Shown here in pieces: positions 1-64,000 of a stretch of 64,000 nt of DNA. Each line of letters opens with the position of its first letter. Position 1 is the stretch's first letter. A program made the translations under genes and the position numbers. The DNA is from a virus (taxonomy: Duplodnaviria > Caudoviricetes): IMG/VR virus record IMGVR_UViG_3300006903_000002, positions 1,494 to 65,493 of that record. One strand, given 5' to 3'. Below the pieces are notes generated by a model. The model saw only the letters and a program-made list of their open reading frames with translations, made no database searches and was not told the origin of the DNA.

Positions 1-2
1 TG

Positions 3-629
3 GCTGCGGAGATTGCGCGGGCACTAGACCGGCCATTCTTCCGTATCTCATGTGGTCCGCAGACGGCGGCAAGTCAGATTTTCGGTCACACGACCGCCCA
101 CGGAGGGTATGCACAGGGAATCGCGTATCAAGCGTTGACGAATGAGAAGGGTGCAATCCTTCTCTTCGATGAATTCGACAGACTGAATCCGGCTGTGGGT
201 GTGATGGTCAACGGCCTGCTGGACGGCGGCGCGGTAACGTTTCCGAACGGTGAGACACTCAAGCAGACAGACAAGACGACCTATTTGGTTGCCGCTAATA
301 CCTTCGGGAAGCCTACCGCAGACTTCGGAACGGCCCTTCGACAAGATACCGCGACGATGAGTAGGTTTGTGAAGGTTTTTGTGCCTGTAGATGAGCAGCT
401 TGAGAAGGCGGTTTTTGGTGACGGTGAGTGGGTCAAGTTCGTGCAGAAGGTGAGGGGAGTTGTGAAGCGCCTTGGCGTCACTTCTCTCGTCGTCACCCCG
501 AGGGCGAGTGAATATGGTGTGAGGATGTTGGCGAGTGGCATGAGTCGGAAGACGGTTGAAGAGATGCTTTTGTGGAATGGCACACCCGATGAGGATGTGA
601 AGAAAATCAAGGCGAATCTACTCGTCTAA
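3..629 (+). CDS. MoxR/CobS-like AAA+ ATPase, 5' truncated by window edge
   Basis: Frame is open from base 3; Walker B ILLFDEFDR, AAN sensor-1 region and QDTATMSRF arginine finger; followed by a VWA-like partner. Confidence 0.85.
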   Translation, partial: AAEIARALDRPFFRISCGPQTAASQIFGHTTAHGGYAQGIAYQALTNEKGAILLFDEFDRLNPAVGVMVNGLLDGGAVTFPNGETLKQTDKTTYLVAANTFGKPTADFGTALRQDTATMSRFVKVFVPVDEQLEKAVFGDGEWVKFVQKVRGVVKRLGVTSLVVTPRASEYGVRMLASGMSRKTVEEMLLWNGTPDEDVKKIKANLLV

Positions 630-637
630 AGGAAGTT

Positions 638-1507
638 GTGAAAATGGCTGAAGACATCTATCGTCACTTCGACACCCTCTCATCCTTCTACGAAGCGTGC
701 AACAAGGAGAAGCAAATTAGTCGTTTGCGTTCGTCCTCGGACAAGGAAGATGTTTACAACCGTGGAGAAGGGTGGTTTGGCACTCAAGACTTTCCAGCCG
801 CAATCAAACTCGCCACAAACGGGTGGAAAGAGGGGGTGAAGATGGCAGAGCCGCTTGCACGCAAACTGAGTGAGGAGATGATTGAAACCCTCTCACGACC
901 GCAGGTGCAATATGAGGTTGAGGGAGAGATGTTCGACATGGGGAGGGTCATTCAAGAGGAGCCGGAATGTTGGTTCAAGTGGCATCCCGGACAAATCGAC
1001 TCATCGATGGATGAGAGTAATAAGGGGCCGGTGCGCATCGTCCTAAACAATTCTGTGAGTTGTGGTATCTCAACCGACATCATTAAGATGCGAGGTTGTG
1101 CTGTGATGGCACTTGCGATGGTGCTCAGTGCAGCCGACAGGCCAATCCAGATTGTGTCCACGACTCCACTGAAGGACGATGACTACTTCAGCAGAGACGC
1201 TTCGAAGCTGATTGAATTCGATGTAGTGTTGAAGGACTACTACGATGACATTCAAATGGATGCAGTTGCCTTCTCTCTCATGCACCCATCTTTCTTTCGA
1301 CGCTTCGGCTTTAGGATGATGGAAATCCTCGGAATTCAAAGCAGTGGTTATGGTTATCCGAAGGACTCCATCCACACCCAAAAAGGCGACATCTACCTCG
1401 GACAAGCGATGTGGGGAGACAACAAGTGGAAGAGTATGGAGAGTGCTGAGAAGTGGGTGAGGGAGCAGCTTGTGGCACAGGGCGTGCAATTCATTCAAGG
1501 AGCTTGA
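638..1507 (+). CDS. VWA-like partner of MoxR/CobS ATPase
   Basis: 289 aa; degenerate MIDAS-like segment IVLNNSVSCG, and HPSFFRR and GYGYP motifs typical of this phage family; adjacent to the AAA gene. Confidence 0.6.
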   Translation: MKMAEDIYRHFDTLSSFYEACNKEKQISRLRSSSDKEDVYNRGEGWFGTQDFPAAIKLATNGWKEGVKMAEPLARKLSEEMIETLSRPQVQYEVEGEMFDMGRVIQEEPECWFKWHPGQIDSSMDESNKGPVRIVLNNSVSCGISTDIIKMRGCAVMALAMVLSAADRPIQIVSTTPLKDDDYFSRDASKLIEFDVVLKDYYDDIQMDAVAFSLMHPSFFRRFGFRMMEILGIQSSGYGYPKDSIHTQKGDIYLGQAMWGDNKWKSMESAEKWVREQLVAQGVQFIQGA

Positions 1508-1509
1508 AA

Positions 1510-1722
1510 ATGGCAGAAGAAAATAACGCATCGTTTCCGTTCTTAGCAATTCTTGGACTTATCTTCATCACACTCAAATTGCTTGGCAAGATTGAGTGGA
1601 GTTGGTGGTGGGTGACACTGCCGTTGTGGGGACCGCCTGTGCTACTTGTAGTGGTCGCATTGGCCGCTCTTGTGGTGGGTGCAGTGGTGTGGGTGATTGT
1701 GTGGGCGTGGGAGAATCGGTAA
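1510..1722 (+). CDS. small membrane protein
   Basis: LIFITLKLLGKIEWSWWWVTLPLW, a common phage two-TM family. Confidence 0.75.
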   Translation: MAEENNASFPFLAILGLIFITLKLLGKIEWSWWWVTLPLWGPPVLLVVVALAALVVGAVVWVIVWAWENR

Positions 1723-1849
1723 TCAAGTGGATTAGTCAACGACTGTGCGTCTTCCACAAAACGGTGGATGCAAAGGAGTTGATGCTTAAGTCGGACGGGA
1801 AACAGCGACTATATGTCGAGTGCCCCGTCTGCGGATGGGAGTCAGAAGG

Positions 1850-2452
1850 ATGGACCCTGAAACAATAAAAAAGCATATTGAAGAGTTGGCAGACGCAATC
1901 GACAACTTTACCCCCGAAAAAGGGAAAGCCTACGATTCGTATACGCAGTTTGATTCGAGCGCGCACCTTGATAAGGTGGAGAGGTTGAAACAAATCGCTA
2001 CGGATGAGGGATACACATATACGGAAAATGCCCTTGCGGTTGCGAATGACGTTTTCAAGCTGTCTCCGATTGAGGCTTTCAAATTTATGCTGCGGGTGGA
2101 GCATACAGGCGGCGCGATGTTCAGAACGAAAAGCGGCAACATGAAGATGCTGTGGATTAATAAGGATGTTACAACGGACAGACAGCATGCAATCATCCTT
2201 GTCCACGAACTTGCACACGCGCTTTGCACAACGGACACACTTTTTGGAAACCTCTCTCAAAAGAGTCATGAGGCAATTGCCTATGGGGTGACACACATTT
2301 TCGGCAAAGCGTGGGACTTACCATACTACATGGATTCGTTGTTGTTTGCGCTTTACGTTCAGCGGGTGAAGGGGAAGGACTTGAGAGATGCGTCGGAAAC
2401 CATCGTCAACATTAGTGGACGAATCCTCTCCGCACTTGACACCGGAAAGTGA
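1850..2452 (+). CDS. HExxH zinc metallopeptidase-like (ImmA/IrrE-like) protein
   Basis: LVHELAHAL with downstream HEAIA. Confidence 0.6.
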   Translation: MDPETIKKHIEELADAIDNFTPEKGKAYDSYTQFDSSAHLDKVERLKQIATDEGYTYTENALAVANDVFKLSPIEAFKFMLRVEHTGGAMFRTKSGNMKMLWINKDVTTDRQHAIILVHELAHALCTTDTLFGNLSQKSHEAIAYGVTHIFGKAWDLPYYMDSLLFALYVQRVKGKDLRDASETIVNISGRILSALDTGK

Positions 2453-2663
2453 CTTCATAACACACACTCTACAACAACTAGAGGAGTTGAGGGCGCTCGA
2501 AAAGGTGAGTAGAACAGAGTGGGCGAAACGACTCAAATGGACGGGAACAAGGATTTGGCTTACCTTCAAGGGAGGGGACTTGATGCTCTCAACGGTTGCA
2601 AGGATGGCACACAAACTTGGTAAACGACCACTTATTGTGTTTGTAGATGAGGTGGAGAGATGA
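2388..2663 (+). CDS. putative HTH DNA-binding protein (start uncertain)
   Basis: VSRTEWAKRL...LSTVARMAHKLG resembles an XRE-type HTH. Confidence 0.45.
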   Translation: MRRKPSSTLVDESSPHLTPESDFITHTLQQLEELRALEKVSRTEWAKRLKWTGTRIWLTFKGGDLMLSTVARMAHKLGKRPLIVFVDEVER

Positions 2664-2995
2664 GTCAACAGCAAGAGATTTGGTTGGGGGAAGCACCAGA
2701 AGAGGGAGCAAAGCGAGATGCAATCCATGTGGCGGTAGCGCCTGCAATCGCGGGTGAGACGTTGTGGCCGGGAGACAAAGTGGGATTCAACCACGATAGG
2801 ACGATGACGACAAACACGAAAGTGTTTGTTGGAGTGGTGGACCCATTTAGCAACAAACTACAAAGGGGTGAGAGGTTTTGGCTTATCCTCTTCCCACAAA
2901 CGGTGCAAAACCTTCGGCACGAGTGGGACCATCCACAATTCCCGCAAGTCGAGGACAAAGAAGAGGAGTATTATGATGGCTGTTCAGGATGTTGA
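2660..2995 (+). CDS. hypothetical phage protein
   Basis: ATGA overlap, SD GGAG, RDAIHVAV...GVVDPF...LRHEWDHP motifs. Confidence 0.7.
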   Translation: MSQQQEIWLGEAPEEGAKRDAIHVAVAPAIAGETLWPGDKVGFNHDRTMTTNTKVFVGVVDPFSNKLQRGERFWLILFPQTVQNLRHEWDHPQFPQVEDKEEEYYDGCSGC

Positions 2996-3844
2996 CCTAG
3001 TAGAGAGGCTACGGCTATATGCGGCGGTAAGTCCAATGCCTGCGGCTACGACGATGGAGGAGGCCGCGAAGGAGATTGAAAGGCTTCGAAAACGATTGGA
3101 GCAATTGGAGGAAGACGGTGCCTAAGAAGAGCGTGAAGAAGAAGAAGGCGACAAAAGTCGCATGGTTGACGCTTGCAAAGAGTGGGCGCATTCCGAGTGC
3201 GGACGGAACGTGGATTGCTGCGGAGAGGGTGAAGGATTCGGTTGCACACGATTTCCAGCATGGGTATCACATCAAATGATTGAAATTATTCACGCAGCGA
3301 ACCAACTGACGTGGCCGGGAGCCATCTTCCTCTCCGTCCTGTGTCTTTGTGTTTTGGGTTACTTCGCCTTATTCATTAGGGGTATCTTTTGACTAGGCCG
3401 TTGAACTGGATACTTGTTGCGAGCGCAATCATAGTTGAGTTGGCAACAGGATTAGCGTATTTGTTGCCTACCATTCCCAATACCTACGGTCCTCATCCCA
3501 CCTTGGGCGTTCTTCTCGTGGTGGCAGGACTTGTAGCAATACTTGCGTTGTTAGATGCCTTTTTGGAAGAAACAAAATGAAGAAGCTATTCGAAATGACG
3601 CTTGGGTGGGAAGTGGATAATATGATGCGCATTCGCTCTACCCTTGACCCGCAAGTCATCCAACACGTTGATGGAAGGCATGTCGCGGAAGCAATTGCGA
3701 AGAGTCGGGGGAGTAGGCAGAAGCGGTTTGTTGAAAGATATTTGCAGGGGTTCAGTGGAAGGGAAGTGCAATGACACAAGACATTGTGTTTGCGGGGATT
3801 ATCGTCGTCATTTTAATACGTCTAGTGGTAGCTATAGTTGAGTC

Positions 3845-4705
3845 CTAGGACTTGTCCTCCTTCAACCTCCTCAACATAGAACGACAAGCCTCTTTATGCA
3901 ATCCACACTCTTCACTCATAATTTCCGCGAGGGAATTGATAGACTCCTTCGGGTTGTTGATAAGGAGGGTAGTGGCCTTTTGCTTCATCATCAGATTGTC
4001 AATCCTCCACATATAGTGTGGGGTGCGACTAACGTTCAGCTTATGTTCTCCAATGGTACGTCCTTCATACATCATTTGCTTCTTTCCGACGTGCAGAACG
4101 GTGTCCATTCTCGCGGGCAGGGCATTCGAACCCCTCTGTTCGCTCATCAAGTCGAAGTAGTCAGGGTTTCCCTTTCGGCTATGCGACACAATAACGATGG
4201 CACTCGGCCTACAACCAAGTTCAAGACCTTGCAAAACCTTCTCAATCACAAAGCTTCTATCCTCATCTCCCTCATGCAGTTGGCGAATGGTGTCGATGAA
4301 CACTGCGACGGGATTGATGGGAGGGATGTAGGTGCGAAGATACTGACAACCTGTCGAATGGATGTCGAAGGGAAACGGTGTCATCTCCCTATCCGCGAAG
4401 AAGATGTTGTCAATCTTCCACCCCTCAAGAGCAATTTGCTGATTGCGCTGCTGCCACAACTCCCGTGGGGTGTCGAGTTGCAGATAGCAGACTGGTCCGT
4501 GGATGTGGATTGGGAACCCAAGGAAGTCCTCCCTTGTGGCATCACTTATGCAACTTGCCATTTGGAGGGCAGCAAACGACTTACCGACCTTGGGTTTGCC
4601 GAAGATGTTTAGGAAGCCACTAACGGGGAGCAAGTCCTCCACCACCCACACTTTAGCCGCATGGGGCAATTGTAGGTATTGTGGGCCTGCGGCGAAAGAT
4701 TGCAT
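3845..4705 (-). CDS. AAA_25 / RepA-type SF4 helicase-like ATPase
   Basis: Walker A GKPKVGKS, Walker B VFIDT, SHSRKG and RGSNAL motifs; start placed at ATG 4705 next to an extended -10. Confidence 0.85.
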   Translation of the reverse strand: MQSFAAGPQYLQLPHAAKVWVVEDLLPVSGFLNIFGKPKVGKSFAALQMASCISDATREDFLGFPIHIHGPVCYLQLDTPRELWQQRNQQIALEGWKIDNIFFADREMTPFPFDIHSTGCQYLRTYIPPINPVAVFIDTIRQLHEGDEDRSFVIEKVLQGLELGCRPSAIVIVSHSRKGNPDYFDLMSEQRGSNALPARMDTVLHVGKKQMMYEGRTIGEHKLNVSRTPHYMWRIDNLMMKQKATTLLINNPKESINSLAEIMSEECGLHKEACRSMLRRLKEDKS

Positions 4706-4712
4706 TCTTTTA

Positions 4713-4723
4713 ATTGTAGCACA
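4713..4723 (-). promoter_or_regulatory. extended -10 promoter, leaderless, for the helicase gene
   Basis: Minus strand TGTGC-TACAAT-N7-ATG; no SD. Confidence 0.55.
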
Positions 4724-4735
4724 ATGGAGTGATGC

Positions 4736-5029
4736 ATGACCGAAACAGACATCCTCAGCCCGCACGCGCAGAAGAGTGAATGTAAGAGGATTGACGTGGC
4801 GAAGGAAGTGTGCTACATTAAGTTCAATCCTCTCAAGCACTTAGACGGGAAGAAGCTGGATGAGGTAATGGAAGTGAAGAGAGTCATCCTCATTGCAGCG
4901 GAAACCGTCCGTGGGGAGACGCTGGCGCTCGATGTGAATGCGGGAGGGGAGATTGTGGGGATAGAGTTGATTGCGCCCGGAATGAAGCCCTGTCAACCTA
5001 GTTGGCAACATAATGAAAGGACACATTAA
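4736..5029 (+). CDS. DUF2283-like small protein
   Basis: YIKF...LDVNAGGEIVGIELI pattern. Confidence 0.55.
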   Translation: MTETDILSPHAQKSECKRIDVAKEVCYIKFNPLKHLDGKKLDEVMEVKRVILIAAETVRGETLALDVNAGGEIVGIELIAPGMKPCQPSWQHNERTH

Positions 5030-5238
5030 TGGGATGGAGTTTAGAAGACTTTAGCGAGTTAGGGAAGTTGTTAGACAAGCGTGCAGATGCGATTACGCAA
5101 AGGTGGGGGAACGACCCGCAGGATGTGAAGGTTTTGATTGACTTCATTTCTCGTTTGAGCGATGATGATTTTAGGAGCCTTTGTGACGTGGCAACAATCG
5201 GATACGCATTGGGCGTAGAGGAAGAAAATGGTTCATAA
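5029..5238 (+). CDS. hypothetical protein
   Basis: TAATG coupling with the upstream gene. Confidence 0.6.
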   Translation: MGWSLEDFSELGKLLDKRADAITQRWGNDPQDVKVLIDFISRLSDDDFRSLCDVATIGYALGVEEENGS

Positions 5239-5497
5239 ACAGTATGAAGAGATGATTCACAAGATGTCGAAGGAAGTGATTGAGACGCTTCCGAAGGAGC
5301 ACCGGGCGTATGCGGCAGGATTGGGCGTTACCGTCAGTGCAGCACTCATTTTGGCGCGGCTAAACGACATGGATGTGCCCGCAACCGTAGACATCGCAAT
5401 CCTTCGGTTGATTGCAAACCAACTGGAGATGTTCGAAGAGGAGCTTAGGAAGCAACATGAGACAGTTGTTCGGACAGACAAAGAAATTCAGCATTAG
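5228..5497 (+). CDS. hypothetical protein
   Basis: SD GAGG, tight gene packing. Confidence 0.6.
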   Translation: MVHKQYEEMIHKMSKEVIETLPKEHRAYAAGLGVTVSAALILARLNDMDVPATVDIAILRLIANQLEMFEEELRKQHETVVRTDKEIQH

Positions 5498-5663
5498 ACA
5501 GTCGGATGTGGGTGCAATCATTCTCCTCAAAGACCTTGAGGAGAGGAAGATTACACTCGAAGATGTGGGAAGGGTGTATGTGGTGGACGCGAAGGGCGAC
5601 TATATAGAGGATGCGCCACAACCACGAGAAGAAGATGATGAGTTTGATGAAGAGGAGTGGTAA

Positions 5664-6365
5664 GTGAGCGTTCCGAATGGCTTCTATCTTACGCTGAAGC
5701 AGCTTGCAAATCTTTCCAAAGGGGATTGGAAAAGGGTAGACCTATTTCTCGGAGAGCCTTTTGAGGGAGACAAGCGTGTATTCAACGAGAGCACCCCGAC
5801 TGAAGTTGTTGATTGGGTTCACTCTAAAATGGAAGATGGTGGGGAGACGTGGTGCAAGGGGCACAGTTGTTGGGAACCAACTCCGCACGCCTGTTACAAA
5901 CAGTTTACTGCCCCCGAATACAATGTTGAATTGCCAAAAAGCAATCCGCAGGTGGAGAGGGCCATTCAGGAATTGATGAGCAGGCAAGGATATGCACAAA
6001 GTTCTCCGGGGATGCAGAGGGCGCTCAAAAACTATAAAGAGAAGGGGGAACTTCCCGCAGGATTCGACTCCGCAAAGGCGCTCGAAGAAGTGCAGAGGAT
6101 GAAGCGCATCAAACACCTCGAAGAATTACAGAAGAGAAACGCTCATTCCGCTGCTCAACGTTCTAAGGGTCTTGAAGAACTTCTTCAAGAGAAAGGGACT
6201 TGGCAATTGACACACTTGAACCGTTGCCCCGATTGTCAAATCGACACCGTGCGCTACACGCAGGAACCACCCCCGCAACCGAAAGATGTTGCAGACAGGC
6301 TCATTTATAGTGAGAAGCCGTGTGGTTGCACGAAACTTGCAGAACTACTCGCGTCGGGAGTTTGA
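5664..6365 (+). CDS. hypothetical protein with Cys/His clusters
   Basis: 233 aa; CKGHSC, CPDC and CGC motifs; SD AGGAG. Confidence 0.6.
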   Translation: MSVPNGFYLTLKQLANLSKGDWKRVDLFLGEPFEGDKRVFNESTPTEVVDWVHSKMEDGGETWCKGHSCWEPTPHACYKQFTAPEYNVELPKSNPQVERAIQELMSRQGYAQSSPGMQRALKNYKEKGELPAGFDSAKALEEVQRMKRIKHLEELQKRNAHSAAQRSKGLEELLQEKGTWQLTHLNRCPDCQIDTVRYTQEPPPQPKDVADRLIYSEKPCGCTKLAELLASGV

Positions 6366-6375
6366 TTATTTTTGT

Positions 6376-6453
6376 CCCACATTAGACCACGTTGGCAGAG
6401 TCAACAGACTCAAACCCTGTGTAGGACAGGTTCGACACCTGTATGTGGGACCA
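6376..6453 (+). tRNA. tRNA-Leu(CAA), short variable region
   Basis: Acceptor CCCACAT/ATGTGGG-A-CCA; loop CT-CAA-AC; T arm ACAGG TTCGACA CCTGT. Confidence 0.8.
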
Positions 6454-6464
6454 ACACAAGTTGT

Positions 6465-6555
6465 GGTGACGTAGACCCGTAGAGGGCGGGGGCAGACTGT
6501 AAATCTGTTGGGCCTAAAAACCCCCCGGACGGTGCGACTCCTCCCGGCACCACCA
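6465..6555 (+). tRNA. tRNA-Tyr(GTA)
   Basis: GCAGA CT-GTA-AA TCTGT; long variable arm; ends ACCA. Confidence 0.8.
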
Positions 6556-6839
6556 AAAAAGAGGAAAAGTCATGGATGAACAAAAGCGGTCAGAACTTTA
6601 TACAGCAAAGTTGGAAGTGAGCCAACCCTTCAAGACCACCAAAATCACGTTGGTTGCAAGTGCGATGACGGGGAAGGTAGAAGATGTTCATGAGGGGATG
6701 GAGATACTTGTTAAGGCTTTGCGAGAGGTTTTCCCAAAAGTATAATTGCTTCGTCGGGAGGCACGAATTCACACCTGACGTGAATGCAAAATTCGACTAT
6801 TGCCGAAGGTGTGGGAAGCGTGTGCGGATAATATGAGTT

Positions 6840-6927
6840 GGTAGGCATTCCGGCTGGATGAGGAACCCGTTTGCTAAACGGGCGCACCTAAGACGTGTTA
6901 CAGGTTCGAGTCCTGTGCCTACCGCCA
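6840..6927 (+). tRNA. tRNA-Ser(GCT)
   Basis: GGTAGGC/GCCTACC-G-CCA; CCCGT TT-GCT-AA ACGGG; long variable arm. Confidence 0.92.
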
Positions 6928-7112
6928 ACACCTCAAGACGGGACCACAAGAATGTTTCTAATTCCACTCAAGTTGAAGTATCTAACGAAGAAATATCCAT
7001 ACAAGGCAGGACTCTACCGAATGAGGACAGGGAATAGTCATGGACCGACTCCAAAAGTCCCTAAGAACCGTCAGGGGATTGGTCCAAGGCGGAGACACAT
7101 TTGACGCCTACT

Positions 7113-7206
7113 GGAAGAGTGCGGCCAATTGGTAGGCTAACTGTCTTGAAAACAGAGCCACCCACGACGAGTGGGTGTGGGGGTTCGAATCCCTCCTCTT
7201 CCGCCA
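7113..7206 (+). tRNA. tRNA-Ser(TGA)
   Basis: GGAAGAG/CTCTTCC-G-CCA; CT-TGA-AA loop; long variable arm; GGGGG TTCGAAT CCCTC. Confidence 0.92.
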
Positions 7207-7265
7207 CACAATTCGTGATTTGTAATAAGAAGGCATTTTACAGTAATAAGAGGAAGGTGAATGCG

Positions 7266-7511
7266 GTGAATGAGTGGGACCCTCTCCTCACGGACAAAGA
7301 GACACGAGATAGGTTGAAGTCCCTTCTTGACCGCCTCCCCGACTACCTCACCCACCGGGAAGCACTCTTGAAGGCTGTTGAAGACGGGAAGGCAAAGGAT
7401 GCAGTAGACGTGCTCAACGTTTATTTGGATGAGATAACAAGGTGTGGAGGCATTTTAATGGTAATTGCAAGGGGGGAAGATGACACAATCGCAATTGGAC
7501 ACAATTCTTAA
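7266..7511 (+). CDS. hypothetical protein
   Basis: GTG start after AGGAAGGTG; the longer track ORF runs through a tRNA. Confidence 0.55.
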   Translation: MNEWDPLLTDKETRDRLKSLLDRLPDYLTHREALLKAVEDGKAKDAVDVLNVYLDEITRCGGILMVIARGEDDTIAIGHNS

Positions 7512-7875
7512 CAACATCTCACTCCCGACAGGGTGGGACATCGAAGTGCACGACAAGGGGGATGGGTGGTTGGTGCAGATTGTCTTCGACGCAACCGACA
7601 TCCACACAGGACAATACAAAGAGCAGCGTTGTAGGAAGTGGTATGTATCGTCTCACGCAGTCACAAGTGAGGTTGTTAGAACGGTCTACAAAGCAGGACT
7701 TGCAGCCCTTGAACATGAGTTTGATGAGACATTCCGTTACAAGGATGTTGCCATTTACAATCCTCATCTGAACGTGGAGGATTTGGCACAGATTGTGGAT
7801 GGACCAGAACGGGATGTGAGGGAGGACAGGCGAGATGGAACAGCCAAAGGAACTCCTCAAACTGAGTCTAAGTAG
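7480..7875 (+). CDS. conserved phage hypothetical protein
   Basis: QRCRKWYVS...EVVRT...EHEFDETFRY...IYNPH motif; SD GGGGG. Confidence 0.75.
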   Translation: MTQSQLDTILNNISLPTGWDIEVHDKGDGWLVQIVFDATDIHTGQYKEQRCRKWYVSSHAVTSEVVRTVYKAGLAALEHEFDETFRYKDVAIYNPHLNVEDLAQIVDGPERDVREDRRDGTAKGTPQTESK

Positions 7876-8080
7876 CGCGAGTGGGATTTTCGACAACCCC
7901 CTCTTCACTTTCCTGCCGTTGTTTGGGTTTGCAAAGAACATCCCACACGCCCTCAAGCTCATGCGACAGGGAGATGTGAAGGTAAATGGGGAGGTTGTGA
8001 ACAACTCTTACATCCTACGTAGTGGAGATTGCATTCAAGTAGGACAAAATGCTATAGTAGTATTAGACTCACCCTTGTAG
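7835..8080 (+). CDS. S4-like RNA-binding domain protein
   Basis: KLMRQGDVKVNGEVV...LRSGDCIQVG matches the S4 consensus. Confidence 0.7.
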   Translation: MEQPKELLKLSLSSASGIFDNPLFTFLPLFGFAKNIPHALKLMRQGDVKVNGEVVNNSYILRSGDCIQVGQNAIVVLDSPL

Positions 8081-8680
8081 GAGTGAAAGATGGGACAAAC
8101 AGTAAATGTGTCTTGTAGCCAATAGGATGCCCGCATTGCGCGCTTATGGCAGTGGTAAATGGTTTGCCATAGACGTATTAACTACCCTTAATGGTGAACC
8201 ATATCAAGTGCGCGTGAAGGTGTTAAGGTGGTATTTCTACTCTCCATTATTAGGAATAAAAGCTATGAAACATAGTAATGTGACGGAGGAGCGACGACAA
8301 GCCCTGACCTATCACGTTTCAGAATGGGCCAACGAGAATGACGGCGGCTGGGGAGTTGCGGCACAGTGGACGCCTGAAGGTGGTGGCCGTGCTGGTGGAA
8401 TCGTCGCACGAACGAATACGCGAGAAGAGGCTGAACGATTGTGCGAAGTTCTCAAGGCCGAAGCCGCCCGCGCCCTCGTGCGTGCCCGTCTTTGTAGACG
8501 AGCGGCTGACGGCCCTGCTGGAGAAACTGACGCGCTACGACTTGGTGCAATATGGCGGCTACTACAAAGACCATCGGATAGAACCAAGCGAAGGTGGCGA
8601 CTATGTGCGTTTCGATGAACTTGAAGCCGTCCTCGGCCTCCCGCGAGATGGCACAAAAGATGCAATCAAAGTAGATTGTG

Positions 8681-8899
8681 ATGAAAGTTAAACTTGCACA
8701 ATTGTATGAGTCAAAGAGCAATCCCAAACAACCTCCTTATGTGGTTGTGTGGCTAGAGGATGGGAAGCTCATGTGCAATTGCAAAGGATGGACAATCTAC
8801 AAAAACAAGCCACGGAGTTGCACCCACTGTGAACAGTTTGCAAAGGAGCACAAGTTGATGTTGTGGGGTGAGGGAGATTATGTGTTTGCAGAGGAGTAA
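8681..8899 (+). CDS. SWIM-type zinc finger protein
   Basis: CNC-KGW-x8-CTH. Confidence 0.7.
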   Translation: MKVKLAQLYESKSNPKQPPYVVVWLEDGKLMCNCKGWTIYKNKPRSCTHCEQFAKEHKLMLWGEGDYVFAEE

Positions 8900-9033
8900 T
8901 ATGTGTTTGAATTAGCAACTGTCGTGGGTTTGTTGTGGATGCTCTTTTGTGGTCTTGTTGGCATCGTCTTTGCAGGTGCAGTCTGTGCACGGGTGCTGAC
9001 GTGGTTACTTGAGTGGGTTAAGGGAGGCTTGAA

Positions 9034-9222
9034 GTGAAGATAATTGTGCAATTCAGGGATGGGCGGGAGTCGCAGAAGTTTTCTAACGCGGATGGGGTGC
9101 AGGTAGGCGGTCAGGTCATGATTGTAGGGAATGAATCGAAGGCACCCATCGCCATCATCCCCATCGAGGTAGTGAGGTGTGTCTTGTATCCTGAGAACGA
9201 CTCTCCGATTGTGAGGATTTAA
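9034..9222 (+). CDS. hypothetical protein
   Basis: SD GGAGG, GTG start. Confidence 0.6.
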   Translation: MKIIVQFRDGRESQKFSNADGVQVGGQVMIVGNESKAPIAIIPIEVVRCVLYPENDSPIVRI

Positions 9223-9369
9223 TGGGCGCGCACATTTTTGTGCTGAGTGGGAGACAGTTGAAGGAGTTGGCAGAATTCTTGCGCCCGCAGACTCCCTTCA
9301 GCCACCTCCCCACCTTGAGTGAGTCGATTAAGTTGATTTGTGACGCGGCAAAACATATTAAGAAGGAGG

Positions 9370-9630
9370 ATGAAGATGATTGATGAGCTGAAAGAACTAC
9401 TGCCAGATGATATTGGCGTTGTGGAGTATCGAAGCCTTGCGCAGGCCGTCGAGAAGGCATTGGATGAGGACAAGGCTAATGAGGGAATGGACCCGCCTTC
9501 CGACGAAACATTGTCGATGTGGTTCAATGCATTGTCGTTGAAGGACAGAATCAACGTGCTAGCGGTAGGGTTTGTAAGTGAATTCTATTTCCGTGTGCCA
9601 AAGACGGTTTTCAAACAACAGGAGAAGTAA
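9370..9630 (+). CDS. hypothetical protein (paralog of next gene)
   Basis: PPSDETLSMWFNALSLKDR. Confidence 0.65.
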   Translation: MKMIDELKELLPDDIGVVEYRSLAQAVEKALDEDKANEGMDPPSDETLSMWFNALSLKDRINVLAVGFVSEFYFRVPKTVFKQQEK

Positions 9631-9631
9631 G

Positions 9632-9853
9632 ATGGCAGTTTTATATACAAAGCTTGGAAAGCTTACAAGCGCGACCTTAGATAGGGATGAGGAGTTGCAT
9701 CCCACCCATCAGAATCCACCCTCAGATGAGGAGCTTGCAGGGTGGTTTGATAAGTTGAGCCATGAGGATAGGATGATGGCGCTGGGGGTTGCTTTTGTGA
9801 TAAAGCATGAAGGTGCAGTGCCCGACGATTTCTATGATAACCAACAGAAGTAA
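9632..9853 (+). CDS. hypothetical protein (paralog of previous gene)
   Basis: PPSDEELAGWFDKLSHEDR. Confidence 0.65.
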   Translation: MAVLYTKLGKLTSATLDRDEELHPTHQNPPSDEELAGWFDKLSHEDRMMALGVAFVIKHEGAVPDDFYDNQQK

Positions 9854-10943
9854 AGTTGTTTCCTACTTCCAATGCCCACGATACAGATATTTGAAATATC
9901 ACTACAATGGGAATGGAATTAGTAGAACGACTTCTACTGGCGCACAAGACCTAGGCACATCCATCCACAAAGGAGTTGCGCTTCTGCTTGAAGGTAAGAT
10001 GGGGAAGGAAGAGGTTGTAAAGTTGTTGTTGGAGGAGTATCGTGCCTCAGTGCCTCCATCCATCCCGCATTACAACATTGTCCTGTGGGAACATCTTACC
10101 TTTCTAGAAGGCATCTTGAGGGTGTTCGCACGATGCAGAATCCCGCAGTTGAATGCTTTGGGCGCAACTCTTGCAGTGGAGCAGGAAAAGACCTTTGCAC
10201 TCAACAATGACATCACTTTTCAATTCCGCGCGGATGCAATCATCCAATGTGAGGATGGAATTGTTGTGGTGGATGTGAAGCCAACCGCCTACGGCGGTTT
10301 CCAATTCGTGAGAGGTTGGGAGAGGAACCATCAAGTCCTGTCGTATGTGAAAGCTGCGGAGACAATATATGACTTAAATGTCTTGGGTGTAAGGATTGAA
10401 GGTTATTTGAAGGGTAAGCGAATGTATGACGCCAAGTTGTTTGGCGGGCAAGTCAAGATACAAAACTCACCCCTATGTTATGTATATGTTAATAATGTTA
10501 GTGGACAGATAGCCCCGGATTATCAGCGGGGTAGTGAGTGGGCAAAGATGCCTCTGTGGGAGACATCTTTGACCCCTAAAGAATACATCGAAGAGTTGTT
10601 GACGGTTGAGCAGTGTGAAAAGTTGTTCCTCGCACCCATTCCGCCAATCGCCCCCAACAGGGAGCGACTAAAAAGATGGGAGCGTCAGACAGTTGCGAAT
10701 GAGTTGCGGATTGAGAAGGCAGCGAGGTTGGTTGAGAGAGTGCGCGTTGGTTGTAGTGAGGAGACATTCCTGAGAGTGTTGGATGAGCAGTTCCCTCAGA
10801 ATCATGACTCATGCTACAAATATGGCGAGGACTATCCGTGTGAGATGGACCAAGTTTGTTTCAATGGACAAGTGGAGAGTGACCCTCTTGCGAGCGGGTT
10901 GTATGAAGAAAGAAGGGAACATCATGAAGATGGAGTTGAATGA
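9834..10943 (+). CDS. PD-(D/E)XK exonuclease (Cas4/RecB-like)
   Basis: YFQCPR, GTSIH, E...RADAI...VDVK, Q..SY, and C-terminal C...CEM..C. Confidence 0.85.
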   Translation: MITNRSKVVSYFQCPRYRYLKYHYNGNGISRTTSTGAQDLGTSIHKGVALLLEGKMGKEEVVKLLLEEYRASVPPSIPHYNIVLWEHLTFLEGILRVFARCRIPQLNALGATLAVEQEKTFALNNDITFQFRADAIIQCEDGIVVVDVKPTAYGGFQFVRGWERNHQVLSYVKAAETIYDLNVLGVRIEGYLKGKRMYDAKLFGGQVKIQNSPLCYVYVNNVSGQIAPDYQRGSEWAKMPLWETSLTPKEYIEELLTVEQCEKLFLAPIPPIAPNRERLKRWERQTVANELRIEKAARLVERVRVGCSEETFLRVLDEQFPQNHDSCYKYGEDYPCEMDQVCFNGQVESDPLASGLYEERREHHEDGVE

Positions 10944-11092
10944 GAAAGAGATTGTGGCGGCGAGTAGTTGTTTGGCACTGGTCTTGTATCAAATGTCAAT
11001 ACACCCGGAGTTGAAATTCAAAGACGAAACCATGTTTACTGATACGGTTGAGTTGTATAAGAAACTGCGCAAGGCGCAAGGAGTAGATTTGT

Positions 11093-11542
11093 ATGAGAGT
11101 ACAGTTAACTGACGGCAGACAGTTTAGAATCAGCTTTAGGCATATCGTTCCTAACAACTTCGTTCCACGGCAGGGAGCTACGGAAGCGCAGTTTGACAGG
11201 TATTATGAGGAGTGTGACAGGCTTGCAGAACGCCTTCGCTTTTATTCCACTACTGTGAGCTTCGACATCTACAGGATTGAGGCACTTTCAGAATGTTTCA
11301 TTCAGGAGGTGATTGAGGGAGTGGCCATCACGAGGGATGCAGACCCAATTGGTGCGGCATTCACAAACTACAAAGACCACTTCGACAAGGAGAAGGGCAG
11401 GAAGATTTCGCTCACTCGCGCACTTCAGCATCTTTTCAAGGACCCAACAATCCGTAAGGAGTTTTGGGACGCATACCACAACAGGTTCCCACAACCAATT
11501 CCGAAGGAGGAAGCAGATGTCGTGGGAAGACAAGAGGATTGA
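11093..11542 (+). CDS. conserved phage hypothetical protein
   Basis: DHFDKEKGRKISLTRAL motif. Confidence 0.7.
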   Translation: MRVQLTDGRQFRISFRHIVPNNFVPRQGATEAQFDRYYEECDRLAERLRFYSTTVSFDIYRIEALSECFIQEVIEGVAITRDADPIGAAFTNYKDHFDKEKGRKISLTRALQHLFKDPTIRKEFWDAYHNRFPQPIPKEEADVVGRQED

Positions 11543-12056
11543 AAGTTTGCCGTCTGTTGGGGTGATTGTGGCGAGGTTCCAAGCACCCCAACTTACAAAC
11601 GGCCATGAAGACTTCATCACGCACGTCATGAAGCACAATGACTATACAATTGTCTTCCTTGGGACATGCCCGGTTGATGAGAGGAATCCGCTGCCCTTTG
11701 CCTTCAGGAGGGCGAGTGTGGAGTCATTCATGAGAGGACTCATCATCCTGCCCTTTGAAGATATGCCAAACGAAGATGAGAAGTGGACAAGGAAGTTGGA
11801 GCAGACAGTTGGCAACATTTTTCCGTTTGACAAATATAACATAACATTCTACGGGGGAAGAGATTCAACCTTCCTGAAGGCATACAAAGAGTTTGGGAAG
11901 TTTAGGCGGGAAGAAGTTGCGGGAGGTATTGAAGTGAGTGCGACGAAGGTGCGGCAAACGATTTTGAAGGACCCTTCATACACTTTGGAATTTCGCGCAG
12001 GCACTATCTATGGCGTGAATCTTGCATTAGGAGGAAAAGATGTTAAGTTCAGATAA
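11517..12056 (+). CDS. NMN adenylyltransferase (NadM/NatV-like cytidylyltransferase fold)
   Basis: VIVARFQ...NGH, RNPLPF, GRDS, SATKVR; SD AAGGAGG; directly upstream of NAMPT. Confidence 0.85.
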   Translation: MSWEDKRIESLPSVGVIVARFQAPQLTNGHEDFITHVMKHNDYTIVFLGTCPVDERNPLPFAFRRASVESFMRGLIILPFEDMPNEDEKWTRKLEQTVGNIFPFDKYNITFYGGRDSTFLKAYKEFGKFRREEVAGGIEVSATKVRQTILKDPSYTLEFRAGTIYGVNLALGGKDVKFR

Positions 12057-13440
12057 CCCCATCCTCAAAACAGACTCCTACAAAGTTAGCCATTACAAGC
12101 AATATCCGCCCCTCACGACGAATGTTTATAGCTACTTTGAGAGTAGAGGGGGCGACTACAAAGAGACAACCTTCTTTGGCCTCCAATACATCATCAAAAA
12201 GCATTTGCTGACTCCCGTGGATGAAGGCCATGTGCACCAAGCGCAGCAGATTGCGAAGGACCATTTCGGCACGGACTTCGTGAACGTGGATGGATGGACG
12301 CGAATCATCAAACATCATGAGGGAAGGTTGCCGCTTTTCATTAAGGCAGTGCCAGAGGGATTGAGTGTGCCGACTGGAAATGTGTTGATGACTGTTGAGA
12401 ACACGGATTCGGAATTGCCGTGGCTTACCAACTATGTCGAAACCATTTTGAGTCAGGTGTGGTATCCCACGACAGTCGCCACCCTCAGTCGGGAGGTGAA
12501 GAAGGTGATTCAACATTATTTGGATTTGACAGGGAATGACCCAAGTGAATTCAAATTGCACGATTTCGGCTACCGTGGGAGCACATCACATGAGAGTGCA
12601 GGCATCGGAGGGGTTGCGCATCTTGTCAACTTCAGGGGCACCGACACACTCTCTTCCATCACCTTCGCGCGGGATTACTACAATTGCAAGATGGGTGGTT
12701 TCAGTATCCCGGCAGCGGAACATTCTACAATTACATCGTGGGGGAAGAAACATGAGATTGACGCCTTCCGTAATATGCTCGAACAGTATCCGAAGGGTCT
12801 TGTGGCGGTTGTTAGCGACTCCTACAATATCTTCGACGCTGCCGACATTAAGTGGGGAGTCGAATTACATGACAAAGTTATGGAGAGGGATGGATGTGTA
12901 GTGATTCGCCCCGACTCAGGTTATCCGCCCCACGTCACCTTGAAGTTGCTTGAAATCCTTGAGAAGCGTTTTGGAGTAACTTACAACAAAAAGGGTTACA
13001 AAGTCCTTGACCCGCATGTGCGCATTATTCAGGGAGACGGCTGTGACCCACAGATGATTAGAGAGATTCTGAAAGTGATGGCCTTCCATTATTGGAGTGC
13101 GGACAACATTGCATTCGGTATGGGGGGCGGGCTACTTCAAAAGGTCAATCGTGACACCTGTAAGTTTGCCTTCAAGTGCTCCTCAGTCATTGTGGACGGG
13201 AAAGAGCGGGATGTGTGGAAGGACCCTATCACAGACCCAAACAAGTGGTCAAAGCGCGGACGACTCGCGCTCATCAACCATGCGCAGCATGGGTATATGA
13301 CGCTTCCTGTGATGGAGTTGCATTCTGAGATTGGAGACGCATACGCGGGAATGCAGGATGTGTTGCACCCGGTTTATAAGAATGGACAGTTGTTGATTGA
13401 TGAGTCACTTGATGTCGTTAGACAGAGGGCACGATTATGA
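12040..13440 (+). CDS. nadV: nicotinamide phosphoribosyltransferase (NAMPT)
   Basis: TDSYKVSH, LHDFGYRG, GTDT, SIPAAEHS, VSDSY, IRPDSG, IIQGDG, FGMGGGLLQ. Confidence 0.97.
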   Translation: MLSSDNPILKTDSYKVSHYKQYPPLTTNVYSYFESRGGDYKETTFFGLQYIIKKHLLTPVDEGHVHQAQQIAKDHFGTDFVNVDGWTRIIKHHEGRLPLFIKAVPEGLSVPTGNVLMTVENTDSELPWLTNYVETILSQVWYPTTVATLSREVKKVIQHYLDLTGNDPSEFKLHDFGYRGSTSHESAGIGGVAHLVNFRGTDTLSSITFARDYYNCKMGGFSIPAAEHSTITSWGKKHEIDAFRNMLEQYPKGLVAVVSDSYNIFDAADIKWGVELHDKVMERDGCVVIRPDSGYPPHVTLKLLEILEKRFGVTYNKKGYKVLDPHVRIIQGDGCDPQMIREILKVMAFHYWSADNIAFGMGGGLLQKVNRDTCKFAFKCSSVIVDGKERDVWKDPITDPNKWSKRGRLALINHAQHGYMTLPVMELHSEIGDAYAGMQDVLHPVYKNGQLLIDESLDVVRQRARL

Positions 13441-13682
13441 GGTTGGATGCAGGAAAGAATGGGGACCCGGTTATTGTTTTGTCGAAGCGCAACCTACAAA
13501 CCCTTCTAATGAAGTTGGAGCGTGAGGGTAGTGCGAGGACGATTGCAAAGCAAATCACAACTTCTAGTGGGATGCAATTTGTGTTATATGTGAGTGCGGA
13601 ACCTGACGACGTTCATTATGCGGGACGCCTGCCGGGAGAGATGCATCCAATTGAAGAGGAGAAATTGAATGCAGATAAGTAA
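13437..13682 (+). CDS. hypothetical protein
   Basis: ATGA overlap; LSKRNL..LL.KL...AEPDDVHY pattern. Confidence 0.7.
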   Translation: MRLDAGKNGDPVIVLSKRNLQTLLMKLEREGSARTIAKQITTSSGMQFVLYVSAEPDDVHYAGRLPGEMHPIEEEKLNADK

Positions 13683-14019
13683 TAGGAGTTGGTTGTTTAG
13701 AATTGCATATTTGTTTAATGACGACTACACTAAAAAGTGTGTCGAACATACAACGTTGTGTGCGTTGTTTTGGAGAACCATCGGAAATATCGTAGCTTGT
13801 GCTCTCGTTGCTACAATAGTGTTCGTGTCGTTGATAACAATTTGGGAACATCTCATGGTGGCTGTTGTGTTATTACTATTTGTAGGTGGTGTGCCTGCCG
13901 TTGTTGTGGGAAGTTTGTGGTTGTTCACACGCATAAGGGGTAGTGGTAGTAGTCCTCTTGTAGAGGCTGCTAGCGGGTTCAAACGCAAGGTGTGCCCAAT
14001 AATTGAGGTAAAGGAGTAG
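13669..14019 (+). CDS. membrane protein
   Basis: Two hydrophobic segments; C-terminal KVCPII. Confidence 0.7.
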   Translation: MQISNRSWLFRIAYLFNDDYTKKCVEHTTLCALFWRTIGNIVACALVATIVFVSLITIWEHLMVAVVLLLFVGGVPAVVVGSLWLFTRIRGSGSSPLVEAASGFKRKVCPIIEVKE

Positions 14020-14023
14020 GAAG

Positions 14024-14518
14024 ATGCGACAATTTTTGAAGGTCCTTAGTGGTTCTATTGTCTTTTTGTTCATTGTTACGTTCATTGTTACTGTGGAGCC
14101 TGTCCGCGCGCAAGCAGGCTGTACCATGCGCCACATCACTCTCGGCCCTCCCGACCAAGGACTGATAGTTCAAGCTGTGCCAAGTGGCGTATCGTGGGAA
14201 ATCTTCTCTCTCGGAACCCTCTATTATGCCTCTTCAGCAGGCAGTGGGAATAGGACTGTCATCCTACGGGCACGTTTGCCAATAGGAGACGTTTATGCCT
14301 TCAGTCCGAATCCATTGAAACCAAGTCCGGGGACGACTGTAGGATTGTCGTGGTCTGCCGGGATGGGACCGGCTATTGCATCTGACGTAGGTGTGGGCGG
14401 TTGGCCCATTGGCCTACAATTGAGTGCGGGTCACATTCTTGAGACGGTTGTAGAGAATCGTCATTTTCTTGATTCGTTTGGCACGTCAATTCTTGTGGTG
14501 CGGGAGTGTCCACAATAA
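14024..14518 (+). CDS. secreted/exported hypothetical protein
   Basis: N-terminal signal-like segment ending VRA-QA; SD AGGAG. Confidence 0.6.
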   Translation: MRQFLKVLSGSIVFLFIVTFIVTVEPVRAQAGCTMRHITLGPPDQGLIVQAVPSGVSWEIFSLGTLYYASSAGSGNRTVILRARLPIGDVYAFSPNPLKPSPGTTVGLSWSAGMGPAIASDVGVGGWPIGLQLSAGHILETVVENRHFLDSFGTSILVVRECPQ

Positions 14519-15549
14519 TGAGCAGTTGGCACACATATCCGACCATCTTCAACCTAGGCCATAGGGCAGTGAAGGACCTTCTCACCGTCCCACATTATAT
14601 TGAGGAGAAGATTGACGGCTCGCAATTTTCCTTCGGTGTCTTCGATTCAGGAGACAAACAAGACGGAAAGCCAGTTTATGAGTTGAGGATTAGGTCAAAA
14701 GGTTGTGTCATGAACGTTGACGCACCCGAAAAGATGTTCTCGAAGGCGGCTGAAAGTGTGAAGGAGAGGTTTCATCTTTTGCATCCCGAGTGGACGTATC
14801 GGGGTGAATATCTTGCTAAACCACATCACAACACACTCGTCTACGACCGCATTCCGAAGGGGCACATCATATTGTTTGATGTGAGCACAAATGAGGAGGA
14901 ATGGCTGAGTCCTCAGGACATGGCAGCAGAGGCTATGAGAATTGGACTAGAGTATGTGCCGTGCCTATATATGGGGGGCCGTGCACAACCATTAGTCAAT
15001 TATGAGAAGATTAGAGAATTACTGAACACCGTAAGTGTGTTGGGTGGGCAAAAAATAGAAGGTATTGTGGTGAAGCAACTTGGTCCACAATACTTGTATG
15101 GCCTCGACCACAAGACGCTCATGGGCAAGTTCGTAAGTGAGCAATTCAAAGAGACTCATGCGGGGGTGTGGAAGGAAGCAAATCCAAATAAAAAGGACAT
15201 CATCGACAAATTGATTGAGGGTCTTGCGACTCCTGCAAGGTGGGCAAAGAGCGTGCAGCACCTTCGAGAGGCAGGACGTTTGGAAAATAGCCCGCGTGAC
15301 ATTAGTATGTTGATTAAAGAGACTCAAGCTGATATTCTAAAAGAAGAGGAAGAGAATATCAAAGACGCCTTATGGAACTACGCGAAGGGGCATGTCATGC
15401 GCGGATGTGTGAGAGGGTTGCCAGAATATTATAAGGAGCTTTTGTTAAAGGAGCAGTTTAATGACAAAGATGCAACAGAATGTAGTGAAGGGACTGGAAA
15501 GAACGAAGAAGTTGCTCAAGACGAAGGGGTGGACGCAGGGGATATATGA
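14518..15549 (+). CDS. RNA ligase (Rnl2-like nucleotidyltransferase)
   Basis: Motif I EEKIDGSQ, motif III RGEY, motif IIIa LFDV, motif IV EGIVVK, motif V KFVSEQFKE. Confidence 0.85.
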   Translation: MSSWHTYPTIFNLGHRAVKDLLTVPHYIEEKIDGSQFSFGVFDSGDKQDGKPVYELRIRSKGCVMNVDAPEKMFSKAAESVKERFHLLHPEWTYRGEYLAKPHHNTLVYDRIPKGHIILFDVSTNEEEWLSPQDMAAEAMRIGLEYVPCLYMGGRAQPLVNYEKIRELLNTVSVLGGQKIEGIVVKQLGPQYLYGLDHKTLMGKFVSEQFKETHAGVWKEANPNKKDIIDKLIEGLATPARWAKSVQHLREAGRLENSPRDISMLIKETQADILKEEEENIKDALWNYAKGHVMRGCVRGLPEYYKELLLKEQFNDKDATECSEGTGKNEEVAQDEGVDAGDI

Positions 15550-15766
15550 GAATCTCGCTGGTGAGCACTGCTTGGTAGGGGCGTTGGAGGAGAGCATTAG
15601 GGAAGGGCGTGTTAGTCATGCCACTTTCGGATGCCTTCAAAAGCTTGTCCCCGAAGGACGTATTATTCACTGGAACGACACAGGTGGTAGGACCAAACGA
15701 CAGGTATTTGCTCTCCTTAATAAGGCAATCAAGTTGGTGAAGAAAGATGCTTCTCTTCTTCGTTAA
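15461..15766 (+). CDS. hypothetical protein (GWTQG...CLVGA family)
   Basis: GWTQG, HCLVGAL, WND...RT. Confidence 0.65.
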   Translation: MTKMQQNVVKGLERTKKLLKTKGWTQGIYENLAGEHCLVGALEESIREGRVSHATFGCLQKLVPEGRIIHWNDTGGRTKRQVFALLNKAIKLVKKDASLLR

Positions 15767-16090
15767 GACAATCAATGGGATTGACTACGACATCGTGTGG
15801 GACGGGACACAGACGCGGAATGGTGGAAGGACGAAGGGAGAGTTGCTTGGGTCCTACGACAGTAGGACGCAGTTTGAGGTTGATGTAAATCGTTTGATGG
15901 CATTTAGAAGGACGTTAATTGAGAGACGTTTGAGGGCAACTTATGACAATTGAGACGCGAGTCGCGTGGATGATGGTTTGTTACTACTGCCTAGGGGCCA
16001 TTCTCGTATCACTTCCGCTACCGCTTTGGCTTATAAGCGGCATTGGTTTTGTATTGGGGTGGTTCGCGGGTGATTTTGCGAGGTTAGCAC

Positions 16091-17026
16091 TTGGCGAATC
16101 GTCTAGAACTGACGTATGGTAAGAGTCAAGCAGGTAAGACTACTTGGTATTTACAACTAGCTGAACACTTCTACACAACAAGAGGGCTAAGGACTCGCGT
16201 CTACTTGGGAGATGGGGGAGGAGAGACGATTGCGAACAGCGGACTCATTGAAGAGGGGGCGGTTGAAGTGTTTCAATTCAACAACCGTGACAATCCCTTC
16301 AGCACCCTGCAATTGTGTTGTGAAGCATATTGGCCGGAAGACATTAGCAACCCCCAATCCAAGCTCATCCAAACGAAAGACTTATCCCCGTATGGGATGT
16401 TTGTGTATGAGGGGTTGAGTGTAGGAAGTGATTATATGATGGGCGACAAGCCGGGAGGACTTTCATATCGTGCAGCGAAAGGGGAAAAAATCGGTCAAGA
16501 TACACCATACGTCGTCAGCGAAGAAGGACTCAAATTCGGCGGAAACCCTCCTAGTCACTTTGGATTTGTCCAACGACGAATTGTTGACCTTATTGAGAGG
16601 ACACGAGGTCTTCAGGTCCCATTCGTTCAGTGGACGGCGCACGAGCGGAAAGCAGAGGACAGTGAATACCAAAAAGGGGTGTTTGAATTTGGCCCTGACG
16701 TTTGTGGACAAGCCCTTACGACTAAGATTGGTGCTTATTTTGGCAACACCATCCACTTACATCAGGTGACGACGAAGAAAAAGAAGAAGGATGCCTTCAC
16801 GCAGAAAGAGGTAGAGATTTTGGTGGTTGAGAGACGTGCCTACACCCGTAGGCATTGTGACCCGGACGCACAAACCTCAATTAAGTATTACGCCAACAAC
16901 AGAATGCCAATGGAGTTTGCTGATGAGATGCCGGAATACATGACTCCACCCAATCCCCTCAAGTTCTACGCTATCCTTGAGAATGCGAAGGGGAAGAAGA
17001 GGATGTTGTTGCAGGGGAGGAAATAG
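16091..17026 (+). CDS. Sak4-like AAA_24 ATPase (single-strand annealing recombinase)
   Basis: Walker A YGKSQAGKT, WTAHE motif; followed by an SSB-like gene. Confidence 0.75.
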   Translation: MANRLELTYGKSQAGKTTWYLQLAEHFYTTRGLRTRVYLGDGGGETIANSGLIEEGAVEVFQFNNRDNPFSTLQLCCEAYWPEDISNPQSKLIQTKDLSPYGMFVYEGLSVGSDYMMGDKPGGLSYRAAKGEKIGQDTPYVVSEEGLKFGGNPPSHFGFVQRRIVDLIERTRGLQVPFVQWTAHERKAEDSEYQKGVFEFGPDVCGQALTTKIGAYFGNTIHLHQVTTKKKKKDAFTQKEVEILVVERRAYTRRHCDPDAQTSIKYYANNRMPMEFADEMPEYMTPPNPLKFYAILENAKGKKRMLLQGRK

Positions 17027-17206
17027 TGATAGTCGTTTACAAGCAAGTTGGGAGTGGATTTCGGATAGAAAGGTGTGATAAGATTGTTTTAGGAAGTGAC
17101 ATTATCACACTGCGGAAGAGAAACGACTTGCGTGCAAATGGATGGGATTCGATTTCGTTGGAGACGAAGGTGTTGGAACAATTTGAAGCAATAGGAGAAA
17201 AAGAAA

Positions 17207-17836
17207 ATGAGTGATTTGAGCGAACTAGAACTGAATGTAGACATAAATGTGGCGAGTCCAGACGACTACATCGACAACACGGCACCACTCTTACCGATAG
17301 GGAGTTACACACTGCGGTTGTTGGATTATGCGTTCGAGCCGTCAAAGACAGAAGGGAAGCCTCCTGCGGTGCTTTTGAAGCAAATTGAAGTGGCAGAAGG
17401 CCCGCTAGCGGGTAGGCGCATTTCATTTCAGCGTGTGTATGCCACACCGTTTACCCGCAAGAATGCGACGACTGGACAGGAAGAGAAGGCAAGTGGGTTG
17501 GCGGACTTTATCCGCAGCGTAGATAGGACGTTCCCAACCGACAACATGACCCTCCCAGATGTGAGGAACTTCCTGAACAAGGTTGTTGACGAACGACTAG
17601 TGTTCCATGCGAAGGCGGACCATGAAGGCTTCGATGCGGACTTCAACAAACACCTTCGTGAACTTGCAGGCATTCCGATGAACGACTATCGTAGTGCGAA
17701 GGCGAAGGAGATTGGGAAGCAAGTCACAATTCGTGGGAAGCAGTTTGAGGGGAAGGGCAGCGTCATCAATCCGCTCAGTGGTAATAAGGTGGAAGCGAGA
17801 GTGAAGCTCACGAACTTCTATCCTAGCAGGGACTAA
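17207..17836 (+). CDS. DUF669-like ssDNA-binding protein
   Basis: PLLPIGSY...SK...EGPLAGRRI pattern next to the Sak4-like ATPase. Confidence 0.65.
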   Translation: MSDLSELELNVDINVASPDDYIDNTAPLLPIGSYTLRLLDYAFEPSKTEGKPPAVLLKQIEVAEGPLAGRRISFQRVYATPFTRKNATTGQEEKASGLADFIRSVDRTFPTDNMTLPDVRNFLNKVVDERLVFHAKADHEGFDADFNKHLRELAGIPMNDYRSAKAKEIGKQVTIRGKQFEGKGSVINPLSGNKVEARVKLTNFYPSRD

Positions 17837-17840
17837 AACG

Positions 17841-17869
17841 GCAGGGGCGACTTGCCCCTGCATTCTTTT
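17841..17869 (+). terminator. intrinsic terminator
   Basis: GCAGGGGC-gactt-GCCCCTGC followed by ATTCTTTT. Confidence 0.75.
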
Positions 17870-17880
17870 GGGAGACAATT

Positions 17881-18096
17881 ATGCACGACCTATTCGAATA
17901 TGGCACGAATCCGCAAGCTGTTTGCGAAGGAATTGCAAACCTGAAGCGTCCTCCTTTGACTGTGGCAGAAAGATTGCAATACAACATTGAGCAGAGTGAG
18001 GCGATGCTCAACAGTATGAAGCGTGCTCAGGAGATTCTCAAAAAGAATCCTGAGATAGAAGAGTTGTTGAACATTCTACGCAATTCAGGGATTTAA
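17881..18096 (+). CDS. hypothetical protein
   Basis: SD GGAG, coiled-coil character. Confidence 0.65.
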   Translation: MHDLFEYGTNPQAVCEGIANLKRPPLTVAERLQYNIEQSEAMLNSMKRAQEILKKNPEIEELLNILRNSGI

Positions 18097-18097
18097 T

Positions 18098-18280
18098 ATG
18101 AAACATGCTCTTCCAAAGATTATTTACATCGTTCGTGAATATGACAAAAACGACAAAAATGCTTCATGGCTGCTGGCATCGGACAATATTGACAATGTGG
18201 ATGATGGCAGTGTTGTTGGGATATATGGGCTGGATGAGGTTAGAAAAGTCAAGTTAACCCGTGAGCTTGTTGGAGAGTAA
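18098..18280 (+). CDS. hypothetical protein; stop codon lies inside tRNA-Pro
   Basis: LPKIIYI...VGIY.L; TAA equals tRNA positions 8-10. Confidence 0.65.
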   Translation: MKHALPKIIYIVREYDKNDKNASWLLASDNIDNVDDGSVVGIYGLDEVRKVKLTRELVGE

Positions 18281-18347
18281 CGGCAGCGGCAAACCACGTT
18301 GTTTTGGAAACAACGAATCGTGGGTTCGAATCCCACCTCTCCAACCA
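18271..18347 (+). tRNA. tRNA-Pro(TGG)
   Basis: TGGAGAG/CTCTCCA-A-CCA; GTTGT TT-TGG-AA ACAAC; GTGGG TTCGAAT CCCAC. Confidence 0.88.
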
Positions 18348-18502
18348 CAAAACAAAAATATGAATACTCCAATCTTAACTTTAGTGCGTGTGCAGTGTAA
18401 GTCTTGTGGACACAAATATAAGGCTCCGAAGGGCACATATTGGCCTATTGCTTGTTTTAAGTGCGGTGGAGATGCAGCACCAAAGAAATGGTTCAAAGAA
18501 AA

Positions 18503-19135
18503 ATGAAAGTCCTTGCAATTAGCGACCTACACGGCTACCTCCCACAAGTAGAAGAGTGTGACCTACTTCTCATCGCAGGCGACTTGTGCCCCGACCATTG
18601 TGGGAGCGGCTGGCCCGACCCACAGGGGCAAAACGACTGGCTCAACAGGAGATTCAAAACGTGGTGGGAAACAGTTCCCACGAAGCAAATTGTAGCTACT
18701 TATGGCAATCATGACTTCTGTGGAGAGGAATTCAACAACTCCAACATCATTGTAGACGGCATTGTCGATACTCCTGCTGGCACCGTTTATGCAACTCCTT
18801 GGAGCGTCAAATTCGGCGTATGGGCGTTCATGAAAACAGATGACGAATTGCGGGCCGTTTACGAGAAAATCCCAACGGGCATCGACATCCTTGTCACGCA
18901 CGGTCCCCCCTTCGGGCATGGGGACAAGACGCATGATGGAGAGCATGTAGGTAGTAAGTCGTTAATGGACACGATTGTGCGAGTGAGGCCGAAGATTGTG
19001 GTTTGTGGTCACATTCATGAGGCATATGGCAAATACCACTTGGGTGACATCCCCGTCTACAATGTGAGTTGTGTGGATTTGCAATACAAACTGGTGCGGG
19101 GAGCAACCTTAATCAAGGAGTTGAGTGATGAGTAA
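18503..19135 (+). CDS. calcineurin-like metallophosphoesterase
   Basis: SDLHG, AGDL, GNHD, THGPP, GHIHE. Confidence 0.93.
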   Translation: MKVLAISDLHGYLPQVEECDLLLIAGDLCPDHCGSGWPDPQGQNDWLNRRFKTWWETVPTKQIVATYGNHDFCGEEFNNSNIIVDGIVDTPAGTVYATPWSVKFGVWAFMKTDDELRAVYEKIPTGIDILVTHGPPFGHGDKTHDGEHVGSKSLMDTIVRVRPKIVVCGHIHEAYGKYHLGDIPVYNVSCVDLQYKLVRGATLIKELSDE

Positions 19136-19877
19136 GTTACACGAATTATTGGCTGTGGAGGGGAATTTGAAGGGTCAAGCGGAGAAAGTGCGGAATGAGT
19201 TGAAAGCAACCTTTCATGGAAAACGTCACTTGTTTGGCGCGAAGGTGGTCACGTTCCATCCGATTGAGGAAGGTAAGCCAAGTGAGACGGAGGAGCAGCT
19301 TGACCTAAACACCACTGTGCCGCAAGAGTTGAAGTGGATTCGAGGCATCATTGGGAATGCCTTAGACGTGAGTTATCAGGTTGCAGAGGGCAACACGAAG
19401 GCAAGGGCAGATATCACGTTAGAAGATGGAACCACTCTGCTAAGTGGGGTTCCTGCAACCGCTTTGCTTGAGCTTGAAAAGAGGGTGAATGAAATTCATG
19501 AGTTGGTCACATCTATTCCGACTCTTGACCCCGCGAAGGGTTTCAAGCAGGACCCAAACAAGGGAAATGATGTATATGTGGCGCGGGACGACACTCGTCA
19601 GAGGACGAAGAAGATTGTGCGGCCCATCGTGTTGTATCCCGCAACCCCTGAGCATCCTGCACAAACACAATTGGTGAGTGAGGATGTTCCAAGCGGACGC
19701 TTGGTGACTCAAGAATGGAGCGGGTTGATTCATCCAGTCGCAAAGGCAGACATGCTTGAGCGTGTTGAAGTCCTTCGTCGTGCGGTGAAGAAGGCCCGCG
19801 CGAAGGCAAACGAAACAGAAGTAAAGGATGTGCAAAGGGTGGGTGATGCGCTTCTCACATACGTCTTTGGAAAATAA
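19128..19877 (+). CDS. conserved phage hypothetical protein (DUF7873-like)
   Basis: KLHELLAVE, VPATALLELEK, IPTLDP, YPATPEHPAQ, WSG, AVKKARAKAN. Confidence 0.75.
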   Translation: MSKLHELLAVEGNLKGQAEKVRNELKATFHGKRHLFGAKVVTFHPIEEGKPSETEEQLDLNTTVPQELKWIRGIIGNALDVSYQVAEGNTKARADITLEDGTTLLSGVPATALLELEKRVNEIHELVTSIPTLDPAKGFKQDPNKGNDVYVARDDTRQRTKKIVRPIVLYPATPEHPAQTQLVSEDVPSGRLVTQEWSGLIHPVAKADMLERVEVLRRAVKKARAKANETEVKDVQRVGDALLTYVFGK

Positions 19878-20044
19878 GGAAGAGTCCTTCAAGTTGGGTG
19901 TGCATCTTGGGCTATTCGGCTTTGCCGTAGCGTGTGGACTCTACAACCTCGGCACATGCCTACATAGCAGGAAAAATGTGAGCGCAGTCATCATCTATGT
20001 TGGGTTGGCTGCCTACGAAGTGTCCCAAATGAACGGTCATTGGA

Positions 20045-20479
20045 GTGCGATGCGTGATAGACTCATTCAAGGGTGAACATGCGTTCCTCTCCAATTTTTA
20101 TCCAACTAAAATTGTTGTTGACGGTATTGTGTATCGTTCTGTTGAACATGCCTATCAAGCTGCTAAAACAACTGACGAGAAGGTTAAAAGGGTCATTCGT
20201 GCGAAGCCTTATGCAAGCGAAGCGAAGAGACTTGGCGATACCGTTCAGAAGCGCGAGGATTGGGACAATATCAAGATTGGAGTGATGAAGGAATTGCTTG
20301 ATTTGAAGTTCGCAGAGGGCACAGAGCTTGCAGAGCAACTTCTTTCGACCGGAGATGAGGAACTTGCTGAGGGAAATTGGTGGGGAGACACTTTTTGGGG
20401 AGTCTGCAAAGGGAAGGGTGAAAACCACCTTGGCAAACTTCTAATGGACCGCAGGAAGGTTCTAAAGAGTCGGCAATAG
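20045..20479 (+). CDS. NADAR family (YbiA/DUF1768) ADP-ribosyl/N-glycosidase
   Basis: FLSNFYP, SVEHAYQAAK, LLSTGDEELAEGNWWGDTFWG, GENHLGKLLM. Confidence 0.95.
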   Translation: MRCVIDSFKGEHAFLSNFYPTKIVVDGIVYRSVEHAYQAAKTTDEKVKRVIRAKPYASEAKRLGDTVQKREDWDNIKIGVMKELLDLKFAEGTELAEQLLSTGDEELAEGNWWGDTFWGVCKGKGENHLGKLLMDRRKVLKSRQ

Positions 20480-20886
20480 GCTGAGGCTCAGACTCAAGCT
20501 CAGACAGTAGGAGTCGTTACCTGCTGATGAGGCTTAGGTTTTTGCCGAAGGCTTAACACACAAGGGCAGCAAATTTGGGATGATTTTAGATTAAATCGTG
20601 CGCGCGGGTTCAAATCCTGCACCCGGCTCCACATTCGAGCGTTAGCTGTTGAGACGTTAAACAGCTTGGCGGACGCAGCGGACAGCAATATTCGCTACCC
20701 TCCCGGCTAACAGGTTCTCCGTTAATGAACCTGAGTTTGCCGAGTTAGCTCAGTGGTAGAGCAGCGACTTTAAGTTCAACTCAAAATCATGCTTCGATTT
20801 GCTTGGAAGTTGTGTGGAAACGGGGCAATAGGTTGTGAATTTATACTTCACAGAAACGTGGCAAACTCGTCAACCTATTGCCCTTT
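20480..20886 (+). ncRNA. circularly permuted tRNA-like ncRNA (Thr-like acceptor, anticodon loop replaced by long stem)
   Basis: 3' half (GCGGG TTCAAAT CCTGC ACCCGGC T CCA, 20604-20631) precedes 5' half (GCCGAGT TA GCTC AGTGGTA GAGC A GCGA, 20739-20767); the flanks pair with each other. Confidence 0.75.
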
Positions 20887-20891
20887 AATAT

Positions 20892-21254
20892 ATGGTTCAA
20901 ACTCCTAGGAGAATAATTGTGGGCGTTAGGCGTGTGATTAATGGCACCCCGCAATTCGACAAAGTCTCTTTATGTGAGAGTTGTAGGAACAGTCAGCGAC
21001 TGAAAGGCGAGCGTTATGAGCATGACATCGTTCATTGTCACGCACTGGACAAACGCATTACATTTAAGGTGATTGAGTGCGACCGTTACGACGATGCAAA
21101 TCATCCAAGTTTGTTTGAGATGAGACTGATTGCGTGGAGGTTTGCGAGCGATTTGAAGGGCAATCCAATCGGTTTCAAAAACCCAAAACAGTTTGCAGAT
21201 TTGAAAAGGGCAGGAAAGGTGGAGGAAAAAGAGGGGGATAATGATGATTACTAG
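20892..21254 (+). CDS. Cys-containing hypothetical protein
   Basis: CESC...HC...EC. Confidence 0.6.
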   Translation: MVQTPRRIIVGVRRVINGTPQFDKVSLCESCRNSQRLKGERYEHDIVHCHALDKRITFKVIECDRYDDANHPSLFEMRLIAWRFASDLKGNPIGFKNPKQFADLKRAGKVEEKEGDNDDY

Positions 21255-21709
21255 AACGTTGACGAAGGTTGAAGTGGTTCCATTGTTGAAGTTCCTTGCA
21301 GAGGCAGGGAAAGAGTCAATAGATGATGTTGACAATGTAGGTGAGTTGCAGGCATTCATGAACGCTTGTATAGAAGGGGTAGAGAAATTGAATATTGTGG
21401 AAGTGGACTTGAATGATGTGCGGAAAGGGATGAAACTGTGAGGCAATTCATTTCCCTCATAATCGCAGGAATCCTCTCCATCCTATTGTTTAGTGCGGTT
21501 GTAAGTGGGCAGGAGAAGCAGCAGGAGAGTGTGAAGAGTTGGACGATTGAGCGATGGACTCCAATCGTCGGCACAGAATTACGCGCGTTTTCAGCTTGAA
21601 AGGTGTGTGCGCATATATTGTGACCACGAGGAGTGTCGATGGAGTTTCATCGTCTGTTGCAGTTGTGAGTAAGTCATATTACCCGCTAATGAAAGATGGA
21701 TGTCAATAA

Positions 21710-22429
21710 ATGACCGATATAACATTCTTGTTAGACAGAAGTGGCTCGATGCAATCCGTCAAAAGTGCGACGATTGAGAGTGTGAACAAGTTCATCGAAG
21801 ACCAACAGAAGGTGGAGGAGGGAGCGACTTTCCAACTCATTCAATTCGACGACCAATATGAACCGCAGGACGCTACCGATTTGAAGGATGCGAAGTTGTT
21901 GGATGGCACTTCATATTTGCCGAGGGGGATGACGGCGTATTTGGATGCTCTCGGTAAGACGATTGCAAACGTGAGGCAGCGGCAGGTTGATGCTCCTTCC
22001 GACAAGGTAATCATTGTGGTTATGACTGATGGTCTTGAGAATGCCTCAAAAGAGTTCAAGCGTGCGGACGTGAAGGAGTCAATTGAGAATATGCAGAACC
22101 TCTTCCAATGGACTTTCATCTTTTTGGGAGCGAACATGGATGCCGTTACGGAGGCAGCGACGATGGGAATTCCAATGACCACATCCATTTCGTATGCGGC
22201 CACGGCGGGAGGGACAGCCTCAGCCACAAGCTCAACATCAAATTTGGTCGCACAGTTACGTTCAACAGGCACGACCGAAGGCTACACGAATGTGATGCGG
22301 AATGAGGCTCTTGGCAAGGAAGCGTGGAGCAATCTTGGGGACAACAATACGTCAACACAAGCCAACGTGCTGACTCCCGAAGAGTTTGCAAAATTGGTGC
22401 AAAATAATGCTAATTCCGGCAAACCCTAG
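21710..22429 (+). CDS. von Willebrand factor A domain protein
   Basis: MIDAS DRSGSM, PRGMTA, TDGLENAS, FLGAN. Confidence 0.92.
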   Translation: MTDITFLLDRSGSMQSVKSATIESVNKFIEDQQKVEEGATFQLIQFDDQYEPQDATDLKDAKLLDGTSYLPRGMTAYLDALGKTIANVRQRQVDAPSDKVIIVVMTDGLENASKEFKRADVKESIENMQNLFQWTFIFLGANMDAVTEAATMGIPMTTSISYAATAGGTASATSSTSNLVAQLRSTGTTEGYTNVMRNEALGKEAWSNLGDNNTSTQANVLTPEEFAKLVQNNANSGKP

Positions 22430-22751
22430 GCAGTTGGCACAGGACTTGCTTCCTCGCAGTCTATGTAATGTGCAAATGACCGCAGTCATTTCCGACAAAC
22501 ACGGGATATTTTCTTGGGGGTGGAATTCCTCGGGTAATGGCGATGGCCTTCATGCGGAGGCCCATGCTATTAGCCGCGCCAACAGGCGACGGCTGAAGGG
22601 GGCGACGATTACCATTGCGGGGGTGAGAAAGGGCCGTGGGAAGGTCATTAGCGCCCCCTGCATGGTATGTTTAGCAATCATCTCTGCCTGTGGGATTAAG
22701 AGTATTGAGTTCCACGATAAGGATGGAATGTGGCACAAATTCAGCAGGTAG
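22407..22751 (+). CDS. zinc-dependent cytidine/dCMP deaminase-fold protein
   Basis: HAE...PCMVC. Confidence 0.85.
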   Translation: MLIPANPRQLAQDLLPRSLCNVQMTAVISDKHGIFSWGWNSSGNGDGLHAEAHAISRANRRRLKGATITIAGVRKGRGKVISAPCMVCLAIISACGIKSIEFHDKDGMWHKFSR

Positions 22752-22781
22752 TTGACAAATACCCTCAAATTGTGTCATAAT
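22752..22781 (+). promoter_or_regulatory. sigma70-type promoter of the main tRNA cluster
   Basis: TTGACA-N18-CATAAT, 10 nt before tRNA-Asn. Confidence 0.7.
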
Positions 22782-22791
22782 GGATGAACAT

Positions 22792-22866
22792 TCTAGCGGG
22801 ACGACCATTGGTGGCCGTGAGCGGCTGTTAACCGCTATGTTATTGGTTCGATTCCAATCGCTAGAG
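22792..22866 (+). tRNA. tRNA-Asn(GTT), CCA not encoded
   Basis: TCTAGCG/CGCTAGA-G; AGCGG CT-GTT-AA CCGCT. Confidence 0.88.
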
Positions 22867-22870
22867 CTTC

Positions 22871-23029
22871 GTGCCGGTCCAAAAGTGTAGCAAAATCGTT
22901 ACTGCGGCCTAGACGCCCCCGCAAGGTTTGACTCCTGTGGGTCGGCAGAGCCAAAGTTAAGCTACCACCTAGCTGTAGGGTTGATAGGAGCTTCAATGGT
23001 AACGAATTGAAGCAACATACAGTCGGCAC
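22871..23029 (+). ncRNA. unidentified structured RNA within the tRNA cluster
   Basis: GTGCCGG/TCGGCAC closing stem, T-loop-like hairpin, several internal stems, no plus-strand ORF. Confidence 0.5.
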
Positions 23030-23040
23030 AAAAAATTTGT

Positions 23041-23114
23041 CCTCTCGTAGCGAAATGGCATAGCATCGGTCTTAGAAACCGAGTTTCCTAGTTCGAATCT
23101 AGGCGAGAGGACCA
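23041..23114 (+). tRNA. tRNA-Leu(TAG), short variable region
   Basis: CCTCTCG/CGAGAGG-A-CCA; TCGGT CT-TAG-AA ACCGA; variable GTTT. Confidence 0.88.
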
Positions 23115-23123
23115 ACAAAATTT

Positions 23124-23202
23124 GCATCAGTAGCAAAGCTAGGCTAATGCACCTGACTCTTAATCAGGAGATGCACAGGTTCAATTCCTGTCTGATGCAC
23201 CA
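23124..23202 (+). tRNA. tRNA-Lys(CTT)
   Basis: GCATCAG/CTGATGC-A-CCA; CCTGA CT-CTT-AA TCAGG. Confidence 0.92.
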
Positions 23203-23276
23203 TCGCCCACAAATCCATGCGAGCGCGGCATGGAGAATACCATCCTCGGTGGCCCGAGGTAGGAGGGCGCTTTTAC

Positions 23277-23354
23277 TGCGGGAGAGTGGAACGGAAAACC
23301 ATTCGAGCCTCATAAGCTCTGAGATAGTGGGTTCGACTCCCATTCCCGCCACCA
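23277..23354 (+). tRNA. tRNA-Met(CAT), 1:72 mismatch as in initiator tRNA
   Basis: TGCGGGA/TCCCGCC-A-CCA; CT-CAT-AA loop; lacks the three G-C pairs of the initiator anticodon stem. Confidence 0.85.
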
Positions 23355-23437
23355 AACAACCAGAAGGAGTATATAATCATGTTTGATTCAACGGTCGCTA
23401 TTTTGGATTTCTTCACAATCGTTTTATTCATGTTTTT

Positions 23438-23514
23438 GGGGCAATAGTAGAAGCAGCTAATACATTCGACTCTCAATCGAAAGATTCCGAGTGCGAGTCT
23501 CGGTTGCCCCACCA
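23438..23514 (+). tRNA. tRNA-Glu(CTC)
   Basis: GGGGCAA/TTGCCCC-A-CCA; TTCGA CT-CTC-AA TCGAA. Confidence 0.85.
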
Positions 23515-23528
23515 AACGACCACAAGAT

Positions 23529-23885
23529 ATGACAAAAAAGAAGTTGTTCAGTGTCACCCTAAAAGACTGCAAGGTTGAGACATTTACGGTTGGCGGACAC
23601 GGCGGAAGTGGGAAGGACACTTCCAACACAGGCGTGCGTATCTCTCATGTGCCGAGCGGCGCAGTAGGCACTGCCTCAGACACACGTTCTCAACTTCATA
23701 ATAAGCGTCTTGCATTCCGTAGGATGGGACAAAGTAAGGCGTTTCGTGCGTGGGTTATAGTTGTGGCAGGAGAGTTGCAAACAGGCAAGAGTATCGAACA
23801 GCGTGTAGAGGAAGAGATGCATCCCTCTAAGCTGAAGATTGAGATTAGGAAGGACGATAAATGGATTTGTGCTCCTGTGGACTGA
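23529..23885 (+). CDS. RF-1 domain (ArfB/release-factor-like) protein with GGS in place of GGQ
   Basis: ETFTVGGHGGSGKDTSNTGVRISHVPSG...RSQLHNKRLAF aligns to SGPGGQxVNKxxSAVR.H...RSQ.NK. Confidence 0.8.
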   Translation: MTKKKLFSVTLKDCKVETFTVGGHGGSGKDTSNTGVRISHVPSGAVGTASDTRSQLHNKRLAFRRMGQSKAFRAWVIVVAGELQTGKSIEQRVEEEMHPSKLKIEIRKDDKWICAPVD

Positions 23886-23947
23886 ATAGAACAGGCGCGG
23901 GATTCCTAATCCCGTTTATGCAGGTGCAACTCCTGTCAGGAGTACCA
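23871..23947 (+). tRNA. tRNA-Arg(CCT)
   Basis: GCTCCTG/CAGGAGT-A-CCA; CGGGA TT-CCT-AA TCCCG. Confidence 0.88.
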
Positions 23948-23969
23948 AACAAACAGTGAAAGGCATTTT

Positions 23970-24182
23970 ATGGGCAATTGGAATATATCAATTGAGGGGA
24001 TTGGCGCACACCACAACAAGGACAATCCGCAGGACGCCAACAGGATGGCTCAGGCATTCGTAGGTGCGCTCAAACGTGCGGGGCACAACGTCACGAAGGC
24101 GTCCTTCACCTATGGTGCAGTAGAAATACTTCGTGGAGATATTGAGCCGCAGGGTGTTCAAGTCGAGAATGTGCAGGCGTAG
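23970..24182 (+). CDS. hypothetical protein; stop codon inside tRNA-Val
   Basis: MGNWNISIEGIGAHHN...DAN...FV..LK..GH.V..A.FT. Confidence 0.7.
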   Translation: MGNWNISIEGIGAHHNKDNPQDANRMAQAFVGALKRAGHNVTKASFTYGAVEILRGDIEPQGVQVENVQA

Positions 24183-24246
24183 CAAAATGGTTATGCAGCA
24201 GGTCTACACCCTGCTAATGGAAGTTCAATTCTTTCCGCCTGCACCA
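24173..24246 (+). tRNA. tRNA-Val(TAC), C33
   Basis: GCAGGCG/CGCCTGC-A-CCA; GCAGG TC-TAC-AC CCTGC. Confidence 0.85.
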
Positions 24247-24360
24247 AAGTGGTATGAAGATAAACTCGCCAAAAAGCAACTGGAAGAGTTTTTGAGTGGT
24301 TCTAGAAGGTTTTGGCTTGAGATTACTTCTATTGAGTTTATGAAATGAAACGTAAATTGT

Positions 24361-24435
24361 TGAAGGGTAATTCAACAGTAGAATCCTCGACTGATAATCG
24401 AGTTGTCGAAGGTGCGACTCCTTCCCCTTCAACCA
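24361..24435 (+). tRNA. tRNA-Ile(GAT)
   Basis: TGAAGGG/CCCTTCA-A-CCA; CTCGA CT-GAT-AA TCGAG. Confidence 0.9.
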
Positions 24436-24704
24436 AAAAACAATACATTACCATTGAGCGCCCATGTTACTACTGCAATGGAGGTGCAATTAAGCCTTGC
24501 TTCTGCAATGGCACCCTCAAGTTGCGTCATAAAGAGCAATTACTTTTGTGCCTTGGCGGTCAATATAATGGACAGTATAGGAATGAAACGTTCTTAGTTG
24601 ACAGAAAGCAGAAGTATAAGCGATTCAACAACTCCTACAAAGGACGTAGGAAGGGTGATAAGGAGCACTTTAGTAGTATTTGGGTGCATGAAACGCTTTT
24701 GAGT

Positions 24705-24782
24705 GGCCCTATAGCATAAATGGCAAGTGCGGGAGGCTCTGACCCTCCGACTGTTGTGGTTCGAATCCATGTAGGGTCGCCA
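24705..24782 (+). tRNA. tRNA-Gln(CTG)
   Basis: GGCCCTA/TAGGGTC-G-CCA; GGAGG CT-CTG-AC CCTCC. Confidence 0.88.
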
Positions 24783-24787
24783 ATTTT

Positions 24788-24860
24788 GCCCCGCCCTCTG
24801 AATGAGGCGTTTTCGCTACGACCGAAGATGAGACGGGTTTAATTCCTGTGCGGGGTTCCA
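24788..24860 (+). tRNA. tRNA-Arg(ACG)
   Basis: GCCCCGC/GCGGGGT-T-CCA; TTTCG CT-ACG-AC CGAAG; atypical D arm and T loop TTTAATT. Confidence 0.75.
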
Positions 24861-25291
24861 ACAACACTAAAGATTGAGGTAATGAGATGGGATTGAAATT
24901 TGCATTATACGTAGCAGCAGTCGTGTTATTCGTGTTGGCTGCTGTTCCGACCGGATGGCGTGTGCAATGTCAATGGCTTGCAGCCGCTTGTTTGACGACA
25001 GCAATTTTCCTAGTGTAATATGGTAATTCGTAGGAAGCTTCAGAAGGGAATGCCCATCCCGCAGGAGGGAACCTTCGTAATGGTCCCCCTCAAAAAAGGG
25101 ATGCAAGTCTTCGAAGTATTCGGCGTGTTTGAAGTGATGGGCGTGAATGAGAACGAATTGTGGATGGACCTTCTCTACTACGAAAAACATCCTGAGGAGA
25201 TGACAAAGCATTAAGATGTTTGATTGGGGCACAGCTTTTGCCTACATGCTTGGCGCGTTAGTGTTCCTCTTGTGGTTGTATTTGGTTTTGC

Positions 25292-25366
25292 GCACTTAGA
25301 GTGTGACGGTTCGCACGCTACCCTGTCACGGTAGTAGAACGAGTTCGACTCTCGTTAGGTGCGCCA
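25292..25366 (+). tRNA. tRNA-Asp(GTC)
   Basis: GCACTTA/TAGGTGC-G-CCA; CTACC CT-GTC-AC GGTAG. Confidence 0.9.
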
Positions 25367-25396
25367 CACAACAATTTGACGTAGCGTCTAAAGAGT

Positions 25397-25473
25397 TTGG
25401 CCGAACGCAAACCAGTGAGCGCGCGCCCTGTGAAGGCGATGACTAGGGAGTGCAACTCTCCTCGGCCAACCCA
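25397..25473 (+). tRNA. tRNA-His(GTG), G-1 not encoded
   Basis: TTGGCCG/CGGCCAA-C-CCA; CT-GTG-AA loop; C73. Confidence 0.85.
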
Positions 25474-25480
25474 ACTAGAT

Positions 25481-25612
25481 ATGACAATGACACCATTATG
25501 TAGAAAACATCCGAAATACAAAGCCATTAAAAAGCCACAATCTTTGTGTGAGAATTGTTGGTTTGCGTGGATTTGTATTGAGTATTTGAGTGGTCGAAGA
25601 ACGCTTTCCTAA
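25481..25612 (+). CDS. small CxxHPKY...CxxCW zinc-finger-like protein
   Basis: CRKHPKYKAIKKPQSLCENCW; paralog at 30825. Confidence 0.65.
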   Translation: MTMTPLCRKHPKYKAIKKPQSLCENCWFAWICIEYLSGRRTLS

Positions 25613-25700
25613 CCCGGTGGGCCAGTGTCCTAAGCCGCCTTATAAGCGGACGCGCCGGATGAGCGCCTAGAGCCTCGGGCAGCACGAGGGGGTTAGACCA
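25609..25700 (+). tRNA. tRNA-Ile(TAT) with long variable arm
   Basis: CTAACCC/GGGTTAG-A-CCA; CCGC CT-TAT-AA GCGG; about 22 nt variable arm; CCTCG GGCAGCA CGAGG. Confidence 0.75.
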
Positions 25701-25712
25701 CAAACGACTAAT

Positions 25713-25788
25713 AGGGCGATGGTGTTTAACAGCAGCATTCTTGTCTCCAAAACTCGCGGTGTAGGTGCAATTCCTACTCGCCCTGCCA
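25713..25788 (+). tRNA. tRNA-Trp(CCA)
   Basis: AGGGCGA/TCGCCCT-G-CCA; CT-CCA-AA loop; two mismatches in the anticodon stem. Confidence 0.82.
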
Positions 25789-25861
25789 CACAGTAGGAGA
25801 AGAGTTCATCTAACGGTCTGCAAAACCGTGTATGAGGGTGCAAATCCCTCCTGTGTGTCCA
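25787..25861 (+). tRNA. tRNA-Cys(GCA)
   Basis: CACACAG/CTGTGTG-T-CCA; ACGGT CT-GCA-AA ACCGT; U73. Confidence 0.88.
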
Positions 25862-25886
25862 ATCGTCCAAAAGATTCGGACAAAAT

Positions 25887-25958
25887 CCTGAAGTAGCTGA
25901 AATAGAGTAGCACTCGCCTGAAAAGCGAGGAATGAAGATGCTCGCATCTTCAGGGCCA
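25887..25958 (+). tRNA. tRNA-Phe(GAA) with aberrant T arm (possible pseudo-tRNA)
   Basis: CCTGAAG/CTTCAGG-G-CCA; CTCGC CT-GAA-AA GCGAG; T arm replaced by TGAAGATGC-tc-GCATCTTCA. Confidence 0.6.
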
Positions 25959-25965
25959 AAAAACA

Positions 25966-25974
25966 TGCTATAAT
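25966..25974 (+). promoter_or_regulatory. extended -10 promoter, leaderless, for DNA polymerase
   Basis: TGc-TATAAT-N5-ATG. Confidence 0.55.
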
Positions 25975-25979
25975 TAGGA

Positions 25980-28733
25980 ATGCTCCTCCCACAAACTTGC
26001 GTAGGGTGTCCCCTCTACGACTCCCACAAGAACTTCGTCCCAATGGACGGCAAGATGCTACGAGGGGTGCTCATCGTTGGAGAAGCCCCCGGTGAGTTTG
26101 AGGCGAAGGAAGGGAAGCCTTTCGTAGGTGCGGCAGGCAAACTCCTCGACCACCTCCTGCGACTAGCAGGACTCAATAGAGATGACTTTGCCGTCCACAA
26201 TGTCATCTCTTGTAGACCACCTAACAACGAATTGCGGGGCACCCCTTATGAACGTGAGGCCATCGAGCATTGCAGGCCAAATCTGGACGACACTATCAAA
26301 TCATTACGACCCAAGGTTATTATCGCTCTTGGGAACACACCTCTTGAACGACTTACAGGACGTAGCGGGATTACTCGTTTCAGAGGATACCCGCTTCGTG
26401 GCCCTTTTGACACTTGGGTCATACCCACCTTTCACCCATCCTACCTACTCCCAAGACGCGGACAAAAAAGCACCTCCCATCTGACGCCTGCGGTCATAAG
26501 AGACTTCAAATTAGCTCTTGAGATAGCTGAAAGAGGTTATTCAAGGCCAACTCCTATTTATCTTGAGGACCCTCCCGTCTCTCGTGCGGGGGCATTTTAT
26601 CTTGAGTGGGTAAATGCTGGTTGCCCACCCCTCTCAATCGACATAGAAACGCCCTATAAACTCACTACGCGGGATGAAGAAGGTCTTGACACTCTCGACA
26701 CACAGATTATTAGGACAGGATATTGCTTCAGACCCAATTATGCAATGAGTATTCCGAATACTCCTGAATATGAATCAGTGCATAAGGCTTTCATAGAGAG
26801 GCATAGGGATACTCCTGATGATAAACCCATTCAAAAGATAGTATGGAACGGCTACCACTTCGACATGCCCACAATTCGTGCGGCTACAAACTGGAAGTTG
26901 GGGGGTGAGTGGATTGATGGGATGTGGGCCTTTCACTACCTCCAACCAGATTTGCCGAGGGGACTAGAAAGCGTAGGTTCTTACTACTTCAACCAACCTC
27001 CTTGGAAACATTTGTCGAAAGAAAACCCCGCCCTCTACAATTGCATGGATGCGGATGCCGCACTACAAAATTGGATAGGTATAGAGCGTGGGTTGCGGAT
27101 GAAGGGGCAGTATGAGGGGTTCTTTGAATACCTAGTTGAGCTTGACCCCATCCTTCAGGAAGCAGGCAACAACGGCATTCACATCGACAGGAGGGCGCGG
27201 CGAATTCTTTACAAGAAGTTGAGGAAGGAAGAGAATCGCTTACTGCGGGAAGTTCAACCACTAATTCCGCAAGAGTTGCGTCCTCTGAAGCACTATAAAC
27301 GCTATCCGAAGGTGTGGGACAACAAACGACAAATAATCCCTGTGTTTGTGGAGGGGAGTGAGAAGGTCTGCACGCGCTGTGGCGCATCGGGAGTCACAAA
27401 AGGTGGCCATACGAGTCGGAAGGGCGGGAAGAATGGCATCCCGCTAAATGAGTGTTATAAGGCTGAGATAGTTGTACAAAATGGGAGGGTTTGTGAGTTT
27501 GATGTCGTAATGGACTGGAACCCAAACTCCAGTGACCAACTTATTGCATATTGTAAGCATGTGGGGCATCCCGTTGGGAAGCACCCTAAGACGAAATCTG
27601 AGACTGTAGATGATAATCATTTGGAGGTGTTGATTGAGCAATATGGAGATGAGTTCCCAATTTACAAATTGGTTACAGACATCAGGACAGTTGGGAAGTC
27701 ACTATCAACATATGTTAAAGGTCTACGGCCAGACGAGAGCGGAGTCGTGCGGACCCAATACTCTTATTCTCCTGCCACCGGGAGATTATCTTCAAAAGGT
27801 ATCCAAAGAGGGAGTGACAGGGGAGTTAATATACAAAATATTCCGCATCGGGGAGAGCACCCTTACGCTTCAGACATCAGGAGGATGATAATCCCACCCG
27901 CAGGCTACGTCTTCGTGGAAGCAGACTCATCCGCAATTGAGGCCGTGATGACGGGGCATTTCATGGGAGACGACGAATACATTCGGATGAGTCATGAGGG
28001 GATTCATGACGCATTTGCACTCAAGTCATTGCATAAAGAGAATACTGCTGCAAATAGGAAAGCCTTTAAGGATGCCTCTAAAGTGAATGGAAGTGATGAG
28101 CACATCCTGCGTGATAGGAAGAAGCGGACGGTCCACGGCGTTAGTTATGGGATGGGTCCGAGACTCATGCATATGCAGTATAGAAAGGCATTTCCATCCG
28201 TTAGGGTTGCGGAGAAAGAGATTGACGCCTTCTATGAGTTTGTGCCAAAATTAAAAGAGTGGCATCACAAGACGAGGGTGCAAGCACATGAGACGACATA
28301 CTTACAATTGCCGTTCGGAGGATACAGGCGATACTTCTACGATGTCTTCTCGTATGTGCGTGACAGGCAGGGAAACGTCATCCTCAAGGAGGATGGTAGT
28401 CCGAAGATTAAGTTGGGAGAAGATGGGAAAGCGTGCATCGCTATGTTGCCGCAGGGGAGTGCGGCGATGTTCATGAGGATGAATGCGAAGAACATTGCGA
28501 ATGATATTAGGAAGTCGAAGTTTATGTGGATTCTCCCCGGCAACTACTTAGTTCATGACTCTTATTGCTTGTGTGTCCCCGACAATCCAATAGATGTTGA
28601 AAATGCCGCTGATTTGCTTGAGAAGCACCTGACTCGCCCAATTCCCGAGATGGGTGGCCTGCGGGTTGGGTGTGAGATTAAGGTGGGACATAATTGGGAA
28701 GAAATGGAAACAATCAGAGTGGTGAAGGTATGA
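25980..28733 (+). CDS. family A DNA polymerase with N-terminal family-4 uracil-DNA glycosylase-like domain and 3'-5' exonuclease
   Basis: CVGCPL, VGEAPG..E...G.PFVG.AG, CRPPNN, TFHPS; exonuclease DIET, N..FD, YN..D; ATGRLSS, NIQNIP, motif A EADSSAIE, motif B KRTVHGVSYG, motif C VHDS. Confidence 0.95.
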   Translation: MLLPQTCVGCPLYDSHKNFVPMDGKMLRGVLIVGEAPGEFEAKEGKPFVGAAGKLLDHLLRLAGLNRDDFAVHNVISCRPPNNELRGTPYEREAIEHCRPNLDDTIKSLRPKVIIALGNTPLERLTGRSGITRFRGYPLRGPFDTWVIPTFHPSYLLPRRGQKSTSHLTPAVIRDFKLALEIAERGYSRPTPIYLEDPPVSRAGAFYLEWVNAGCPPLSIDIETPYKLTTRDEEGLDTLDTQIIRTGYCFRPNYAMSIPNTPEYESVHKAFIERHRDTPDDKPIQKIVWNGYHFDMPTIRAATNWKLGGEWIDGMWAFHYLQPDLPRGLESVGSYYFNQPPWKHLSKENPALYNCMDADAALQNWIGIERGLRMKGQYEGFFEYLVELDPILQEAGNNGIHIDRRARRILYKKLRKEENRLLREVQPLIPQELRPLKHYKRYPKVWDNKRQIIPVFVEGSEKVCTRCGASGVTKGGHTSRKGGKNGIPLNECYKAEIVVQNGRVCEFDVVMDWNPNSSDQLIAYCKHVGHPVGKHPKTKSETVDDNHLEVLIEQYGDEFPIYKLVTDIRTVGKSLSTYVKGLRPDESGVVRTQYSYSPATGRLSSKGIQRGSDRGVNIQNIPHRGEHPYASDIRRMIIPPAGYVFVEADSSAIEAVMTGHFMGDDEYIRMSHEGIHDAFALKSLHKENTAANRKAFKDASKVNGSDEHILRDRKKRTVHGVSYGMGPRLMHMQYRKAFPSVRVAEKEIDAFYEFVPKLKEWHHKTRVQAHETTYLQLPFGGYRRYFYDVFSYVRDRQGNVILKEDGSPKIKLGEDGKACIAMLPQGSAAMFMRMNAKNIANDIRKSKFMWILPGNYLVHDSYCLCVPDNPIDVENAADLLEKHLTRPIPEMGGLRVGCEIKVGHNWEEMETIRVVKV

Positions 28734-28984
28734 TATTTCAGGTGCGAAAAATTGATTCATGGCTTCCTTTTATGCGAGGCACAGTAGTATGTAAGATATG
28801 TGAGAAAGAGTGGCATTTCTGCGGCATTTGTTATGAGGAAACTATGGTTAGGTTCGTTGACAATTTTGAGTGGAGACACTACAACGACGAACATTCCCCT
28901 AAAGAAGGACAAATGCAGTGGGAAGTAGAATTTGGAAAAATCACGCCAGAACCATATATAAAAGTCGATTTGAGGAGATATTAA
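28730..28984 (+). CDS. hypothetical protein
   Basis: ATGA overlap with pol; CKIC and CGIC. Confidence 0.55.
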   Translation: MIFQVRKIDSWLPFMRGTVVCKICEKEWHFCGICYEETMVRFVDNFEWRHYNDEHSPKEGQMQWEVEFGKITPEPYIKVDLRRY

Positions 28985-29218
28985 ATGATTTACCGTTTCA
29001 CTGCGGAAGAAGACATTCGTTACAAGATGATGAGTTCATATCCGCCAGAGGGGTTCTTCGTTCCACAGGGAGGCACATTCCTCATTCTAGAGGATGTCAT
29101 AAAGCATCTTCGTGTGAAGAAGGCATCCAATGGGAGGGCTAAGGGCAAATATCACTTAGATGTGGTTGGAGAAGGCATTCCTGCCCACATTAGGAGTCAT
29201 GCTGAAGGGAGCATCTAA
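28985..29218 (+). CDS. hypothetical protein
   Basis: SD GAGGAG. Confidence 0.6.
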   Translation: MIYRFTAEEDIRYKMMSSYPPEGFFVPQGGTFLILEDVIKHLRVKKASNGRAKGKYHLDVVGEGIPAHIRSHAEGSI

Positions 29219-29829
29219 TGCGAATAGGCTTCGATGTGGATGGAGTGCTTGCATCTTTCAACGACTCCTTCGTCCCAATGGTCATAAAGGTGACGCAAAG
29301 GAATTTGTTCCCGCCTGAGTGGTGGGATAGGCCGGGACATTATGGGAATTTGTGTAGTCGCCCACCTTGTTGGAACTACCCACAACACTTCGGATACACG
29401 AATGAGGAATGTGAAAGTGTGTGGAATGAAATCGACAAGAGCAATGACTTTTGGAGGCTTCTCAAACCGATTCAACCAAACTTTGACGACACAGTGACAC
29501 TCTACAACTATAGTGAGAATGACATTTACTTCATAACGAACCGTCCGAAGGGAATTGGTGCTAAGTGGCAAACAGAGTATTGGCTACAGTTGCATGGAAT
29601 TGACTCTCCAACGGTAATCATTAGTGATAAGAAGGGAATGCTTGCACACGCGCTCAACCTACAACTGTATATAGATGATAAGTGGGAGAATTGCGCAGAC
29701 GTTGTAGGACAGTCGCCCACAACGCATACATACTTGTTGGATGCTCCTTACAACCGTCTTGAGTTGCAAGAGATTGGTTTTAAGCGTGTTAAGACGATTG
29801 CTGAGATGTTCAGTGGGGAGGGACTATGA
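29218..29829 (+). CDS. HAD-family 5'(3')-deoxyribonucleotidase
   Basis: DVDGVLA, YFITNR, YIDDK, APYN. Confidence 0.88.
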   Translation: MRIGFDVDGVLASFNDSFVPMVIKVTQRNLFPPEWWDRPGHYGNLCSRPPCWNYPQHFGYTNEECESVWNEIDKSNDFWRLLKPIQPNFDDTVTLYNYSENDIYFITNRPKGIGAKWQTEYWLQLHGIDSPTVIISDKKGMLAHALNLQLYIDDKWENCADVVGQSPTTHTYLLDAPYNRLELQEIGFKRVKTIAEMFSGEGL

Positions 29830-30416
29830 ACTTTATGAAGGTGCTAGAGGGTAGCACAAAATGGTATTGCACGGTTGAGGACTGTAGGGAGTTTGCCGTG
29901 AACAATGTGAGAGGCAACTTGTGTGAGGAACATGCGAGGATGAGTAAGGCGGGGAACATCTTGAAGCACAAGCCGGGGGTGACGGACTACTTCAAACAGC
30001 TTGAGAGGGAGGAGATGGAAAAAAAGAATGCGCCTACTGTACGGACATTCTCTACAGGTGCAACACGAGATGTTGACGACGGCAAATATGATTATGAAGC
30101 ATTTATATCTCCCGCTGTTCTAAAAAGATATGCAGAATTTATGCACTCTAATCGTTACCAAAAAGATGGCACTATTCGTGATGGAGACAATTGGGCCAAG
30201 GGAATTCCCAAATCCGCTTATGCTAAAAGCCTTATACGACATACAATAGAATTTTGGCAGGGAGTTAGAGGAATGGCTTCTACACAATTAGAGATAATTT
30301 TATGTGCAATTATTTTCAATGCTTCTGGCTATTTGTATGAACTACTCCAAGAGCGTGGAGCTGCGGGTAAAAGACCACAAGATTTGTCCAAAACACTCGA
30401 AATCGCCAAGGTATAG
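29826..30416 (+). CDS. dATP/dGTP diphosphohydrolase (DUF5664-like)
   Basis: RTFSTGATRD...GKYD...SP...DNWAKGIP...SLIRH. Confidence 0.85.
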   Translation: MNFMKVLEGSTKWYCTVEDCREFAVNNVRGNLCEEHARMSKAGNILKHKPGVTDYFKQLEREEMEKKNAPTVRTFSTGATRDVDDGKYDYEAFISPAVLKRYAEFMHSNRYQKDGTIRDGDNWAKGIPKSAYAKSLIRHTIEFWQGVRGMASTQLEIILCAIIFNASGYLYELLQERGAAGKRPQDLSKTLEIAKV

Positions 30417-30828
30417 AAACCGCTGTCTAGAATGCGGAAGAGAGAATGCAAAGGCATGGAATGCTTCTCACAGGAAACTTTGTAGGCGGCGTAACCATAA
30501 ATATCATAGAGAAAACGCTGATGAAATAGCGGTCAGAAAAAGAAGTTGGTATTTGAAAACAAGAAGCATTCGTAAGGAAATGACTATACGTAATGGTAGA
30601 AAACGCTGTAGAGAGTCAAATGACAGTAGTGCTCCACGATACGGTAAATGCCCTACATGCTTTAGAAATATGCAGTTAGTTTATGACCATAATCATAAAA
30701 CTAAACAATTTAGAGGCTGGATTTGTTGCAATTGTAATTGTGCATTAGGCCATGCAAAAGATAATCCAGCTACCCTGCGAAGGTTAGCCGAATATCTAGA
30801 GTACACTGCTAAGAGGACTTCACAATGA
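30304..30828 (+). CDS. endonuclease VII-like (His-Me finger) homing endonuclease
   Basis: CPTC...DHNHKT..FRGWICCNCNCALG..KDN; true start uncertain. Confidence 0.85.
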   Translation: MQLFSMLLAICMNYSKSVELRVKDHKICPKHSKSPRYRNRCLECGRENAKAWNASHRKLCRRRNHKYHRENADEIAVRKRSWYLKTRSIRKEMTIRNGRKRCRESNDSSAPRYGKCPTCFRNMQLVYDHNHKTKQFRGWICCNCNCALGHAKDNPATLRRLAEYLEYTAKRTSQ

Positions 30829-30941
30829 CTATAAAAGTGTTCTGTAAACGTCATCCTAAGTATAGAGGGAAGTTAAAACCGAGAGTAGCGTGTGAAGATT
30901 GTTGGTGGGTGTGGTTTGCTAAGGTGATATATGCCACATAA
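30825..30941 (+). CDS. small CxxHPKY...CxxCW protein (38 aa)
   Basis: ATGA overlap, SD GAGG; CKRHPKYRGKLKPRVACEDCW. Confidence 0.65.
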   Translation: MTIKVFCKRHPKYRGKLKPRVACEDCWWVWFAKVIYAT

Positions 30942-31085
30942 AGACGGCGGGGAACGCTGTTTAGTTGGGCATGTTAGTGAGGATGGCGAGTGGTTGCCTA
31001 CTTGCATAAAATGTACTCAATGCCATGAATGGATTCGTCCTGAAGACATGCAGGATGATTGCCCACACGAGAAGGAGGAGAAGAA

Positions 31086-31448
31086 ATGACTATTCTTGTG
31101 TGTGGAGATAGGGAGTGGACAGACGCAGAAAAGATGTGGACACGCTTAAGACAGATTGATGTATCTACTTATGAGGAAGAGATTGTTCTTGTGGAAGGGG
31201 ATTGTAGGGGAGCCGATAGGATGGCTGGAAGGATAGGGATAGAGTTAGGAATGAAGGTTGTGCCTGTGCCTGCGGAGTGGGACAAGCACGGCAGGAGTGC
31301 AGGACCTATTCGCAATAGGAAGATGTTAGACGAATACAAACCACGATTGGTGATTGGTTTCCATAAGAGTTTGTGGACTTCGAAGGGCACTCTTGATTGT
31401 ATGAGAGAGGCTGCAAAGAGGGGTATTAAAGTGGAGTTGGTGCAATGA
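31086..31448 (+). CDS. SLOG family (DUF2493/YspA-like) protein
   Basis: ILVCGDR, EGDCRGAD, AEW..HGRSAGPIRN..M, SKGT. Confidence 0.9.
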   Translation: MTILVCGDREWTDAEKMWTRLRQIDVSTYEEEIVLVEGDCRGADRMAGRIGIELGMKVVPVPAEWDKHGRSAGPIRNRKMLDEYKPRLVIGFHKSLWTSKGTLDCMREAAKRGIKVELVQ

Positions 31449-31666
31449 AAATGAATGAGGCAATCGAATTACTAGTTCAAGAAGTTGATAGAGCAAAGAC
31501 AAAGCATAAGGGCGACTTTCAAAATCATCGTGAAGCACATTCTGTAATTGAAGAGGAGTATGATGAGTTTTGGGACGAAATAAAGGACGATAGATATGAC
31601 TATGCAAAGAATGAGGCTATTCAACTTGGGGCGATGGTTCTACGTTATTTGACTGAATTGCATTAG
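31445..31666 (+). CDS. small MazG-like all-alpha NTP pyrophosphatase
   Basis: EEEYDE...EAIQLGAM. Confidence 0.6.
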   Translation: MKMNEAIELLVQEVDRAKTKHKGDFQNHREAHSVIEEEYDEFWDEIKDDRYDYAKNEAIQLGAMVLRYLTELH

Positions 31667-31943
31667 GGCGCTTCTTAGATTTGTGAAGTGGCCCAACTAT
31701 CCACTCTTTTTGTATCATCTTCCTCGGCACGAAACAAGTCGTCCTTACATTCCCATCCTCGCACAAATCCATACACAACGACACTCCTACTTCATCACTC
31801 AACAACAGAATGCCTACGCTCGTATAGGTGAGAGGCTTGTGTGAGATGTCTTCAAGAACTTGGTCATGCGCATTTCCATGCGCGTCATCCCATTCGACCG
31901 CCACGATGACCTTCTTCTTGTTGGGCGGGAATATTCCACTCAT
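31617..31943 (-). CDS. conserved phage hypothetical protein
   Basis: VEWDDAH...SVGILL...VPRKMI. Confidence 0.7.
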   Translation of the reverse strand: MSGIFPPNKKKVIVAVEWDDAHGNAHDQVLEDISHKPLTYTSVGILLLSDEVGVSLCMDLCEDGNVRTTCFVPRKMIQKEWIVGPLHKSKKRPNAIQSNNVEPSPQVE

Positions 31944-32335
31944 TCCTTTACAACCTCTATAATCTTACTATTCTTCCACGATAGAGAGGATTCGCTAAAA
32001 GTTCCCGTGGCCGGATTATAATCAAATTGAAATTGTCGTGCTGAACTTTTTAGGAATGCCTTAATAGCTTTGTATTCGAAAGGAGTCACCTGAATATCTC
32101 CAACAAGGTTGGGTGGAAAGGCTTCACAGATTTCCTTACCCTTTTGTTCCAAAGGAGTTGGGCCTAGTTTTTGTGATGCCCAAAAGGACTCTGAATTCCG
32201 TTGAAGCTCTCCATAGGTCCTAGGTTGACCATAAACATTCTGTTGTCCCAATTGATTCTGCTGTTGCAGCCCTCCAAGTTGGTTGGTTTGCATACCTAAG
32301 AATTGCAAAATTTCGTTATATTGAGATATGGACAT
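31940..32335 (-). CDS. hypothetical protein
   Basis: Overlaps both neighbours; Gln-rich N-terminus. Confidence 0.6.
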   Translation of the reverse strand: MSISQYNEILQFLGMQTNQLGGLQQQNQLGQQNVYGQPRTYGELQRNSESFWASQKLGPTPLEQKGKEICEAFPPNLVGDIQVTPFEYKAIKAFLKSSARQFQFDYNPATGTFSESSLSWKNSKIIEVVKE

Positions 32336-33080
32336 CGTGCTTCCCCCTCACGCCACTCAGACGTATGCGTGGACTGCCTAATTTTGTGGGTGCAAACTGT
32401 TTCATCTCCGCGTAGGAGTCTTCGTAGTAGAGGTATGAACCGCAGGACACAAAATGCACTTTACGATTCTCAATCCCCCTCCCGACCCTCTTGAAGGTGG
32501 TTTTGACCCCCATGACGAGTTGATGATTGTGCCCCCCACAATACACATCACACCCCTCTACAATGTCCTGAAGCTTTATAATGCGTGTGAGGGCACTTGG
32601 GAGAGACGAACCGCCTGTAGTGTGATGAAAATAGATGTCGTAGTTTTCCCAAAATCCCGCAGATTGTGGGCGACTACCCACTTTAAAATTGACGACGGCG
32701 CTCCACTCACAATAAGGGATGGAGAGGGAGTCGCAGAGGGATTCGGTTGGGGAGTGGCCGGTATGGTCGAGGATACGTTGTTCATGATTTCCATCTATCG
32801 CGCCTATGATTTGCTTCCTAACGGGATTGAGGAAGTCTTTCAACTCCTTAAACTCCCTCACGTTGAATCCAAAAGGACTATCCTTACTATTGCGGGTTGC
32901 CGCTGTGCCTAGGTCGCCAAGAAGGAATATTCTGCTGTTAGGGTGTTCCAATACCCAATCTACATAGCCTTTCAACTTCTTCAAACCCTTTGGTTTAAAG
33001 TGTGGGTCGCCCCAATGCACATCCCCGATTGGAATGATGTAGGCACAGTCCTGCGGAATGCGAACTTCTAAGCATTTCAT
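32316..33080 (-). CDS. calcineurin-like metallophosphoesterase
   Basis: GDVHWG, LGDL, GNHE, HH, GHNH; own promoter TGTGCTATACT and SD GGGGAG upstream. Confidence 0.9.
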   Translation of the reverse strand: MKCLEVRIPQDCAYIIPIGDVHWGDPHFKPKGLKKLKGYVDWVLEHPNSRIFLLGDLGTAATRNSKDSPFGFNVREFKELKDFLNPVRKQIIGAIDGNHEQRILDHTGHSPTESLCDSLSIPYCEWSAVVNFKVGSRPQSAGFWENYDIYFHHTTGGSSLPSALTRIIKLQDIVEGCDVYCGGHNHQLVMGVKTTFKRVGRGIENRKVHFVSCGSYLYYEDSYAEMKQFAPTKLGSPRIRLSGVRGKHDVHISI

Positions 33081-33118
33081 ATTGTTTTGCCTCTCCCCTT
33101 AGTATAGCACAAGAGAGG

Positions 33119-34102
33119 CTATTTTATGGTGATTTTCTTGCTCTTTGCGGAAGGTCGTTGATTGCGTTCTGCCAGTAGCTCAGGTATAACGGGTTGGTTC
33201 TGTTCGAGTGCAGATTGTATTGCTATGCGCTCCGCATCTTTTTGTTCAAGATATTTTTGAAACTTCTGTTTGAATTTCTCCCCTTGCGCTCGTGCAAGGA
33301 ATTCACTGCTATTTGCGTCGTATCCCCCCGGCAGGTCTTGAGTAAACTGATATAGCTCATCGAAGTTTGGTCGTGCAATGCGGTCGGCAGTGTGTTGCAA
33401 TTCGTGGCCTATAGTCGGTATATTCGCCAGTCTTGGATTTAATTGAACGTTAGAGAATTTCGTTGGGAAATCTTGTGACATAGGTTCAGAGGCACCAAAC
33501 AACATACGTCCCAATTGTCGTTGTTGTTCCTCTTCCATAAAATGAGTTGATGTGATATCATTGATATGACCAAAGAGGCGTGGGTATTTTTGTTGCGCGA
33601 AGCGCAGAGCTTCCATAACCATAGGCTTGAGGGGTTGATTCGGGATGCCAGTGGGCGTATTGCGTGAATGCATCATTTGGACCCCCTCATTCTGAAGGCG
33701 CTCAATCAAATCCGCTCCTCTCTGCTTCACCATCTTAATCAGTTCGGGTGGGACGCCTGCGACAGCGCCTAATGGGAGCGCGTGTGCAACAGGGCCAAGC
33801 AATTGACTCACCAAATCAGCCGGTCCCAATTCGGCGTTCGGGTCGGTCGCACCCCCACTCACAAACGCGCCCACCTTGCCGAGAGGCGTCTCGGAGAAGG
33901 CATTCCACTTCTCACGCTCCTTATCAGGGGTCATTCGAGTAGCTTGTCGAAGTGCAAGCATTGGGTCTTCCTGCGCATAGGGAGAAACATTGTTGTCGGA
34001 AGGGACGTAGCCCTCTACGAAACTGCTTGCGGGGGTGTTGATGGGGATTGTTTGTCCAGCCAGCGCCCGAGAAAGTGCATCCTTTTTATTGTCCTGTGGC
34101 AT
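33119..34102 (-). CDS. putative internal virion protein with HExxH motif
   Basis: IGHELQHTAD...YDANSSEFLAR; end of the internal-protein block. Confidence 0.6.
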   Translation of the reverse strand: MPQDNKKDALSRALAGQTIPINTPASSFVEGYVPSDNNVSPYAQEDPMLALRQATRMTPDKEREKWNAFSETPLGKVGAFVSGGATDPNAELGPADLVSQLLGPVAHALPLGAVAGVPPELIKMVKQRGADLIERLQNEGVQMMHSRNTPTGIPNQPLKPMVMEALRFAQQKYPRLFGHINDITSTHFMEEEQQRQLGRMLFGASEPMSQDFPTKFSNVQLNPRLANIPTIGHELQHTADRIARPNFDELYQFTQDLPGGYDANSSEFLARAQGEKFKQKFQKYLEQKDAERIAIQSALEQNQPVIPELLAERNQRPSAKSKKITIK

Positions 34103-34436
34103 TCCCTCTAATCTCCACAACCACGTTAGGTGCTTTAATTATCTTTCCATTGGATTGTGTAATCCATGCACTCACTTCATAATGCCCACTTAAAACATCC
34201 TTGTAGTATGATTTCCACAAAATAGGGGCATTCTCACCATCCAACTGCTTCTCACTCGCATTGTCAATATCCCCTCCAACCATCTTAATCGTCAACAATC
34301 TATTGTCTTTGAGAGGGAATATGCGTACTTGAATGTCGATGTCACTTTTGACGATTGCAACTTGCGGATGCACACTTAGGATAATGGGGTTGGACGCGCT
34401 CAAAGCAGCGACTAAAAAGATTGCTAACAACTTCAT
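34086..34436 (-). CDS. exported Ig-like small protein
   Basis: Signal peptide MKLLAIFLVAALSA; beta-rich; GHYEVSA. Confidence 0.6.
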   Translation of the reverse strand: MKLLAIFLVAALSASNPIILSVHPQVAIVKSDIDIQVRIFPLKDNRLLTIKMVGGDIDNASEKQLDGENAPILWKSYYKDVLSGHYEVSAWITQSNGKIIKAPNVVVEIRGNATGQ

Positions 34437-36259
34437 TATTGTATTCCTAACGCTTGAAGCAATGCTTTCTTCTTTGTTTCAGGGTCCTCAATGTTGAGAG
34501 TGGCGTTAAGTGCGCGGCCTGCGCCTGCCAGCGGTCGCCCCATCGTATATAGACTTCCGCCCATGATGCGCTCCCCAAGAGGGGTAGTCAACAACCTCGT
34601 CAATCCGTAAATGCCTGCGGCAAGATATGGACTGTGCGTGGCGTATAGGGCTGCACCTGCGGGAGCGGCTTTCATCAACTGATTGCCGATGGCATTCCTG
34701 AAGGGTGCGGACTGACGATTTGACATGATTTGCGCGGCAATCTCAGGGCTAATTCCAAGTTGTTGCCACTGCTCTGGACTCATATTCGTTGGATTGATAC
34801 CACGCTGGAGTCCCACGTCCCCCTGAATCTTCCTATTCAAGTCCGCAAGACCGGGAATTCTATCTTCGAGCGCGCGCTGCGCACCCCGCGCGACTGCCTC
34901 AACACCCCTTGCATTCACGGCAGGCACTTGGCCCGCCTGCTCCGCGCGGAAGGCGCGATTTGCCCTCGTTTGCGTCCCTGTCTTCAAATCGCTTGCTTCT
35001 TGGATTGTGAGAGGGTTCTCAACGACAATTCTTGGTGTCTGCACACCCTGCGTAATGGGGAGTCCATTGTTTCCAACTATGTTAGGGCCAACTTGTTGTT
35101 GCACTGTGCCTGCTGGAGTTACGTTAGAATGTTCTTCAATGAATTGTCGGATGAAGTCTTGGATGGAGCCACTTTCAGCCTGCGGGTGTGGAGCACCTTC
35201 TTGTGCTTCTTGAAGAATCTGTGGGCTACCCTTTCGAGCGATTTCACTCGGCAGGATGCCCCCTTTGCCTTGCGCCTGCGCATCTGCATACATCTTATCG
35301 CGTGCTGAAAGATTCCTATCCGCCACACGCCTCTGGCCGCTGGCAGTGAAGACGGGGAGAGAGCCTCTTCCTCCCTCCAACCCTTGCTGAAGACTCTGTT
35401 TGATGTCTTTCGTCTTAGTTAGGGAGTTGAGTCCTGCGCCTGCACTGTAGATTGCTGCTCCGGGGCGCTTAAACATCTGACCGGCAGTTTGTCCTCCTGC
35501 CTCCCACAACCCCTGCAAACCGGCCTCCCGCAACATTTCGAGAGGGTCAATCTCTTTCTTGTTAACTGCTTGTTTTGCAATGTCTCCCGTCAATCCTCCT
35601 AGGCCCGCCGCTCCGATAAGCGCGTTGATGGCTGTCCCGATTGGCAATCCGCCCGTGAAGCGGCTCATGAGTGTGCTGCCTGCTATGCCTCCCATTGTAG
35701 GCCAATTCTCGGGGTTCTTTGCAGCACCTACAAGTTGTGAAGCGAATCCTTTTGTATTTTGTGGAAGGTTTTTCACGCTCCCCGCTACGTTAGAGGCTAA
35801 TTCCTGTGCGCTCATAGCAGGACCTTCGATGGGTTCGTTGCTTGTTCCCATCTCTGCCGTCTGTGGGCCTAAAATACTATTTACATACTTCATAGTTTCG
35901 AGAGGCAGTCTGCCGCTTTGGACGGCACCTTCTCCCGCATTGTAGGCTGCGAGGGTCTTTCGCATGTCTCCTTTATACAGTCCACGAAGGTATTGGAGGT
36001 GCCTCATGCCTGCTTCAATGTTCTGCGCCGGGTCGCTTGGGTCAAGGCCATATTGTCTCGCGGTTGCGGGCATCAATTGCATCAAGCCGGTTGCGCCCTT
36101 TGGACTCACTGCGTCGGGATTTGCATTGCTCTCAAGATGCAACATCTTTAGCGCGATTTGTGGGTCAATGCCGAATTGAATTGCTGCTTCAGACACACTC
36201 TTCTTGTAGTCGGGCACTCCATTGTCGTTTAGAATGATATCTACTTTGCTTTGAGGCAT
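34436..36259 (-). CDS. internal virion/ejection protein with N-terminal lytic transglycosylase (SLT) domain
   Basis: ESNANPDAVSPKGATGLMQLMPATA, NIEAG, LAAYNAGEG, ET..YV. Confidence 0.88.
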   Translation of the reverse strand: MPQSKVDIILNDNGVPDYKKSVSEAAIQFGIDPQIALKMLHLESNANPDAVSPKGATGLMQLMPATARQYGLDPSDPAQNIEAGMRHLQYLRGLYKGDMRKTLAAYNAGEGAVQSGRLPLETMKYVNSILGPQTAEMGTSNEPIEGPAMSAQELASNVAGSVKNLPQNTKGFASQLVGAAKNPENWPTMGGIAGSTLMSRFTGGLPIGTAINALIGAAGLGGLTGDIAKQAVNKKEIDPLEMLREAGLQGLWEAGGQTAGQMFKRPGAAIYSAGAGLNSLTKTKDIKQSLQQGLEGGRGSLPVFTASGQRRVADRNLSARDKMYADAQAQGKGGILPSEIARKGSPQILQEAQEGAPHPQAESGSIQDFIRQFIEEHSNVTPAGTVQQQVGPNIVGNNGLPITQGVQTPRIVVENPLTIQEASDLKTGTQTRANRAFRAEQAGQVPAVNARGVEAVARGAQRALEDRIPGLADLNRKIQGDVGLQRGINPTNMSPEQWQQLGISPEIAAQIMSNRQSAPFRNAIGNQLMKAAPAGAALYATHSPYLAAGIYGLTRLLTTPLGERIMGGSLYTMGRPLAGAGRALNATLNIEDPETKKKALLQALGIQ

Positions 36260-36260
36260 C

Positions 36261-37433
36261 TTACGGCTTCCTCTGACCAGTTACCTTATATATGATGTTT
36301 GCCCACTCCTGTGCACACTGCCGCGTCCTATCGTCCATCGTGATGCTACTCATTCCACTCTCATTATGGAAGTACGCACCGTCCCACTCAAACGCATAAT
36401 GTCCTGCAAGTCGTCGTGCGAGTTGTGGGTCGTTAGAACGTCTTCCATCCTGCGAATAGGACGCGAAGCCGATTCCCTCATCCATTATGAGTGGCCCCCT
36501 CAGCCCGTAGGAGTTGTAGAGATATGTTGAAGATGCAACCGAGTCGTCCATCATCTTCGGCATATCTCTACGAGGATGAAATAGATTGAATCGACCTTCA
36601 GGCAGGAAACAAGCCTTATCCCCTGTTGCACTGCCTCTCGACCATAGGATGCCGTTTTGTGGGTCAGCAAACTCGCCGGGATTGAAGCCATTCTTGTCCC
36701 ACTCATTCCCGCAAGACACAAGCACTACTTTTCCGCGTAGGATTTCGTTTACACGGTTCCATCTTACAATTCTGTCGTTCACGTTTGGAAGGAGTGTTTG
36801 ACAATCCGCAAACACCTCCACTTGCGGGATGAAGCCTCTCTCATTTAGGAAGTCCACGAACGGACCCAACTGCGAAAGGTCGTCGTCTTGCGGATGCACC
36901 GTCCATTCGGCCATCAAAAACACTCTCCACACGTTGAAACCGATTTCGAGCGACTCTCTCAATAATGGGGTTAAATCCTCTCCATTGCGGAATCTCTCAT
37001 ACGAACGCATTTGGTCGGTGCCTACAAGAACAACTTGTCCACTTCCATCATAGAAGTGTCTCCCTTCAATCCTCAACTGTAGTCCGCTGTCGAGTGTGAC
37101 GATTGTGAACCGCGCCTGCAAGTCGCTCCACGCAAACGACTCCCACGCATCATGAGGAAGAGATATAACATCGTCTGCTACAGTGCGCAAGTCCATCCGA
37201 TTTGTTTGTGAATCACTTCTCCTACAACGATTGCAAAGAAGCTCTCCTTGCGGCATGCGGGATATGAAACGTCTATTCATGGTTTCGAGTGCAACGAACC
37301 CATCTCCGAGTTGCCACACCGTCAACGTCTCCCATGGACCAATAGCATCCCTATTGATGTTCACTACTCCCGCATCATTCCCCCCACCTTCCGCGCAGAG
37401 GTATTTATTGTTCTGTTTGAGTGCTATCTTCAT
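36261..37433 (-). CDS. fascin-like beta-trefoil plus TIM-barrel glycoside hydrolase-like protein
   Basis: YLCAEGGG...NRDAIGPWETL; GFNVWRVF, CGNEW and IMDEG resemble the clan GH-A NE and E catalytic positions. Confidence 0.6.
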   Translation of the reverse strand: MKIALKQNNKYLCAEGGGNDAGVVNINRDAIGPWETLTVWQLGDGFVALETMNRRFISRMPQGELLCNRCRRSDSQTNRMDLRTVADDVISLPHDAWESFAWSDLQARFTIVTLDSGLQLRIEGRHFYDGSGQVVLVGTDQMRSYERFRNGEDLTPLLRESLEIGFNVWRVFLMAEWTVHPQDDDLSQLGPFVDFLNERGFIPQVEVFADCQTLLPNVNDRIVRWNRVNEILRGKVVLVSCGNEWDKNGFNPGEFADPQNGILWSRGSATGDKACFLPEGRFNLFHPRRDMPKMMDDSVASSTYLYNSYGLRGPLIMDEGIGFASYSQDGRRSNDPQLARRLAGHYAFEWDGAYFHNESGMSSITMDDRTRQCAQEWANIIYKVTGQRKP

Positions 37434-38947
37434 TATTGTGGTTGTTGAAGTTGTTGAGGAAGCACATACGGCTCAACCATTGGTTGTGAAGCCATCTTGA
37501 TGGCTTCAGGCAAAATCGTGTCCCGTAGGGTGCGAAGTCTGCTATATGTGTTGAGTGGAGATTGTCCTTGTCCCCAATTTGGCTGATGCTCGTTAAACTT
37601 CCCAAGAAGGTATTGGTAGCCTCGAACCCCCGGCATGATGGCTGCCATTCCCTCAAGGTTGGCGAAAGAGCTTGCTTGTGGGATGACGTGATATGGAGAG
37701 CCGAGAGTTGAATACACCGCACGGTCCTTAACAGCCTTCGCCATGTCCGCCGCTCCCGAATACTTCAACCCTTTCCCCATGATTTGTTGAAGGGTTGAGG
37801 GAATTGCTTCCGGCTTCCCAATCATCGCTTCCTGCTTGTTGTATTCCTGCTCAATGCCCGGATACAATTGCTCCATCGCAATGATGGCCTTATCGTAGCC
37901 TGCCTTCGCAAGGGCACCCTGCTCAGCAGCGCGTTGTTGCATCTGACCGGGAGTCACGCCCCGCGCTTCCATCTGCCCAATTGTGCTTGATTTTGCCTGT
38001 TCATATTTGTCTTGTGGAGCACTGCCGGGTGGCGGCATCACATCACTCGCCTTTACACCCCCGCCAAGCAACTGGCCAATCATGTCAATGGCTGTTGCGC
38101 CCCCAAAACGTTGCAATACGTTTGGGTCGCTCAAATTACCAGACTGTGCAGGAGTTGGAGATGGGATTTTGTTCATCGACAACGGACTTGCTGCACCTGT
38201 TGCTACTAAATTGAATTGTCCGCTTGGCCCTTTCTTCCACACAGCCGGACCATTTGGGGTTTGATAAGTTGCCCCTTCCTGACGTTGTGCAAGAGGAGGC
38301 AAAGGCACAGCAGAAGGTGAACCACCCGTAGGCGCTCCTTGTGTGGGTGGTTGTGAGATTTGGCTGAGGAACTTTTGCAGGAATCCCGGCTCACTCAACA
38401 GCCTGTTTCTAATGTTCGCTGTTGTGAGTCCTGCTTGCTCAGTAGCAAGCTTCAATTGACGGTCGGGGTTGATTGGGATGCCTGTTTGCGGATATACTCC
38501 TGCCGCCTGCGCCATCTGCTCCGTCGAAGGCATAGAAAATGGCTTTGTAGCTGCCCCCTCAAGACCTTGCGGAAGCCCTTTTTGTCCTTGCATCTCCGCT
38601 ATCTTCGCACGAGGGGTTTGAATGTCGATTGCCTGCGGAGTAGGAATGTTAAGTTGTTTCGCAAGGGCTACTCCCTGTGGGACATTGGCCCAATCAGGGT
38701 TCAGCTTCGTCATCACATCAAATGCCTCTTGAAGCGGCTTCTGCTTCAATTCAGGCATCTCAATTCCCCACTTCTCAGCCGCACGCTTCTCCGCAGAACC
38801 ACGAAGTTCTATCTCTTGTTGCAGAAGTGCCATCTCAAGCGCCTGCTTCTGCTTCTCAAGCTGAAACTTCTGCTGCGCCTGCATATTTGGGACAATGCTG
38901 CTGAATGCCTGCCCGAGGCCGACGCCTGCTGCTGGACCAAACGCCAT
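37433..38947 (-). CDS. putative internal virion/ejection protein
   Basis: 504 aa, Q/A/G/P-rich, N-terminal Gly-rich helix; position in the block. Confidence 0.55.
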   Translation of the reverse strand: MAFGPAAGVGLGQAFSSIVPNMQAQQKFQLEKQKQALEMALLQQEIELRGSAEKRAAEKWGIEMPELKQKPLQEAFDVMTKLNPDWANVPQGVALAKQLNIPTPQAIDIQTPRAKIAEMQGQKGLPQGLEGAATKPFSMPSTEQMAQAAGVYPQTGIPINPDRQLKLATEQAGLTTANIRNRLLSEPGFLQKFLSQISQPPTQGAPTGGSPSAVPLPPLAQRQEGATYQTPNGPAVWKKGPSGQFNLVATGAASPLSMNKIPSPTPAQSGNLSDPNVLQRFGGATAIDMIGQLLGGGVKASDVMPPPGSAPQDKYEQAKSSTIGQMEARGVTPGQMQQRAAEQGALAKAGYDKAIIAMEQLYPGIEQEYNKQEAMIGKPEAIPSTLQQIMGKGLKYSGAADMAKAVKDRAVYSTLGSPYHVIPQASSFANLEGMAAIMPGVRGYQYLLGKFNEHQPNWGQGQSPLNTYSRLRTLRDTILPEAIKMASQPMVEPYVLPQQLQQPQ

Positions 38948-40068
38948 TATTCAAGACCTTCCTTCTCAACTGCCAACAGTACTCCCATCACATCAACGAG
39001 TGCAAGGGTCTTCCCATCCCCAACTCCGAAGATACGTTGAAAGTCCTCTGCCATAGGACCAATGTGGCGCACCGAATCACCCTTGTAGTTCCACTCATAC
39101 AACGGCAGAGACTTCAACTTCTGTGTCATCGGTTTGAGTGGAGTGATGTTCTCCTTTATCTGTTTGCTGCTTGCCGCCATCGCAATGTATGGTGCGGCTG
39201 TTCCAATCGCTGCAAGGACTGCTCCCCACTTGCTTCCCGAATTACCTTTCTGACTTTGTTTTAGGGCCATTTGAAGGGCCGCGTTTGCAGTATTCTCATA
39301 CTGCGCCCGCCTTTGTTGTGCCGCTGGCATATTACTGCTGTAAAGGTCCTTCATGGCATTCAAGGCATTTGTGCGCTGTTCCTCCGGTTGACCTTCATAC
39401 AATTTGTTCATGTCGAATGGTTGTGTCCAAGGGTCAACGTTGATGTTGCGCGCTTGTTGTGTCTTCTGTGCTTCGATGATGGCGTTTGGACTGTAGAATT
39501 GATTCGCAGCCGCTTTGATGCCACTCAAGTCGATGCCTCCTCCTGCTGACGGCCTTCCCATGTAGGGGGCTACTTCTGAAGGGGGAGTGATTTGTCCCAT
39601 TTCGTTTGAGTTGCCCGCCACACCATTTGCAAGTGCTCGCGCGAGGGCCATTTTCGCATACGGAATAATGTCGCTGCCGGGAGGGTTGGCGTTCAAAACT
39701 GCCTGCGCACCTTGTTGTGCTAAACCCTCTTGACTTTGTTGATTGCCCGCAACGTTTGCACTCCCCTGAAGCCCCTGTTGATTCTGGAGGAGTTGTGTTT
39801 GTCCTTGGCCTTGAAGGTATTGCCCTAACCCCGTAAGTCCTGCGCCAATGGCATTACCATAAAGCTGTCCCTTTGAGGAATTGCTTAAATCCTGTATCTG
39901 TGGGTTGATTCCAAGTCCGTAATTGAATGGATTTTGAGTCTCATATGGGGATGGACGAGGAGTCAATTGTCCCAAATCCCTAGAAGAGGCTGCTCCATTC
40001 GGGTTATAGGGGGACGACATTCGTGGTGCGAATGGATTGTTCTGTGGGTCGAAAGGATTTCCTGCCAT
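38947..40068 (-). CDS. virion protein with C-terminal peptidase S74 intramolecular chaperone
   Basis: SSKQIKENI...LYEWNYK...HIGPMAEDF. Confidence 0.8.
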   Translation of the reverse strand: MAGNPFDPQNNPFAPRMSSPYNPNGAASSRDLGQLTPRPSPYETQNPFNYGLGINPQIQDLSNSSKGQLYGNAIGAGLTGLGQYLQGQGQTQLLQNQQGLQGSANVAGNQQSQEGLAQQGAQAVLNANPPGSDIIPYAKMALARALANGVAGNSNEMGQITPPSEVAPYMGRPSAGGGIDLSGIKAAANQFYSPNAIIEAQKTQQARNINVDPWTQPFDMNKLYEGQPEEQRTNALNAMKDLYSSNMPAAQQRRAQYENTANAALQMALKQSQKGNSGSKWGAVLAAIGTAAPYIAMAASSKQIKENITPLKPMTQKLKSLPLYEWNYKGDSVRHIGPMAEDFQRIFGVGDGKTLALVDVMGVLLAVEKEGLE

Positions 40069-40069
40069 A

Positions 40070-41356
40070 TTACATTCCTAGCGCGCGGAGTAATGCATTC
40101 ATTTGTGTGTTGCTTTGGTTTGCGTTCAAGTTTGCGTAATTGAATCCGAGGTTGTTGAGGAATTGATTCTGATTCTGACCAAGTTGATTGTAGTTGAATC
40201 CGAGGTTGGCGCTCTCAAGTGCACGTTGGAGTGCGAATTGGGTCGCAGCATTTTGTGATTGCACGCCTGCTTGATTCAACCCCTCCTGCGCCATTTCAGT
40301 CCCAAACCCAGTCCTATACTGTTCTAGCCCGCGCCCCAATTGCCCACTCATCACATTTTCACTCATCCCAAGAGCATTCAAGATATCTTGGTAATTAGTT
40401 CTAGCCGCTGCTACGTCAATGTCTCTATAACCACCCAACAGGTTTTGCTGCGTCTGATTCCCTATGTTCTGAATGTTTGCCATCTCCCCACCGGAACCAA
40501 GCATATTTTGGTTCGCTGCAAGTTGATGAATATTCTGCTGTTGCCCTTTTTGCATCGTAAGAGCTTGGTCATGGAGTTGACCTTGCATCTGTGCGATGAC
40601 TTCGGGACTTAGACTACCGGATTGAAGTGCCTTCTGTAGGGCCGCATTTTGTGTGCCCTCCAACTGTGAGAAGTCCCTCGGCTGGTATCTTGTGAGTGTT
40701 CCCGGCTTATATGTAGCGAAGTCTGTGGTTGGAAGGTTGAAAGGTAATTGCGCGGGTCCATACAAATTAGAATTGAATTGGAATCCACCACCAAATTGTG
40801 TTTGTGGGGCTGAGTCGTTGCCTCCCTGATACCAAAAAGCTGTATTGGGTGAGTCCTCCGCACCGAGGACCTTGAACTTACTTCCATTTAAGCTTAGTTC
40901 GTTGTTGGACGGCGTATTTCCATACATATAACGTCCAACATCATAGCCGCCTGATTTGAGTGCGTCTGCAAGCGGACCAATCCCTTCACTTGCAGGGTGG
41001 GTTTGCTGCCAGTTGCGAATGAATTCCCTTGGGTCGCCCGGAGATGTGTGTTTGATAACATCTCCACTCAAGTCAGCCCCCTCCATTGGAGGTTGATTCA
41101 GTTGTCGCCTAAATGCCGGGTCGAGCGGTGGAAAAGTTGGAGGGGTTGTTTCGGGAGGACGATAACCCCCTCCACCAACATTCCTTACGCCGCCGCCCTC
41201 ATTTTGTGGTCCGCCTTGGTTGTCAGGAGGTTGGAAGGGGTCCCCTCCTTGTGGTCCCCCCTCACGTTCCGGGGATGCCGCTCTTGGTGCCCTCACCCTC
41301 GGCACACCAACATTCTGCTCGTCAGAGGGTTGACCAAATTTATCGAATGCAGCCAT
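40070..41356 (-). CDS. putative internal virion/ejection protein
   Basis: Gln/Asn/Gly-rich; LGFNY.QL repeats at the C-terminus. Confidence 0.55.
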   Translation of the reverse strand: MAAFDKFGQPSDEQNVGVPRVRAPRAASPEREGGPQGGDPFQPPDNQGGPQNEGGGVRNVGGGGYRPPETTPPTFPPLDPAFRRQLNQPPMEGADLSGDVIKHTSPGDPREFIRNWQQTHPASEGIGPLADALKSGGYDVGRYMYGNTPSNNELSLNGSKFKVLGAEDSPNTAFWYQGGNDSAPQTQFGGGFQFNSNLYGPAQLPFNLPTTDFATYKPGTLTRYQPRDFSQLEGTQNAALQKALQSGSLSPEVIAQMQGQLHDQALTMQKGQQQNIHQLAANQNMLGSGGEMANIQNIGNQTQQNLLGGYRDIDVAAARTNYQDILNALGMSENVMSGQLGRGLEQYRTGFGTEMAQEGLNQAGVQSQNAATQFALQRALESANLGFNYNQLGQNQNQFLNNLGFNYANLNANQSNTQMNALLRALGM

Positions 41357-41635
41357 TTACGCTCCTGTCGGCAATTTCTCAATTTCTTTCTTAAACAACC
41401 GATATGCAAGCTCAACTGCGAGACGTGCAATACTTTCTGGCACACCCTTCGATACGAGCGCCTGAACTACATATTCTCTCTTCTGACTATTGTCAGTGAA
41501 TCTTGTAGCCGCAACTCTTACTAGCGCAAGGGCGGATTGCAATAATTCGTTCGTCAGCCCGCTTTCCTTCGCAGCGTTGAATGCCTGAGACAATAGATTC
41601 TTGAAAAAGTTTCCAATCTTACTGAAAATGCTCAT
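41357..41635 (-). CDS. small lysis-cluster protein (holin-like)
   Basis: Amphipathic N-terminus; KREYV...RLAVELA; next to endolysin. Confidence 0.45.
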   Translation of the reverse strand: MSIFSKIGNFFKNLLSQAFNAAKESGLTNELLQSALALVRVAATRFTDNSQKREYVVQALVSKGVPESIARLAVELAYRLFKKEIEKLPTGA

Positions 41636-42133
41636 TTAATTTACTCCTAAAAACGAAAAGATACGATTTAACCATCCAACTAAGAACACCAACTGACTCG
41701 GGTCCCTCTTGCAAATGCGTGCACACATGAGAATGCGGCTCTTGACGATAGCTGCATTCAAGGCGACTAGATTAGATGCTTCAACTGCTTGGATTGTTTT
41801 CGGGCCAATGATGCCATCCGCTTCAATATGAAGGATGTTTTGAAGGTTTTGGATGGCTAGTTGTGGGCCACTCATAACCCCAAAATCAATCATATTAGAT
41901 TGTAGCACGGAATTGGGAAGTTTGTCAAACCCCGGACCCTTCACATAACGTGCCTCATAGATGTCCTGCGCTTCACGAAGGGACAAATTGATGATGTCGT
42001 CATCTGTGACGGGCACATTCCTAAACCACGAAAGGGTGCCCTTTGTGATGCCATACTTTGTAATGCCTCCCTTGTCGGCAGGGTTGTTCACTAACCCACC
42101 TTCCCGACTAACGATATCGTCTATCTCACTCAT
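41636..42133 (-). CDS. endolysin, glycoside hydrolase family 108 with PG-binding domain
   Basis: EGGLVNNPADKGGITKYGIT, ADGIIGPKT, FLVGWLNR. Confidence 0.93.
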   Translation of the reverse strand: MSEIDDIVSREGGLVNNPADKGGITKYGITKGTLSWFRNVPVTDDDIINLSLREAQDIYEARYVKGPGFDKLPNSVLQSNMIDFGVMSGPQLAIQNLQNILHIEADGIIGPKTIQAVEASNLVALNAAIVKSRILMCARICKRDPSQLVFLVGWLNRIFSFLGVN

Positions 42134-42537
42134 TATTTTTCCGCAGTTAAATAGTTTGCATAGACGCTTAGGAAGTGACAAACAGCGGCAACAACCGCAG
42201 GAGCTTGGTCGGCAACCAAAAAGGGAATAGGACGTATTACACCATCAGCAAACGACCCACTAAACATTGCCATCAGCGCCCCAATCGCACTCACGGTTAG
42301 AAGGAGTTGTTGAGGAATCAATAGGATTGCTCCTACAATTCGCGGAGCGGCGAGAGCGACGACGGCGAGAAGAGCAGACAGCAGATATAATATGCCTACA
42401 ACCGGAGCACTCGACATATGCATTTGCGTCATCGCGTGGATGGCGGTGATGTTGAGAGGGGAATTGGATGAGAGCAGCATTATCCCCCAAACCCAATGTA
42501 AAATGATTGCATACCAAATCATCCATATACTACGCAT
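42133..42537 (-). CDS. multi-TM membrane protein (holin candidate)
   Basis: About four hydrophobic helices, directly upstream of endolysin. Confidence 0.55.
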   Translation of the reverse strand: MRSIWMIWYAIILHWVWGIMLLSSNSPLNITAIHAMTQMHMSSAPVVGILYLLSALLAVVALAAPRIVGAILLIPQQLLLTVSAIGALMAMFSGSFADGVIRPIPFLVADQAPAVVAAVCHFLSVYANYLTAEK

Positions 42538-42745
42538 GACTTCTCCCGTTCGCATCCAACTTATTCTCAATCCTCACAAGGCGGGCAGTTATTTCCTCAT
42601 GCCTCTCATCAAGATGCTTCTCCCTTTCTTCAGTGAGTTTTTCCTGTGCATTGACGCGACCTTCGATACGAACTGCCCACACCACTGCGCCAACAAACGT
42701 AACTCCCAACGTAAGAAGAAATCCCGGCTCTAACATCAATAACAT
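42530..42745 (-). CDS. single-TM coiled-coil lysis-cluster protein
   Basis: TM then VWAVRIEGRV...RIENKLD. Confidence 0.6.
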   Translation of the reverse strand: MLLMLEPGFLLTLGVTFVGAVVWAVRIEGRVNAQEKLTEEREKHLDERHEEITARLVRIENKLDANGRSHA

Positions 42746-42760
42746 TCCTCATCATTCATT

Positions 42761-43591
42761 TTAGTATCCTATGTGTTGTACGACGAATTCGGAAGCGGAG
42801 AACCTATTTGCTGTGCCTGCATTCAAATTGCCCCCTGAATCTTGATATGCGGCCAACTCAAAATAGTCTCCCGGCACGATGTTGAATGCGTCAGAGTAGA
42901 TTGCATAGTCCGCGAGGGCGGGGTTTGTCGTAGCGGTAAGCATAGCTTTCAACAAGGCTCCGTTCAAGTAAATGAACAATCCATATTGTGTGCCTGCTCC
43001 GCTTGCCTCAAACCGGGTTTTCCCATGAACGTGATATTGCCCTCCCCCGTCAGGTGGAACTGTTATGCGGGTTGGATTCACAACTGTGTCATGCATGTTG
43101 AAGGGGTCGTAATCTTCAGAGTTAAATGTCAAAAATTGCACTATTGAACCACTTACAATTGCTTGCGCGGCGTTGTTGAAGACGCTGCAAAACGGTTTTA
43201 TGCCCCAATTATTTCTCACAACAGGCAGCGTAATTGTGTCTCGCGGGATAGTCAGCAGCAGGATGCAACTAACACTCGGCACGCTGCACTTGAGAATCAC
43301 CTCTCCTGCTTGCCAAGGACGCTTAGTAGTGCTCACATCCTTATATATGATGGGCGCGTAGGAGGGAGTTAGTTTGCTGTAAAAACCAACCACCGCATAC
43401 TCTATATTTTCAGGGTCGCTCGGGCGCAGTTTGGTCGCAATACTCAACTCTTGGTGCGCGACAGATGGAAATGTCACATTCACATATTCATACGCATATG
43501 CGGGGGTGGAGTTTTTATGGTCGGTTTGAAGACGACTTAATCCAGCCGGAATGCCTTCAACTTGCTTGACTTCGCTTTGTGTTAAGGGCAT
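42761..43591 (-). CDS. tail fibre / receptor-binding-like protein with C1q/TNF-like C-terminal domain
   Basis: FNSEDYD..NMHD....TRITVP..G.Y...GDYFEL.AYQDSG. Confidence 0.65.
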   Translation of the reverse strand: MPLTQSEVKQVEGIPAGLSRLQTDHKNSTPAYAYEYVNVTFPSVAHQELSIATKLRPSDPENIEYAVVGFYSKLTPSYAPIIYKDVSTTKRPWQAGEVILKCSVPSVSCILLLTIPRDTITLPVVRNNWGIKPFCSVFNNAAQAIVSGSIVQFLTFNSEDYDPFNMHDTVVNPTRITVPPDGGGQYHVHGKTRFEASGAGTQYGLFIYLNGALLKAMLTATTNPALADYAIYSDAFNIVPGDYFELAAYQDSGGNLNAGTANRFSASEFVVQHIGY

Positions 43592-43592
43592 C

Positions 43593-45743
43593 TTACGACT
43601 TGTCCGTTAACGGCTCCGCACGGAGGGCCATTCTGAATATGGAAATAGGTGAATTAGCTGTACCAACCCGCACGCGCATCAAATATGACCTACCCACTAG
43701 GCCGACTCGAAGGGAAGTTCGAATTGGCTTAAGAGTAGTCGTGTCAATTGAAAACGTTGCTGTCCGTTCCGGGTTTGTTCCAAAGTGAGGATTCAAATTC
43801 GTAAACATATCAACTGCGGCAGTCTTCCCACTTACTCCACTCGTCTCCAAGAAAAATTGTTCGAACCGTTTCTTCCACATCCCGAGGCCCATTGAACTCC
43901 ATCCGAAGTCGAATTCAAAATTCGGGGAAGAAATGTTGTATGTCCAAGTGGAGTCGGGAACGGGATTAAACGCTTCTCCCGCATCCAACGTCAACGTCGT
44001 AGCTGTGTTTGACCCAATCCTCTTCCTTTGCAAATTTTGTCCGTTAGCGTCCCGCACATACACGTATTGTTGTTGAAGTTGGTCGCCTGTGTCGAAAAAA
44101 CCACCGCCTATTAGGTCTGTGAGGGTTGTAGAGGTTGCGCTAGTTAGATTCCTATTCCCTAGCGTCCCTCCCGCTGCTCCATCTGTGAACAAATTCTGGT
44201 TGATTGGGAAATCAGGCTTTCCAAGTTGCGTTTCAAGTCTAAAAATCTTCCCAATGTAATCTCCCATATATAATTTTGGTTGTCCAGTTGCGTCAAAAAC
44301 CCTCTCTAGGCTTGAAAAATCAAGCATTTGCCAACCATCACTTTCAAATACACCTAAACGGAGGGAATAGGGAAGCAAAATGTTGTTTCTGTTTGTAGCG
44401 AGGACAGGAATGCTCCATAACAAACGTAAACCGACTTCATCTAGGCCAACAACGATTTTATCCAACACATTGAAATTGATGTTGTCTGAACTTACAATGT
44501 TTGCGTTGTTGGGTTGGGCAAGCAGCAGGGGTGAGTTGCCGGGCGAATAAGATGCTGGACCAAAACTTGTCCAAAAGTAGGTCACATCGTTAACGGTGAT
44601 GATACTCATATGCGAGACGCAACCGAATTGATTCGTAATAATGCGCAATTCCCAATTAGGAAAAGTGCCAACCAAGATATAGATGCTGCGATTCTTCAAT
44701 ATGACTAACTGCTCGTGGGCACTTTCAATTGCCATAATCCTATCCCCATCATCTTTGCCAACGGGGATTGTGAAGGTTGGGTCAAATGACTCCATACCCT
44801 CACTCGTCGTCTTGCTGAATACGAGAGTTGAATTACTTGCTTGTGGCACTCCAAACAACCTGCCCTGATGGAATGTAATGCGGTCAAGGATAGGAGGAGG
44901 ATTATTTTCGGTCGCTGTGGGCGCAAGAATCGTCAGAGCGTTGATTTGTGCATCAGAAATATTCACAACGACAGTTTGATTTGTATTTGAAAAGCCTCCG
45001 TCTGCGTTGACCGCAGGAGTCGTTCCTACCACACAACGAAATATACCTCCACTCAAAGTGCCCTTACGGATGTAGATGCGGATGGTTGTGACTTGCGCGT
45101 CTCCGCTTGCCACGAGAGTGACGTTTATGACGTTTCCTGCCGCCACAATGGTGTTGAGAGGACTCAAACTACTCTCTTGACCCGTCAGGTTGTTGTAGTA
45201 TGTGACACCGAAGTCGTAGGTGCCGTTTGGCGTGCCTCCCCCGCCTAGAGCAACAGCAGGCAGGGCGGGAGCCACAATCCCCATCCCCTGCACCTTCCCA
45301 TTCCCACCAATAATAGTTAGCTTTTTGTTCTCAACTCCGTTCACGATGAACATCAAGGCGTTTGCCTGCACACTGTCGGGATAGACGTTCGTACTGAAGG
45401 GGATTGGGGTGCCGGTGTCGAAGTCTGTGAGAGTTCCGTTTGTGTCGTTCATCTGCTGTAATCTGCCGGTTGCGTTGATGACGAGGTGACGACTACTTCC
45501 GGGTCCTGTTGGACGATAATCCCCTTGCCACGTTATAGCAGTCCCTCCCGTCATCTTTGCGGTATTCATGAGAGTGCATCCGGGGCGTGTGGATGGGACT
45601 GCACTGTTGCTGCCGACATTCAACAATTGACAATTCTTCCCTCGCGGGAAGGCGTTCAATGCCTTCAAGTCGTCAGGGCGTGCATTCGTCGCTACTCCCC
45701 CCACCCACTCATGAATTTCGTCATACAACAGTTTTCGTGGCAC
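43593..45743 (-). CDS. podovirus tail nozzle (P22 gp10 / T7 gp12-like)
   Basis: 716 aa, beta-rich; FHQGRLF, LVFS, LVILKNRSIY, GCVS; follows the adaptor gene. Confidence 0.65.
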   Translation of the reverse strand: MPRKLLYDEIHEWVGGVATNARPDDLKALNAFPRGKNCQLLNVGSNSAVPSTRPGCTLMNTAKMTGGTAITWQGDYRPTGPGSSRHLVINATGRLQQMNDTNGTLTDFDTGTPIPFSTNVYPDSVQANALMFIVNGVENKKLTIIGGNGKVQGMGIVAPALPAVALGGGGTPNGTYDFGVTYYNNLTGQESSLSPLNTIVAAGNVINVTLVASGDAQVTTIRIYIRKGTLSGGIFRCVVGTTPAVNADGGFSNTNQTVVVNISDAQINALTILAPTATENNPPPILDRITFHQGRLFGVPQASNSTLVFSKTTSEGMESFDPTFTIPVGKDDGDRIMAIESAHEQLVILKNRSIYILVGTFPNWELRIITNQFGCVSHMSIITVNDVTYFWTSFGPASYSPGNSPLLLAQPNNANIVSSDNINFNVLDKIVVGLDEVGLRLLWSIPVLATNRNNILLPYSLRLGVFESDGWQMLDFSSLERVFDATGQPKLYMGDYIGKIFRLETQLGKPDFPINQNLFTDGAAGGTLGNRNLTSATSTTLTDLIGGGFFDTGDQLQQQYVYVRDANGQNLQRKRIGSNTATTLTLDAGEAFNPVPDSTWTYNISSPNFEFDFGWSSMGLGMWKKRFEQFFLETSGVSGKTAAVDMFTNLNPHFGTNPERTATFSIDTTTLKPIRTSLRVGLVGRSYLMRVRVGTANSPISIFRMALRAEPLTDKS

Positions 45744-45755
45744 AATACAATCCTA

Positions 45756-46760
45756 TTAGGTCGTGTAGATGCGTGGAGCGTCTGGTTCCTCACCAAGGTA
45801 ACGAATGTATCTCGGTTCGCTTTCTAACGAAGCCATTTCATCATTCCACAACAACATAGATTCTTCCAGCTTTTGTGAATTCATTCTCCAAGTCGCCACG
45901 TCATCAGGGTCGCTGCTTGCGTCGTAGGTGGCAACATCTAAGAGTGTGTCCCACACAAGGATTTGCGTGAATGGAGGAGGGATGTCAGGGATGTCGTCGT
46001 CATCCACGAGAAAGAATGGTTGGCGATAGAAGCGATATTCTATTGTGTTTACAACGTTAGGAATACTCAATATATATATTTGTGGGAATGTTTTCCCAAG
46101 CTCCCCGGTTGCAACTCCAAATTGTCCCACATCCAACGTCAACAGTGTCCTTGTTTCAGTGACATCTTTCATCGTAAACACTCCCGTCAACGGAGCACTT
46201 ATTGTAACGTGGAGGATTGGGTCGGCGAAGGTTTTTGTACTAACAACATGAGTTGTTCCACTCAAGGTAAGAGTATCATGAGTTAATGATAGTGTGGTTG
46301 TATCCTGCCCAACCACCTTCACAGTTATTCCCGTATCACCCGCATTACTGCTAAATACTACCACCTGTGAGGGGGTTAGGAGTTGGTTTTGAAGAGCGGA
46401 TTGCCCCCACAAAGAAAAGCGGGTAGCGTTCCCTGTGTCGGTGTTCCACCTCACGCCACTCGGCCCAAGCATTCTGCCATTCTCCTGAATCATATAAGCT
46501 TTGACAGTTTGATTGAAGAAGTAGAGAGGTTTGTAAAATTCAGAATGGAGGGAATATTGTTGTTGATTCAAAACTGTGTCGAAGGTGAGAGCCTTCGGCC
46601 ACAGCATGAAGTACCAATCATAAGATGTTAGACGTTGGAAGTGTGCACGGTTGATGGCATTTTTGACGAGAGTCAAGGTAGTGGATGAGGTGTTTGTGTC
46701 CTCATCCATGTAGCGTAGCACCTCGTCTTGGAGGTTTTTGAAGGTGTAGAATTTTGCCAT
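45756..46760 (-). CDS. head-tail adaptor (P22 gp4 / T7 gp11-like)
   Basis: TF..LQDEV...AINRA...WYF...QQYSL...DDDIPDIPPPF..ILV. Confidence 0.65.
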   Translation of the reverse strand: MAKFYTFKNLQDEVLRYMDEDTNTSSTTLTLVKNAINRAHFQRLTSYDWYFMLWPKALTFDTVLNQQQYSLHSEFYKPLYFFNQTVKAYMIQENGRMLGPSGVRWNTDTGNATRFSLWGQSALQNQLLTPSQVVVFSSNAGDTGITVKVVGQDTTTLSLTHDTLTLSGTTHVVSTKTFADPILHVTISAPLTGVFTMKDVTETRTLLTLDVGQFGVATGELGKTFPQIYILSIPNVVNTIEYRFYRQPFFLVDDDDIPDIPPPFTQILVWDTLLDVATYDASSDPDDVATWRMNSQKLEESMLLWNDEMASLESEPRYIRYLGEEPDAPRIYTT

Positions 46761-47638
46761 TATGCAGTCTGCTTAATGATGCCTTCGACGTTGTATGTGA
46801 CGGTTGTATATGTGCCAGCGGCTTGAGTGCGAATCGTAATTGTTGTTGAGGCTTTTGCGCGAATGTGCAATGGGACGCCCATATACGGAACCGCACCATT
46901 CGCGTTAGCAATGCTCGTCGTCGTCACACCACCAGCGACAAGACCGAAGGTCATCGTAAGGACGCGCGCCGTGTTGCCTTCATCGGTGTATGCACATTCA
47001 ATGTTGAAGGCGTGGGTCGTTGCTGTCGTGACTAGGACGTTTGCGCTCACTTCGAAGGAGCCATCCGCAGCGGGCACCGTATAGGCAGCGACAGACGCTA
47101 CTGCTGCCGTCTGCGCCGTCGCACGGCCCACACGACGAACAGCAGGCGCGACGAAGACAGTCGCGCCATTAAGTCGCGCCTTCAGCGCACCCGAGGCTCC
47201 CGTAATCGCCCCTGTGTCGGAGTCTACCCACCAATCACCGTTGGCGAGAGTGCCGGGAGTCGCCATGTTCGAGCGAACACGAGAATCTAGGCCCGATGTG
47301 CCGAAATACATTTCACCGCCAGATTGTCCGGCAATCCAATTAGTTGCTGTTGTGATGTTGTTCACTTCTAGGGATGCTGTATCTGCGGCTCCTGATGAGG
47401 CGCGAAGATTCCACGCTCCATCGGATGTCGCTTGAAATCGCCCGCGCGAGACGCCGCCACTCGCCATTGTAAGAATGGCGCTATTTACTTGAACATCTCC
47501 GTTAAAGACACGTAGATATTCCCCACCGTCAGCACCAGTAAGTCCCATGCCAGTGCCGCTAACCTGTATTTTGGCTCCGTTGGGAAGTCTAGAAGGAGAA
47601 ACTAGTGTGCTTCTCGCACGTTGAATCCAAGTTACCAT
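46760..47638 (-). CDS. virion structural protein
   Basis: A/T/G-rich beta protein in the structural block. Confidence 0.55.
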   Translation of the reverse strand: MVTWIQRARSTLVSPSRLPNGAKIQVSGTGMGLTGADGGEYLRVFNGDVQVNSAILTMASGGVSRGRFQATSDGAWNLRASSGAADTASLEVNNITTATNWIAGQSGGEMYFGTSGLDSRVRSNMATPGTLANGDWWVDSDTGAITGASGALKARLNGATVFVAPAVRRVGRATAQTAAVASVAAYTVPAADGSFEVSANVLVTTATTHAFNIECAYTDEGNTARVLTMTFGLVAGGVTTTSIANANGAVPYMGVPLHIRAKASTTITIRTQAAGTYTTVTYNVEGIIKQTA

Positions 47639-47653
47639 CTAATTACTCCATTT

Positions 47654-47989
47654 TTACGCATAAGTGACGTTAATTGTAGCGTCAGTGGTGATTCGGAATG
47701 CCTTGAAGTTGCGAATGTCATCTTCACTCTCAAGCGTCAAGGTGTCATCCACATTCATTCTATGCCCAACTGTCGTAGATGGCGTTGTGCCATCGAGGGT
47801 GAAGCGAATTTGGTCCCCTTCCACACTTATGTATGCGAATTTTGCAATCTTTCTAGTCACTTGGTTTCCAGAATTTCCAGTATCGGCTTTGTTGTAGACA
47901 CTAGAAGTGAGTGTTTTAACCGCATTCGTGACTGTTAACTGCTCAAATGCGAAGGACCCAATCAATCCATTTAATGCTCTATATGCCAT
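47654..47989 (-). CDS. virion structural protein
   Basis: IRFTLDGTTPSTTVG motif. Confidence 0.6.
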   Translation of the reverse strand: MAYRALNGLIGSFAFEQLTVTNAVKTLTSSVYNKADTGNSGNQVTRKIAKFAYISVEGDQIRFTLDGTTPSTTVGHRMNVDDTLTLESEDDIRNFKAFRITTDATINVTYA

Positions 47990-48547
47990 TTACATCCTAC
48001 TTCTATGAATTACTTTCGTATTTCCAGTAAATCCTACCTGTTTGATTCCGCTAATAAACGGATAATCATCTCTTGTTGCGTCTATTGTGTTTGCCACTTC
48101 CCTCGCACGACTCTCCAGCAACCTCTGATTATGCTTGTCTGCTTCCTGTGACAAACGTTCAATTGCTCCGCGAAGGGGGTCGGTGCGTCTAAGGTGTTCA
48201 AGAAGTGCCTCCCCAAGAGGAAAGTATCCCGCGAGGATGCGCCCATCCCTCCCACGACGAATGCAGTGCTCACATCGCACTTCTTTGAAGCGTAATTCGG
48301 GAACCTTTAACGGCAGATTGCATTGTGGGCATGGCATGGTTGTTCCTGCCCTCACCTCACATACAAACCACATTCCATCACGGGCGCGAATCAAACTGTC
48401 GTCAAAAGGGTCAATCCGCAGAGGGGGAAGGCATCCCCTTCCTACTTGTTGTTCAATGTGCCATGCTTCCCGCTTATCACTCCATCTAATGCGTAGATGT
48501 GGGAATTCCCTCTTCAAGCCGTTGACGAACGTTTTTGGTGCTTCCAT
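47990..48547 (-). CDS. hypothetical protein with inserted zinc ribbon
   Basis: LRIRWS....WHIEQ; CPQC...CEHC. Confidence 0.65.
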   Translation of the reverse strand: MEAPKTFVNGLKREFPHLRIRWSDKREAWHIEQQVGRGCLPPLRIDPFDDSLIRARDGMWFVCEVRAGTTMPCPQCNLPLKVPELRFKEVRCEHCIRRGRDGRILAGYFPLGEALLEHLRRTDPLRGAIERLSQEADKHNQRLLESRAREVANTIDATRDDYPFISGIKQVGFTGNTKVIHRSRM

Positions 48548-48559
48548 TTTGTTGTGTCT

Positions 48560-48621
48560 AAAAAAGAAAGGGAACTGTACCCACTTTGGGCACGTTCGCA
48601 CCTAATTTGGGTAAGTTCCCT
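48560..48621 (-). terminator. terminator-like hairpin after capsid-associated genes
   Basis: AGGGAACT-TACCCA/TGGGTA-AGTTCCCT stem followed on the minus strand by TTCTTTTTT. Confidence 0.6.
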
Positions 48622-48632
48622 ATTTGGTTGTT

Positions 48633-49235
48633 TTAGATTCCGAACGCTTCGACCTTAAAGGTGTGTCCAAGCACATCGCTGGCTGCACCTGTTGTTCCGC
48701 TTGCTCCCGTTACCTTCACGGTGACTGCTCCAGATAGGGTTTCTCCCGGTGCGGTCTTTGTCGTAAATGGTAGAAGGGCGGTCCAAATGCATCCATCTCC
48801 CAACTGTGTTGCCGCAGCAGTCCTGTAAATGACTGCCGTCGCCTTCCATGCTGTTGCGTTGTTAGTTACGACTCCTGTCGTTGCCACTGCTGTGGCTCCG
48901 AAGAAAATCTTCACAGTCTTGTTATTGCCGTTTGCTGCAAAAACTCCACTAGCCTCAACCTTAATGCCCTGCCCGTTCACACCAAGGAAGGCGGCCGGAA
49001 GGGAATATGTGAAGAGTGTGTCGTCTGTTGTGTCGGCAGCATTTCCAACTCCTGCAATCGAAAACTGACTGTTGAGAGTTGAATTCTGAACCAACTTTGT
49101 TGACGCAGTTCCAACGAGAGTGTTATGCTCAAGCATATTGCTTGTAGCATTCACTCCCACCGAGGCTGCGTTTGCTGTATCTGTAGGAGGAATATTACCC
49201 GCAAGGTTATTCCTCTGCACATCCATTACTGGCAT
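48633..49235 (-). CDS. virion structural/decoration protein
   Basis: A/T/G-rich; FAANGNNKTVK. Confidence 0.55.
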   Translation of the reverse strand: MPVMDVQRNNLAGNIPPTDTANAASVGVNATSNMLEHNTLVGTASTKLVQNSTLNSQFSIAGVGNAADTTDDTLFTYSLPAAFLGVNGQGIKVEASGVFAANGNNKTVKIFFGATAVATTGVVTNNATAWKATAVIYRTAAATQLGDGCIWTALLPFTTKTAPGETLSGAVTVKVTGASGTTGAASDVLGHTFKVEAFGI

Positions 49236-49251
49236 TTTCTATGCTCCTGAA

Positions 49252-49695
49252 TTAGTAGTTTGAAGTTGCGCTCTGAATTCTCTTCAGATTCACCTGAACC
49301 ACCCCAATGTAGGCGGTGACTGTGCCACCCCAAATAGCCGCTAGCCGGTCGCCTGCCGCTATTCTGCGTGTCGCCTGTGTTGCTGTGATTCCACTCGCAA
49401 GGGTTTTGCTAACTGTTGTGTTTGCAGTTGAGTCGAGAGCAAAAGTGCTCGTTAGCACACTTGTTCCGCTAGCAGGCGCTTGTGTGCCAGTGCACTTCTT
49501 AATGTCTAGTGTGCTAGAACCTGCTCCTGCCACCGAATGCACCTCACCAATAGAAACAATTTCGAAGTCTCCATCAGATACGAAAAATGGTCCATTGGAC
49601 TGTGCCGCTGCTACCATCACTGCGAAAGTGACATTTTCATTCTCCGTCAGTGTCCCAACTGTCCCGTCAATGCGTCGTTGAAAACGTACTGCCAT
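49252..49695 (-). CDS. capsid decoration/cement-like protein
   Basis: Directly after the major capsid gene; SD GAGG; AAGDRL. Confidence 0.55.
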   Translation of the reverse strand: MAVRFQRRIDGTVGTLTENENVTFAVMVAAAQSNGPFFVSDGDFEIVSIGEVHSVAGAGSSTLDIKKCTGTQAPASGTSVLTSTFALDSTANTTVSKTLASGITATQATRRIAAGDRLAAIWGGTVTAYIGVVQVNLKRIQSATSNY

Positions 49696-49784
49696 TTAAT
49701 TACCTCATTTCACAAGCCACCACAAGAGGGCAAGTTATGGCGCTTCGTGAAACGAAAGATGTGGTTACTTGCCTAACCTATTTA

Positions 49785-51023
49785 TTACTCTGAGATGTCG
49801 TCTAGGAGTCCGTTCGCATTCCTTGCGATTGTTCCAAGATTGCCGTAATGGAACATTGTCGCCTCATATGCGTCGGTGTTTGGCACACGACTCAAAACGG
49901 CTCCATCCTTATCCAACCAATCGAAGTCGCTGGTTCTGAAAATCTTCAGAGTGTCAGGACTCAAGTAGTAGATTCGGTTCTTCTTGCACTGTGGGTCAGG
50001 GACGAGTGGTTTGCCGTTAAAGTCAACCGCACTGAACCCGCCATCCAACTCCATCGTGTTGACGTGACGCTTGTCAGCAATCAAGATACTCACATACTTA
50101 GCACGCACTCCGTAGCTGCATAGGAGGAACTTGACTCCACTCTCATCATAATCGCTGTTTGTTGCGATTAGGTCGAGAGGCTTCTGCATGTTCTCTAGAG
50201 TGAGAGACTGGTTTGTGCCTGCTGTCGCACCAGTCACGACTTGACTAATCCAGAATGTCTTAGATGCAACCGGCAACCCTTCAAGACCACCTGCTAGGAG
50301 TGGGGGGTCGCTTGTTGCGACGATTCCAGCGATTCCCATCAATTGCAATCCGGCAGTGCCCGGAACGACGAGAGGGTCGTTGTCGGAAACTGTGATTGAC
50401 GAACCAAATGTAACGTTCTGGCCGACAGGAGATGTTGACGCAGTGCCGGGAGTCACGGTCACGCCCGCTACCCTCACAGTTGTCGTGTTGCCTGCAAGGA
50501 TGTCAACAACCTGTGCACCTGTCTGAAGGTAGTTAAAGTTGTTGCCCCTTGTGTCATCCACGACTCCTGTAGTTGTTGCTGCGACTGCCGCTGCCATTTG
50601 CGCGAGATAATCGATTCCATCCCCGTGTAGCTGGCGGTTGAAACTACGCTTGAAATCCATTACAAGACCTTGAATTTCCGCGTCGATAGCCTTTACGAAG
50701 GCTCCTGCATTATCACGAGTAGCCGCTACTGTCGGTCCAGTAATCTGAATTCTACCATATTGATAGACGTTCGGAATTACGGCCACATCGTAGCCTTGCT
50801 GTCCCGCAGTAGGCAATGTGCCACCATCAATGCGTCCAGTGCCCGCGCTTGTGTTACGTGAAGTGTGCAATGGGACAGTAAATGTCTTACCACTTACGCT
50901 GATTGCATTGTCCTCACGGCCAATCCTACTTAGAAGGATTGTGCTGTTGTTAAGCTGCTCTCTAATCGGTCCCAAATACCTTGTCTTCAGGATGTTAGAA
51001 GCAGCACTCAAATCGAATGCCAT
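49785..51023 (-). CDS. major capsid protein
   Basis: 412 aa after portal and scaffold; LKTRY...NRQLHGDG...DAYEA..YGNL....RNANG. Confidence 0.85.
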   Translation of the reverse strand: MAFDLSAASNILKTRYLGPIREQLNNSTILLSRIGREDNAISVSGKTFTVPLHTSRNTSAGTGRIDGGTLPTAGQQGYDVAVIPNVYQYGRIQITGPTVAATRDNAGAFVKAIDAEIQGLVMDFKRSFNRQLHGDGIDYLAQMAAAVAATTTGVVDDTRGNNFNYLQTGAQVVDILAGNTTTVRVAGVTVTPGTASTSPVGQNVTFGSSITVSDNDPLVVPGTAGLQLMGIAGIVATSDPPLLAGGLEGLPVASKTFWISQVVTGATAGTNQSLTLENMQKPLDLIATNSDYDESGVKFLLCSYGVRAKYVSILIADKRHVNTMELDGGFSAVDFNGKPLVPDPQCKKNRIYYLSPDTLKIFRTSDFDWLDKDGAVLSRVPNTDAYEATMFHYGNLGTIARNANGLLDDISE

Positions 51024-51034
51024 GATTTTATTCC

Positions 51035-51880
51035 CTATTTATTGAGTGCAGTCTGCATCAAATCACTCACAGCCGCTTGGAACAAATCATTGCTTCCAAG
51101 CTTGAATTTCTTTTCAGGCTGAAGAGTTTGAGGTGCAATGCCACCAGCCTCGATTCCGTTCTTGACCAGTTTTGCCTGCTGCACTGCGTTGTCTTTCTGT
51201 TGATTCTGGAAGCGACTCATTAGACGGTTTGCGCGAGATTCGGCAGCTTCCACGAACAGGCGTTTTGCCTCTTCCAGATTGGCTGGCTGTTTCTGCGAAA
51301 CATCATTCCTCAACAGTTGGTCGATGCCATCAATATCCTGAAGAATTGTGTGCTTATCGAGCAATTGTTTGATGGTTGAGTTGATTTCCCCTCCATATTG
51401 CGCCGCGAGAGAACGAATTTCCATCTCCTGTGCCATCGCTTCCATCTGCTCCCTCAAAGCAGCCTGCTGCTGTTGTCCTTGACTCGCCATGAGTTGTTGC
51501 AACTGTTCTGCTGTTGGTGGTTGGCTTGGGTCTACAATTCCTGCTTGTAGATTGCGAAGTGCAGTTACGACTCGTGGGTCACTTAAGAAAGTGCGTACCT
51601 GTTCTAACTGCTGTTGGTAGGTGGAAATTTCCTGCTCATACCTCTGGCGCTCTTGCGCTAGTTGCATAGTCTTTGCGGTGTAATCCTGCTGGCGACTATA
51701 GCCACTTAGAAGCTCGGGAAGTGGGACCTTGTGGGTTTGTCCATTCACCTTCACTTCATAAAATTGTTCTGCGGACGCAGGAAGTTGCTGGCCCTCATCT
51801 TTCTGAAGAGGCTGTTGACCGCCCGCTGTCTGTTCTAAAAGTGCCGCGCCGGTTGCGTCTACTTGCTCATTAAAGAGCAT
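51035..51880 (-). CDS. capsid scaffolding protein
   Basis: YEVKVNGQ...ELLSGYSRQQDYTAKTMQLAQER. Confidence 0.85.
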   Translation of the reverse strand: MLFNEQVDATGAALLEQTAGGQQPLQKDEGQQLPASAEQFYEVKVNGQTHKVPLPELLSGYSRQQDYTAKTMQLAQERQRYEQEISTYQQQLEQVRTFLSDPRVVTALRNLQAGIVDPSQPPTAEQLQQLMASQGQQQQAALREQMEAMAQEMEIRSLAAQYGGEINSTIKQLLDKHTILQDIDGIDQLLRNDVSQKQPANLEEAKRLFVEAAESRANRLMSRFQNQQKDNAVQQAKLVKNGIEAGGIAPQTLQPEKKFKLGSNDLFQAAVSDLMQTALNK

Positions 51881-51890
51881 TACGAAGTCG

Positions 51891-54044
51891 TTATTGTTGT
51901 ACATTTTGTGGTCCTGCTTGGCCACTAGATTGGCCGCTCATCATAGGTGGTTGCGCTTGAGATGGTTGTTGCTGCGGACCTTGTTGTTGAGTCTGTATCA
52001 TTTGTTGTTGTTCAACCATTTGTTGTGCGTGTGGTGGTAATGGCAACTGATATTGTTGTGCGGCTTCTGCGGCTGCTGTCGGGTTAAACATATCGAGATG
52101 TCCAATAATGTGGACGATTAGCGCCGTTTTCTGCTCTTCCGGCCACTGGCGCGACTCTGGTGACTTCAGAAGGTTAGTATGGATTTTGTAGTGGACTGCG
52201 TGGTTTTGGTAGAATTCAGGATTTGGCACCTTCTGGCCGTTTTCGAATTCCACATTCTCTACGTTCGCAAGATTTTCATCAATCTTGCTGTCGTCGATGG
52301 CTTCCTCGGGACCACCTAGTTCCATTAGAGAGAGCGCCTTGCGGCTTGTTTCGGGGTCCTGAATGTTTCCGAGAAGTCCGCTGTCAAACATTTCTTTAAT
52401 CATTTGCATACGGACGGCTTTGTTGTCGGGCAGTGCGTTGCTTCCTTCAATGACTATTTCTGCAAATTCGTCAATCTGGCTGTTTACGAATTCCTGCACG
52501 TCTGGGGCGCTCGCCTTTCCAATGGCCTGAATAATTCTCGGCATCCCATAACCAAGCTTCATCAACCTTCTAATCTTGTAGCACGCCTCTTCGAGGGTGG
52601 CGTAGAGGTTTTGAAGGTCGGGCATGTGAACTAGGTCGGTTGCCTCCTGAAGCAAGTTCGTCTGAAATCCACTTGTGGCTCCTCCCGGCTTACCTTCCGC
52701 ACTAGGAAAGATTTGACTTATGTCGTCAAACTCCTGACGAACTAGGTTCATGGATTGCCACAAATCTTGTGCGATTGAAGCGGGTTGAATCACCTGTGGG
52801 GGAGGGATTCCGGGCGCTGCAATTAACTCAATAATCTCTCCTGCCTCACTATTCCACGCACTCTTAGACATCCTATTTTGCTTCCAAACAATGATTTTAG
52901 GATGCACGCACATTCTAATGTGCTCCGCAAGTTTTGAACGGCTCAAGTTATACTCGCGTTGGAGCGGGATTAGCTGTTCAACGAGAGTTGTTGACCAAAA
53001 CTGATTCGGAGACGGTTGGTCAATGAATTCCACACATGGATATGGGTTTGCAAGGTCATGGAAACCATAGGGCAATTCATCTTGCTCCTTAACGAGTACA
53101 TCACCAACGAGCACCGAATAGCGCCCCTTCATGAATTGTGGGGTAGGTGCCTCAAAGTATTCCGTCACAAGCACTAGATTCTTTCCTGTGATGGAAGAAT
53201 CCATCTTCCCCATATTACCCCTGTCGCGCACCTCAACGAGTCCATAACCTCCGAATCCACTCGCGTTCAACGTTGAGATTTGCCTCTCGTAGCGGAACAA
53301 GTCGTCTTGACTTGAATCAGGCGTTATGAACTGTGCATGGTCGGGGTAACGGCCTCGCACCTCTTCAATGGGTCGTAGTTTGACTCTAATCAAGTCTGGT
53401 TGCTCTGCAAGGGAGCCTGCACCCGGAATCCCAACAAGCACCTCATAGGCGCTTCCTACTTCCACCCTCACATCCCCCACCATAGCCTCTTGCACAATGG
53501 GTTGTTGGGTGAGTGGGTCATCTTGCTGCACCCTTCCGAGGATATTTGGGTCCCAATAAAACCACCAAAACCCTTTACATCCTGTTTCCGCGTGCATCAA
53601 AGCCTGTCGCTTTTTCTTCTCAAGCTGCTCTTTGCGCCACAAGTAGTCGAGGGCTTTTTTGCTGGCGCGTGCGTCCATCTTCGACTTCAAATCCATACTT
53701 GCAGGATACACTTCAATCTTCGTGCGGTTCTTAGTAAACTTGGCACGACGGGCTTGAATCTTAGGACGAATCCTATTTATCGCTAAGCGGATTCTGTGCG
53801 GCGGTGCAGGAGGCACAGTAAGTTTTTGGTCCCGCACACTCCACTCAACATACTGCTGTCCACGAAGCATACTGTTGTTCACGAACCACTGTTGTTCGTG
53901 AGGAAGTCGGAAGCGGCGATATTTCATCCGCTTATCACGGATGTTAGATATCTTTTGCTGCTCCTCATCTGTGGGTGTATAGACCTGTGTCTCAACTTCC
54001 TGAGTCTGCCCTATACTACTATCCGGTGTGATGGTTGGGTCCAT
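51891..54044 (-). CDS. portal protein (P22-like)
   Basis: 717 aa; GQQY, INRIRP, QREYN, Gln-rich C-terminal tail; upstream of scaffold and capsid. Confidence 0.85.
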   Translation of the reverse strand: MDPTITPDSSIGQTQEVETQVYTPTDEEQQKISNIRDKRMKYRRFRLPHEQQWFVNNSMLRGQQYVEWSVRDQKLTVPPAPPHRIRLAINRIRPKIQARRAKFTKNRTKIEVYPASMDLKSKMDARASKKALDYLWRKEQLEKKKRQALMHAETGCKGFWWFYWDPNILGRVQQDDPLTQQPIVQEAMVGDVRVEVGSAYEVLVGIPGAGSLAEQPDLIRVKLRPIEEVRGRYPDHAQFITPDSSQDDLFRYERQISTLNASGFGGYGLVEVRDRGNMGKMDSSITGKNLVLVTEYFEAPTPQFMKGRYSVLVGDVLVKEQDELPYGFHDLANPYPCVEFIDQPSPNQFWSTTLVEQLIPLQREYNLSRSKLAEHIRMCVHPKIIVWKQNRMSKSAWNSEAGEIIELIAAPGIPPPQVIQPASIAQDLWQSMNLVRQEFDDISQIFPSAEGKPGGATSGFQTNLLQEATDLVHMPDLQNLYATLEEACYKIRRLMKLGYGMPRIIQAIGKASAPDVQEFVNSQIDEFAEIVIEGSNALPDNKAVRMQMIKEMFDSGLLGNIQDPETSRKALSLMELGGPEEAIDDSKIDENLANVENVEFENGQKVPNPEFYQNHAVHYKIHTNLLKSPESRQWPEEQKTALIVHIIGHLDMFNPTAAAEAAQQYQLPLPPHAQQMVEQQQMIQTQQQGPQQQPSQAQPPMMSGQSSGQAGPQNVQQ

Positions 54045-54045
54045 C

Positions 54046-54423
54046 TTACACCCCTCCCAATGCCCTACTCAATGCTATCTTTTGTGTGCGAGAAGGGTCC
54101 ACAGGCATTCCTGTCGTCATGTTAGGTGCCTGCGAAACAACATTCCCAAAACTTTGTACCGTGGGTGGCATTCCTACCGACATGGGACCCAACGATGGTT
54201 GTGGAGGTTTACCCGGTTCATACATTGGATGATGGGACAATGGCTGAAAAGCATTTCCACCTCCCCCAATAGGTTGTTGCTGTTGAAGTTGGACGGGAGC
54301 TTGAGGAGGAGCTACCTGCGGCGAAGATGCTTGAGGCTTTTCCATAGCTGCCTGCATATTATGCGAGGCATCCAGCATACCGGGGCTACTTAAGAAACTA
54401 TTATTACCGTTCAATGCGCGCAC
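54046..54423 (-). CDS. low-complexity Pro/Gln-rich protein
   Basis: Ends KIALSRALGGV; packed against portal. Confidence 0.55.
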   Translation of the reverse strand: MRALNGNNSFLSSPGMLDASHNMQAAMEKPQASSPQVAPPQAPVQLQQQQPIGGGGNAFQPLSHHPMYEPGKPPQPSLGPMSVGMPPTVQSFGNVVSQAPNMTTGMPVDPSRTQKIALSRALGGV

Positions 54424-54802
54424 TCTTTATGCCTTTACATGATTGGCGTGAAGGGGTCGAATTCTTCAAGCTGTTTATTCGTAATGCCATAACGTTGGGC
54501 GGCCTCACGAATTTCGTCCTCAGCACGAATCACCCGCGACTCAGGCAATTCGGTAGTTTGGAAGCCCTTCAAAAACGTCTCAATGATGCGACTATTATGC
54601 AGCATCACATCACTTTGCCCACGAATCGTGTCGCACAACTCACTCACGATGTGGACGACAACTTCTCTATCACGTTGTTTCTCCTCCCGCCACACGCGGA
54701 TGGGATTGAACGTAAATAAGAAGTTACGCACAGTGAGTAAGAATTTACGCATCTTGCGTACTAAGTGCTGTGTAGTCATGGGGGAGCATCTCAACTCGCA
54801 TC

Positions 54803-55096
54803 TTACTTACTCACATTCGTACCGCTTCCGCCCCGCTTCTCACTTCCCCCACCCTCAAAGATGTTGGTGTAGGAAATGTTTGTGCCGCCCTTCGGGAATT
54901 GGCCTCCCGCCTTTGACGTTGAAGGGTCGCTATTCGACATACTCGGGAAGTCATGCTCACTCACATCCCCTGCATTATCACTGTTCCAATCGAAGGTTGC
55001 AGGCGGTGTTTCTCCTGTCCATAGGTTTCCGGGGTCAGGAGGGTTGAAGTTGCCACTCCCACTCTTCTCTGCACTCTTGCTGTCCCATGCGCTCAT
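54803..55096 (-). CDS. Gly/Ser-rich hypothetical protein
   Basis: SD AGGAG; TAATG coupling. Confidence 0.6.
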   Translation of the reverse strand: MSAWDSKSAEKSGSGNFNPPDPGNLWTGETPPATFDWNSDNAGDVSEHDFPSMSNSDPSTSKAGGQFPKGGTNISYTNIFEGGGSEKRGGSGTNVSK

Positions 55097-55278
55097 TAAT
55101 ATACTCCTTTAACGGCCCTATTTGTGGCCTCTTTCCTACTATCACTAAACTGCCTTCTCATTCTCATGTGACTTGCAAGCTGGCTGCTTGCAGGTTGAGA
55201 TGCCTTCGGGTCACTCAACTTGTAGGCAATCTTCCTCTCGTCCGCAGGCAAGTTTCTTTTCGGCTTCTCAAACAACAT
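55096..55278 (-). CDS. small basic protein
   Basis: Coupled start/stop; ends EATNRAVKG. Confidence 0.55.
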   Translation of the reverse strand: MLFEKPKRNLPADERKIAYKLSDPKASQPASSQLASHMRMRRQFSDSRKEATNRAVKGVY

Positions 55279-55502
55279 TATTGCCCTCGCACAGCGCGCG
55301 AAGTAGCCTCTTGACTAATGCTTGGATACTTCGCATGAACTCTCGCACGAATGCGTGCCTGTAACTCAGGACCCGCATTTTGTGCCGCTCTCGCAAGTGC
55401 GTTGCGCGCATGATTTTCGTCGTTAATTGGGTATGACCTGTCTGGACCCGCAAAAGTACTTTGCGGGAGGGCGTTTCTTTGTGCGGTTGTTAACTTGCTC
55501 AT
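55278..55502 (-). CDS. conserved small phage protein (DUF6582-like)
   Basis: RNALPQSTFAGPDRSYPINDENHARNALAR. Confidence 0.75.
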   Translation of the reverse strand: MSKLTTAQRNALPQSTFAGPDRSYPINDENHARNALARAAQNAGPELQARIRARVHAKYPSISQEATSRAVRGQ

Positions 55503-55575
55503 AACTTATGCTTTATACTGTAAAGGAGAAGGACAAAATAAGATGTAACCTTTGAAGTGGTTACATTCTTGGAGT

Positions 55576-55649
55576 TGGTGGACCACCCCGGATTCGCACC
55601 GGGACAACATCCTTGCAGGGGATGTATGCTACTGTTACATCAGTAGCCC
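55576..55649 (-). tRNA. tRNA-Ala(TGC)
   Basis: GGGCTAC/GTGGTCC-A-CCA with G3:U70; CATCC CC-TGC-AA GGATG. Confidence 0.9.
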
Positions 55650-55671
55650 ACAAAAGAGGATAGACGCGCGC

Positions 55672-55914
55672 TTATGTAGGACGTTCGTCCGGTTCGTTCA
55701 ATTCGTAGGTGGCGACGGTCTTGGCGCTCTCGTTCATCACGTAAATGATGCCGTATTCTATGTATGGAAGACCAGCGACGTTGATGGCATTGTAGTGCTC
55801 ATCATAGAAGTCCATGCGCTTCCTCATCGTCCGCGAACTCGGTTCTACTATGATGTGCCGCGCCTGAAAAATAGACTCACTGCCGGATGGATGAATAGCA
55901 CGAATAGTTAGCAT
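55672..55914 (-). CDS. hypothetical protein
   Basis: SD AAGGAG; IYVMNESAKTVATY. Confidence 0.7.
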   Translation of the reverse strand: MLTIRAIHPSGSESIFQARHIIVEPSSRTMRKRMDFYDEHYNAINVAGLPYIEYGIIYVMNESAKTVATYELNEPDERPT

Positions 55915-55949
55915 TTTGTCTCCTTCTGAATTGGCCTCTCGGCCTGCTT

Positions 55950-56023
55950 TGGAGCCAACGGGAGGAATCGAACCCCCATCACAGCCGTACAAAGGGTGGA
56001 TAATTCCATTATACTACGCTGGC
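55950..56023 (-). tRNA. tRNA-Thr(TGT)
   Basis: GCCAGCG/CGTTGGC-T-CCA; TT-TGT-AC loop; GGGGG TTCGATT CCTCC. Confidence 0.85.
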
Positions 56024-56026
56024 GAT

Positions 56027-56101
56027 TGGAGCGGAGCGTGGGAACTGCCCCCACAACTATTGGTTGGAAGCCAATGATGTTTCTAACTACACCAGCCCCG
56101 C
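56027..56101 (-). tRNA. tRNA-Gly(TCC)
   Basis: GCGGGGC/GCTCCGC-T-CCA; ATTGG CT-TCC-AA CCAAT. Confidence 0.88.
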
Positions 56102-56102
56102 A

Positions 56103-56447
56103 TCAAGTTCCCAACGAACTTGCCTTAACTTCCTTGCACGCTGCGTCCGTCACAACTGGCGGGCCATACAGTCCCGTGATGGATTCAGCCGCCTCATCAC
56201 TCAACTTGCTAACGAACACTCTAAAACCATCAATCGTGACAAGCACCTCACCGCTCAATGCATTAGCCGTTTCCGTAAACGCCTTGTGCACATTCTCTTC
56301 CGCCTTCACGCTCACGTCGTCTGCAAGAGCTATCTTGAGGGTTGCGGGGTGCTTATCCGCTGTGCAGGCGCGATACTCATGGTCTTTAGCAAAAGCTGTG
56401 CCACACAAAAGCAGCAGGAGGGGGAGGATGAAGAGAACTTTGCGCAT
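56103..56447 (-). CDS. exported hypothetical protein
   Basis: Signal peptide MRKVLFILPLLLLLCGTAFA. Confidence 0.65.
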   Translation of the reverse strand: MRKVLFILPLLLLLCGTAFAKDHEYRACTADKHPATLKIALADDVSVKAEENVHKAFTETANALSGEVLVTIDGFRVFVSKLSDEAAESITGLYGPPVVTDAACKEVKASSLGT

Positions 56448-56451
56448 TTTG

Positions 56452-56730
56452 TTATTTCCTGTCTTTTGAGCGTGAAGGCCACGCGGGACCATCGGAAGTG
56501 GATTGACCGCTACTTGGAAGCGAGCCGTTGGACAAGCCGCCTGCATCAAAGGACTTAGAGTCCCACCCGCTTGCGTTAGAGGGTGGTTTTGCACCCCCCT
56601 CATTTTCCCAAGAAAACTCCGCATCCTTATCATCCCCCACACCCATCACTCCGCAGGCGCGGTCACGAAATTGAGAAGGAGTCCACTCTTTTGACGAATA
56701 GGTTGAGTCTTTAGTATAGTTGTCAGCCAT
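56452..56730 (-). CDS. Gly/Ser-rich hypothetical protein
   Basis: ATG sits 6 nt after a consensus promoter. Confidence 0.65.
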   Translation of the reverse strand: MADNYTKDSTYSSKEWTPSQFRDRACGVMGVGDDKDAEFSWENEGGAKPPSNASGWDSKSFDAGGLSNGSLPSSGQSTSDGPAWPSRSKDRK

Positions 56731-56736
56731 GTTACA

Positions 56737-56765
56737 AGTATAACACCTTTCTAGGGTTGTGTCAA
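56737..56765 (-). promoter_or_regulatory. consensus sigma70 promoter, leaderless
   Basis: TTGACA-N17(ending TGT)-TATACT-N6-ATG. Confidence 0.8.
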
Positions 56766-56937
56766 ATAATTACTTTTTGCCGCTAACCGCCCGCTTAAGT
56801 GCTTCCTTATGAACATGATACGGCAAATTCTTCTGCCCCTTCGACTCACTGTCCCACTTACTCACTTCACTCGCACTCACGGGGCTGTTCGGGGAATGAA
56901 ACAATCCTTGCTGTGCTTGACTTAAATATGGCATTTT

Positions 56938-58566
56938 CTAATCCCAATCTTTGTAAACATTCTGTATCCTCTTCCCCTCAATCTGTTTCAAAATCTTCTG
57001 ATGGACAGTTTCTTCACGAATAGGCTCATCTTGCGGTTTGGGCGTCAACCACAAGCACTTGTTTGCACACAACGCCGTGACGGTCGCAAGGTCGTCATAC
57101 TGTCCGTTTGGGGCACTAATCTGCACCACCCCACCACTCGTCAATTTCTTCTCAAGCTGCCTCAATTCCTTCAACAATTCGCTATTGTCAAGAAGCTTTA
57201 TGCGTCTCTGATTCAATAACTGTTGCAACGACCCATATATCATAGCCTTATTACTTGCCTTAAAAGGGACTCCCTCTATAATGAATCCAAGGCGTAATGC
57301 AAGTTGTTGTAACGATTCTAAATGATATTGGTCACTATAAATAGTTACTATTTGATATGCGGAAAGAAGTGGAGCAATGTCCTTCAATACAGCGTCCGGG
57401 TTAAGTGGTCCTCTTGTATCTGCCTTATATCGTCTCACAACGTCTTGGATGACAAATCCATCTTCGTCTAAATGGAAGATGGAGAACGCGAAGGCGTCAT
57501 GGCGGAACGCGGGGTCAATTGCAGCCACGTAAGTGAACAACTGTGGCTGCGGTTCACGCTCAAACACCCCAATCATCGTAGCCTCTCGCAACAAACTGCT
57601 GGAAAGGAAGCCGCTGATTGAGTCTTGGAAGATGGCAAGACATTCGCGCTCAAACGCTTTCGGGTCACGGTCGCGCTCCTCCTCAAGGGACCCACGAGAC
57701 ACAAACGGATTCTGCATACTAGCCGTGGGGCTATGAATGATTACCATATTTCTAAACTGCCTTTTGAGGTACTGTGGGGCATTCACACCCTCAGTGCCCG
57801 CCTCATAATTCGTGAACAGCAACCCTTGTTTGTTGTAGGGGCTGCTGATGCCGACAATCAATCTATTTGGGAATTGAAGTTGTCCGGGTCGCACTCCACG
57901 GTAGATTTCATAGTCGGGGTTCGCGCTATCAGACTCCTGATACCATACACCCACCTCGTCCAACACAGCAACCGGATTGGCGAATCCGCGTGACGCCTTC
58001 AACGTGCAGGGGATGCACTTTATGATTAGATTGTTTTTGAGTCGAATCTCATCACGAATTGGAGGGCCATCAAGCAATTCCCTACCGGCAGGACTCCCCT
58101 CAATCGTAGCGAAAATGAAGTGCAAACTCATTGCGGCATTGCGTAGGTCCTGTGCGATTTGGAAGCAATATGCCTTCTGGCCGCGAGTGATATACTGCTC
58201 GTGCCCACCGAAACACGCCTCATACGCAACAATCGTGGACGCAAACCTGTCTGTCTTTCCGCCGCGTCGTCCTACAATCATCCAAGCTTCGTTATATTTC
58301 TTCGGCACATAACCCCTTGGCATGTCCACTTTCGTGCAATACCCAAGGTCGTCATATTGCGCGTTCCCCTGCTGCGCACTCCACACACTCAATTCCTCAC
58401 CTGACTCAATCGGCAGGCCATACAAGGTCTTCAACGCGACCTTTTGAGGGAGCGACAAACCATCTAAGTAGTTCTGTGCCTCTGTCCCATCCCACCTATC
58501 TCGCAGCAGGCGACGGTCCTTAATGGCAATTGAGAAGGGAATTCTTAAATCCACAACAAACACCAT
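56938..58566 (-). CDS. terL: terminase large subunit
   Basis: Walker A GRRGGKT, Walker B VLDE, ISSP, nuclease AIDPAF..D and YDDL. Confidence 0.93.
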   Translation of the reverse strand: MVFVVDLRIPFSIAIKDRRLLRDRWDGTEAQNYLDGLSLPQKVALKTLYGLPIESGEELSVWSAQQGNAQYDDLGYCTKVDMPRGYVPKKYNEAWMIVGRRGGKTDRFASTIVAYEACFGGHEQYITRGQKAYCFQIAQDLRNAAMSLHFIFATIEGSPAGRELLDGPPIRDEIRLKNNLIIKCIPCTLKASRGFANPVAVLDEVGVWYQESDSANPDYEIYRGVRPGQLQFPNRLIVGISSPYNKQGLLFTNYEAGTEGVNAPQYLKRQFRNMVIIHSPTASMQNPFVSRGSLEEERDRDPKAFERECLAIFQDSISGFLSSSLLREATMIGVFEREPQPQLFTYVAAIDPAFRHDAFAFSIFHLDEDGFVIQDVVRRYKADTRGPLNPDAVLKDIAPLLSAYQIVTIYSDQYHLESLQQLALRLGFIIEGVPFKASNKAMIYGSLQQLLNQRRIKLLDNSELLKELRQLEKKLTSGGVVQISAPNGQYDDLATVTALCANKCLWLTPKPQDEPIREETVHQKILKQIEGKRIQNVYKDWD

Positions 58567-58925
58567 TCACAATGGTCACATCCACAGTCTTCGGGATGCA
58601 TGAAAGGTCGCCACTTGTTCCAGCACAATTGGCACACCTTCAGAACTTCCCTATTTGCCGACAGGACGGCTGGATGAATGCCTTTACGTCGTCCGCAGTC
58701 ACTACACGCCAAACCCATAACCACTTTCGTTAGGTGTTTCCAGTCTTTCCGCTTGCGACAGCGGCTTGAATGTTCGTTCGGGCGCGGTTAATTGCTTCCT
58801 GCTCACTATCTGCGACTCCGCTCGCAACGTTTTTGTCGTTGGGGAAGGATGCTTCAAACTTCCCATCCTCACGCTTATGCACTCGCATAAACGACCCAAT
58901 CGTTCCATCAAGCTCATTCGAACTC

Positions 58926-59441
58926 CTATTCATCTTTCACCTCTTTCACTTCTGCATCCAATGAATTCTCTCTACGAATTTGGTCAAGGATACTCCCGCT
59001 CGTGCGGTGCTCAACAACTGATTTACCGCCGCTAACGAGCACTTGCATCCCTTGCAAAACATCCTTTGCAGCCTTGTAATTGCCTGCGTCTAATTCCGCA
59101 TTCAACACCCCTAGAGCCTTTGCGAGCATCTTGTCCGCAACCATCTCTCTCGCCAATTGAGTCAAATCATCCGCCCGAGCCTCCTGAAGGCGTTTTGCGA
59201 GGGTCGCCTTACTCATGTTGAACTCCTTCGCCAGTTGCTCTTGAGACACATTCGTAGCGATGCGTTTTGCGAGGATGAGACTCGACTGCATCCGCTTATC
59301 TTCTGTGATGCGAACCGGGTGTCCACGGTAGGCTTTCCGTTTGTTGTATTTTGTGCTGTCTCCCCCCTCATCGTTTTCGACAGCAAGATTGTTAGGATTA
59401 GACGCAATGTCTGGTACTAAGGGGAATTCAGGTGTGCTCAT
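58926..59441 (-). CDS. terminase small subunit candidate (HTH)
   Basis: SQEQLAKEFNMSKATL HTH; upstream of TerL. Confidence 0.55.
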   Translation of the reverse strand: MSTPEFPLVPDIASNPNNLAVENDEGGDSTKYNKRKAYRGHPVRITEDKRMQSSLILAKRIATNVSQEQLAKEFNMSKATLAKRLQEARADDLTQLAREMVADKMLAKALGVLNAELDAGNYKAAKDVLQGMQVLVSGGKSVVEHRTSGSILDQIRRENSLDAEVKEVKDE

Positions 59442-59447
59442 TCACTA

Positions 59448-59477
59448 ATGATAACACTTCACTACAAGCTGTGTCAA
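59448..59477 (-). promoter_or_regulatory. sigma70 promoter, leaderless, heading the packaging operon
   Basis: TTGACA-N18(ending TGT)-TATCAT-N6-ATG. Confidence 0.75.
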
Positions 59478-59479
59478 TA

Positions 59480-60190
59480 GCCAAACACTTAGACGCACTT
59501 AACTGAAACCACTTACGGGCCTTCGTCGTTAGTTGGTCAACCCGTATACTATTATAGGGTAATGACCAAGGGCGTGACCAAAAAATTAACTTGTTGAATC
59601 TAAAGCACTTAACACACTTGTGAGTTGGTTGGTCACGATATTTGGGTGTTGACCAACACACAACCACATCAAATTGTTAAGGAATTTGCACTCAAATTTG
59701 TTAGGAAATTCGTAGCGGGTGGCTGTAAGTGACAATTTGTACAAAAATAGTACAATTGTTATTCAAATTAGTCACTAATTGTGCCTGCAAATAAAAATTA
59801 ATAAAATTTTGTATGTTGGTTAGCTGATGCCCCCGCCCCGGGGTAGGGGGTCAAGGGTTGGCAACCAATGGATGAGCTAAATGGTCGAGCTTTGTGGTCG
59901 AGATAGAAGCTCTTCAATTGATTTTGACATGTCAAAGCCCACGGCAGAGGTTGTAGCTCGACTATAAGTCTTGAATTGTCAAAGATTTACGGCTGACGTA
60001 CGACGGCAGGCCATACCGGATGAGCTTATCCGCAGACTTGAGTCTCCCCCGCTCACATTCCGCAACCAATACACACCCTGTAGTGAAACAAGACACACGC
60101 ACAGATGAGATAGTGAAGGACATTACCTATGGAATGTACTTTGCGGGAAAAACGCCCGAAGACCTTGGAGTTTGATTGGTAAGGTGTTTT
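59480..60190. other. non-coding divergence region (candidate genome end / origin)
   Basis: Strand switch point; AT-rich 59670-59820 abutting CCCCCGCCCCGGGGTAGGGGG. Confidence 0.5.
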
Positions 60191-60233
60191 GACAGTGCGG
60201 CAAGAGCTTTGCAAGCAAAGAAGTGAACTGTTT

Positions 60234-60253
60234 TTGGTAAGCAAATTGCTTAC
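60234..60253 (+). promoter_or_regulatory. sigma54-like -24/-12 element
   Basis: TTGG-TAAGCAAATT-GCT (GG-N10-GC), then GGAGG and ATG 60278. Confidence 0.5.
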
Positions 60254-60277
60254 ATAACACAAACGGAGGCGTGCAGC

Positions 60278-60640
60278 ATGAAAACCTACACAATCGTGCG
60301 AAATGGCACAATCCACAAGCCGCAAGCAAGCAATGGGCACTATTGCGGTTTTGAGGCAACCTCAGACTATCCATACCGTGTTACGTTGACGGTCGAGGGT
60401 AGTTTGCAACCGCCCGACTATTTCATCCTAGCGAATGAGGAAATGGATGAGGTAGTGCAAAAGACGTTCGAACACGCTCCGGCAACCTCATGCGAGCACA
60501 TGGCTGACATGATGACAGACGCGATGTGCGCGCACATGCAGACCACGTATCCACAGTGGACAGTAACGTCCTGCAAGGCCGAATTGACAGGCACAAATGG
60601 CCTTGCACTCTTGTCTTGTCAATGGGATTTGACGAATTAG
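60278..60640 (+). CDS. hypothetical protein with weak QueD/PTPS (T-fold) resemblance
   Basis: YRVTLTVEG...FIL...V...FEH...SCEHMA; SD GGAGG. Confidence 0.45.
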   Translation: MKTYTIVRNGTIHKPQASNGHYCGFEATSDYPYRVTLTVEGSLQPPDYFILANEEMDEVVQKTFEHAPATSCEHMADMMTDAMCAHMQTTYPQWTVTSCKAELTGTNGLALLSCQWDLTN

Positions 60641-60698
60641 TCGCTTGCACAAATGGCAGGACAATTGCTATGGTCCTGCCATTGATGGAGGTTACTAA
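60638..60698 (+). promoter_or_regulatory. hairpin promoter cassette 1
   Basis: TTGCAC-N18-TATGGT; 11-bp inverted repeat; GGAGGTTAC. Confidence 0.7.
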
Positions 60699-60866
60699 AT
60701 GAAGCAATCGAATGAGAAGACACGGGAAATTCTGCGCAAGGCACTCAAACACACGATGCGCGTGCAGTGGGCAATCGACAGTCCACTAGTCGCGGCCGCG
60801 TCAGCGGAATACGTTGAGGCACTCAACGATGAGCTTGACAAGCTCAACGGCAAAATCAAGTCTTAG
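60699..60866 (+). CDS. 55-aa early protein
   Basis: MKQSNEKTREILRKAL...; between cassettes 1 and 2. Confidence 0.7.
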   Translation: MKQSNEKTREILRKALKHTMRVQWAIDSPLVAAASAEYVEALNDELDKLNGKIKS

Positions 60867-60924
60867 TCGCTTGCACACGAGGCACAAGGCGTGCTATGCT
60901 TTGTGCCTCGATTGGAGGTTACTA
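60864..60924 (+). promoter_or_regulatory. hairpin promoter cassette 2
   Basis: TTGCAC-N18-TATGCT; 10-bp inverted repeat; GGAGGTTAC. Confidence 0.7.
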
Positions 60925-61050
60925 ATGAAACAGAACAGTCGGCGAGACTTGGAGGCACACAAAACGCGACGGATGCGCGCGAGACGGCGATACCTGCGAG
61001 AGATGGCGCGCATCGTAGCGCAATTGACGAAAGAGAGGACACAACAGTGA
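60925..61050 (+). CDS. 41-aa Arg-rich early protein
   Basis: MKQNSRRDLEAHKTRRMRARRR; SD GGAGG. Confidence 0.6.
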   Translation: MKQNSRRDLEAHKTRRMRARRRYLREMARIVAQLTKERTQQ

Positions 61051-61340
61051 CCTATCGCATCTACACACAGCGATTCGACAACCTTGCAGAGCTTACAAGC
61101 AAGTTTTTCGACGGCTTTACGCTCATCAACACACAAGGTTACTGGATGGGACAAGCGGAAGACTCAACAATCATCGAGATAGTCGGCGATGATTCTGTAG
61201 CTGAGTTTTCGGACCCCATCTTACCGCGCATTGACGCTCTTGCAGAGCTTATCCGCGTCACAAATAGGCAACAGAGTGTCCTCATTACGACTGAGGCATC
61301 GACTGTGCGGTATCATTCGGCAGACAAACAAGCCGCATAA
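61047..61340 (+). CDS. SAM lyase (SAMase)/DUF3574-like early protein
   Basis: GFT.....GYW.G..EDS..IE...LA..I.....QQSVL; GTGA overlap, SD GAGG. Confidence 0.6.
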   Translation: MTYRIYTQRFDNLAELTSKFFDGFTLINTQGYWMGQAEDSTIIEIVGDDSVAEFSDPILPRIDALAELIRVTNRQQSVLITTEASTVRYHSADKQAA

Positions 61341-61342
61341 CT

Positions 61343-61360
61343 TTGGTATATAATGTGCAT
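61343..61360 (+). promoter_or_regulatory. sigma54-like -24/-12 element
   Basis: TTGG-TATATAATGT-GCAT, then GGAGG and ATG 61385. Confidence 0.5.
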
Positions 61361-61384
61361 AACCAATGAACGGAGGCACAAACG

Positions 61385-61582
61385 ATGAGTGAACGTCAAC
61401 GGTGGAGTAGGGCGGTCAAGGCATTCCATAAGGGACTGACCGAACCGACAAACAAGCGACACGGGAAAAACCTCATCCATCTTTTCCTGCTCAGCTTGAT
61501 TGTTGTTCAGCTTATCCTTACGGGAGGTTCGATGGATGCATGGTTGTTTGTGCTCGTTGGCGTGAATGAAGTAAGGGCGTAA
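61385..61582 (+). CDS. small membrane protein
   Basis: SD GGAGG; hydrophobic C-terminal half. Confidence 0.6.
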   Translation: MSERQRWSRAVKAFHKGLTEPTNKRHGKNLIHLFLLSLIVVQLILTGGSMDAWLFVLVGVNEVRA

Positions 61583-61643
61583 GCCGCTTGCACAAAACGC
61601 ACAATTCGTATGTGATTGTGCGTTTGATGGAGGTTACTTTACA
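61580..61643 (+). promoter_or_regulatory. hairpin promoter cassette 3
   Basis: CGCTTGCACA; 11-bp inverted repeat; GATGGAGGTTAC; -10 box weak. Confidence 0.65.
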
Positions 61644-61913
61644 ATGTCTGACGACAATAAGGCGTTTGACGCGGAACTACTCGCGTGGTTGGGCGAGAAT
61701 GAGACAGACCCACGGCACGACGAGGTAGAGCTTTCAGCACATCCATTCGTCGTAGTGTCAAGGCCGTTTTCAGACCTACATGTTCATGAGGCACACCGTT
61801 TTGCTAACGCTGCAAACGCCTATGCGTTCCGCGAGCGCGCGCACGGTGTGCTGTGGTTCGAGACTCCGTTGAAGGCGTTCATCTTGGACGATGGGCAGGA
61901 CTGGAAAGTATGA
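61644..61913 (+). CDS. early hypothetical protein
   Basis: SD GGAGG. Confidence 0.65.
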   Translation: MSDDNKAFDAELLAWLGENETDPRHDEVELSAHPFVVVSRPFSDLHVHEAHRFANAANAYAFRERAHGVLWFETPLKAFILDDGQDWKV

Positions 61914-62161
61914 CACACAAACAACTTCGACGGCAATTGCTCAGCTTGATGCGCGCGTCCGGGCGGGATTGGACTGGATTTGCGCGCATACTTGAGACGA
62001 TGGGCGACATTGCAGAACATTCGCAGGATAAGCTCATCAGACGGGCGGCGAGCGGAATCCAAAGGACGCTAACGGGCGTCGAAGAGGGAGGACAATTCAT
62101 AGCAGTCGATTTTCACGACAAACGCACAGCACGACAATTGGACGCTGCATATCTGAAGTGA
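61910..62161 (+). CDS. early hypothetical protein
   Basis: ATGA overlap. Confidence 0.6.
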   Translation: MTHKQLRRQLLSLMRASGRDWTGFARILETMGDIAEHSQDKLIRRAASGIQRTLTGVEEGGQFIAVDFHDKRTARQLDAAYLK

Positions 62162-62166
62162 TTCGG

Positions 62167-62184
62167 TTGGCATAAGATGTGCAT
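62167..62184 (+). promoter_or_regulatory. sigma54-like -24/-12 element
   Basis: TTGGCA-TAAGATGT-GCAT. Confidence 0.5.
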
Positions 62185-62348
62185 TAGGGAGGCAATGTGA
62201 ACATCTACGGAATCATACAAGCATAGTTTGTAGGATAGCAGTAGAGGGAGGTAGCGTTATGGAGATTCTTCAGGATGTTGCGTGGGGCAGTCGTTACATT
62301 ATCGTTGACGGCAAGCGGGTTTACGTTCGATAGCGTCCGCGATACACG

Positions 62349-62459
62349 CCCTGCGGGAGTGGGGTTTGCTTGAGCGTTAGGCGACCGTAAGGAAGCCTGT
62401 AAAAACAGCCGCAGACGGGAGGACTGCGGGATACAAGTTAAGTCCTCCCGCAGGGGAGG
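62349..62459 (+). ncRNA. structured leader with alternative SD-sequestering helices
   Basis: Competing stems around CCTCCC; GNRA-capped tandem-GA hairpin. Confidence 0.5.
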
Positions 62460-62465
62460 TTGTTT

Positions 62466-62657
62466 ATGACTCGTAAAGACTACGTGAGGATTGCGCAGGC
62501 ACTAAAGATGTCGCGTCCGCAGGTTCATGAAGGACGTAACATCGAATACTCCCGATGGTTTCAATCTGTTCTGCGTCTTGCCGACGCATTGCAGGATGAC
62601 AATCCACGTTTCAATCGAAGCCGCTTTTATGTTGCGGCGGGAGTATCGCAAGGATGA
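62466..62657 (+). CDS. conserved small phage early protein
   Basis: MTRKDYVRIA...LADAL..DNPRFNRSRF. Confidence 0.8.
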   Translation: MTRKDYVRIAQALKMSRPQVHEGRNIEYSRWFQSVLRLADALQDDNPRFNRSRFYVAAGVSQG

Positions 62658-63067
62658 CTCCATTCATACAGAGGCATCACGAATGCGCCCTTGCATCACT
62701 TTGTTGGCTAACAGACACCGACTATGAGACGGCAAGCGACTTATTCAAGCTTGAAAATCCTTTGCCGTGGGGAGGCGTCACAAGCATAGAAGGTGCGGAC
62801 AAATGGTGGGTTCCGTTCATACGGAAGTGGTTCAACCTCCCGGTTGGGATAGAATTTTTCAGCACAGCAAACGACAAAGACGCTTACATTCCAAGCGGAA
62901 ACGATAATGGGTTACTCCTCATGAAGCGGTATGGGAGTCATGGGGCAGCACTCAAGGACGGAATGGTGTTTGACCCGGAATATGGAACAGTCGAGCCACT
63001 CAACGACTATGTGACGCAAAGAGAAGCGGACGGATGGACAATCTGTGGAGTGAGACGTGTTTCCTGA
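62654..63067 (+). CDS. papain/C39-like cysteine peptidase-like protein
   Basis: Q...ECALASL...HGAAL...FDP fits a Cys-His-Asp triad. Confidence 0.5.
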   Translation: MTPFIQRHHECALASLCWLTDTDYETASDLFKLENPLPWGGVTSIEGADKWWVPFIRKWFNLPVGIEFFSTANDKDAYIPSGNDNGLLLMKRYGSHGAALKDGMVFDPEYGTVEPLNDYVTQREADGWTICGVRRVS

Positions 63068-63509
63068 ATACATCGGAAGGTTTAGTGGCCTACCGACGCA
63101 AGTCGTGGGAAGGTGGTGGGGAGTCGGCAAACGCGGGTCAATAAGACGCAGGAAGTTGACCGACAAGCAAGTTTACGATATACGTCAAATGGCTGAAGTT
63201 TCGCCAGCGGATTGGAGCCTTCATAAAAAGGCTAAGCATATTCGTGTGGCACTCAATTTGCAAGTAACGGTGAGGACGGTAATTGACGTAGTGTCAAATG
63301 CTACGCATGTGGAGACAAGCTGATGGATTTGAAGATTGACCCAAAAGCCTTCAGGCAAGCGTGCGTTAAGGAGCAAGAGGAAGTGGTCGAAGCCCTTGAC
63401 AATCCTTTGCTTGCCAGACAGCATTGCTGCAATGTTTGGACAAACAGTTCTCAATGACATGAAGACCAGCGCCAAAACACCAACTAAGCACAACAAAAGG
63501 AGAAGTTGG

Positions 63510-63908
63510 ATGAGAAATAAACATGTTAGTCCGTTTGTGCAAGAGGTTTTGCGTAAGCGGCGGGATGAGGCAATCGAAGCAATCGAGCGGAAGGTCAAGA
63601 GAGAAGTTGATGAGGCACGGAGTGAGGCGCTAGATGACCCGCACGTTGCGGCTGTGTTGGCGGCGCGAAATGAACTTGAACGGGCAGAAAAGGCGGCAAG
63701 CAAGGCGGGGTTCACCTTCGGCTTATACAAACCACATGAGGTAGTAGTAAGGAAGGTTGAAGAGAAGTTGAGGGCTGCGGCAAACGGTGTGGTGGCGAGG
63801 GTGCGAAGGGAATTCGAAGCCACAATGCTCGCAATGATTGGCGGTGAGGACATCGCGCAAGCGATTAAGGACTTCGAAAAGCGCCTCTCAACTATAGTGA
63901 AGGAGTAA
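63510..63908 (+). CDS. coiled-coil hypothetical protein
   Basis: SD AGGAG before MRNKH; E/K/R/A-rich. Confidence 0.65.
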   Translation: MRNKHVSPFVQEVLRKRRDEAIEAIERKVKREVDEARSEALDDPHVAAVLAARNELERAEKAASKAGFTFGLYKPHEVVVRKVEEKLRAAANGVVARVRREFEATMLAMIGGEDIAQAIKDFEKRLSTIVKE

Positions 63909-63911
63909 GAG

Positions 63912-63928
63912 CGGCACGCACATTGCAT
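63912..63928 (+). promoter_or_regulatory. sigma54-like -24/-12 element
   Basis: CGGCACG-CACA-TTGCAT is nearly the TGGCACG-N4-TTGCW consensus; GGAGG follows. Confidence 0.55.
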
Positions 63929-64000
63929 ATATAATGTGCAGGAGGTTTTTAGGAAAATGGACCGATGGTATATTCGTTGTGCGGACTGTCTCAGCATTGG

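Follow-up and report, generated by a model that had tools for sequence, protein, structure and literature searches.

Between positions 20480 and 20886, the 64,000-nucleotide stretch of phage DNA analysed here (the window) holds the parts of a tRNA in permuted order, which raises the question of whether they form one RNA, to which class such an RNA would belong and with which protein it would work. The answer developed below is that the element in the window is a conserved phage non-coding RNA with a permuted tRNA-like fold and no anticodon.

Architecture of the element

The layout proposed by the first-pass annotation was compared with the DNA, and all the coordinates it gave for the core check: the T arm, acceptor 3' strand, U73 and CCA (20604-20631) come before the acceptor 5' strand and the D arm (20739-20762). 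The acceptor stem with its 6/7 pairs, the loopless anticodon stem, the three long helices, the 107-nt spacer and the 13-bp terminal stem (20823-20883) were each located where they had been placed. The features of the element, together with the gene that accompanies it, are as follows.

19125-19877, plus strand: DUF7873 (PF25283) gene (Pfam E 9.8e-67)
20531-20556, plus strand: conserved 5' block, directly 5' of the closing helix; includes GCCGAAGG
20557-20563, 20569-20574 and 20580-20587, plus strand: closing helix, 5' strands (minimum free energy fold and coordinate check)
20596-20599, plus strand: anticodon-like stem, 3' strand, forming 4 bp with 20764-20767 (alignment to the family model R1, described below)
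20600-20603, plus strand: variable loop of 4 nt, last base C48 (R1 alignment)
20604-20620, plus strand: T arm, with a stem of 5 bp including one G-U and the loop TTCAAAT
20621-20631, plus strand: acceptor 3' strand (20621-20627), U73 (20628) and CCA (20629-20631); predicted mature 3' end at 20631
20632-20738, plus strand: hairpin-rich linker of 107 nt, predicted to be removed
20739-20745, plus strand: acceptor 5' strand; predicted RNase P site 5' of 20739
20748-20762, plus strand: canonical D arm, preceded by U8 and A9 and followed by A26 (R1 alignment)
20764-20767, plus strand: anticodon-like stem, 5' strand (R1 alignment)
20768-20816, plus strand: internal-loop motif, TTTAAGTT in the window (family consensus AUUARGCU-like), and closing-helix 3' strands
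20783-20790, 20797-20802 and 20810-20816, plus strand: closing helix, 3' strands, pairing with 20580-20587, 20569-20574 and 20557-20563, respectively
20823-20893, plus strand: 13-bp stem (20823-20835/20871-20883) with a large loop, then a T-rich run; end of the unit

The core is circularly permuted: it runs from the anticodon-like stem through the variable loop, the T arm and the acceptor to the D arm, its elbow and Levitt nucleotides are intact (G15:C48 in the window), and it is closed by a long helix between the two ends of the RNA. The mismatched position in the acceptor is A5:C68. The anticodon-like stem of the window has no loop and runs on into the three closing helices, one arm of which, TTGTGTG, was found by coordinate search at 20810-20816. 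The element is not a contiguous cloverleaf with an anticodon loop, there is no Rfam tRNA (RF00005) call at it, and ARAGORN, which finds 18 tRNA genes in the window, calls neither a tRNA nor a tmRNA there. The 13-bp stem and T-rich run are probably the terminator of the unit; a simple terminator scan missed the stem because its loop is longer than 8 nt.

The closing helix exceeds what chance provides. Between the flanks of the core, 22 perfect Watson-Crick pairs line up colinearly in helices of at least 6 bp, a number reached by none of 2000 mononucleotide shuffles (mean 2.75, maximum 20 pairs), and the same helix is recovered by the minimum free energy fold of 20480-20900 (z = -4.06). The acceptor had also been likened to that of the phage's own tRNA-Thr. 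The two do share G1-C72, C2-G71, C3-G70, U73 and CCA, but since acceptor sequences vary freely across the family to which the element belongs, the resemblance carries little weight.

A family of phage RNAs with covarying helices

A covariance model from homologs, a check suggested by the first-pass annotation, was built from 62 relatives with the window left out. This model, R1, matches the window at 20588-20780 over its full length (positions 1-98) with 63.2 bits and an E-value of 1.8e-18, while the next-best match in the window, a tRNA-tRNA junction, reaches 27.6 bits. At 79 of 80 viral loci an R1 match (E <=1e-9) lies downstream of the DUF7873 gene on the same strand; at the 80th (L090) the element was located by a script instead of by R1 at E 1e-9. 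R1 also finds the element in 3/3 genome_contigs loci and in seven of eight cultured phages. When 50 whole related records were searched, the best R1 match in each record was the one adjacent to DUF7873, with scores of 32.5-94.3 bits, the low end belonging to the record of L090 (G059) and all others being at least 46 bits. The copy in the window is atypical, ranking 75th of 87 by R1 score, and a genome-collection search with R1 (E <=1e-6) did not return it; its 107-nt insert is the suspected cause. No close relative of the phage was found in viral_contigs, where the queries were the 120-aa ORF, DUF7873, the DNA polymerase and a 28-mer from the RNA that had to match exactly, and the sole match given by blastn against cultured phages was the NADAR gene.

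The helices of the core covary throughout the family. Core positions are paired in 96.4% of alignment cells as against 63.0% after shuffling, and the covariation score of 0.864 (0.218 shuffled) was matched by none of 500 shuffles. Changes on both sides are found in all 20 core pairs, and all four core helices covary. This includes the anticodon-like stem, which was not used in choosing the family sequences and which is 85.8% paired, with 4/4 pairs covarying. The Levitt pair 15:48 is G15:C48 in 69 of 76 members, A15:U48 in five and A15:C48 in two, and the variable loop measures 4 nt in 73/76. N73-CCA is encoded in 66 of the 79 non-redundant members. The linker that follows it is 60% A and spans 3-107 nt in the family (about 143 nt in L090), the window having the longest in the 79-member alignment, and the base before G1 (position -1) is U in 48 of 76 members.

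Across the family, the long closing helix is only moderately supported. Its diagonal shows 54% pairing family-wide at the matching position, against a background of 37%; the mean z relative to shuffles is -1.67, with 24/76 members below -2; and the cognate flank, a weak discriminator from non-cognate ones, is the best duplex partner in six of 76 members. The 5' block has six positions that are at least 90% conserved (63 sequences). A hairpin model of this block was discarded, as pairing of 69.1% versus 66.2% in shuffled sequences gives it no covariation support, and inspection by eye for pairing between the block and the AUUARGCU-like loop revealed nothing consistent.

One may wonder whether the element is a pair of unrelated tRNA remnants or resembles a tRNA by chance, the window being rich in tRNA genes and tRNA-tRNA junctions scoring up to 27.6 bits with R1. 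The 63.2 bits obtained with a model built without the window, the recurrence of the same architecture with covarying stems at 80/80 viral DUF7873 loci and a flank complementarity beyond that of all 2000 shuffles leave this explanation with practically no credibility; covariation, R1 score and recurrence refute it. Phages that infect Proteobacteria or Actinobacteria carry the module, a cyanophage gives weaker matches, and the culturable carriers are Gordonia phage Fryberger, Arthrobacter phage Racecar, Rhizobium phage RHph_TM21B, Vibrio phage D505, Ralstonia phage RSL1 and Klebsiella phage FBKp24. Existing annotations mistake the family RNA for a suppressor tRNA or for small ORFs.

Relationship to YrlA and to Ro60

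No partner other than Ro60 is known for bacterial Y-like tRNA mimics. Judged by comparison of sequence models, YrlA, which had been named among the nearest topologies, is the Rfam family closest to the element: six of six relatives match the whole YrlA model (RF02553), with 32-43 bits and E-values of 3e-6 to 5e-3, below its gathering score of 69 bits. Window positions 20300-21050 give no match to it at E <=10, and at most a D-arm fragment of 10.7 bits. The tRNA-like core of the element and the corresponding module of YrlA belong to one and the same kind. Both have the order closing stem, variable region, T arm, acceptor-like stem, D arm, closing stem, and they share the conserved nucleotides of the T and D loops as well as a covarying 15:48 pair (PMC4201824). 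The differences are that the element always adjoins DUF7873 and not Ro60, that it has a 7-bp acceptor and usually an encoded N73-CCA (66/79), and that a conserved 5' block and an AUUARGCU-like internal loop are peculiar to it.

The YrlA of M. smegmatis provides the closest point of comparison. RNase P cleaves this RNA, whose acceptor has 7 bp, both in vivo and in vitro; the 5' piece carries CCA, and both pieces remain bound to Rsr (PMC4201824). It encodes only the C, CA being added, whereas the phage element encodes the full CCA; and it is bound to Rsr and encoded upstream of rsr, whereas the phage element lies downstream of DUF7873 and its processing is a proposal (PMC4201824).

Could the phage RNA nonetheless be an ordinary Ro60-dependent YrlA Y RNA, which uses the Ro60 (Rsr) of the host and is tethered to PNPase as in RYPER? 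Its topology and conserved core nucleotides match those of YrlA (PMC4201824), and a phage precedent exists: Thermus phage phiLo has a Ro60 with two RNAs, Yrl1 and Yrl2, that binds host PNPase, a hijack being proposed (PMC12135203). The phiLo system resembles the present one in combining a phage-encoded Y-like RNA with a phage protein, and offers a model for how such an RNP may act; it differs in being based on Ro60, its RNAs being recognised by a CGAA motif (PMC12135203). The window does contain a sequence, GCCGAAGG at 20545-20552, that fits the Ro60-type motif GNCGAAN0-1G, the likely Ro60 contact near the 5' end of YrlA, so that this copy might make use of a host Ro60. However, this motif is found within 140 nt upstream in 6/68 members, where about seven are expected by chance, and at this chance-level frequency it was rejected as a feature of the family. 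A YrlA would be expected on the same strand as a Ro60 gene and within about 4 kb of it. No TROVE (Ro60) domain was detected at E <=1 in the complete 65.5-kb genome of the phage, in agreement with the first-pass annotation, and TROVE was found in six of 50 related records and was absent from the other 44. Where present in related records, Ro60 often lies about 1.5-15 kb from DUF7873, which favours the Ro60-dependent reading; but genomes with both proteins have a separate RNA by each gene, the element beside TROVE in the six records scoring 35-47 bits with R1 and the DUF7873-linked one 70-92 bits. With the YrlA model also giving no match on the window at E <=10, dependence on a host Ro60 appears improbable.

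DUF7873 as the constant neighbour

DUF7873 is present in 81/81 loci around the RNA, the next real neighbour cluster occurring in nine, and no other neighbour gene is conserved among these 81 loci. The window is unusual in having a NADAR gene between DUF7873 and the RNA, and the distance from the DUF7873 stop to the start of the T arm is 727 nt in it versus 100-610 nt elsewhere. The protein has 2159 relatives at E <=1e-10 in the protein collection and no match in PHROGs, NCBIfam, PADLOC or the PDB sequence profile. Its structure model (pLDDT 87) retrieved nothing at E <=0.001 with Foldseek against the PDB and, with VIA-align, designed helical proteins at a best Z of 9.4, with nothing standing out; the ESM Atlas gave only DUF7873 clusters, and nothing on DUF7873 was found in the literature. 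DUF7873 may bind the RNA, as the gene linkage suggests. A nearby vWA protein (21710-22429) was also considered as a partner and rejected: a YrlA-like RNA and Ro60 adjoin one of 14 loci of its homologs (L011), which was judged a coincidence. TROVE occurs in 2/14 of the records of these homologs.

The same linkage lends itself to another interpretation, namely that the element acts in cis, as a 3'-end or processing element of the mRNA of the DUF7873 operon. RNase P would cut at G1 and leave a CCA-ended, tRNA-shaped cap against 3' exonucleases, which the downstream piece would complete in trans. The element indeed lies downstream of DUF7873 and on the same strand at 80/80 viral loci, the permuted order puts the CCA end on the upstream RNA, and tRNA genes lie within about 5 kb at 41/80 loci, which makes punctuation by RNase P plausible there. 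On the other hand, the RNA is kept in the window despite the NADAR gene that intervenes after DUF7873, in the FBKp24 record a predicted promoter is annotated in the interval that separates the RNAs from the gene, and the conserved D arm, Levitt pair, closing helix and 5' block exceed the needs of a cleavage signal. A role in cis is unlikely.

Comparison with permuted tmRNA and other tRNA mimics

Like the element, permuted tmRNA has its acceptor 5' strand encoded only after the T arm, the acceptor 3' strand and CCA; its anticodon arm is also replaced by a long helix, and its product is in two pieces, as is proposed for the phage RNA. Unlike it, the element has no G3:U70 pair (C3:G70 in the window, G3:U70 in 1/79 of the family) and no detected tag reading frame, and it has a canonical D stem. 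The Rfam check that had been suggested gave no match at the element with the tmRNA and tmRNA_permuted (RF04321) models, nor did ARAGORN, so that the earlier verdict that this is not a tmRNA holds. Permuted genes may also yield continuous molecules: in those of red algae, the ends are ligated into a continuous tRNA. A translation-active product of the phage gene, either a two-piece, tmRNA-like rescue RNA or a continuous tRNA-shaped RNA with ligated ends, would fit the gene order, the encoded CCA and the RNA ligase gene of the phage (14506-15549). However, RNA ligase is found in just 11/51 records and a CCA-adding enzyme in 3/51, counts that are uninformative and have no control set; there is no anticodon loop; the D stem and the C3:G70 pair speak against tmRNA; and, N73 and the acceptor pairs not being conserved, the family has no common synthetase identity. 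I consider such a product very improbable. The ribosome-rescue role envisaged by the first-pass annotation finds no support, and the aminoacylation it had thought possible is unlikely as a trait of the family, given an RNA that lacks an anticodon and in which N73 and the acceptor pairs are free to vary.

Other bacterial tRNA mimics (RF02924, RF02926 and RF03030) resemble the element in keeping the acceptor/T-arm/elbow half and dropping the anticodon arm; they differ in connectivity and are not permuted, and their models matched neither the window nor the six relatives. The word 'phage' is absent from the main text of a preprint on mimics of this type. A literature search found nothing on circularly permuted tRNAs or tRNA mimics in phages, nor anything to the point in work since 2015 on Y RNA, Rsr and tRNA-like RNAs of phages or in a listing of papers that mention YrlA; the phage YrlA lists of Chen et al. 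2014, possibly with members near Ro60, lay outside its scope.

A proposed pathway

On balance, I lean towards a joint reading in which the element is a YrlA-like permuted tRNA mimic that probably undergoes RNase P cleavage and trimming as far as its CCA, and that acts as an RNP with DUF7873 in the place of Ro60. Host RNase P would cleave the transcript, often issued from within tRNA gene clusters, on the 5' side of G1 (20739), and the linker would be trimmed back to the encoded CCA (20631). What results would be a tRNA mimic in two pieces, nicked and ending in CCA, whose parts stay joined through the acceptor stem and the closing helix. Cleavage and trimming probably proceed as in M. smegmatis YrlA (PMC4201824), and two-piece maturation fits the conserved CCA (66/79) and the U at -1 (48/76). 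N73-CCA is paired within an extended closed stem in 9/35 long-linker members, and here a closed, YrlA-style stem-loop fits as well as cleavage. RNA and DUF7873 protein would then form an RNP in which DUF7873 has the position that Ro60 has for YrlA, and some host factor that recognises tRNAs by their elbow, acceptor and CCA may be drawn to the tRNA-shaped module as to a handle or decoy. Candidates for this factor are PNPase, on the model of the complexes that Ro60 and Y RNA form with it, or an enzyme of tRNA-directed defence.

A bolder version, which is tentative and rather doubtful as it stands, is that DUF7873 and the RNA constitute a Ro60-independent phage RNP and a second, undescribed class of tRNA mimic, in which a two-piece, CCA-ended, anticodon-less RNA made by host RNase P would capture or decoy a host enzyme, be it a PNPase-like exoribonuclease or a tRNA-directed defence toxin.

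Significance

That the system is undescribed, as the first-pass annotation had it, is half true: the tRNA-like core is of the kind already described for YrlA, and what is new is the obligatory link to DUF7873, the lack of a Ro60 motif above chance frequency in the family and the encoded CCA. The RNA design of the Ro60-partnered mimics thus recurs with a different, uncharacterised protein family, and DUF7873 gains a testable function. The role of the tRNA-shaped module can now be asked about in a second, independent system, where the near-universal encoded CCA allows a direct test of its part in processing or target capture, and the module is carried by culturable phages such as Fryberger, Racecar, RHph_TM21B, D505, RSL1 and FBKp24.

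Anatomy of the element and its surroundings

The source virus record is complete (65.5 kb, with direct terminal repeats); the window covers its bases 1494-65493, and ARAGORN predicts 18 tRNA genes in the window. The gap that holds the element is bounded by a NADAR/YbiA-type gene and by a 120-aa ORF without family match. The first-pass annotation had described there a circularly permuted tRNA mimic whose anticodon stem lacks a loop and continues as a long helix; all parts of this anatomy were recovered by sequence reading, a pattern script and a coordinate check:

19125-19877 (+): DUF7873 gene (PF25283, E 9.8e-67), preceding NADAR
20045-20479: NADAR/YbiA-type gene, 5' neighbour of the gap
20604-20620: T arm
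20621-20627: acceptor 3' strand, then U73 and CCA, ending at 20631
107 nt: spacer from CCA to acceptor 5' strand
20739-20745: acceptor 5' strand, 6/7 paired
20748-20762: canonical D arm, with U8 A9 and A26, 3' of the acceptor 5' strand
20764-20767 with 20596-20599: anticodon-like stem, 4 bp, loopless
20580-20587/20783-20790, 20569-20574/20797-20802, 20557-20563/20810-20816: closing helices, innermost to outermost
20823-20835/20871-20883: 13-bp stem, followed by a T-rich run

Counting helices of at least 6 bp, the flanks share 22 perfect, colinear pairs, compared with a maximum of 20 in shuffles (0/2000 reach 22), and the closing helix also appears in an unconstrained MFE fold (z = -4.06). Neither ARAGORN nor Rfam, the latter even at E <=10, calls a tRNA or tmRNA at the element. 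For the downstream ORF, annotated with ATG 20892 as its start, GTG 20920, with an AGGAG box 7 nt before it, is the likelier start codon (window 20892-20925); the whole RNA unit, terminator-like stem included, would then be intergenic.

The RNA stands among tRNA genes, within a run of metabolism/repair-type genes (window 12040-22750) that resembles an auxiliary or counter-defence region and, besides NADAR, contains:

12040-13440: NAMPT
14506-15549: RNA ligase
18461-19135: metallophosphoesterase
21710-22429: vWA protein
22386-22751: cytidine/dCMP deaminase

Further on, window 25980-28733 encodes a family A DNA polymerase that has at its N terminus a domain of the uracil-DNA-glycosylase superfamily (PF03167, E 4.7e-28).

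The RNA is co-inherited with DUF7873

No close relatives of the source phage were found among viral contigs or cultured phages. Locus L011 was reached through a distant homolog of the vWA gene close to the element. There, a permuted tRNA-like element, its acceptor closed by a 5-nt loop, sits just upstream of a 543-aa Ro60 (TROVE) gene and matches the Rfam model of YrlA (31.7 bits, E 1e-4), which marked out YrlA as the closest kind known. The vWA gene itself is an incidental neighbour, TROVE occurring in 2/14 vWA-homolog records. The true anchor of the RNA is the DUF7873 gene. DUF7873 has 2159 relatives at E <=1e-10, and an alignment of 26 of them (A1) retrieved 80 viral loci. In 74 of these a script detected an element, each 100-610 nt past the DUF7873 stop on the same strand; the script's only requirements are a T arm, a 7-nt strand with its complement further downstream, and a D arm.

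A covariance model built from homologs, the check proposed in the first-pass annotation, bears the element out: R1, derived from 62 non-redundant short-linker members with the window left out (alignment A3), matches window 20588-20780 over its full length (63.2 bits, E 1.8e-18), the second-best match in the window being a tRNA-tRNA junction at 27.6 bits. This match came from a direct search of the window; a database search with R1 did not return it. R1 matches 79 of the 80 viral loci at E <=1e-9, including the six missed by the script (49.7-80.6 bits); the remaining one, L090, with a linker of ~143 nt, was found by the script. It also matches the DUF7873 loci of species-representative genomes, all metagenome bins (3/3, 53.8-81.8 bits), and seven of eight cultured phages with DUF7873:

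Rhizobium RHph_TM21B: 71.0 bits
Vibrio D505: 59.3 bits
Klebsiella FBKp24: 57.0 bits
Arthrobacter Racecar: 55.4 bits
Ralstonia RSL1: 53.3 bits
Gordonia Fryberger: 49.0 bits
Pseudanabaena PA-SR01: 36.1 bits

Microcoleus My-WqHQDG gave no match at E <=0.01. DUF7873 is present around the RNA in 81/81 loci and the next real gene cluster in 9; no other conserved neighbour of the pair was found in these 81 loci. These data show that a conserved, structured, tRNA-shaped RNA is co-inherited with DUF7873. The window copy is atypical: its linker is longer than any other in the alignment, one acceptor pair is mismatched, a NADAR gene separates the RNA from DUF7873, and its rank by R1 score is 75/87; its core positions are nonetheless all intact.

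Two annotations in cultured phages overlap the RNA. In FBKp24, a 'tRNA-Sup-TTA' (L109:3513-3597; 'tRNA-Stop' by ARAGORN) takes under both names the permuted element's T arm and 3' acceptor strand, and is probably a miscall, because the downstream 5' strand pairs 7/7 with that acceptor strand. In D505, a 32-codon hypothetical CDS (L113:2934-3029) overlapping the RNA (R1 2955-3065, 59.3 bits) is probably not a gene.

Structure of the family

A hand-drawn four-way junction is 96.4% paired on A3 (63.0% in shuffles), with a covariation score of 0.864 (0.218 shuffled; reached by 0/500 shuffles) and changes on both sides in all 20 pairs, and sliding the junction lowers the paired fraction to 36-47%. 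Since the T, acceptor and D stems served to pick the sequences, their pairing is partly built in. Three features were not picking criteria: the anticodon-like stem (85.8% paired, 4/4 pairs covarying), the Levitt pair (n=76: G15:C48 69, A15:U48 5, A15:C48 2) and the variable loop (4 nt in 73/76 members). Support for the closing helix, whose length and register differ between members, is moderate across the family: flank duplex energies beat shuffles on average (mean z -1.67; z < -2 in 24/76 members), and a family-wide pairing diagonal lies at the expected position (54% versus 37%). On the 5' side of this helix is a conserved sequence block (window 20531-20556), for which a hairpin model was not supported.

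Relation to YrlA and Ro60

Chen et al. 2014 (PMC4201824) describe YrlA as carrying a GNCGAAN0-1G motif near the 5' end, then a V region, with stem-loops ordered T, 'AS', D and tRNA-type tertiary pairs including a covarying 15:48. All six relatives scanned against Rfam match YrlA, five over the whole model, at 32-43 bits versus a gathering score of 69. Several observations speak against a tie to Ro60. The source genome lacks a Ro60 gene, which occurs in only 6/50 related records (3/27 of those at least 90% complete). The Ro60-contact motif lies upstream in 6/68 members, with ~7 expected by chance, and the window's own Ro60-type motif sits where relatives read ACCC-R-A-AGG. The six records with both genes (G017, G033, G034, G044, G046 and G051, the whole records of L028, L047, L048, L059, L061 and L068) have a tRNA-mimic RNA beside each: the DUF7873-adjacent element scores 70-92 bits with R1, the second one, within ~1.5 kb of the TROVE gene, 35-47 bits. 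Separate elements with such clearly different scores imply that two RNA types coexist, each beside its own protein gene. From these sequence comparisons I conclude that the element has a core of YrlA kind but is not to be classified as a Ro60-type YrlA.

In RSL1 (L108:3398-3478), FBKp24 (L109:3371-3431) and Racecar (L115:2811-2901), the sequence directly upstream of the main element holds another permuted tRNA-like element with a weaker match (24.7-40.4 bits), an arrangement that recalls the YrlA/YrlB pair. Near the phage Ro60 gene and YrlA-like RNA of L011, positions 6959-7592 hold at least four tandem hairpin modules, GGCCGA...CGGTTATC, which weakly match the nematode sbRNA model RF01656 (E 0.007-0.26). 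sbRNAs are Y RNA homologs, which suggests that the array represents putative extra Ro60-binding RNAs.

Sequence hints of processing

Of 79 non-redundant members, 66 encode N73-CCA (chance expectation 1 in 64), followed by a linker of 3-107 nt that is 60% A; the triplet 5' of G1 is usually U-A-U, and position -1 is U in 48/76. Both RCCA and a preference for U(-1) are established elements of RNase P recognition. As sequence features, the CCA and the bases before G1 are those of a bacterial pre-tRNA junction and match the M. smegmatis precedent. There, according to PMC4201824, RNase P cuts a YrlA with a 7-bp acceptor both in vivo and in vitro; this YrlA gains CCA and persists as two Rsr-bound pieces, the kind of two-piece processing that is predicted for the element. 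In 9/35 long-linker members N73-CCA pairs with the linker end into an extended closed stem, so that RNase P cleavage may not be universal in the family. The base at N73 varies (C 27, U 25, G 15, A 12; n=79), G1:C72 occurs in 54/79 and G3:U70 in 1/79; such a freely varying acceptor and discriminator, with no anticodon, argues against a common aminoacylation identity.

The DUF7873 protein and a possible mechanism

The AlphaFold model of DUF7873 is confident (pLDDT 87, pTM 0.74) and combines helices with long beta hairpins. Foldseek gave no informative match, the best VIA-align match (Z 9.4) was to designed helical proteins, and sequence searches of a PDB sequence profile, PHROGs, NCBIfam and PADLOC were uninformative. 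tRNA genes lie within ~5 kb in 41/80 DUF7873 loci. RNA ligase (11/51) and CCA-adding enzyme (3/51) are scarce in the whole records, which makes it probable that the module depends on enzymes of the host.

No earlier description of a DUF7873-linked RNA was found in the literature searched, and the three tRNA-mimic families of a 2026 preprint are other Rfam families. In the mechanism that I consider most likely, the RNA would be transcribed together with either the genes upstream or the tRNA cluster, cleaved by RNase P at 20738/20739 and trimmed exonucleolytically back to 20631. The result would be a nicked two-piece tRNA mimic that, in an RNP with DUF7873, would offer a host factor the elbow, acceptor and CCA of a tRNA. 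The best working analogy for such a DUF7873 RNP is a phage Ro60-Yrl complex, which binds host PNPase (PMC12135203).
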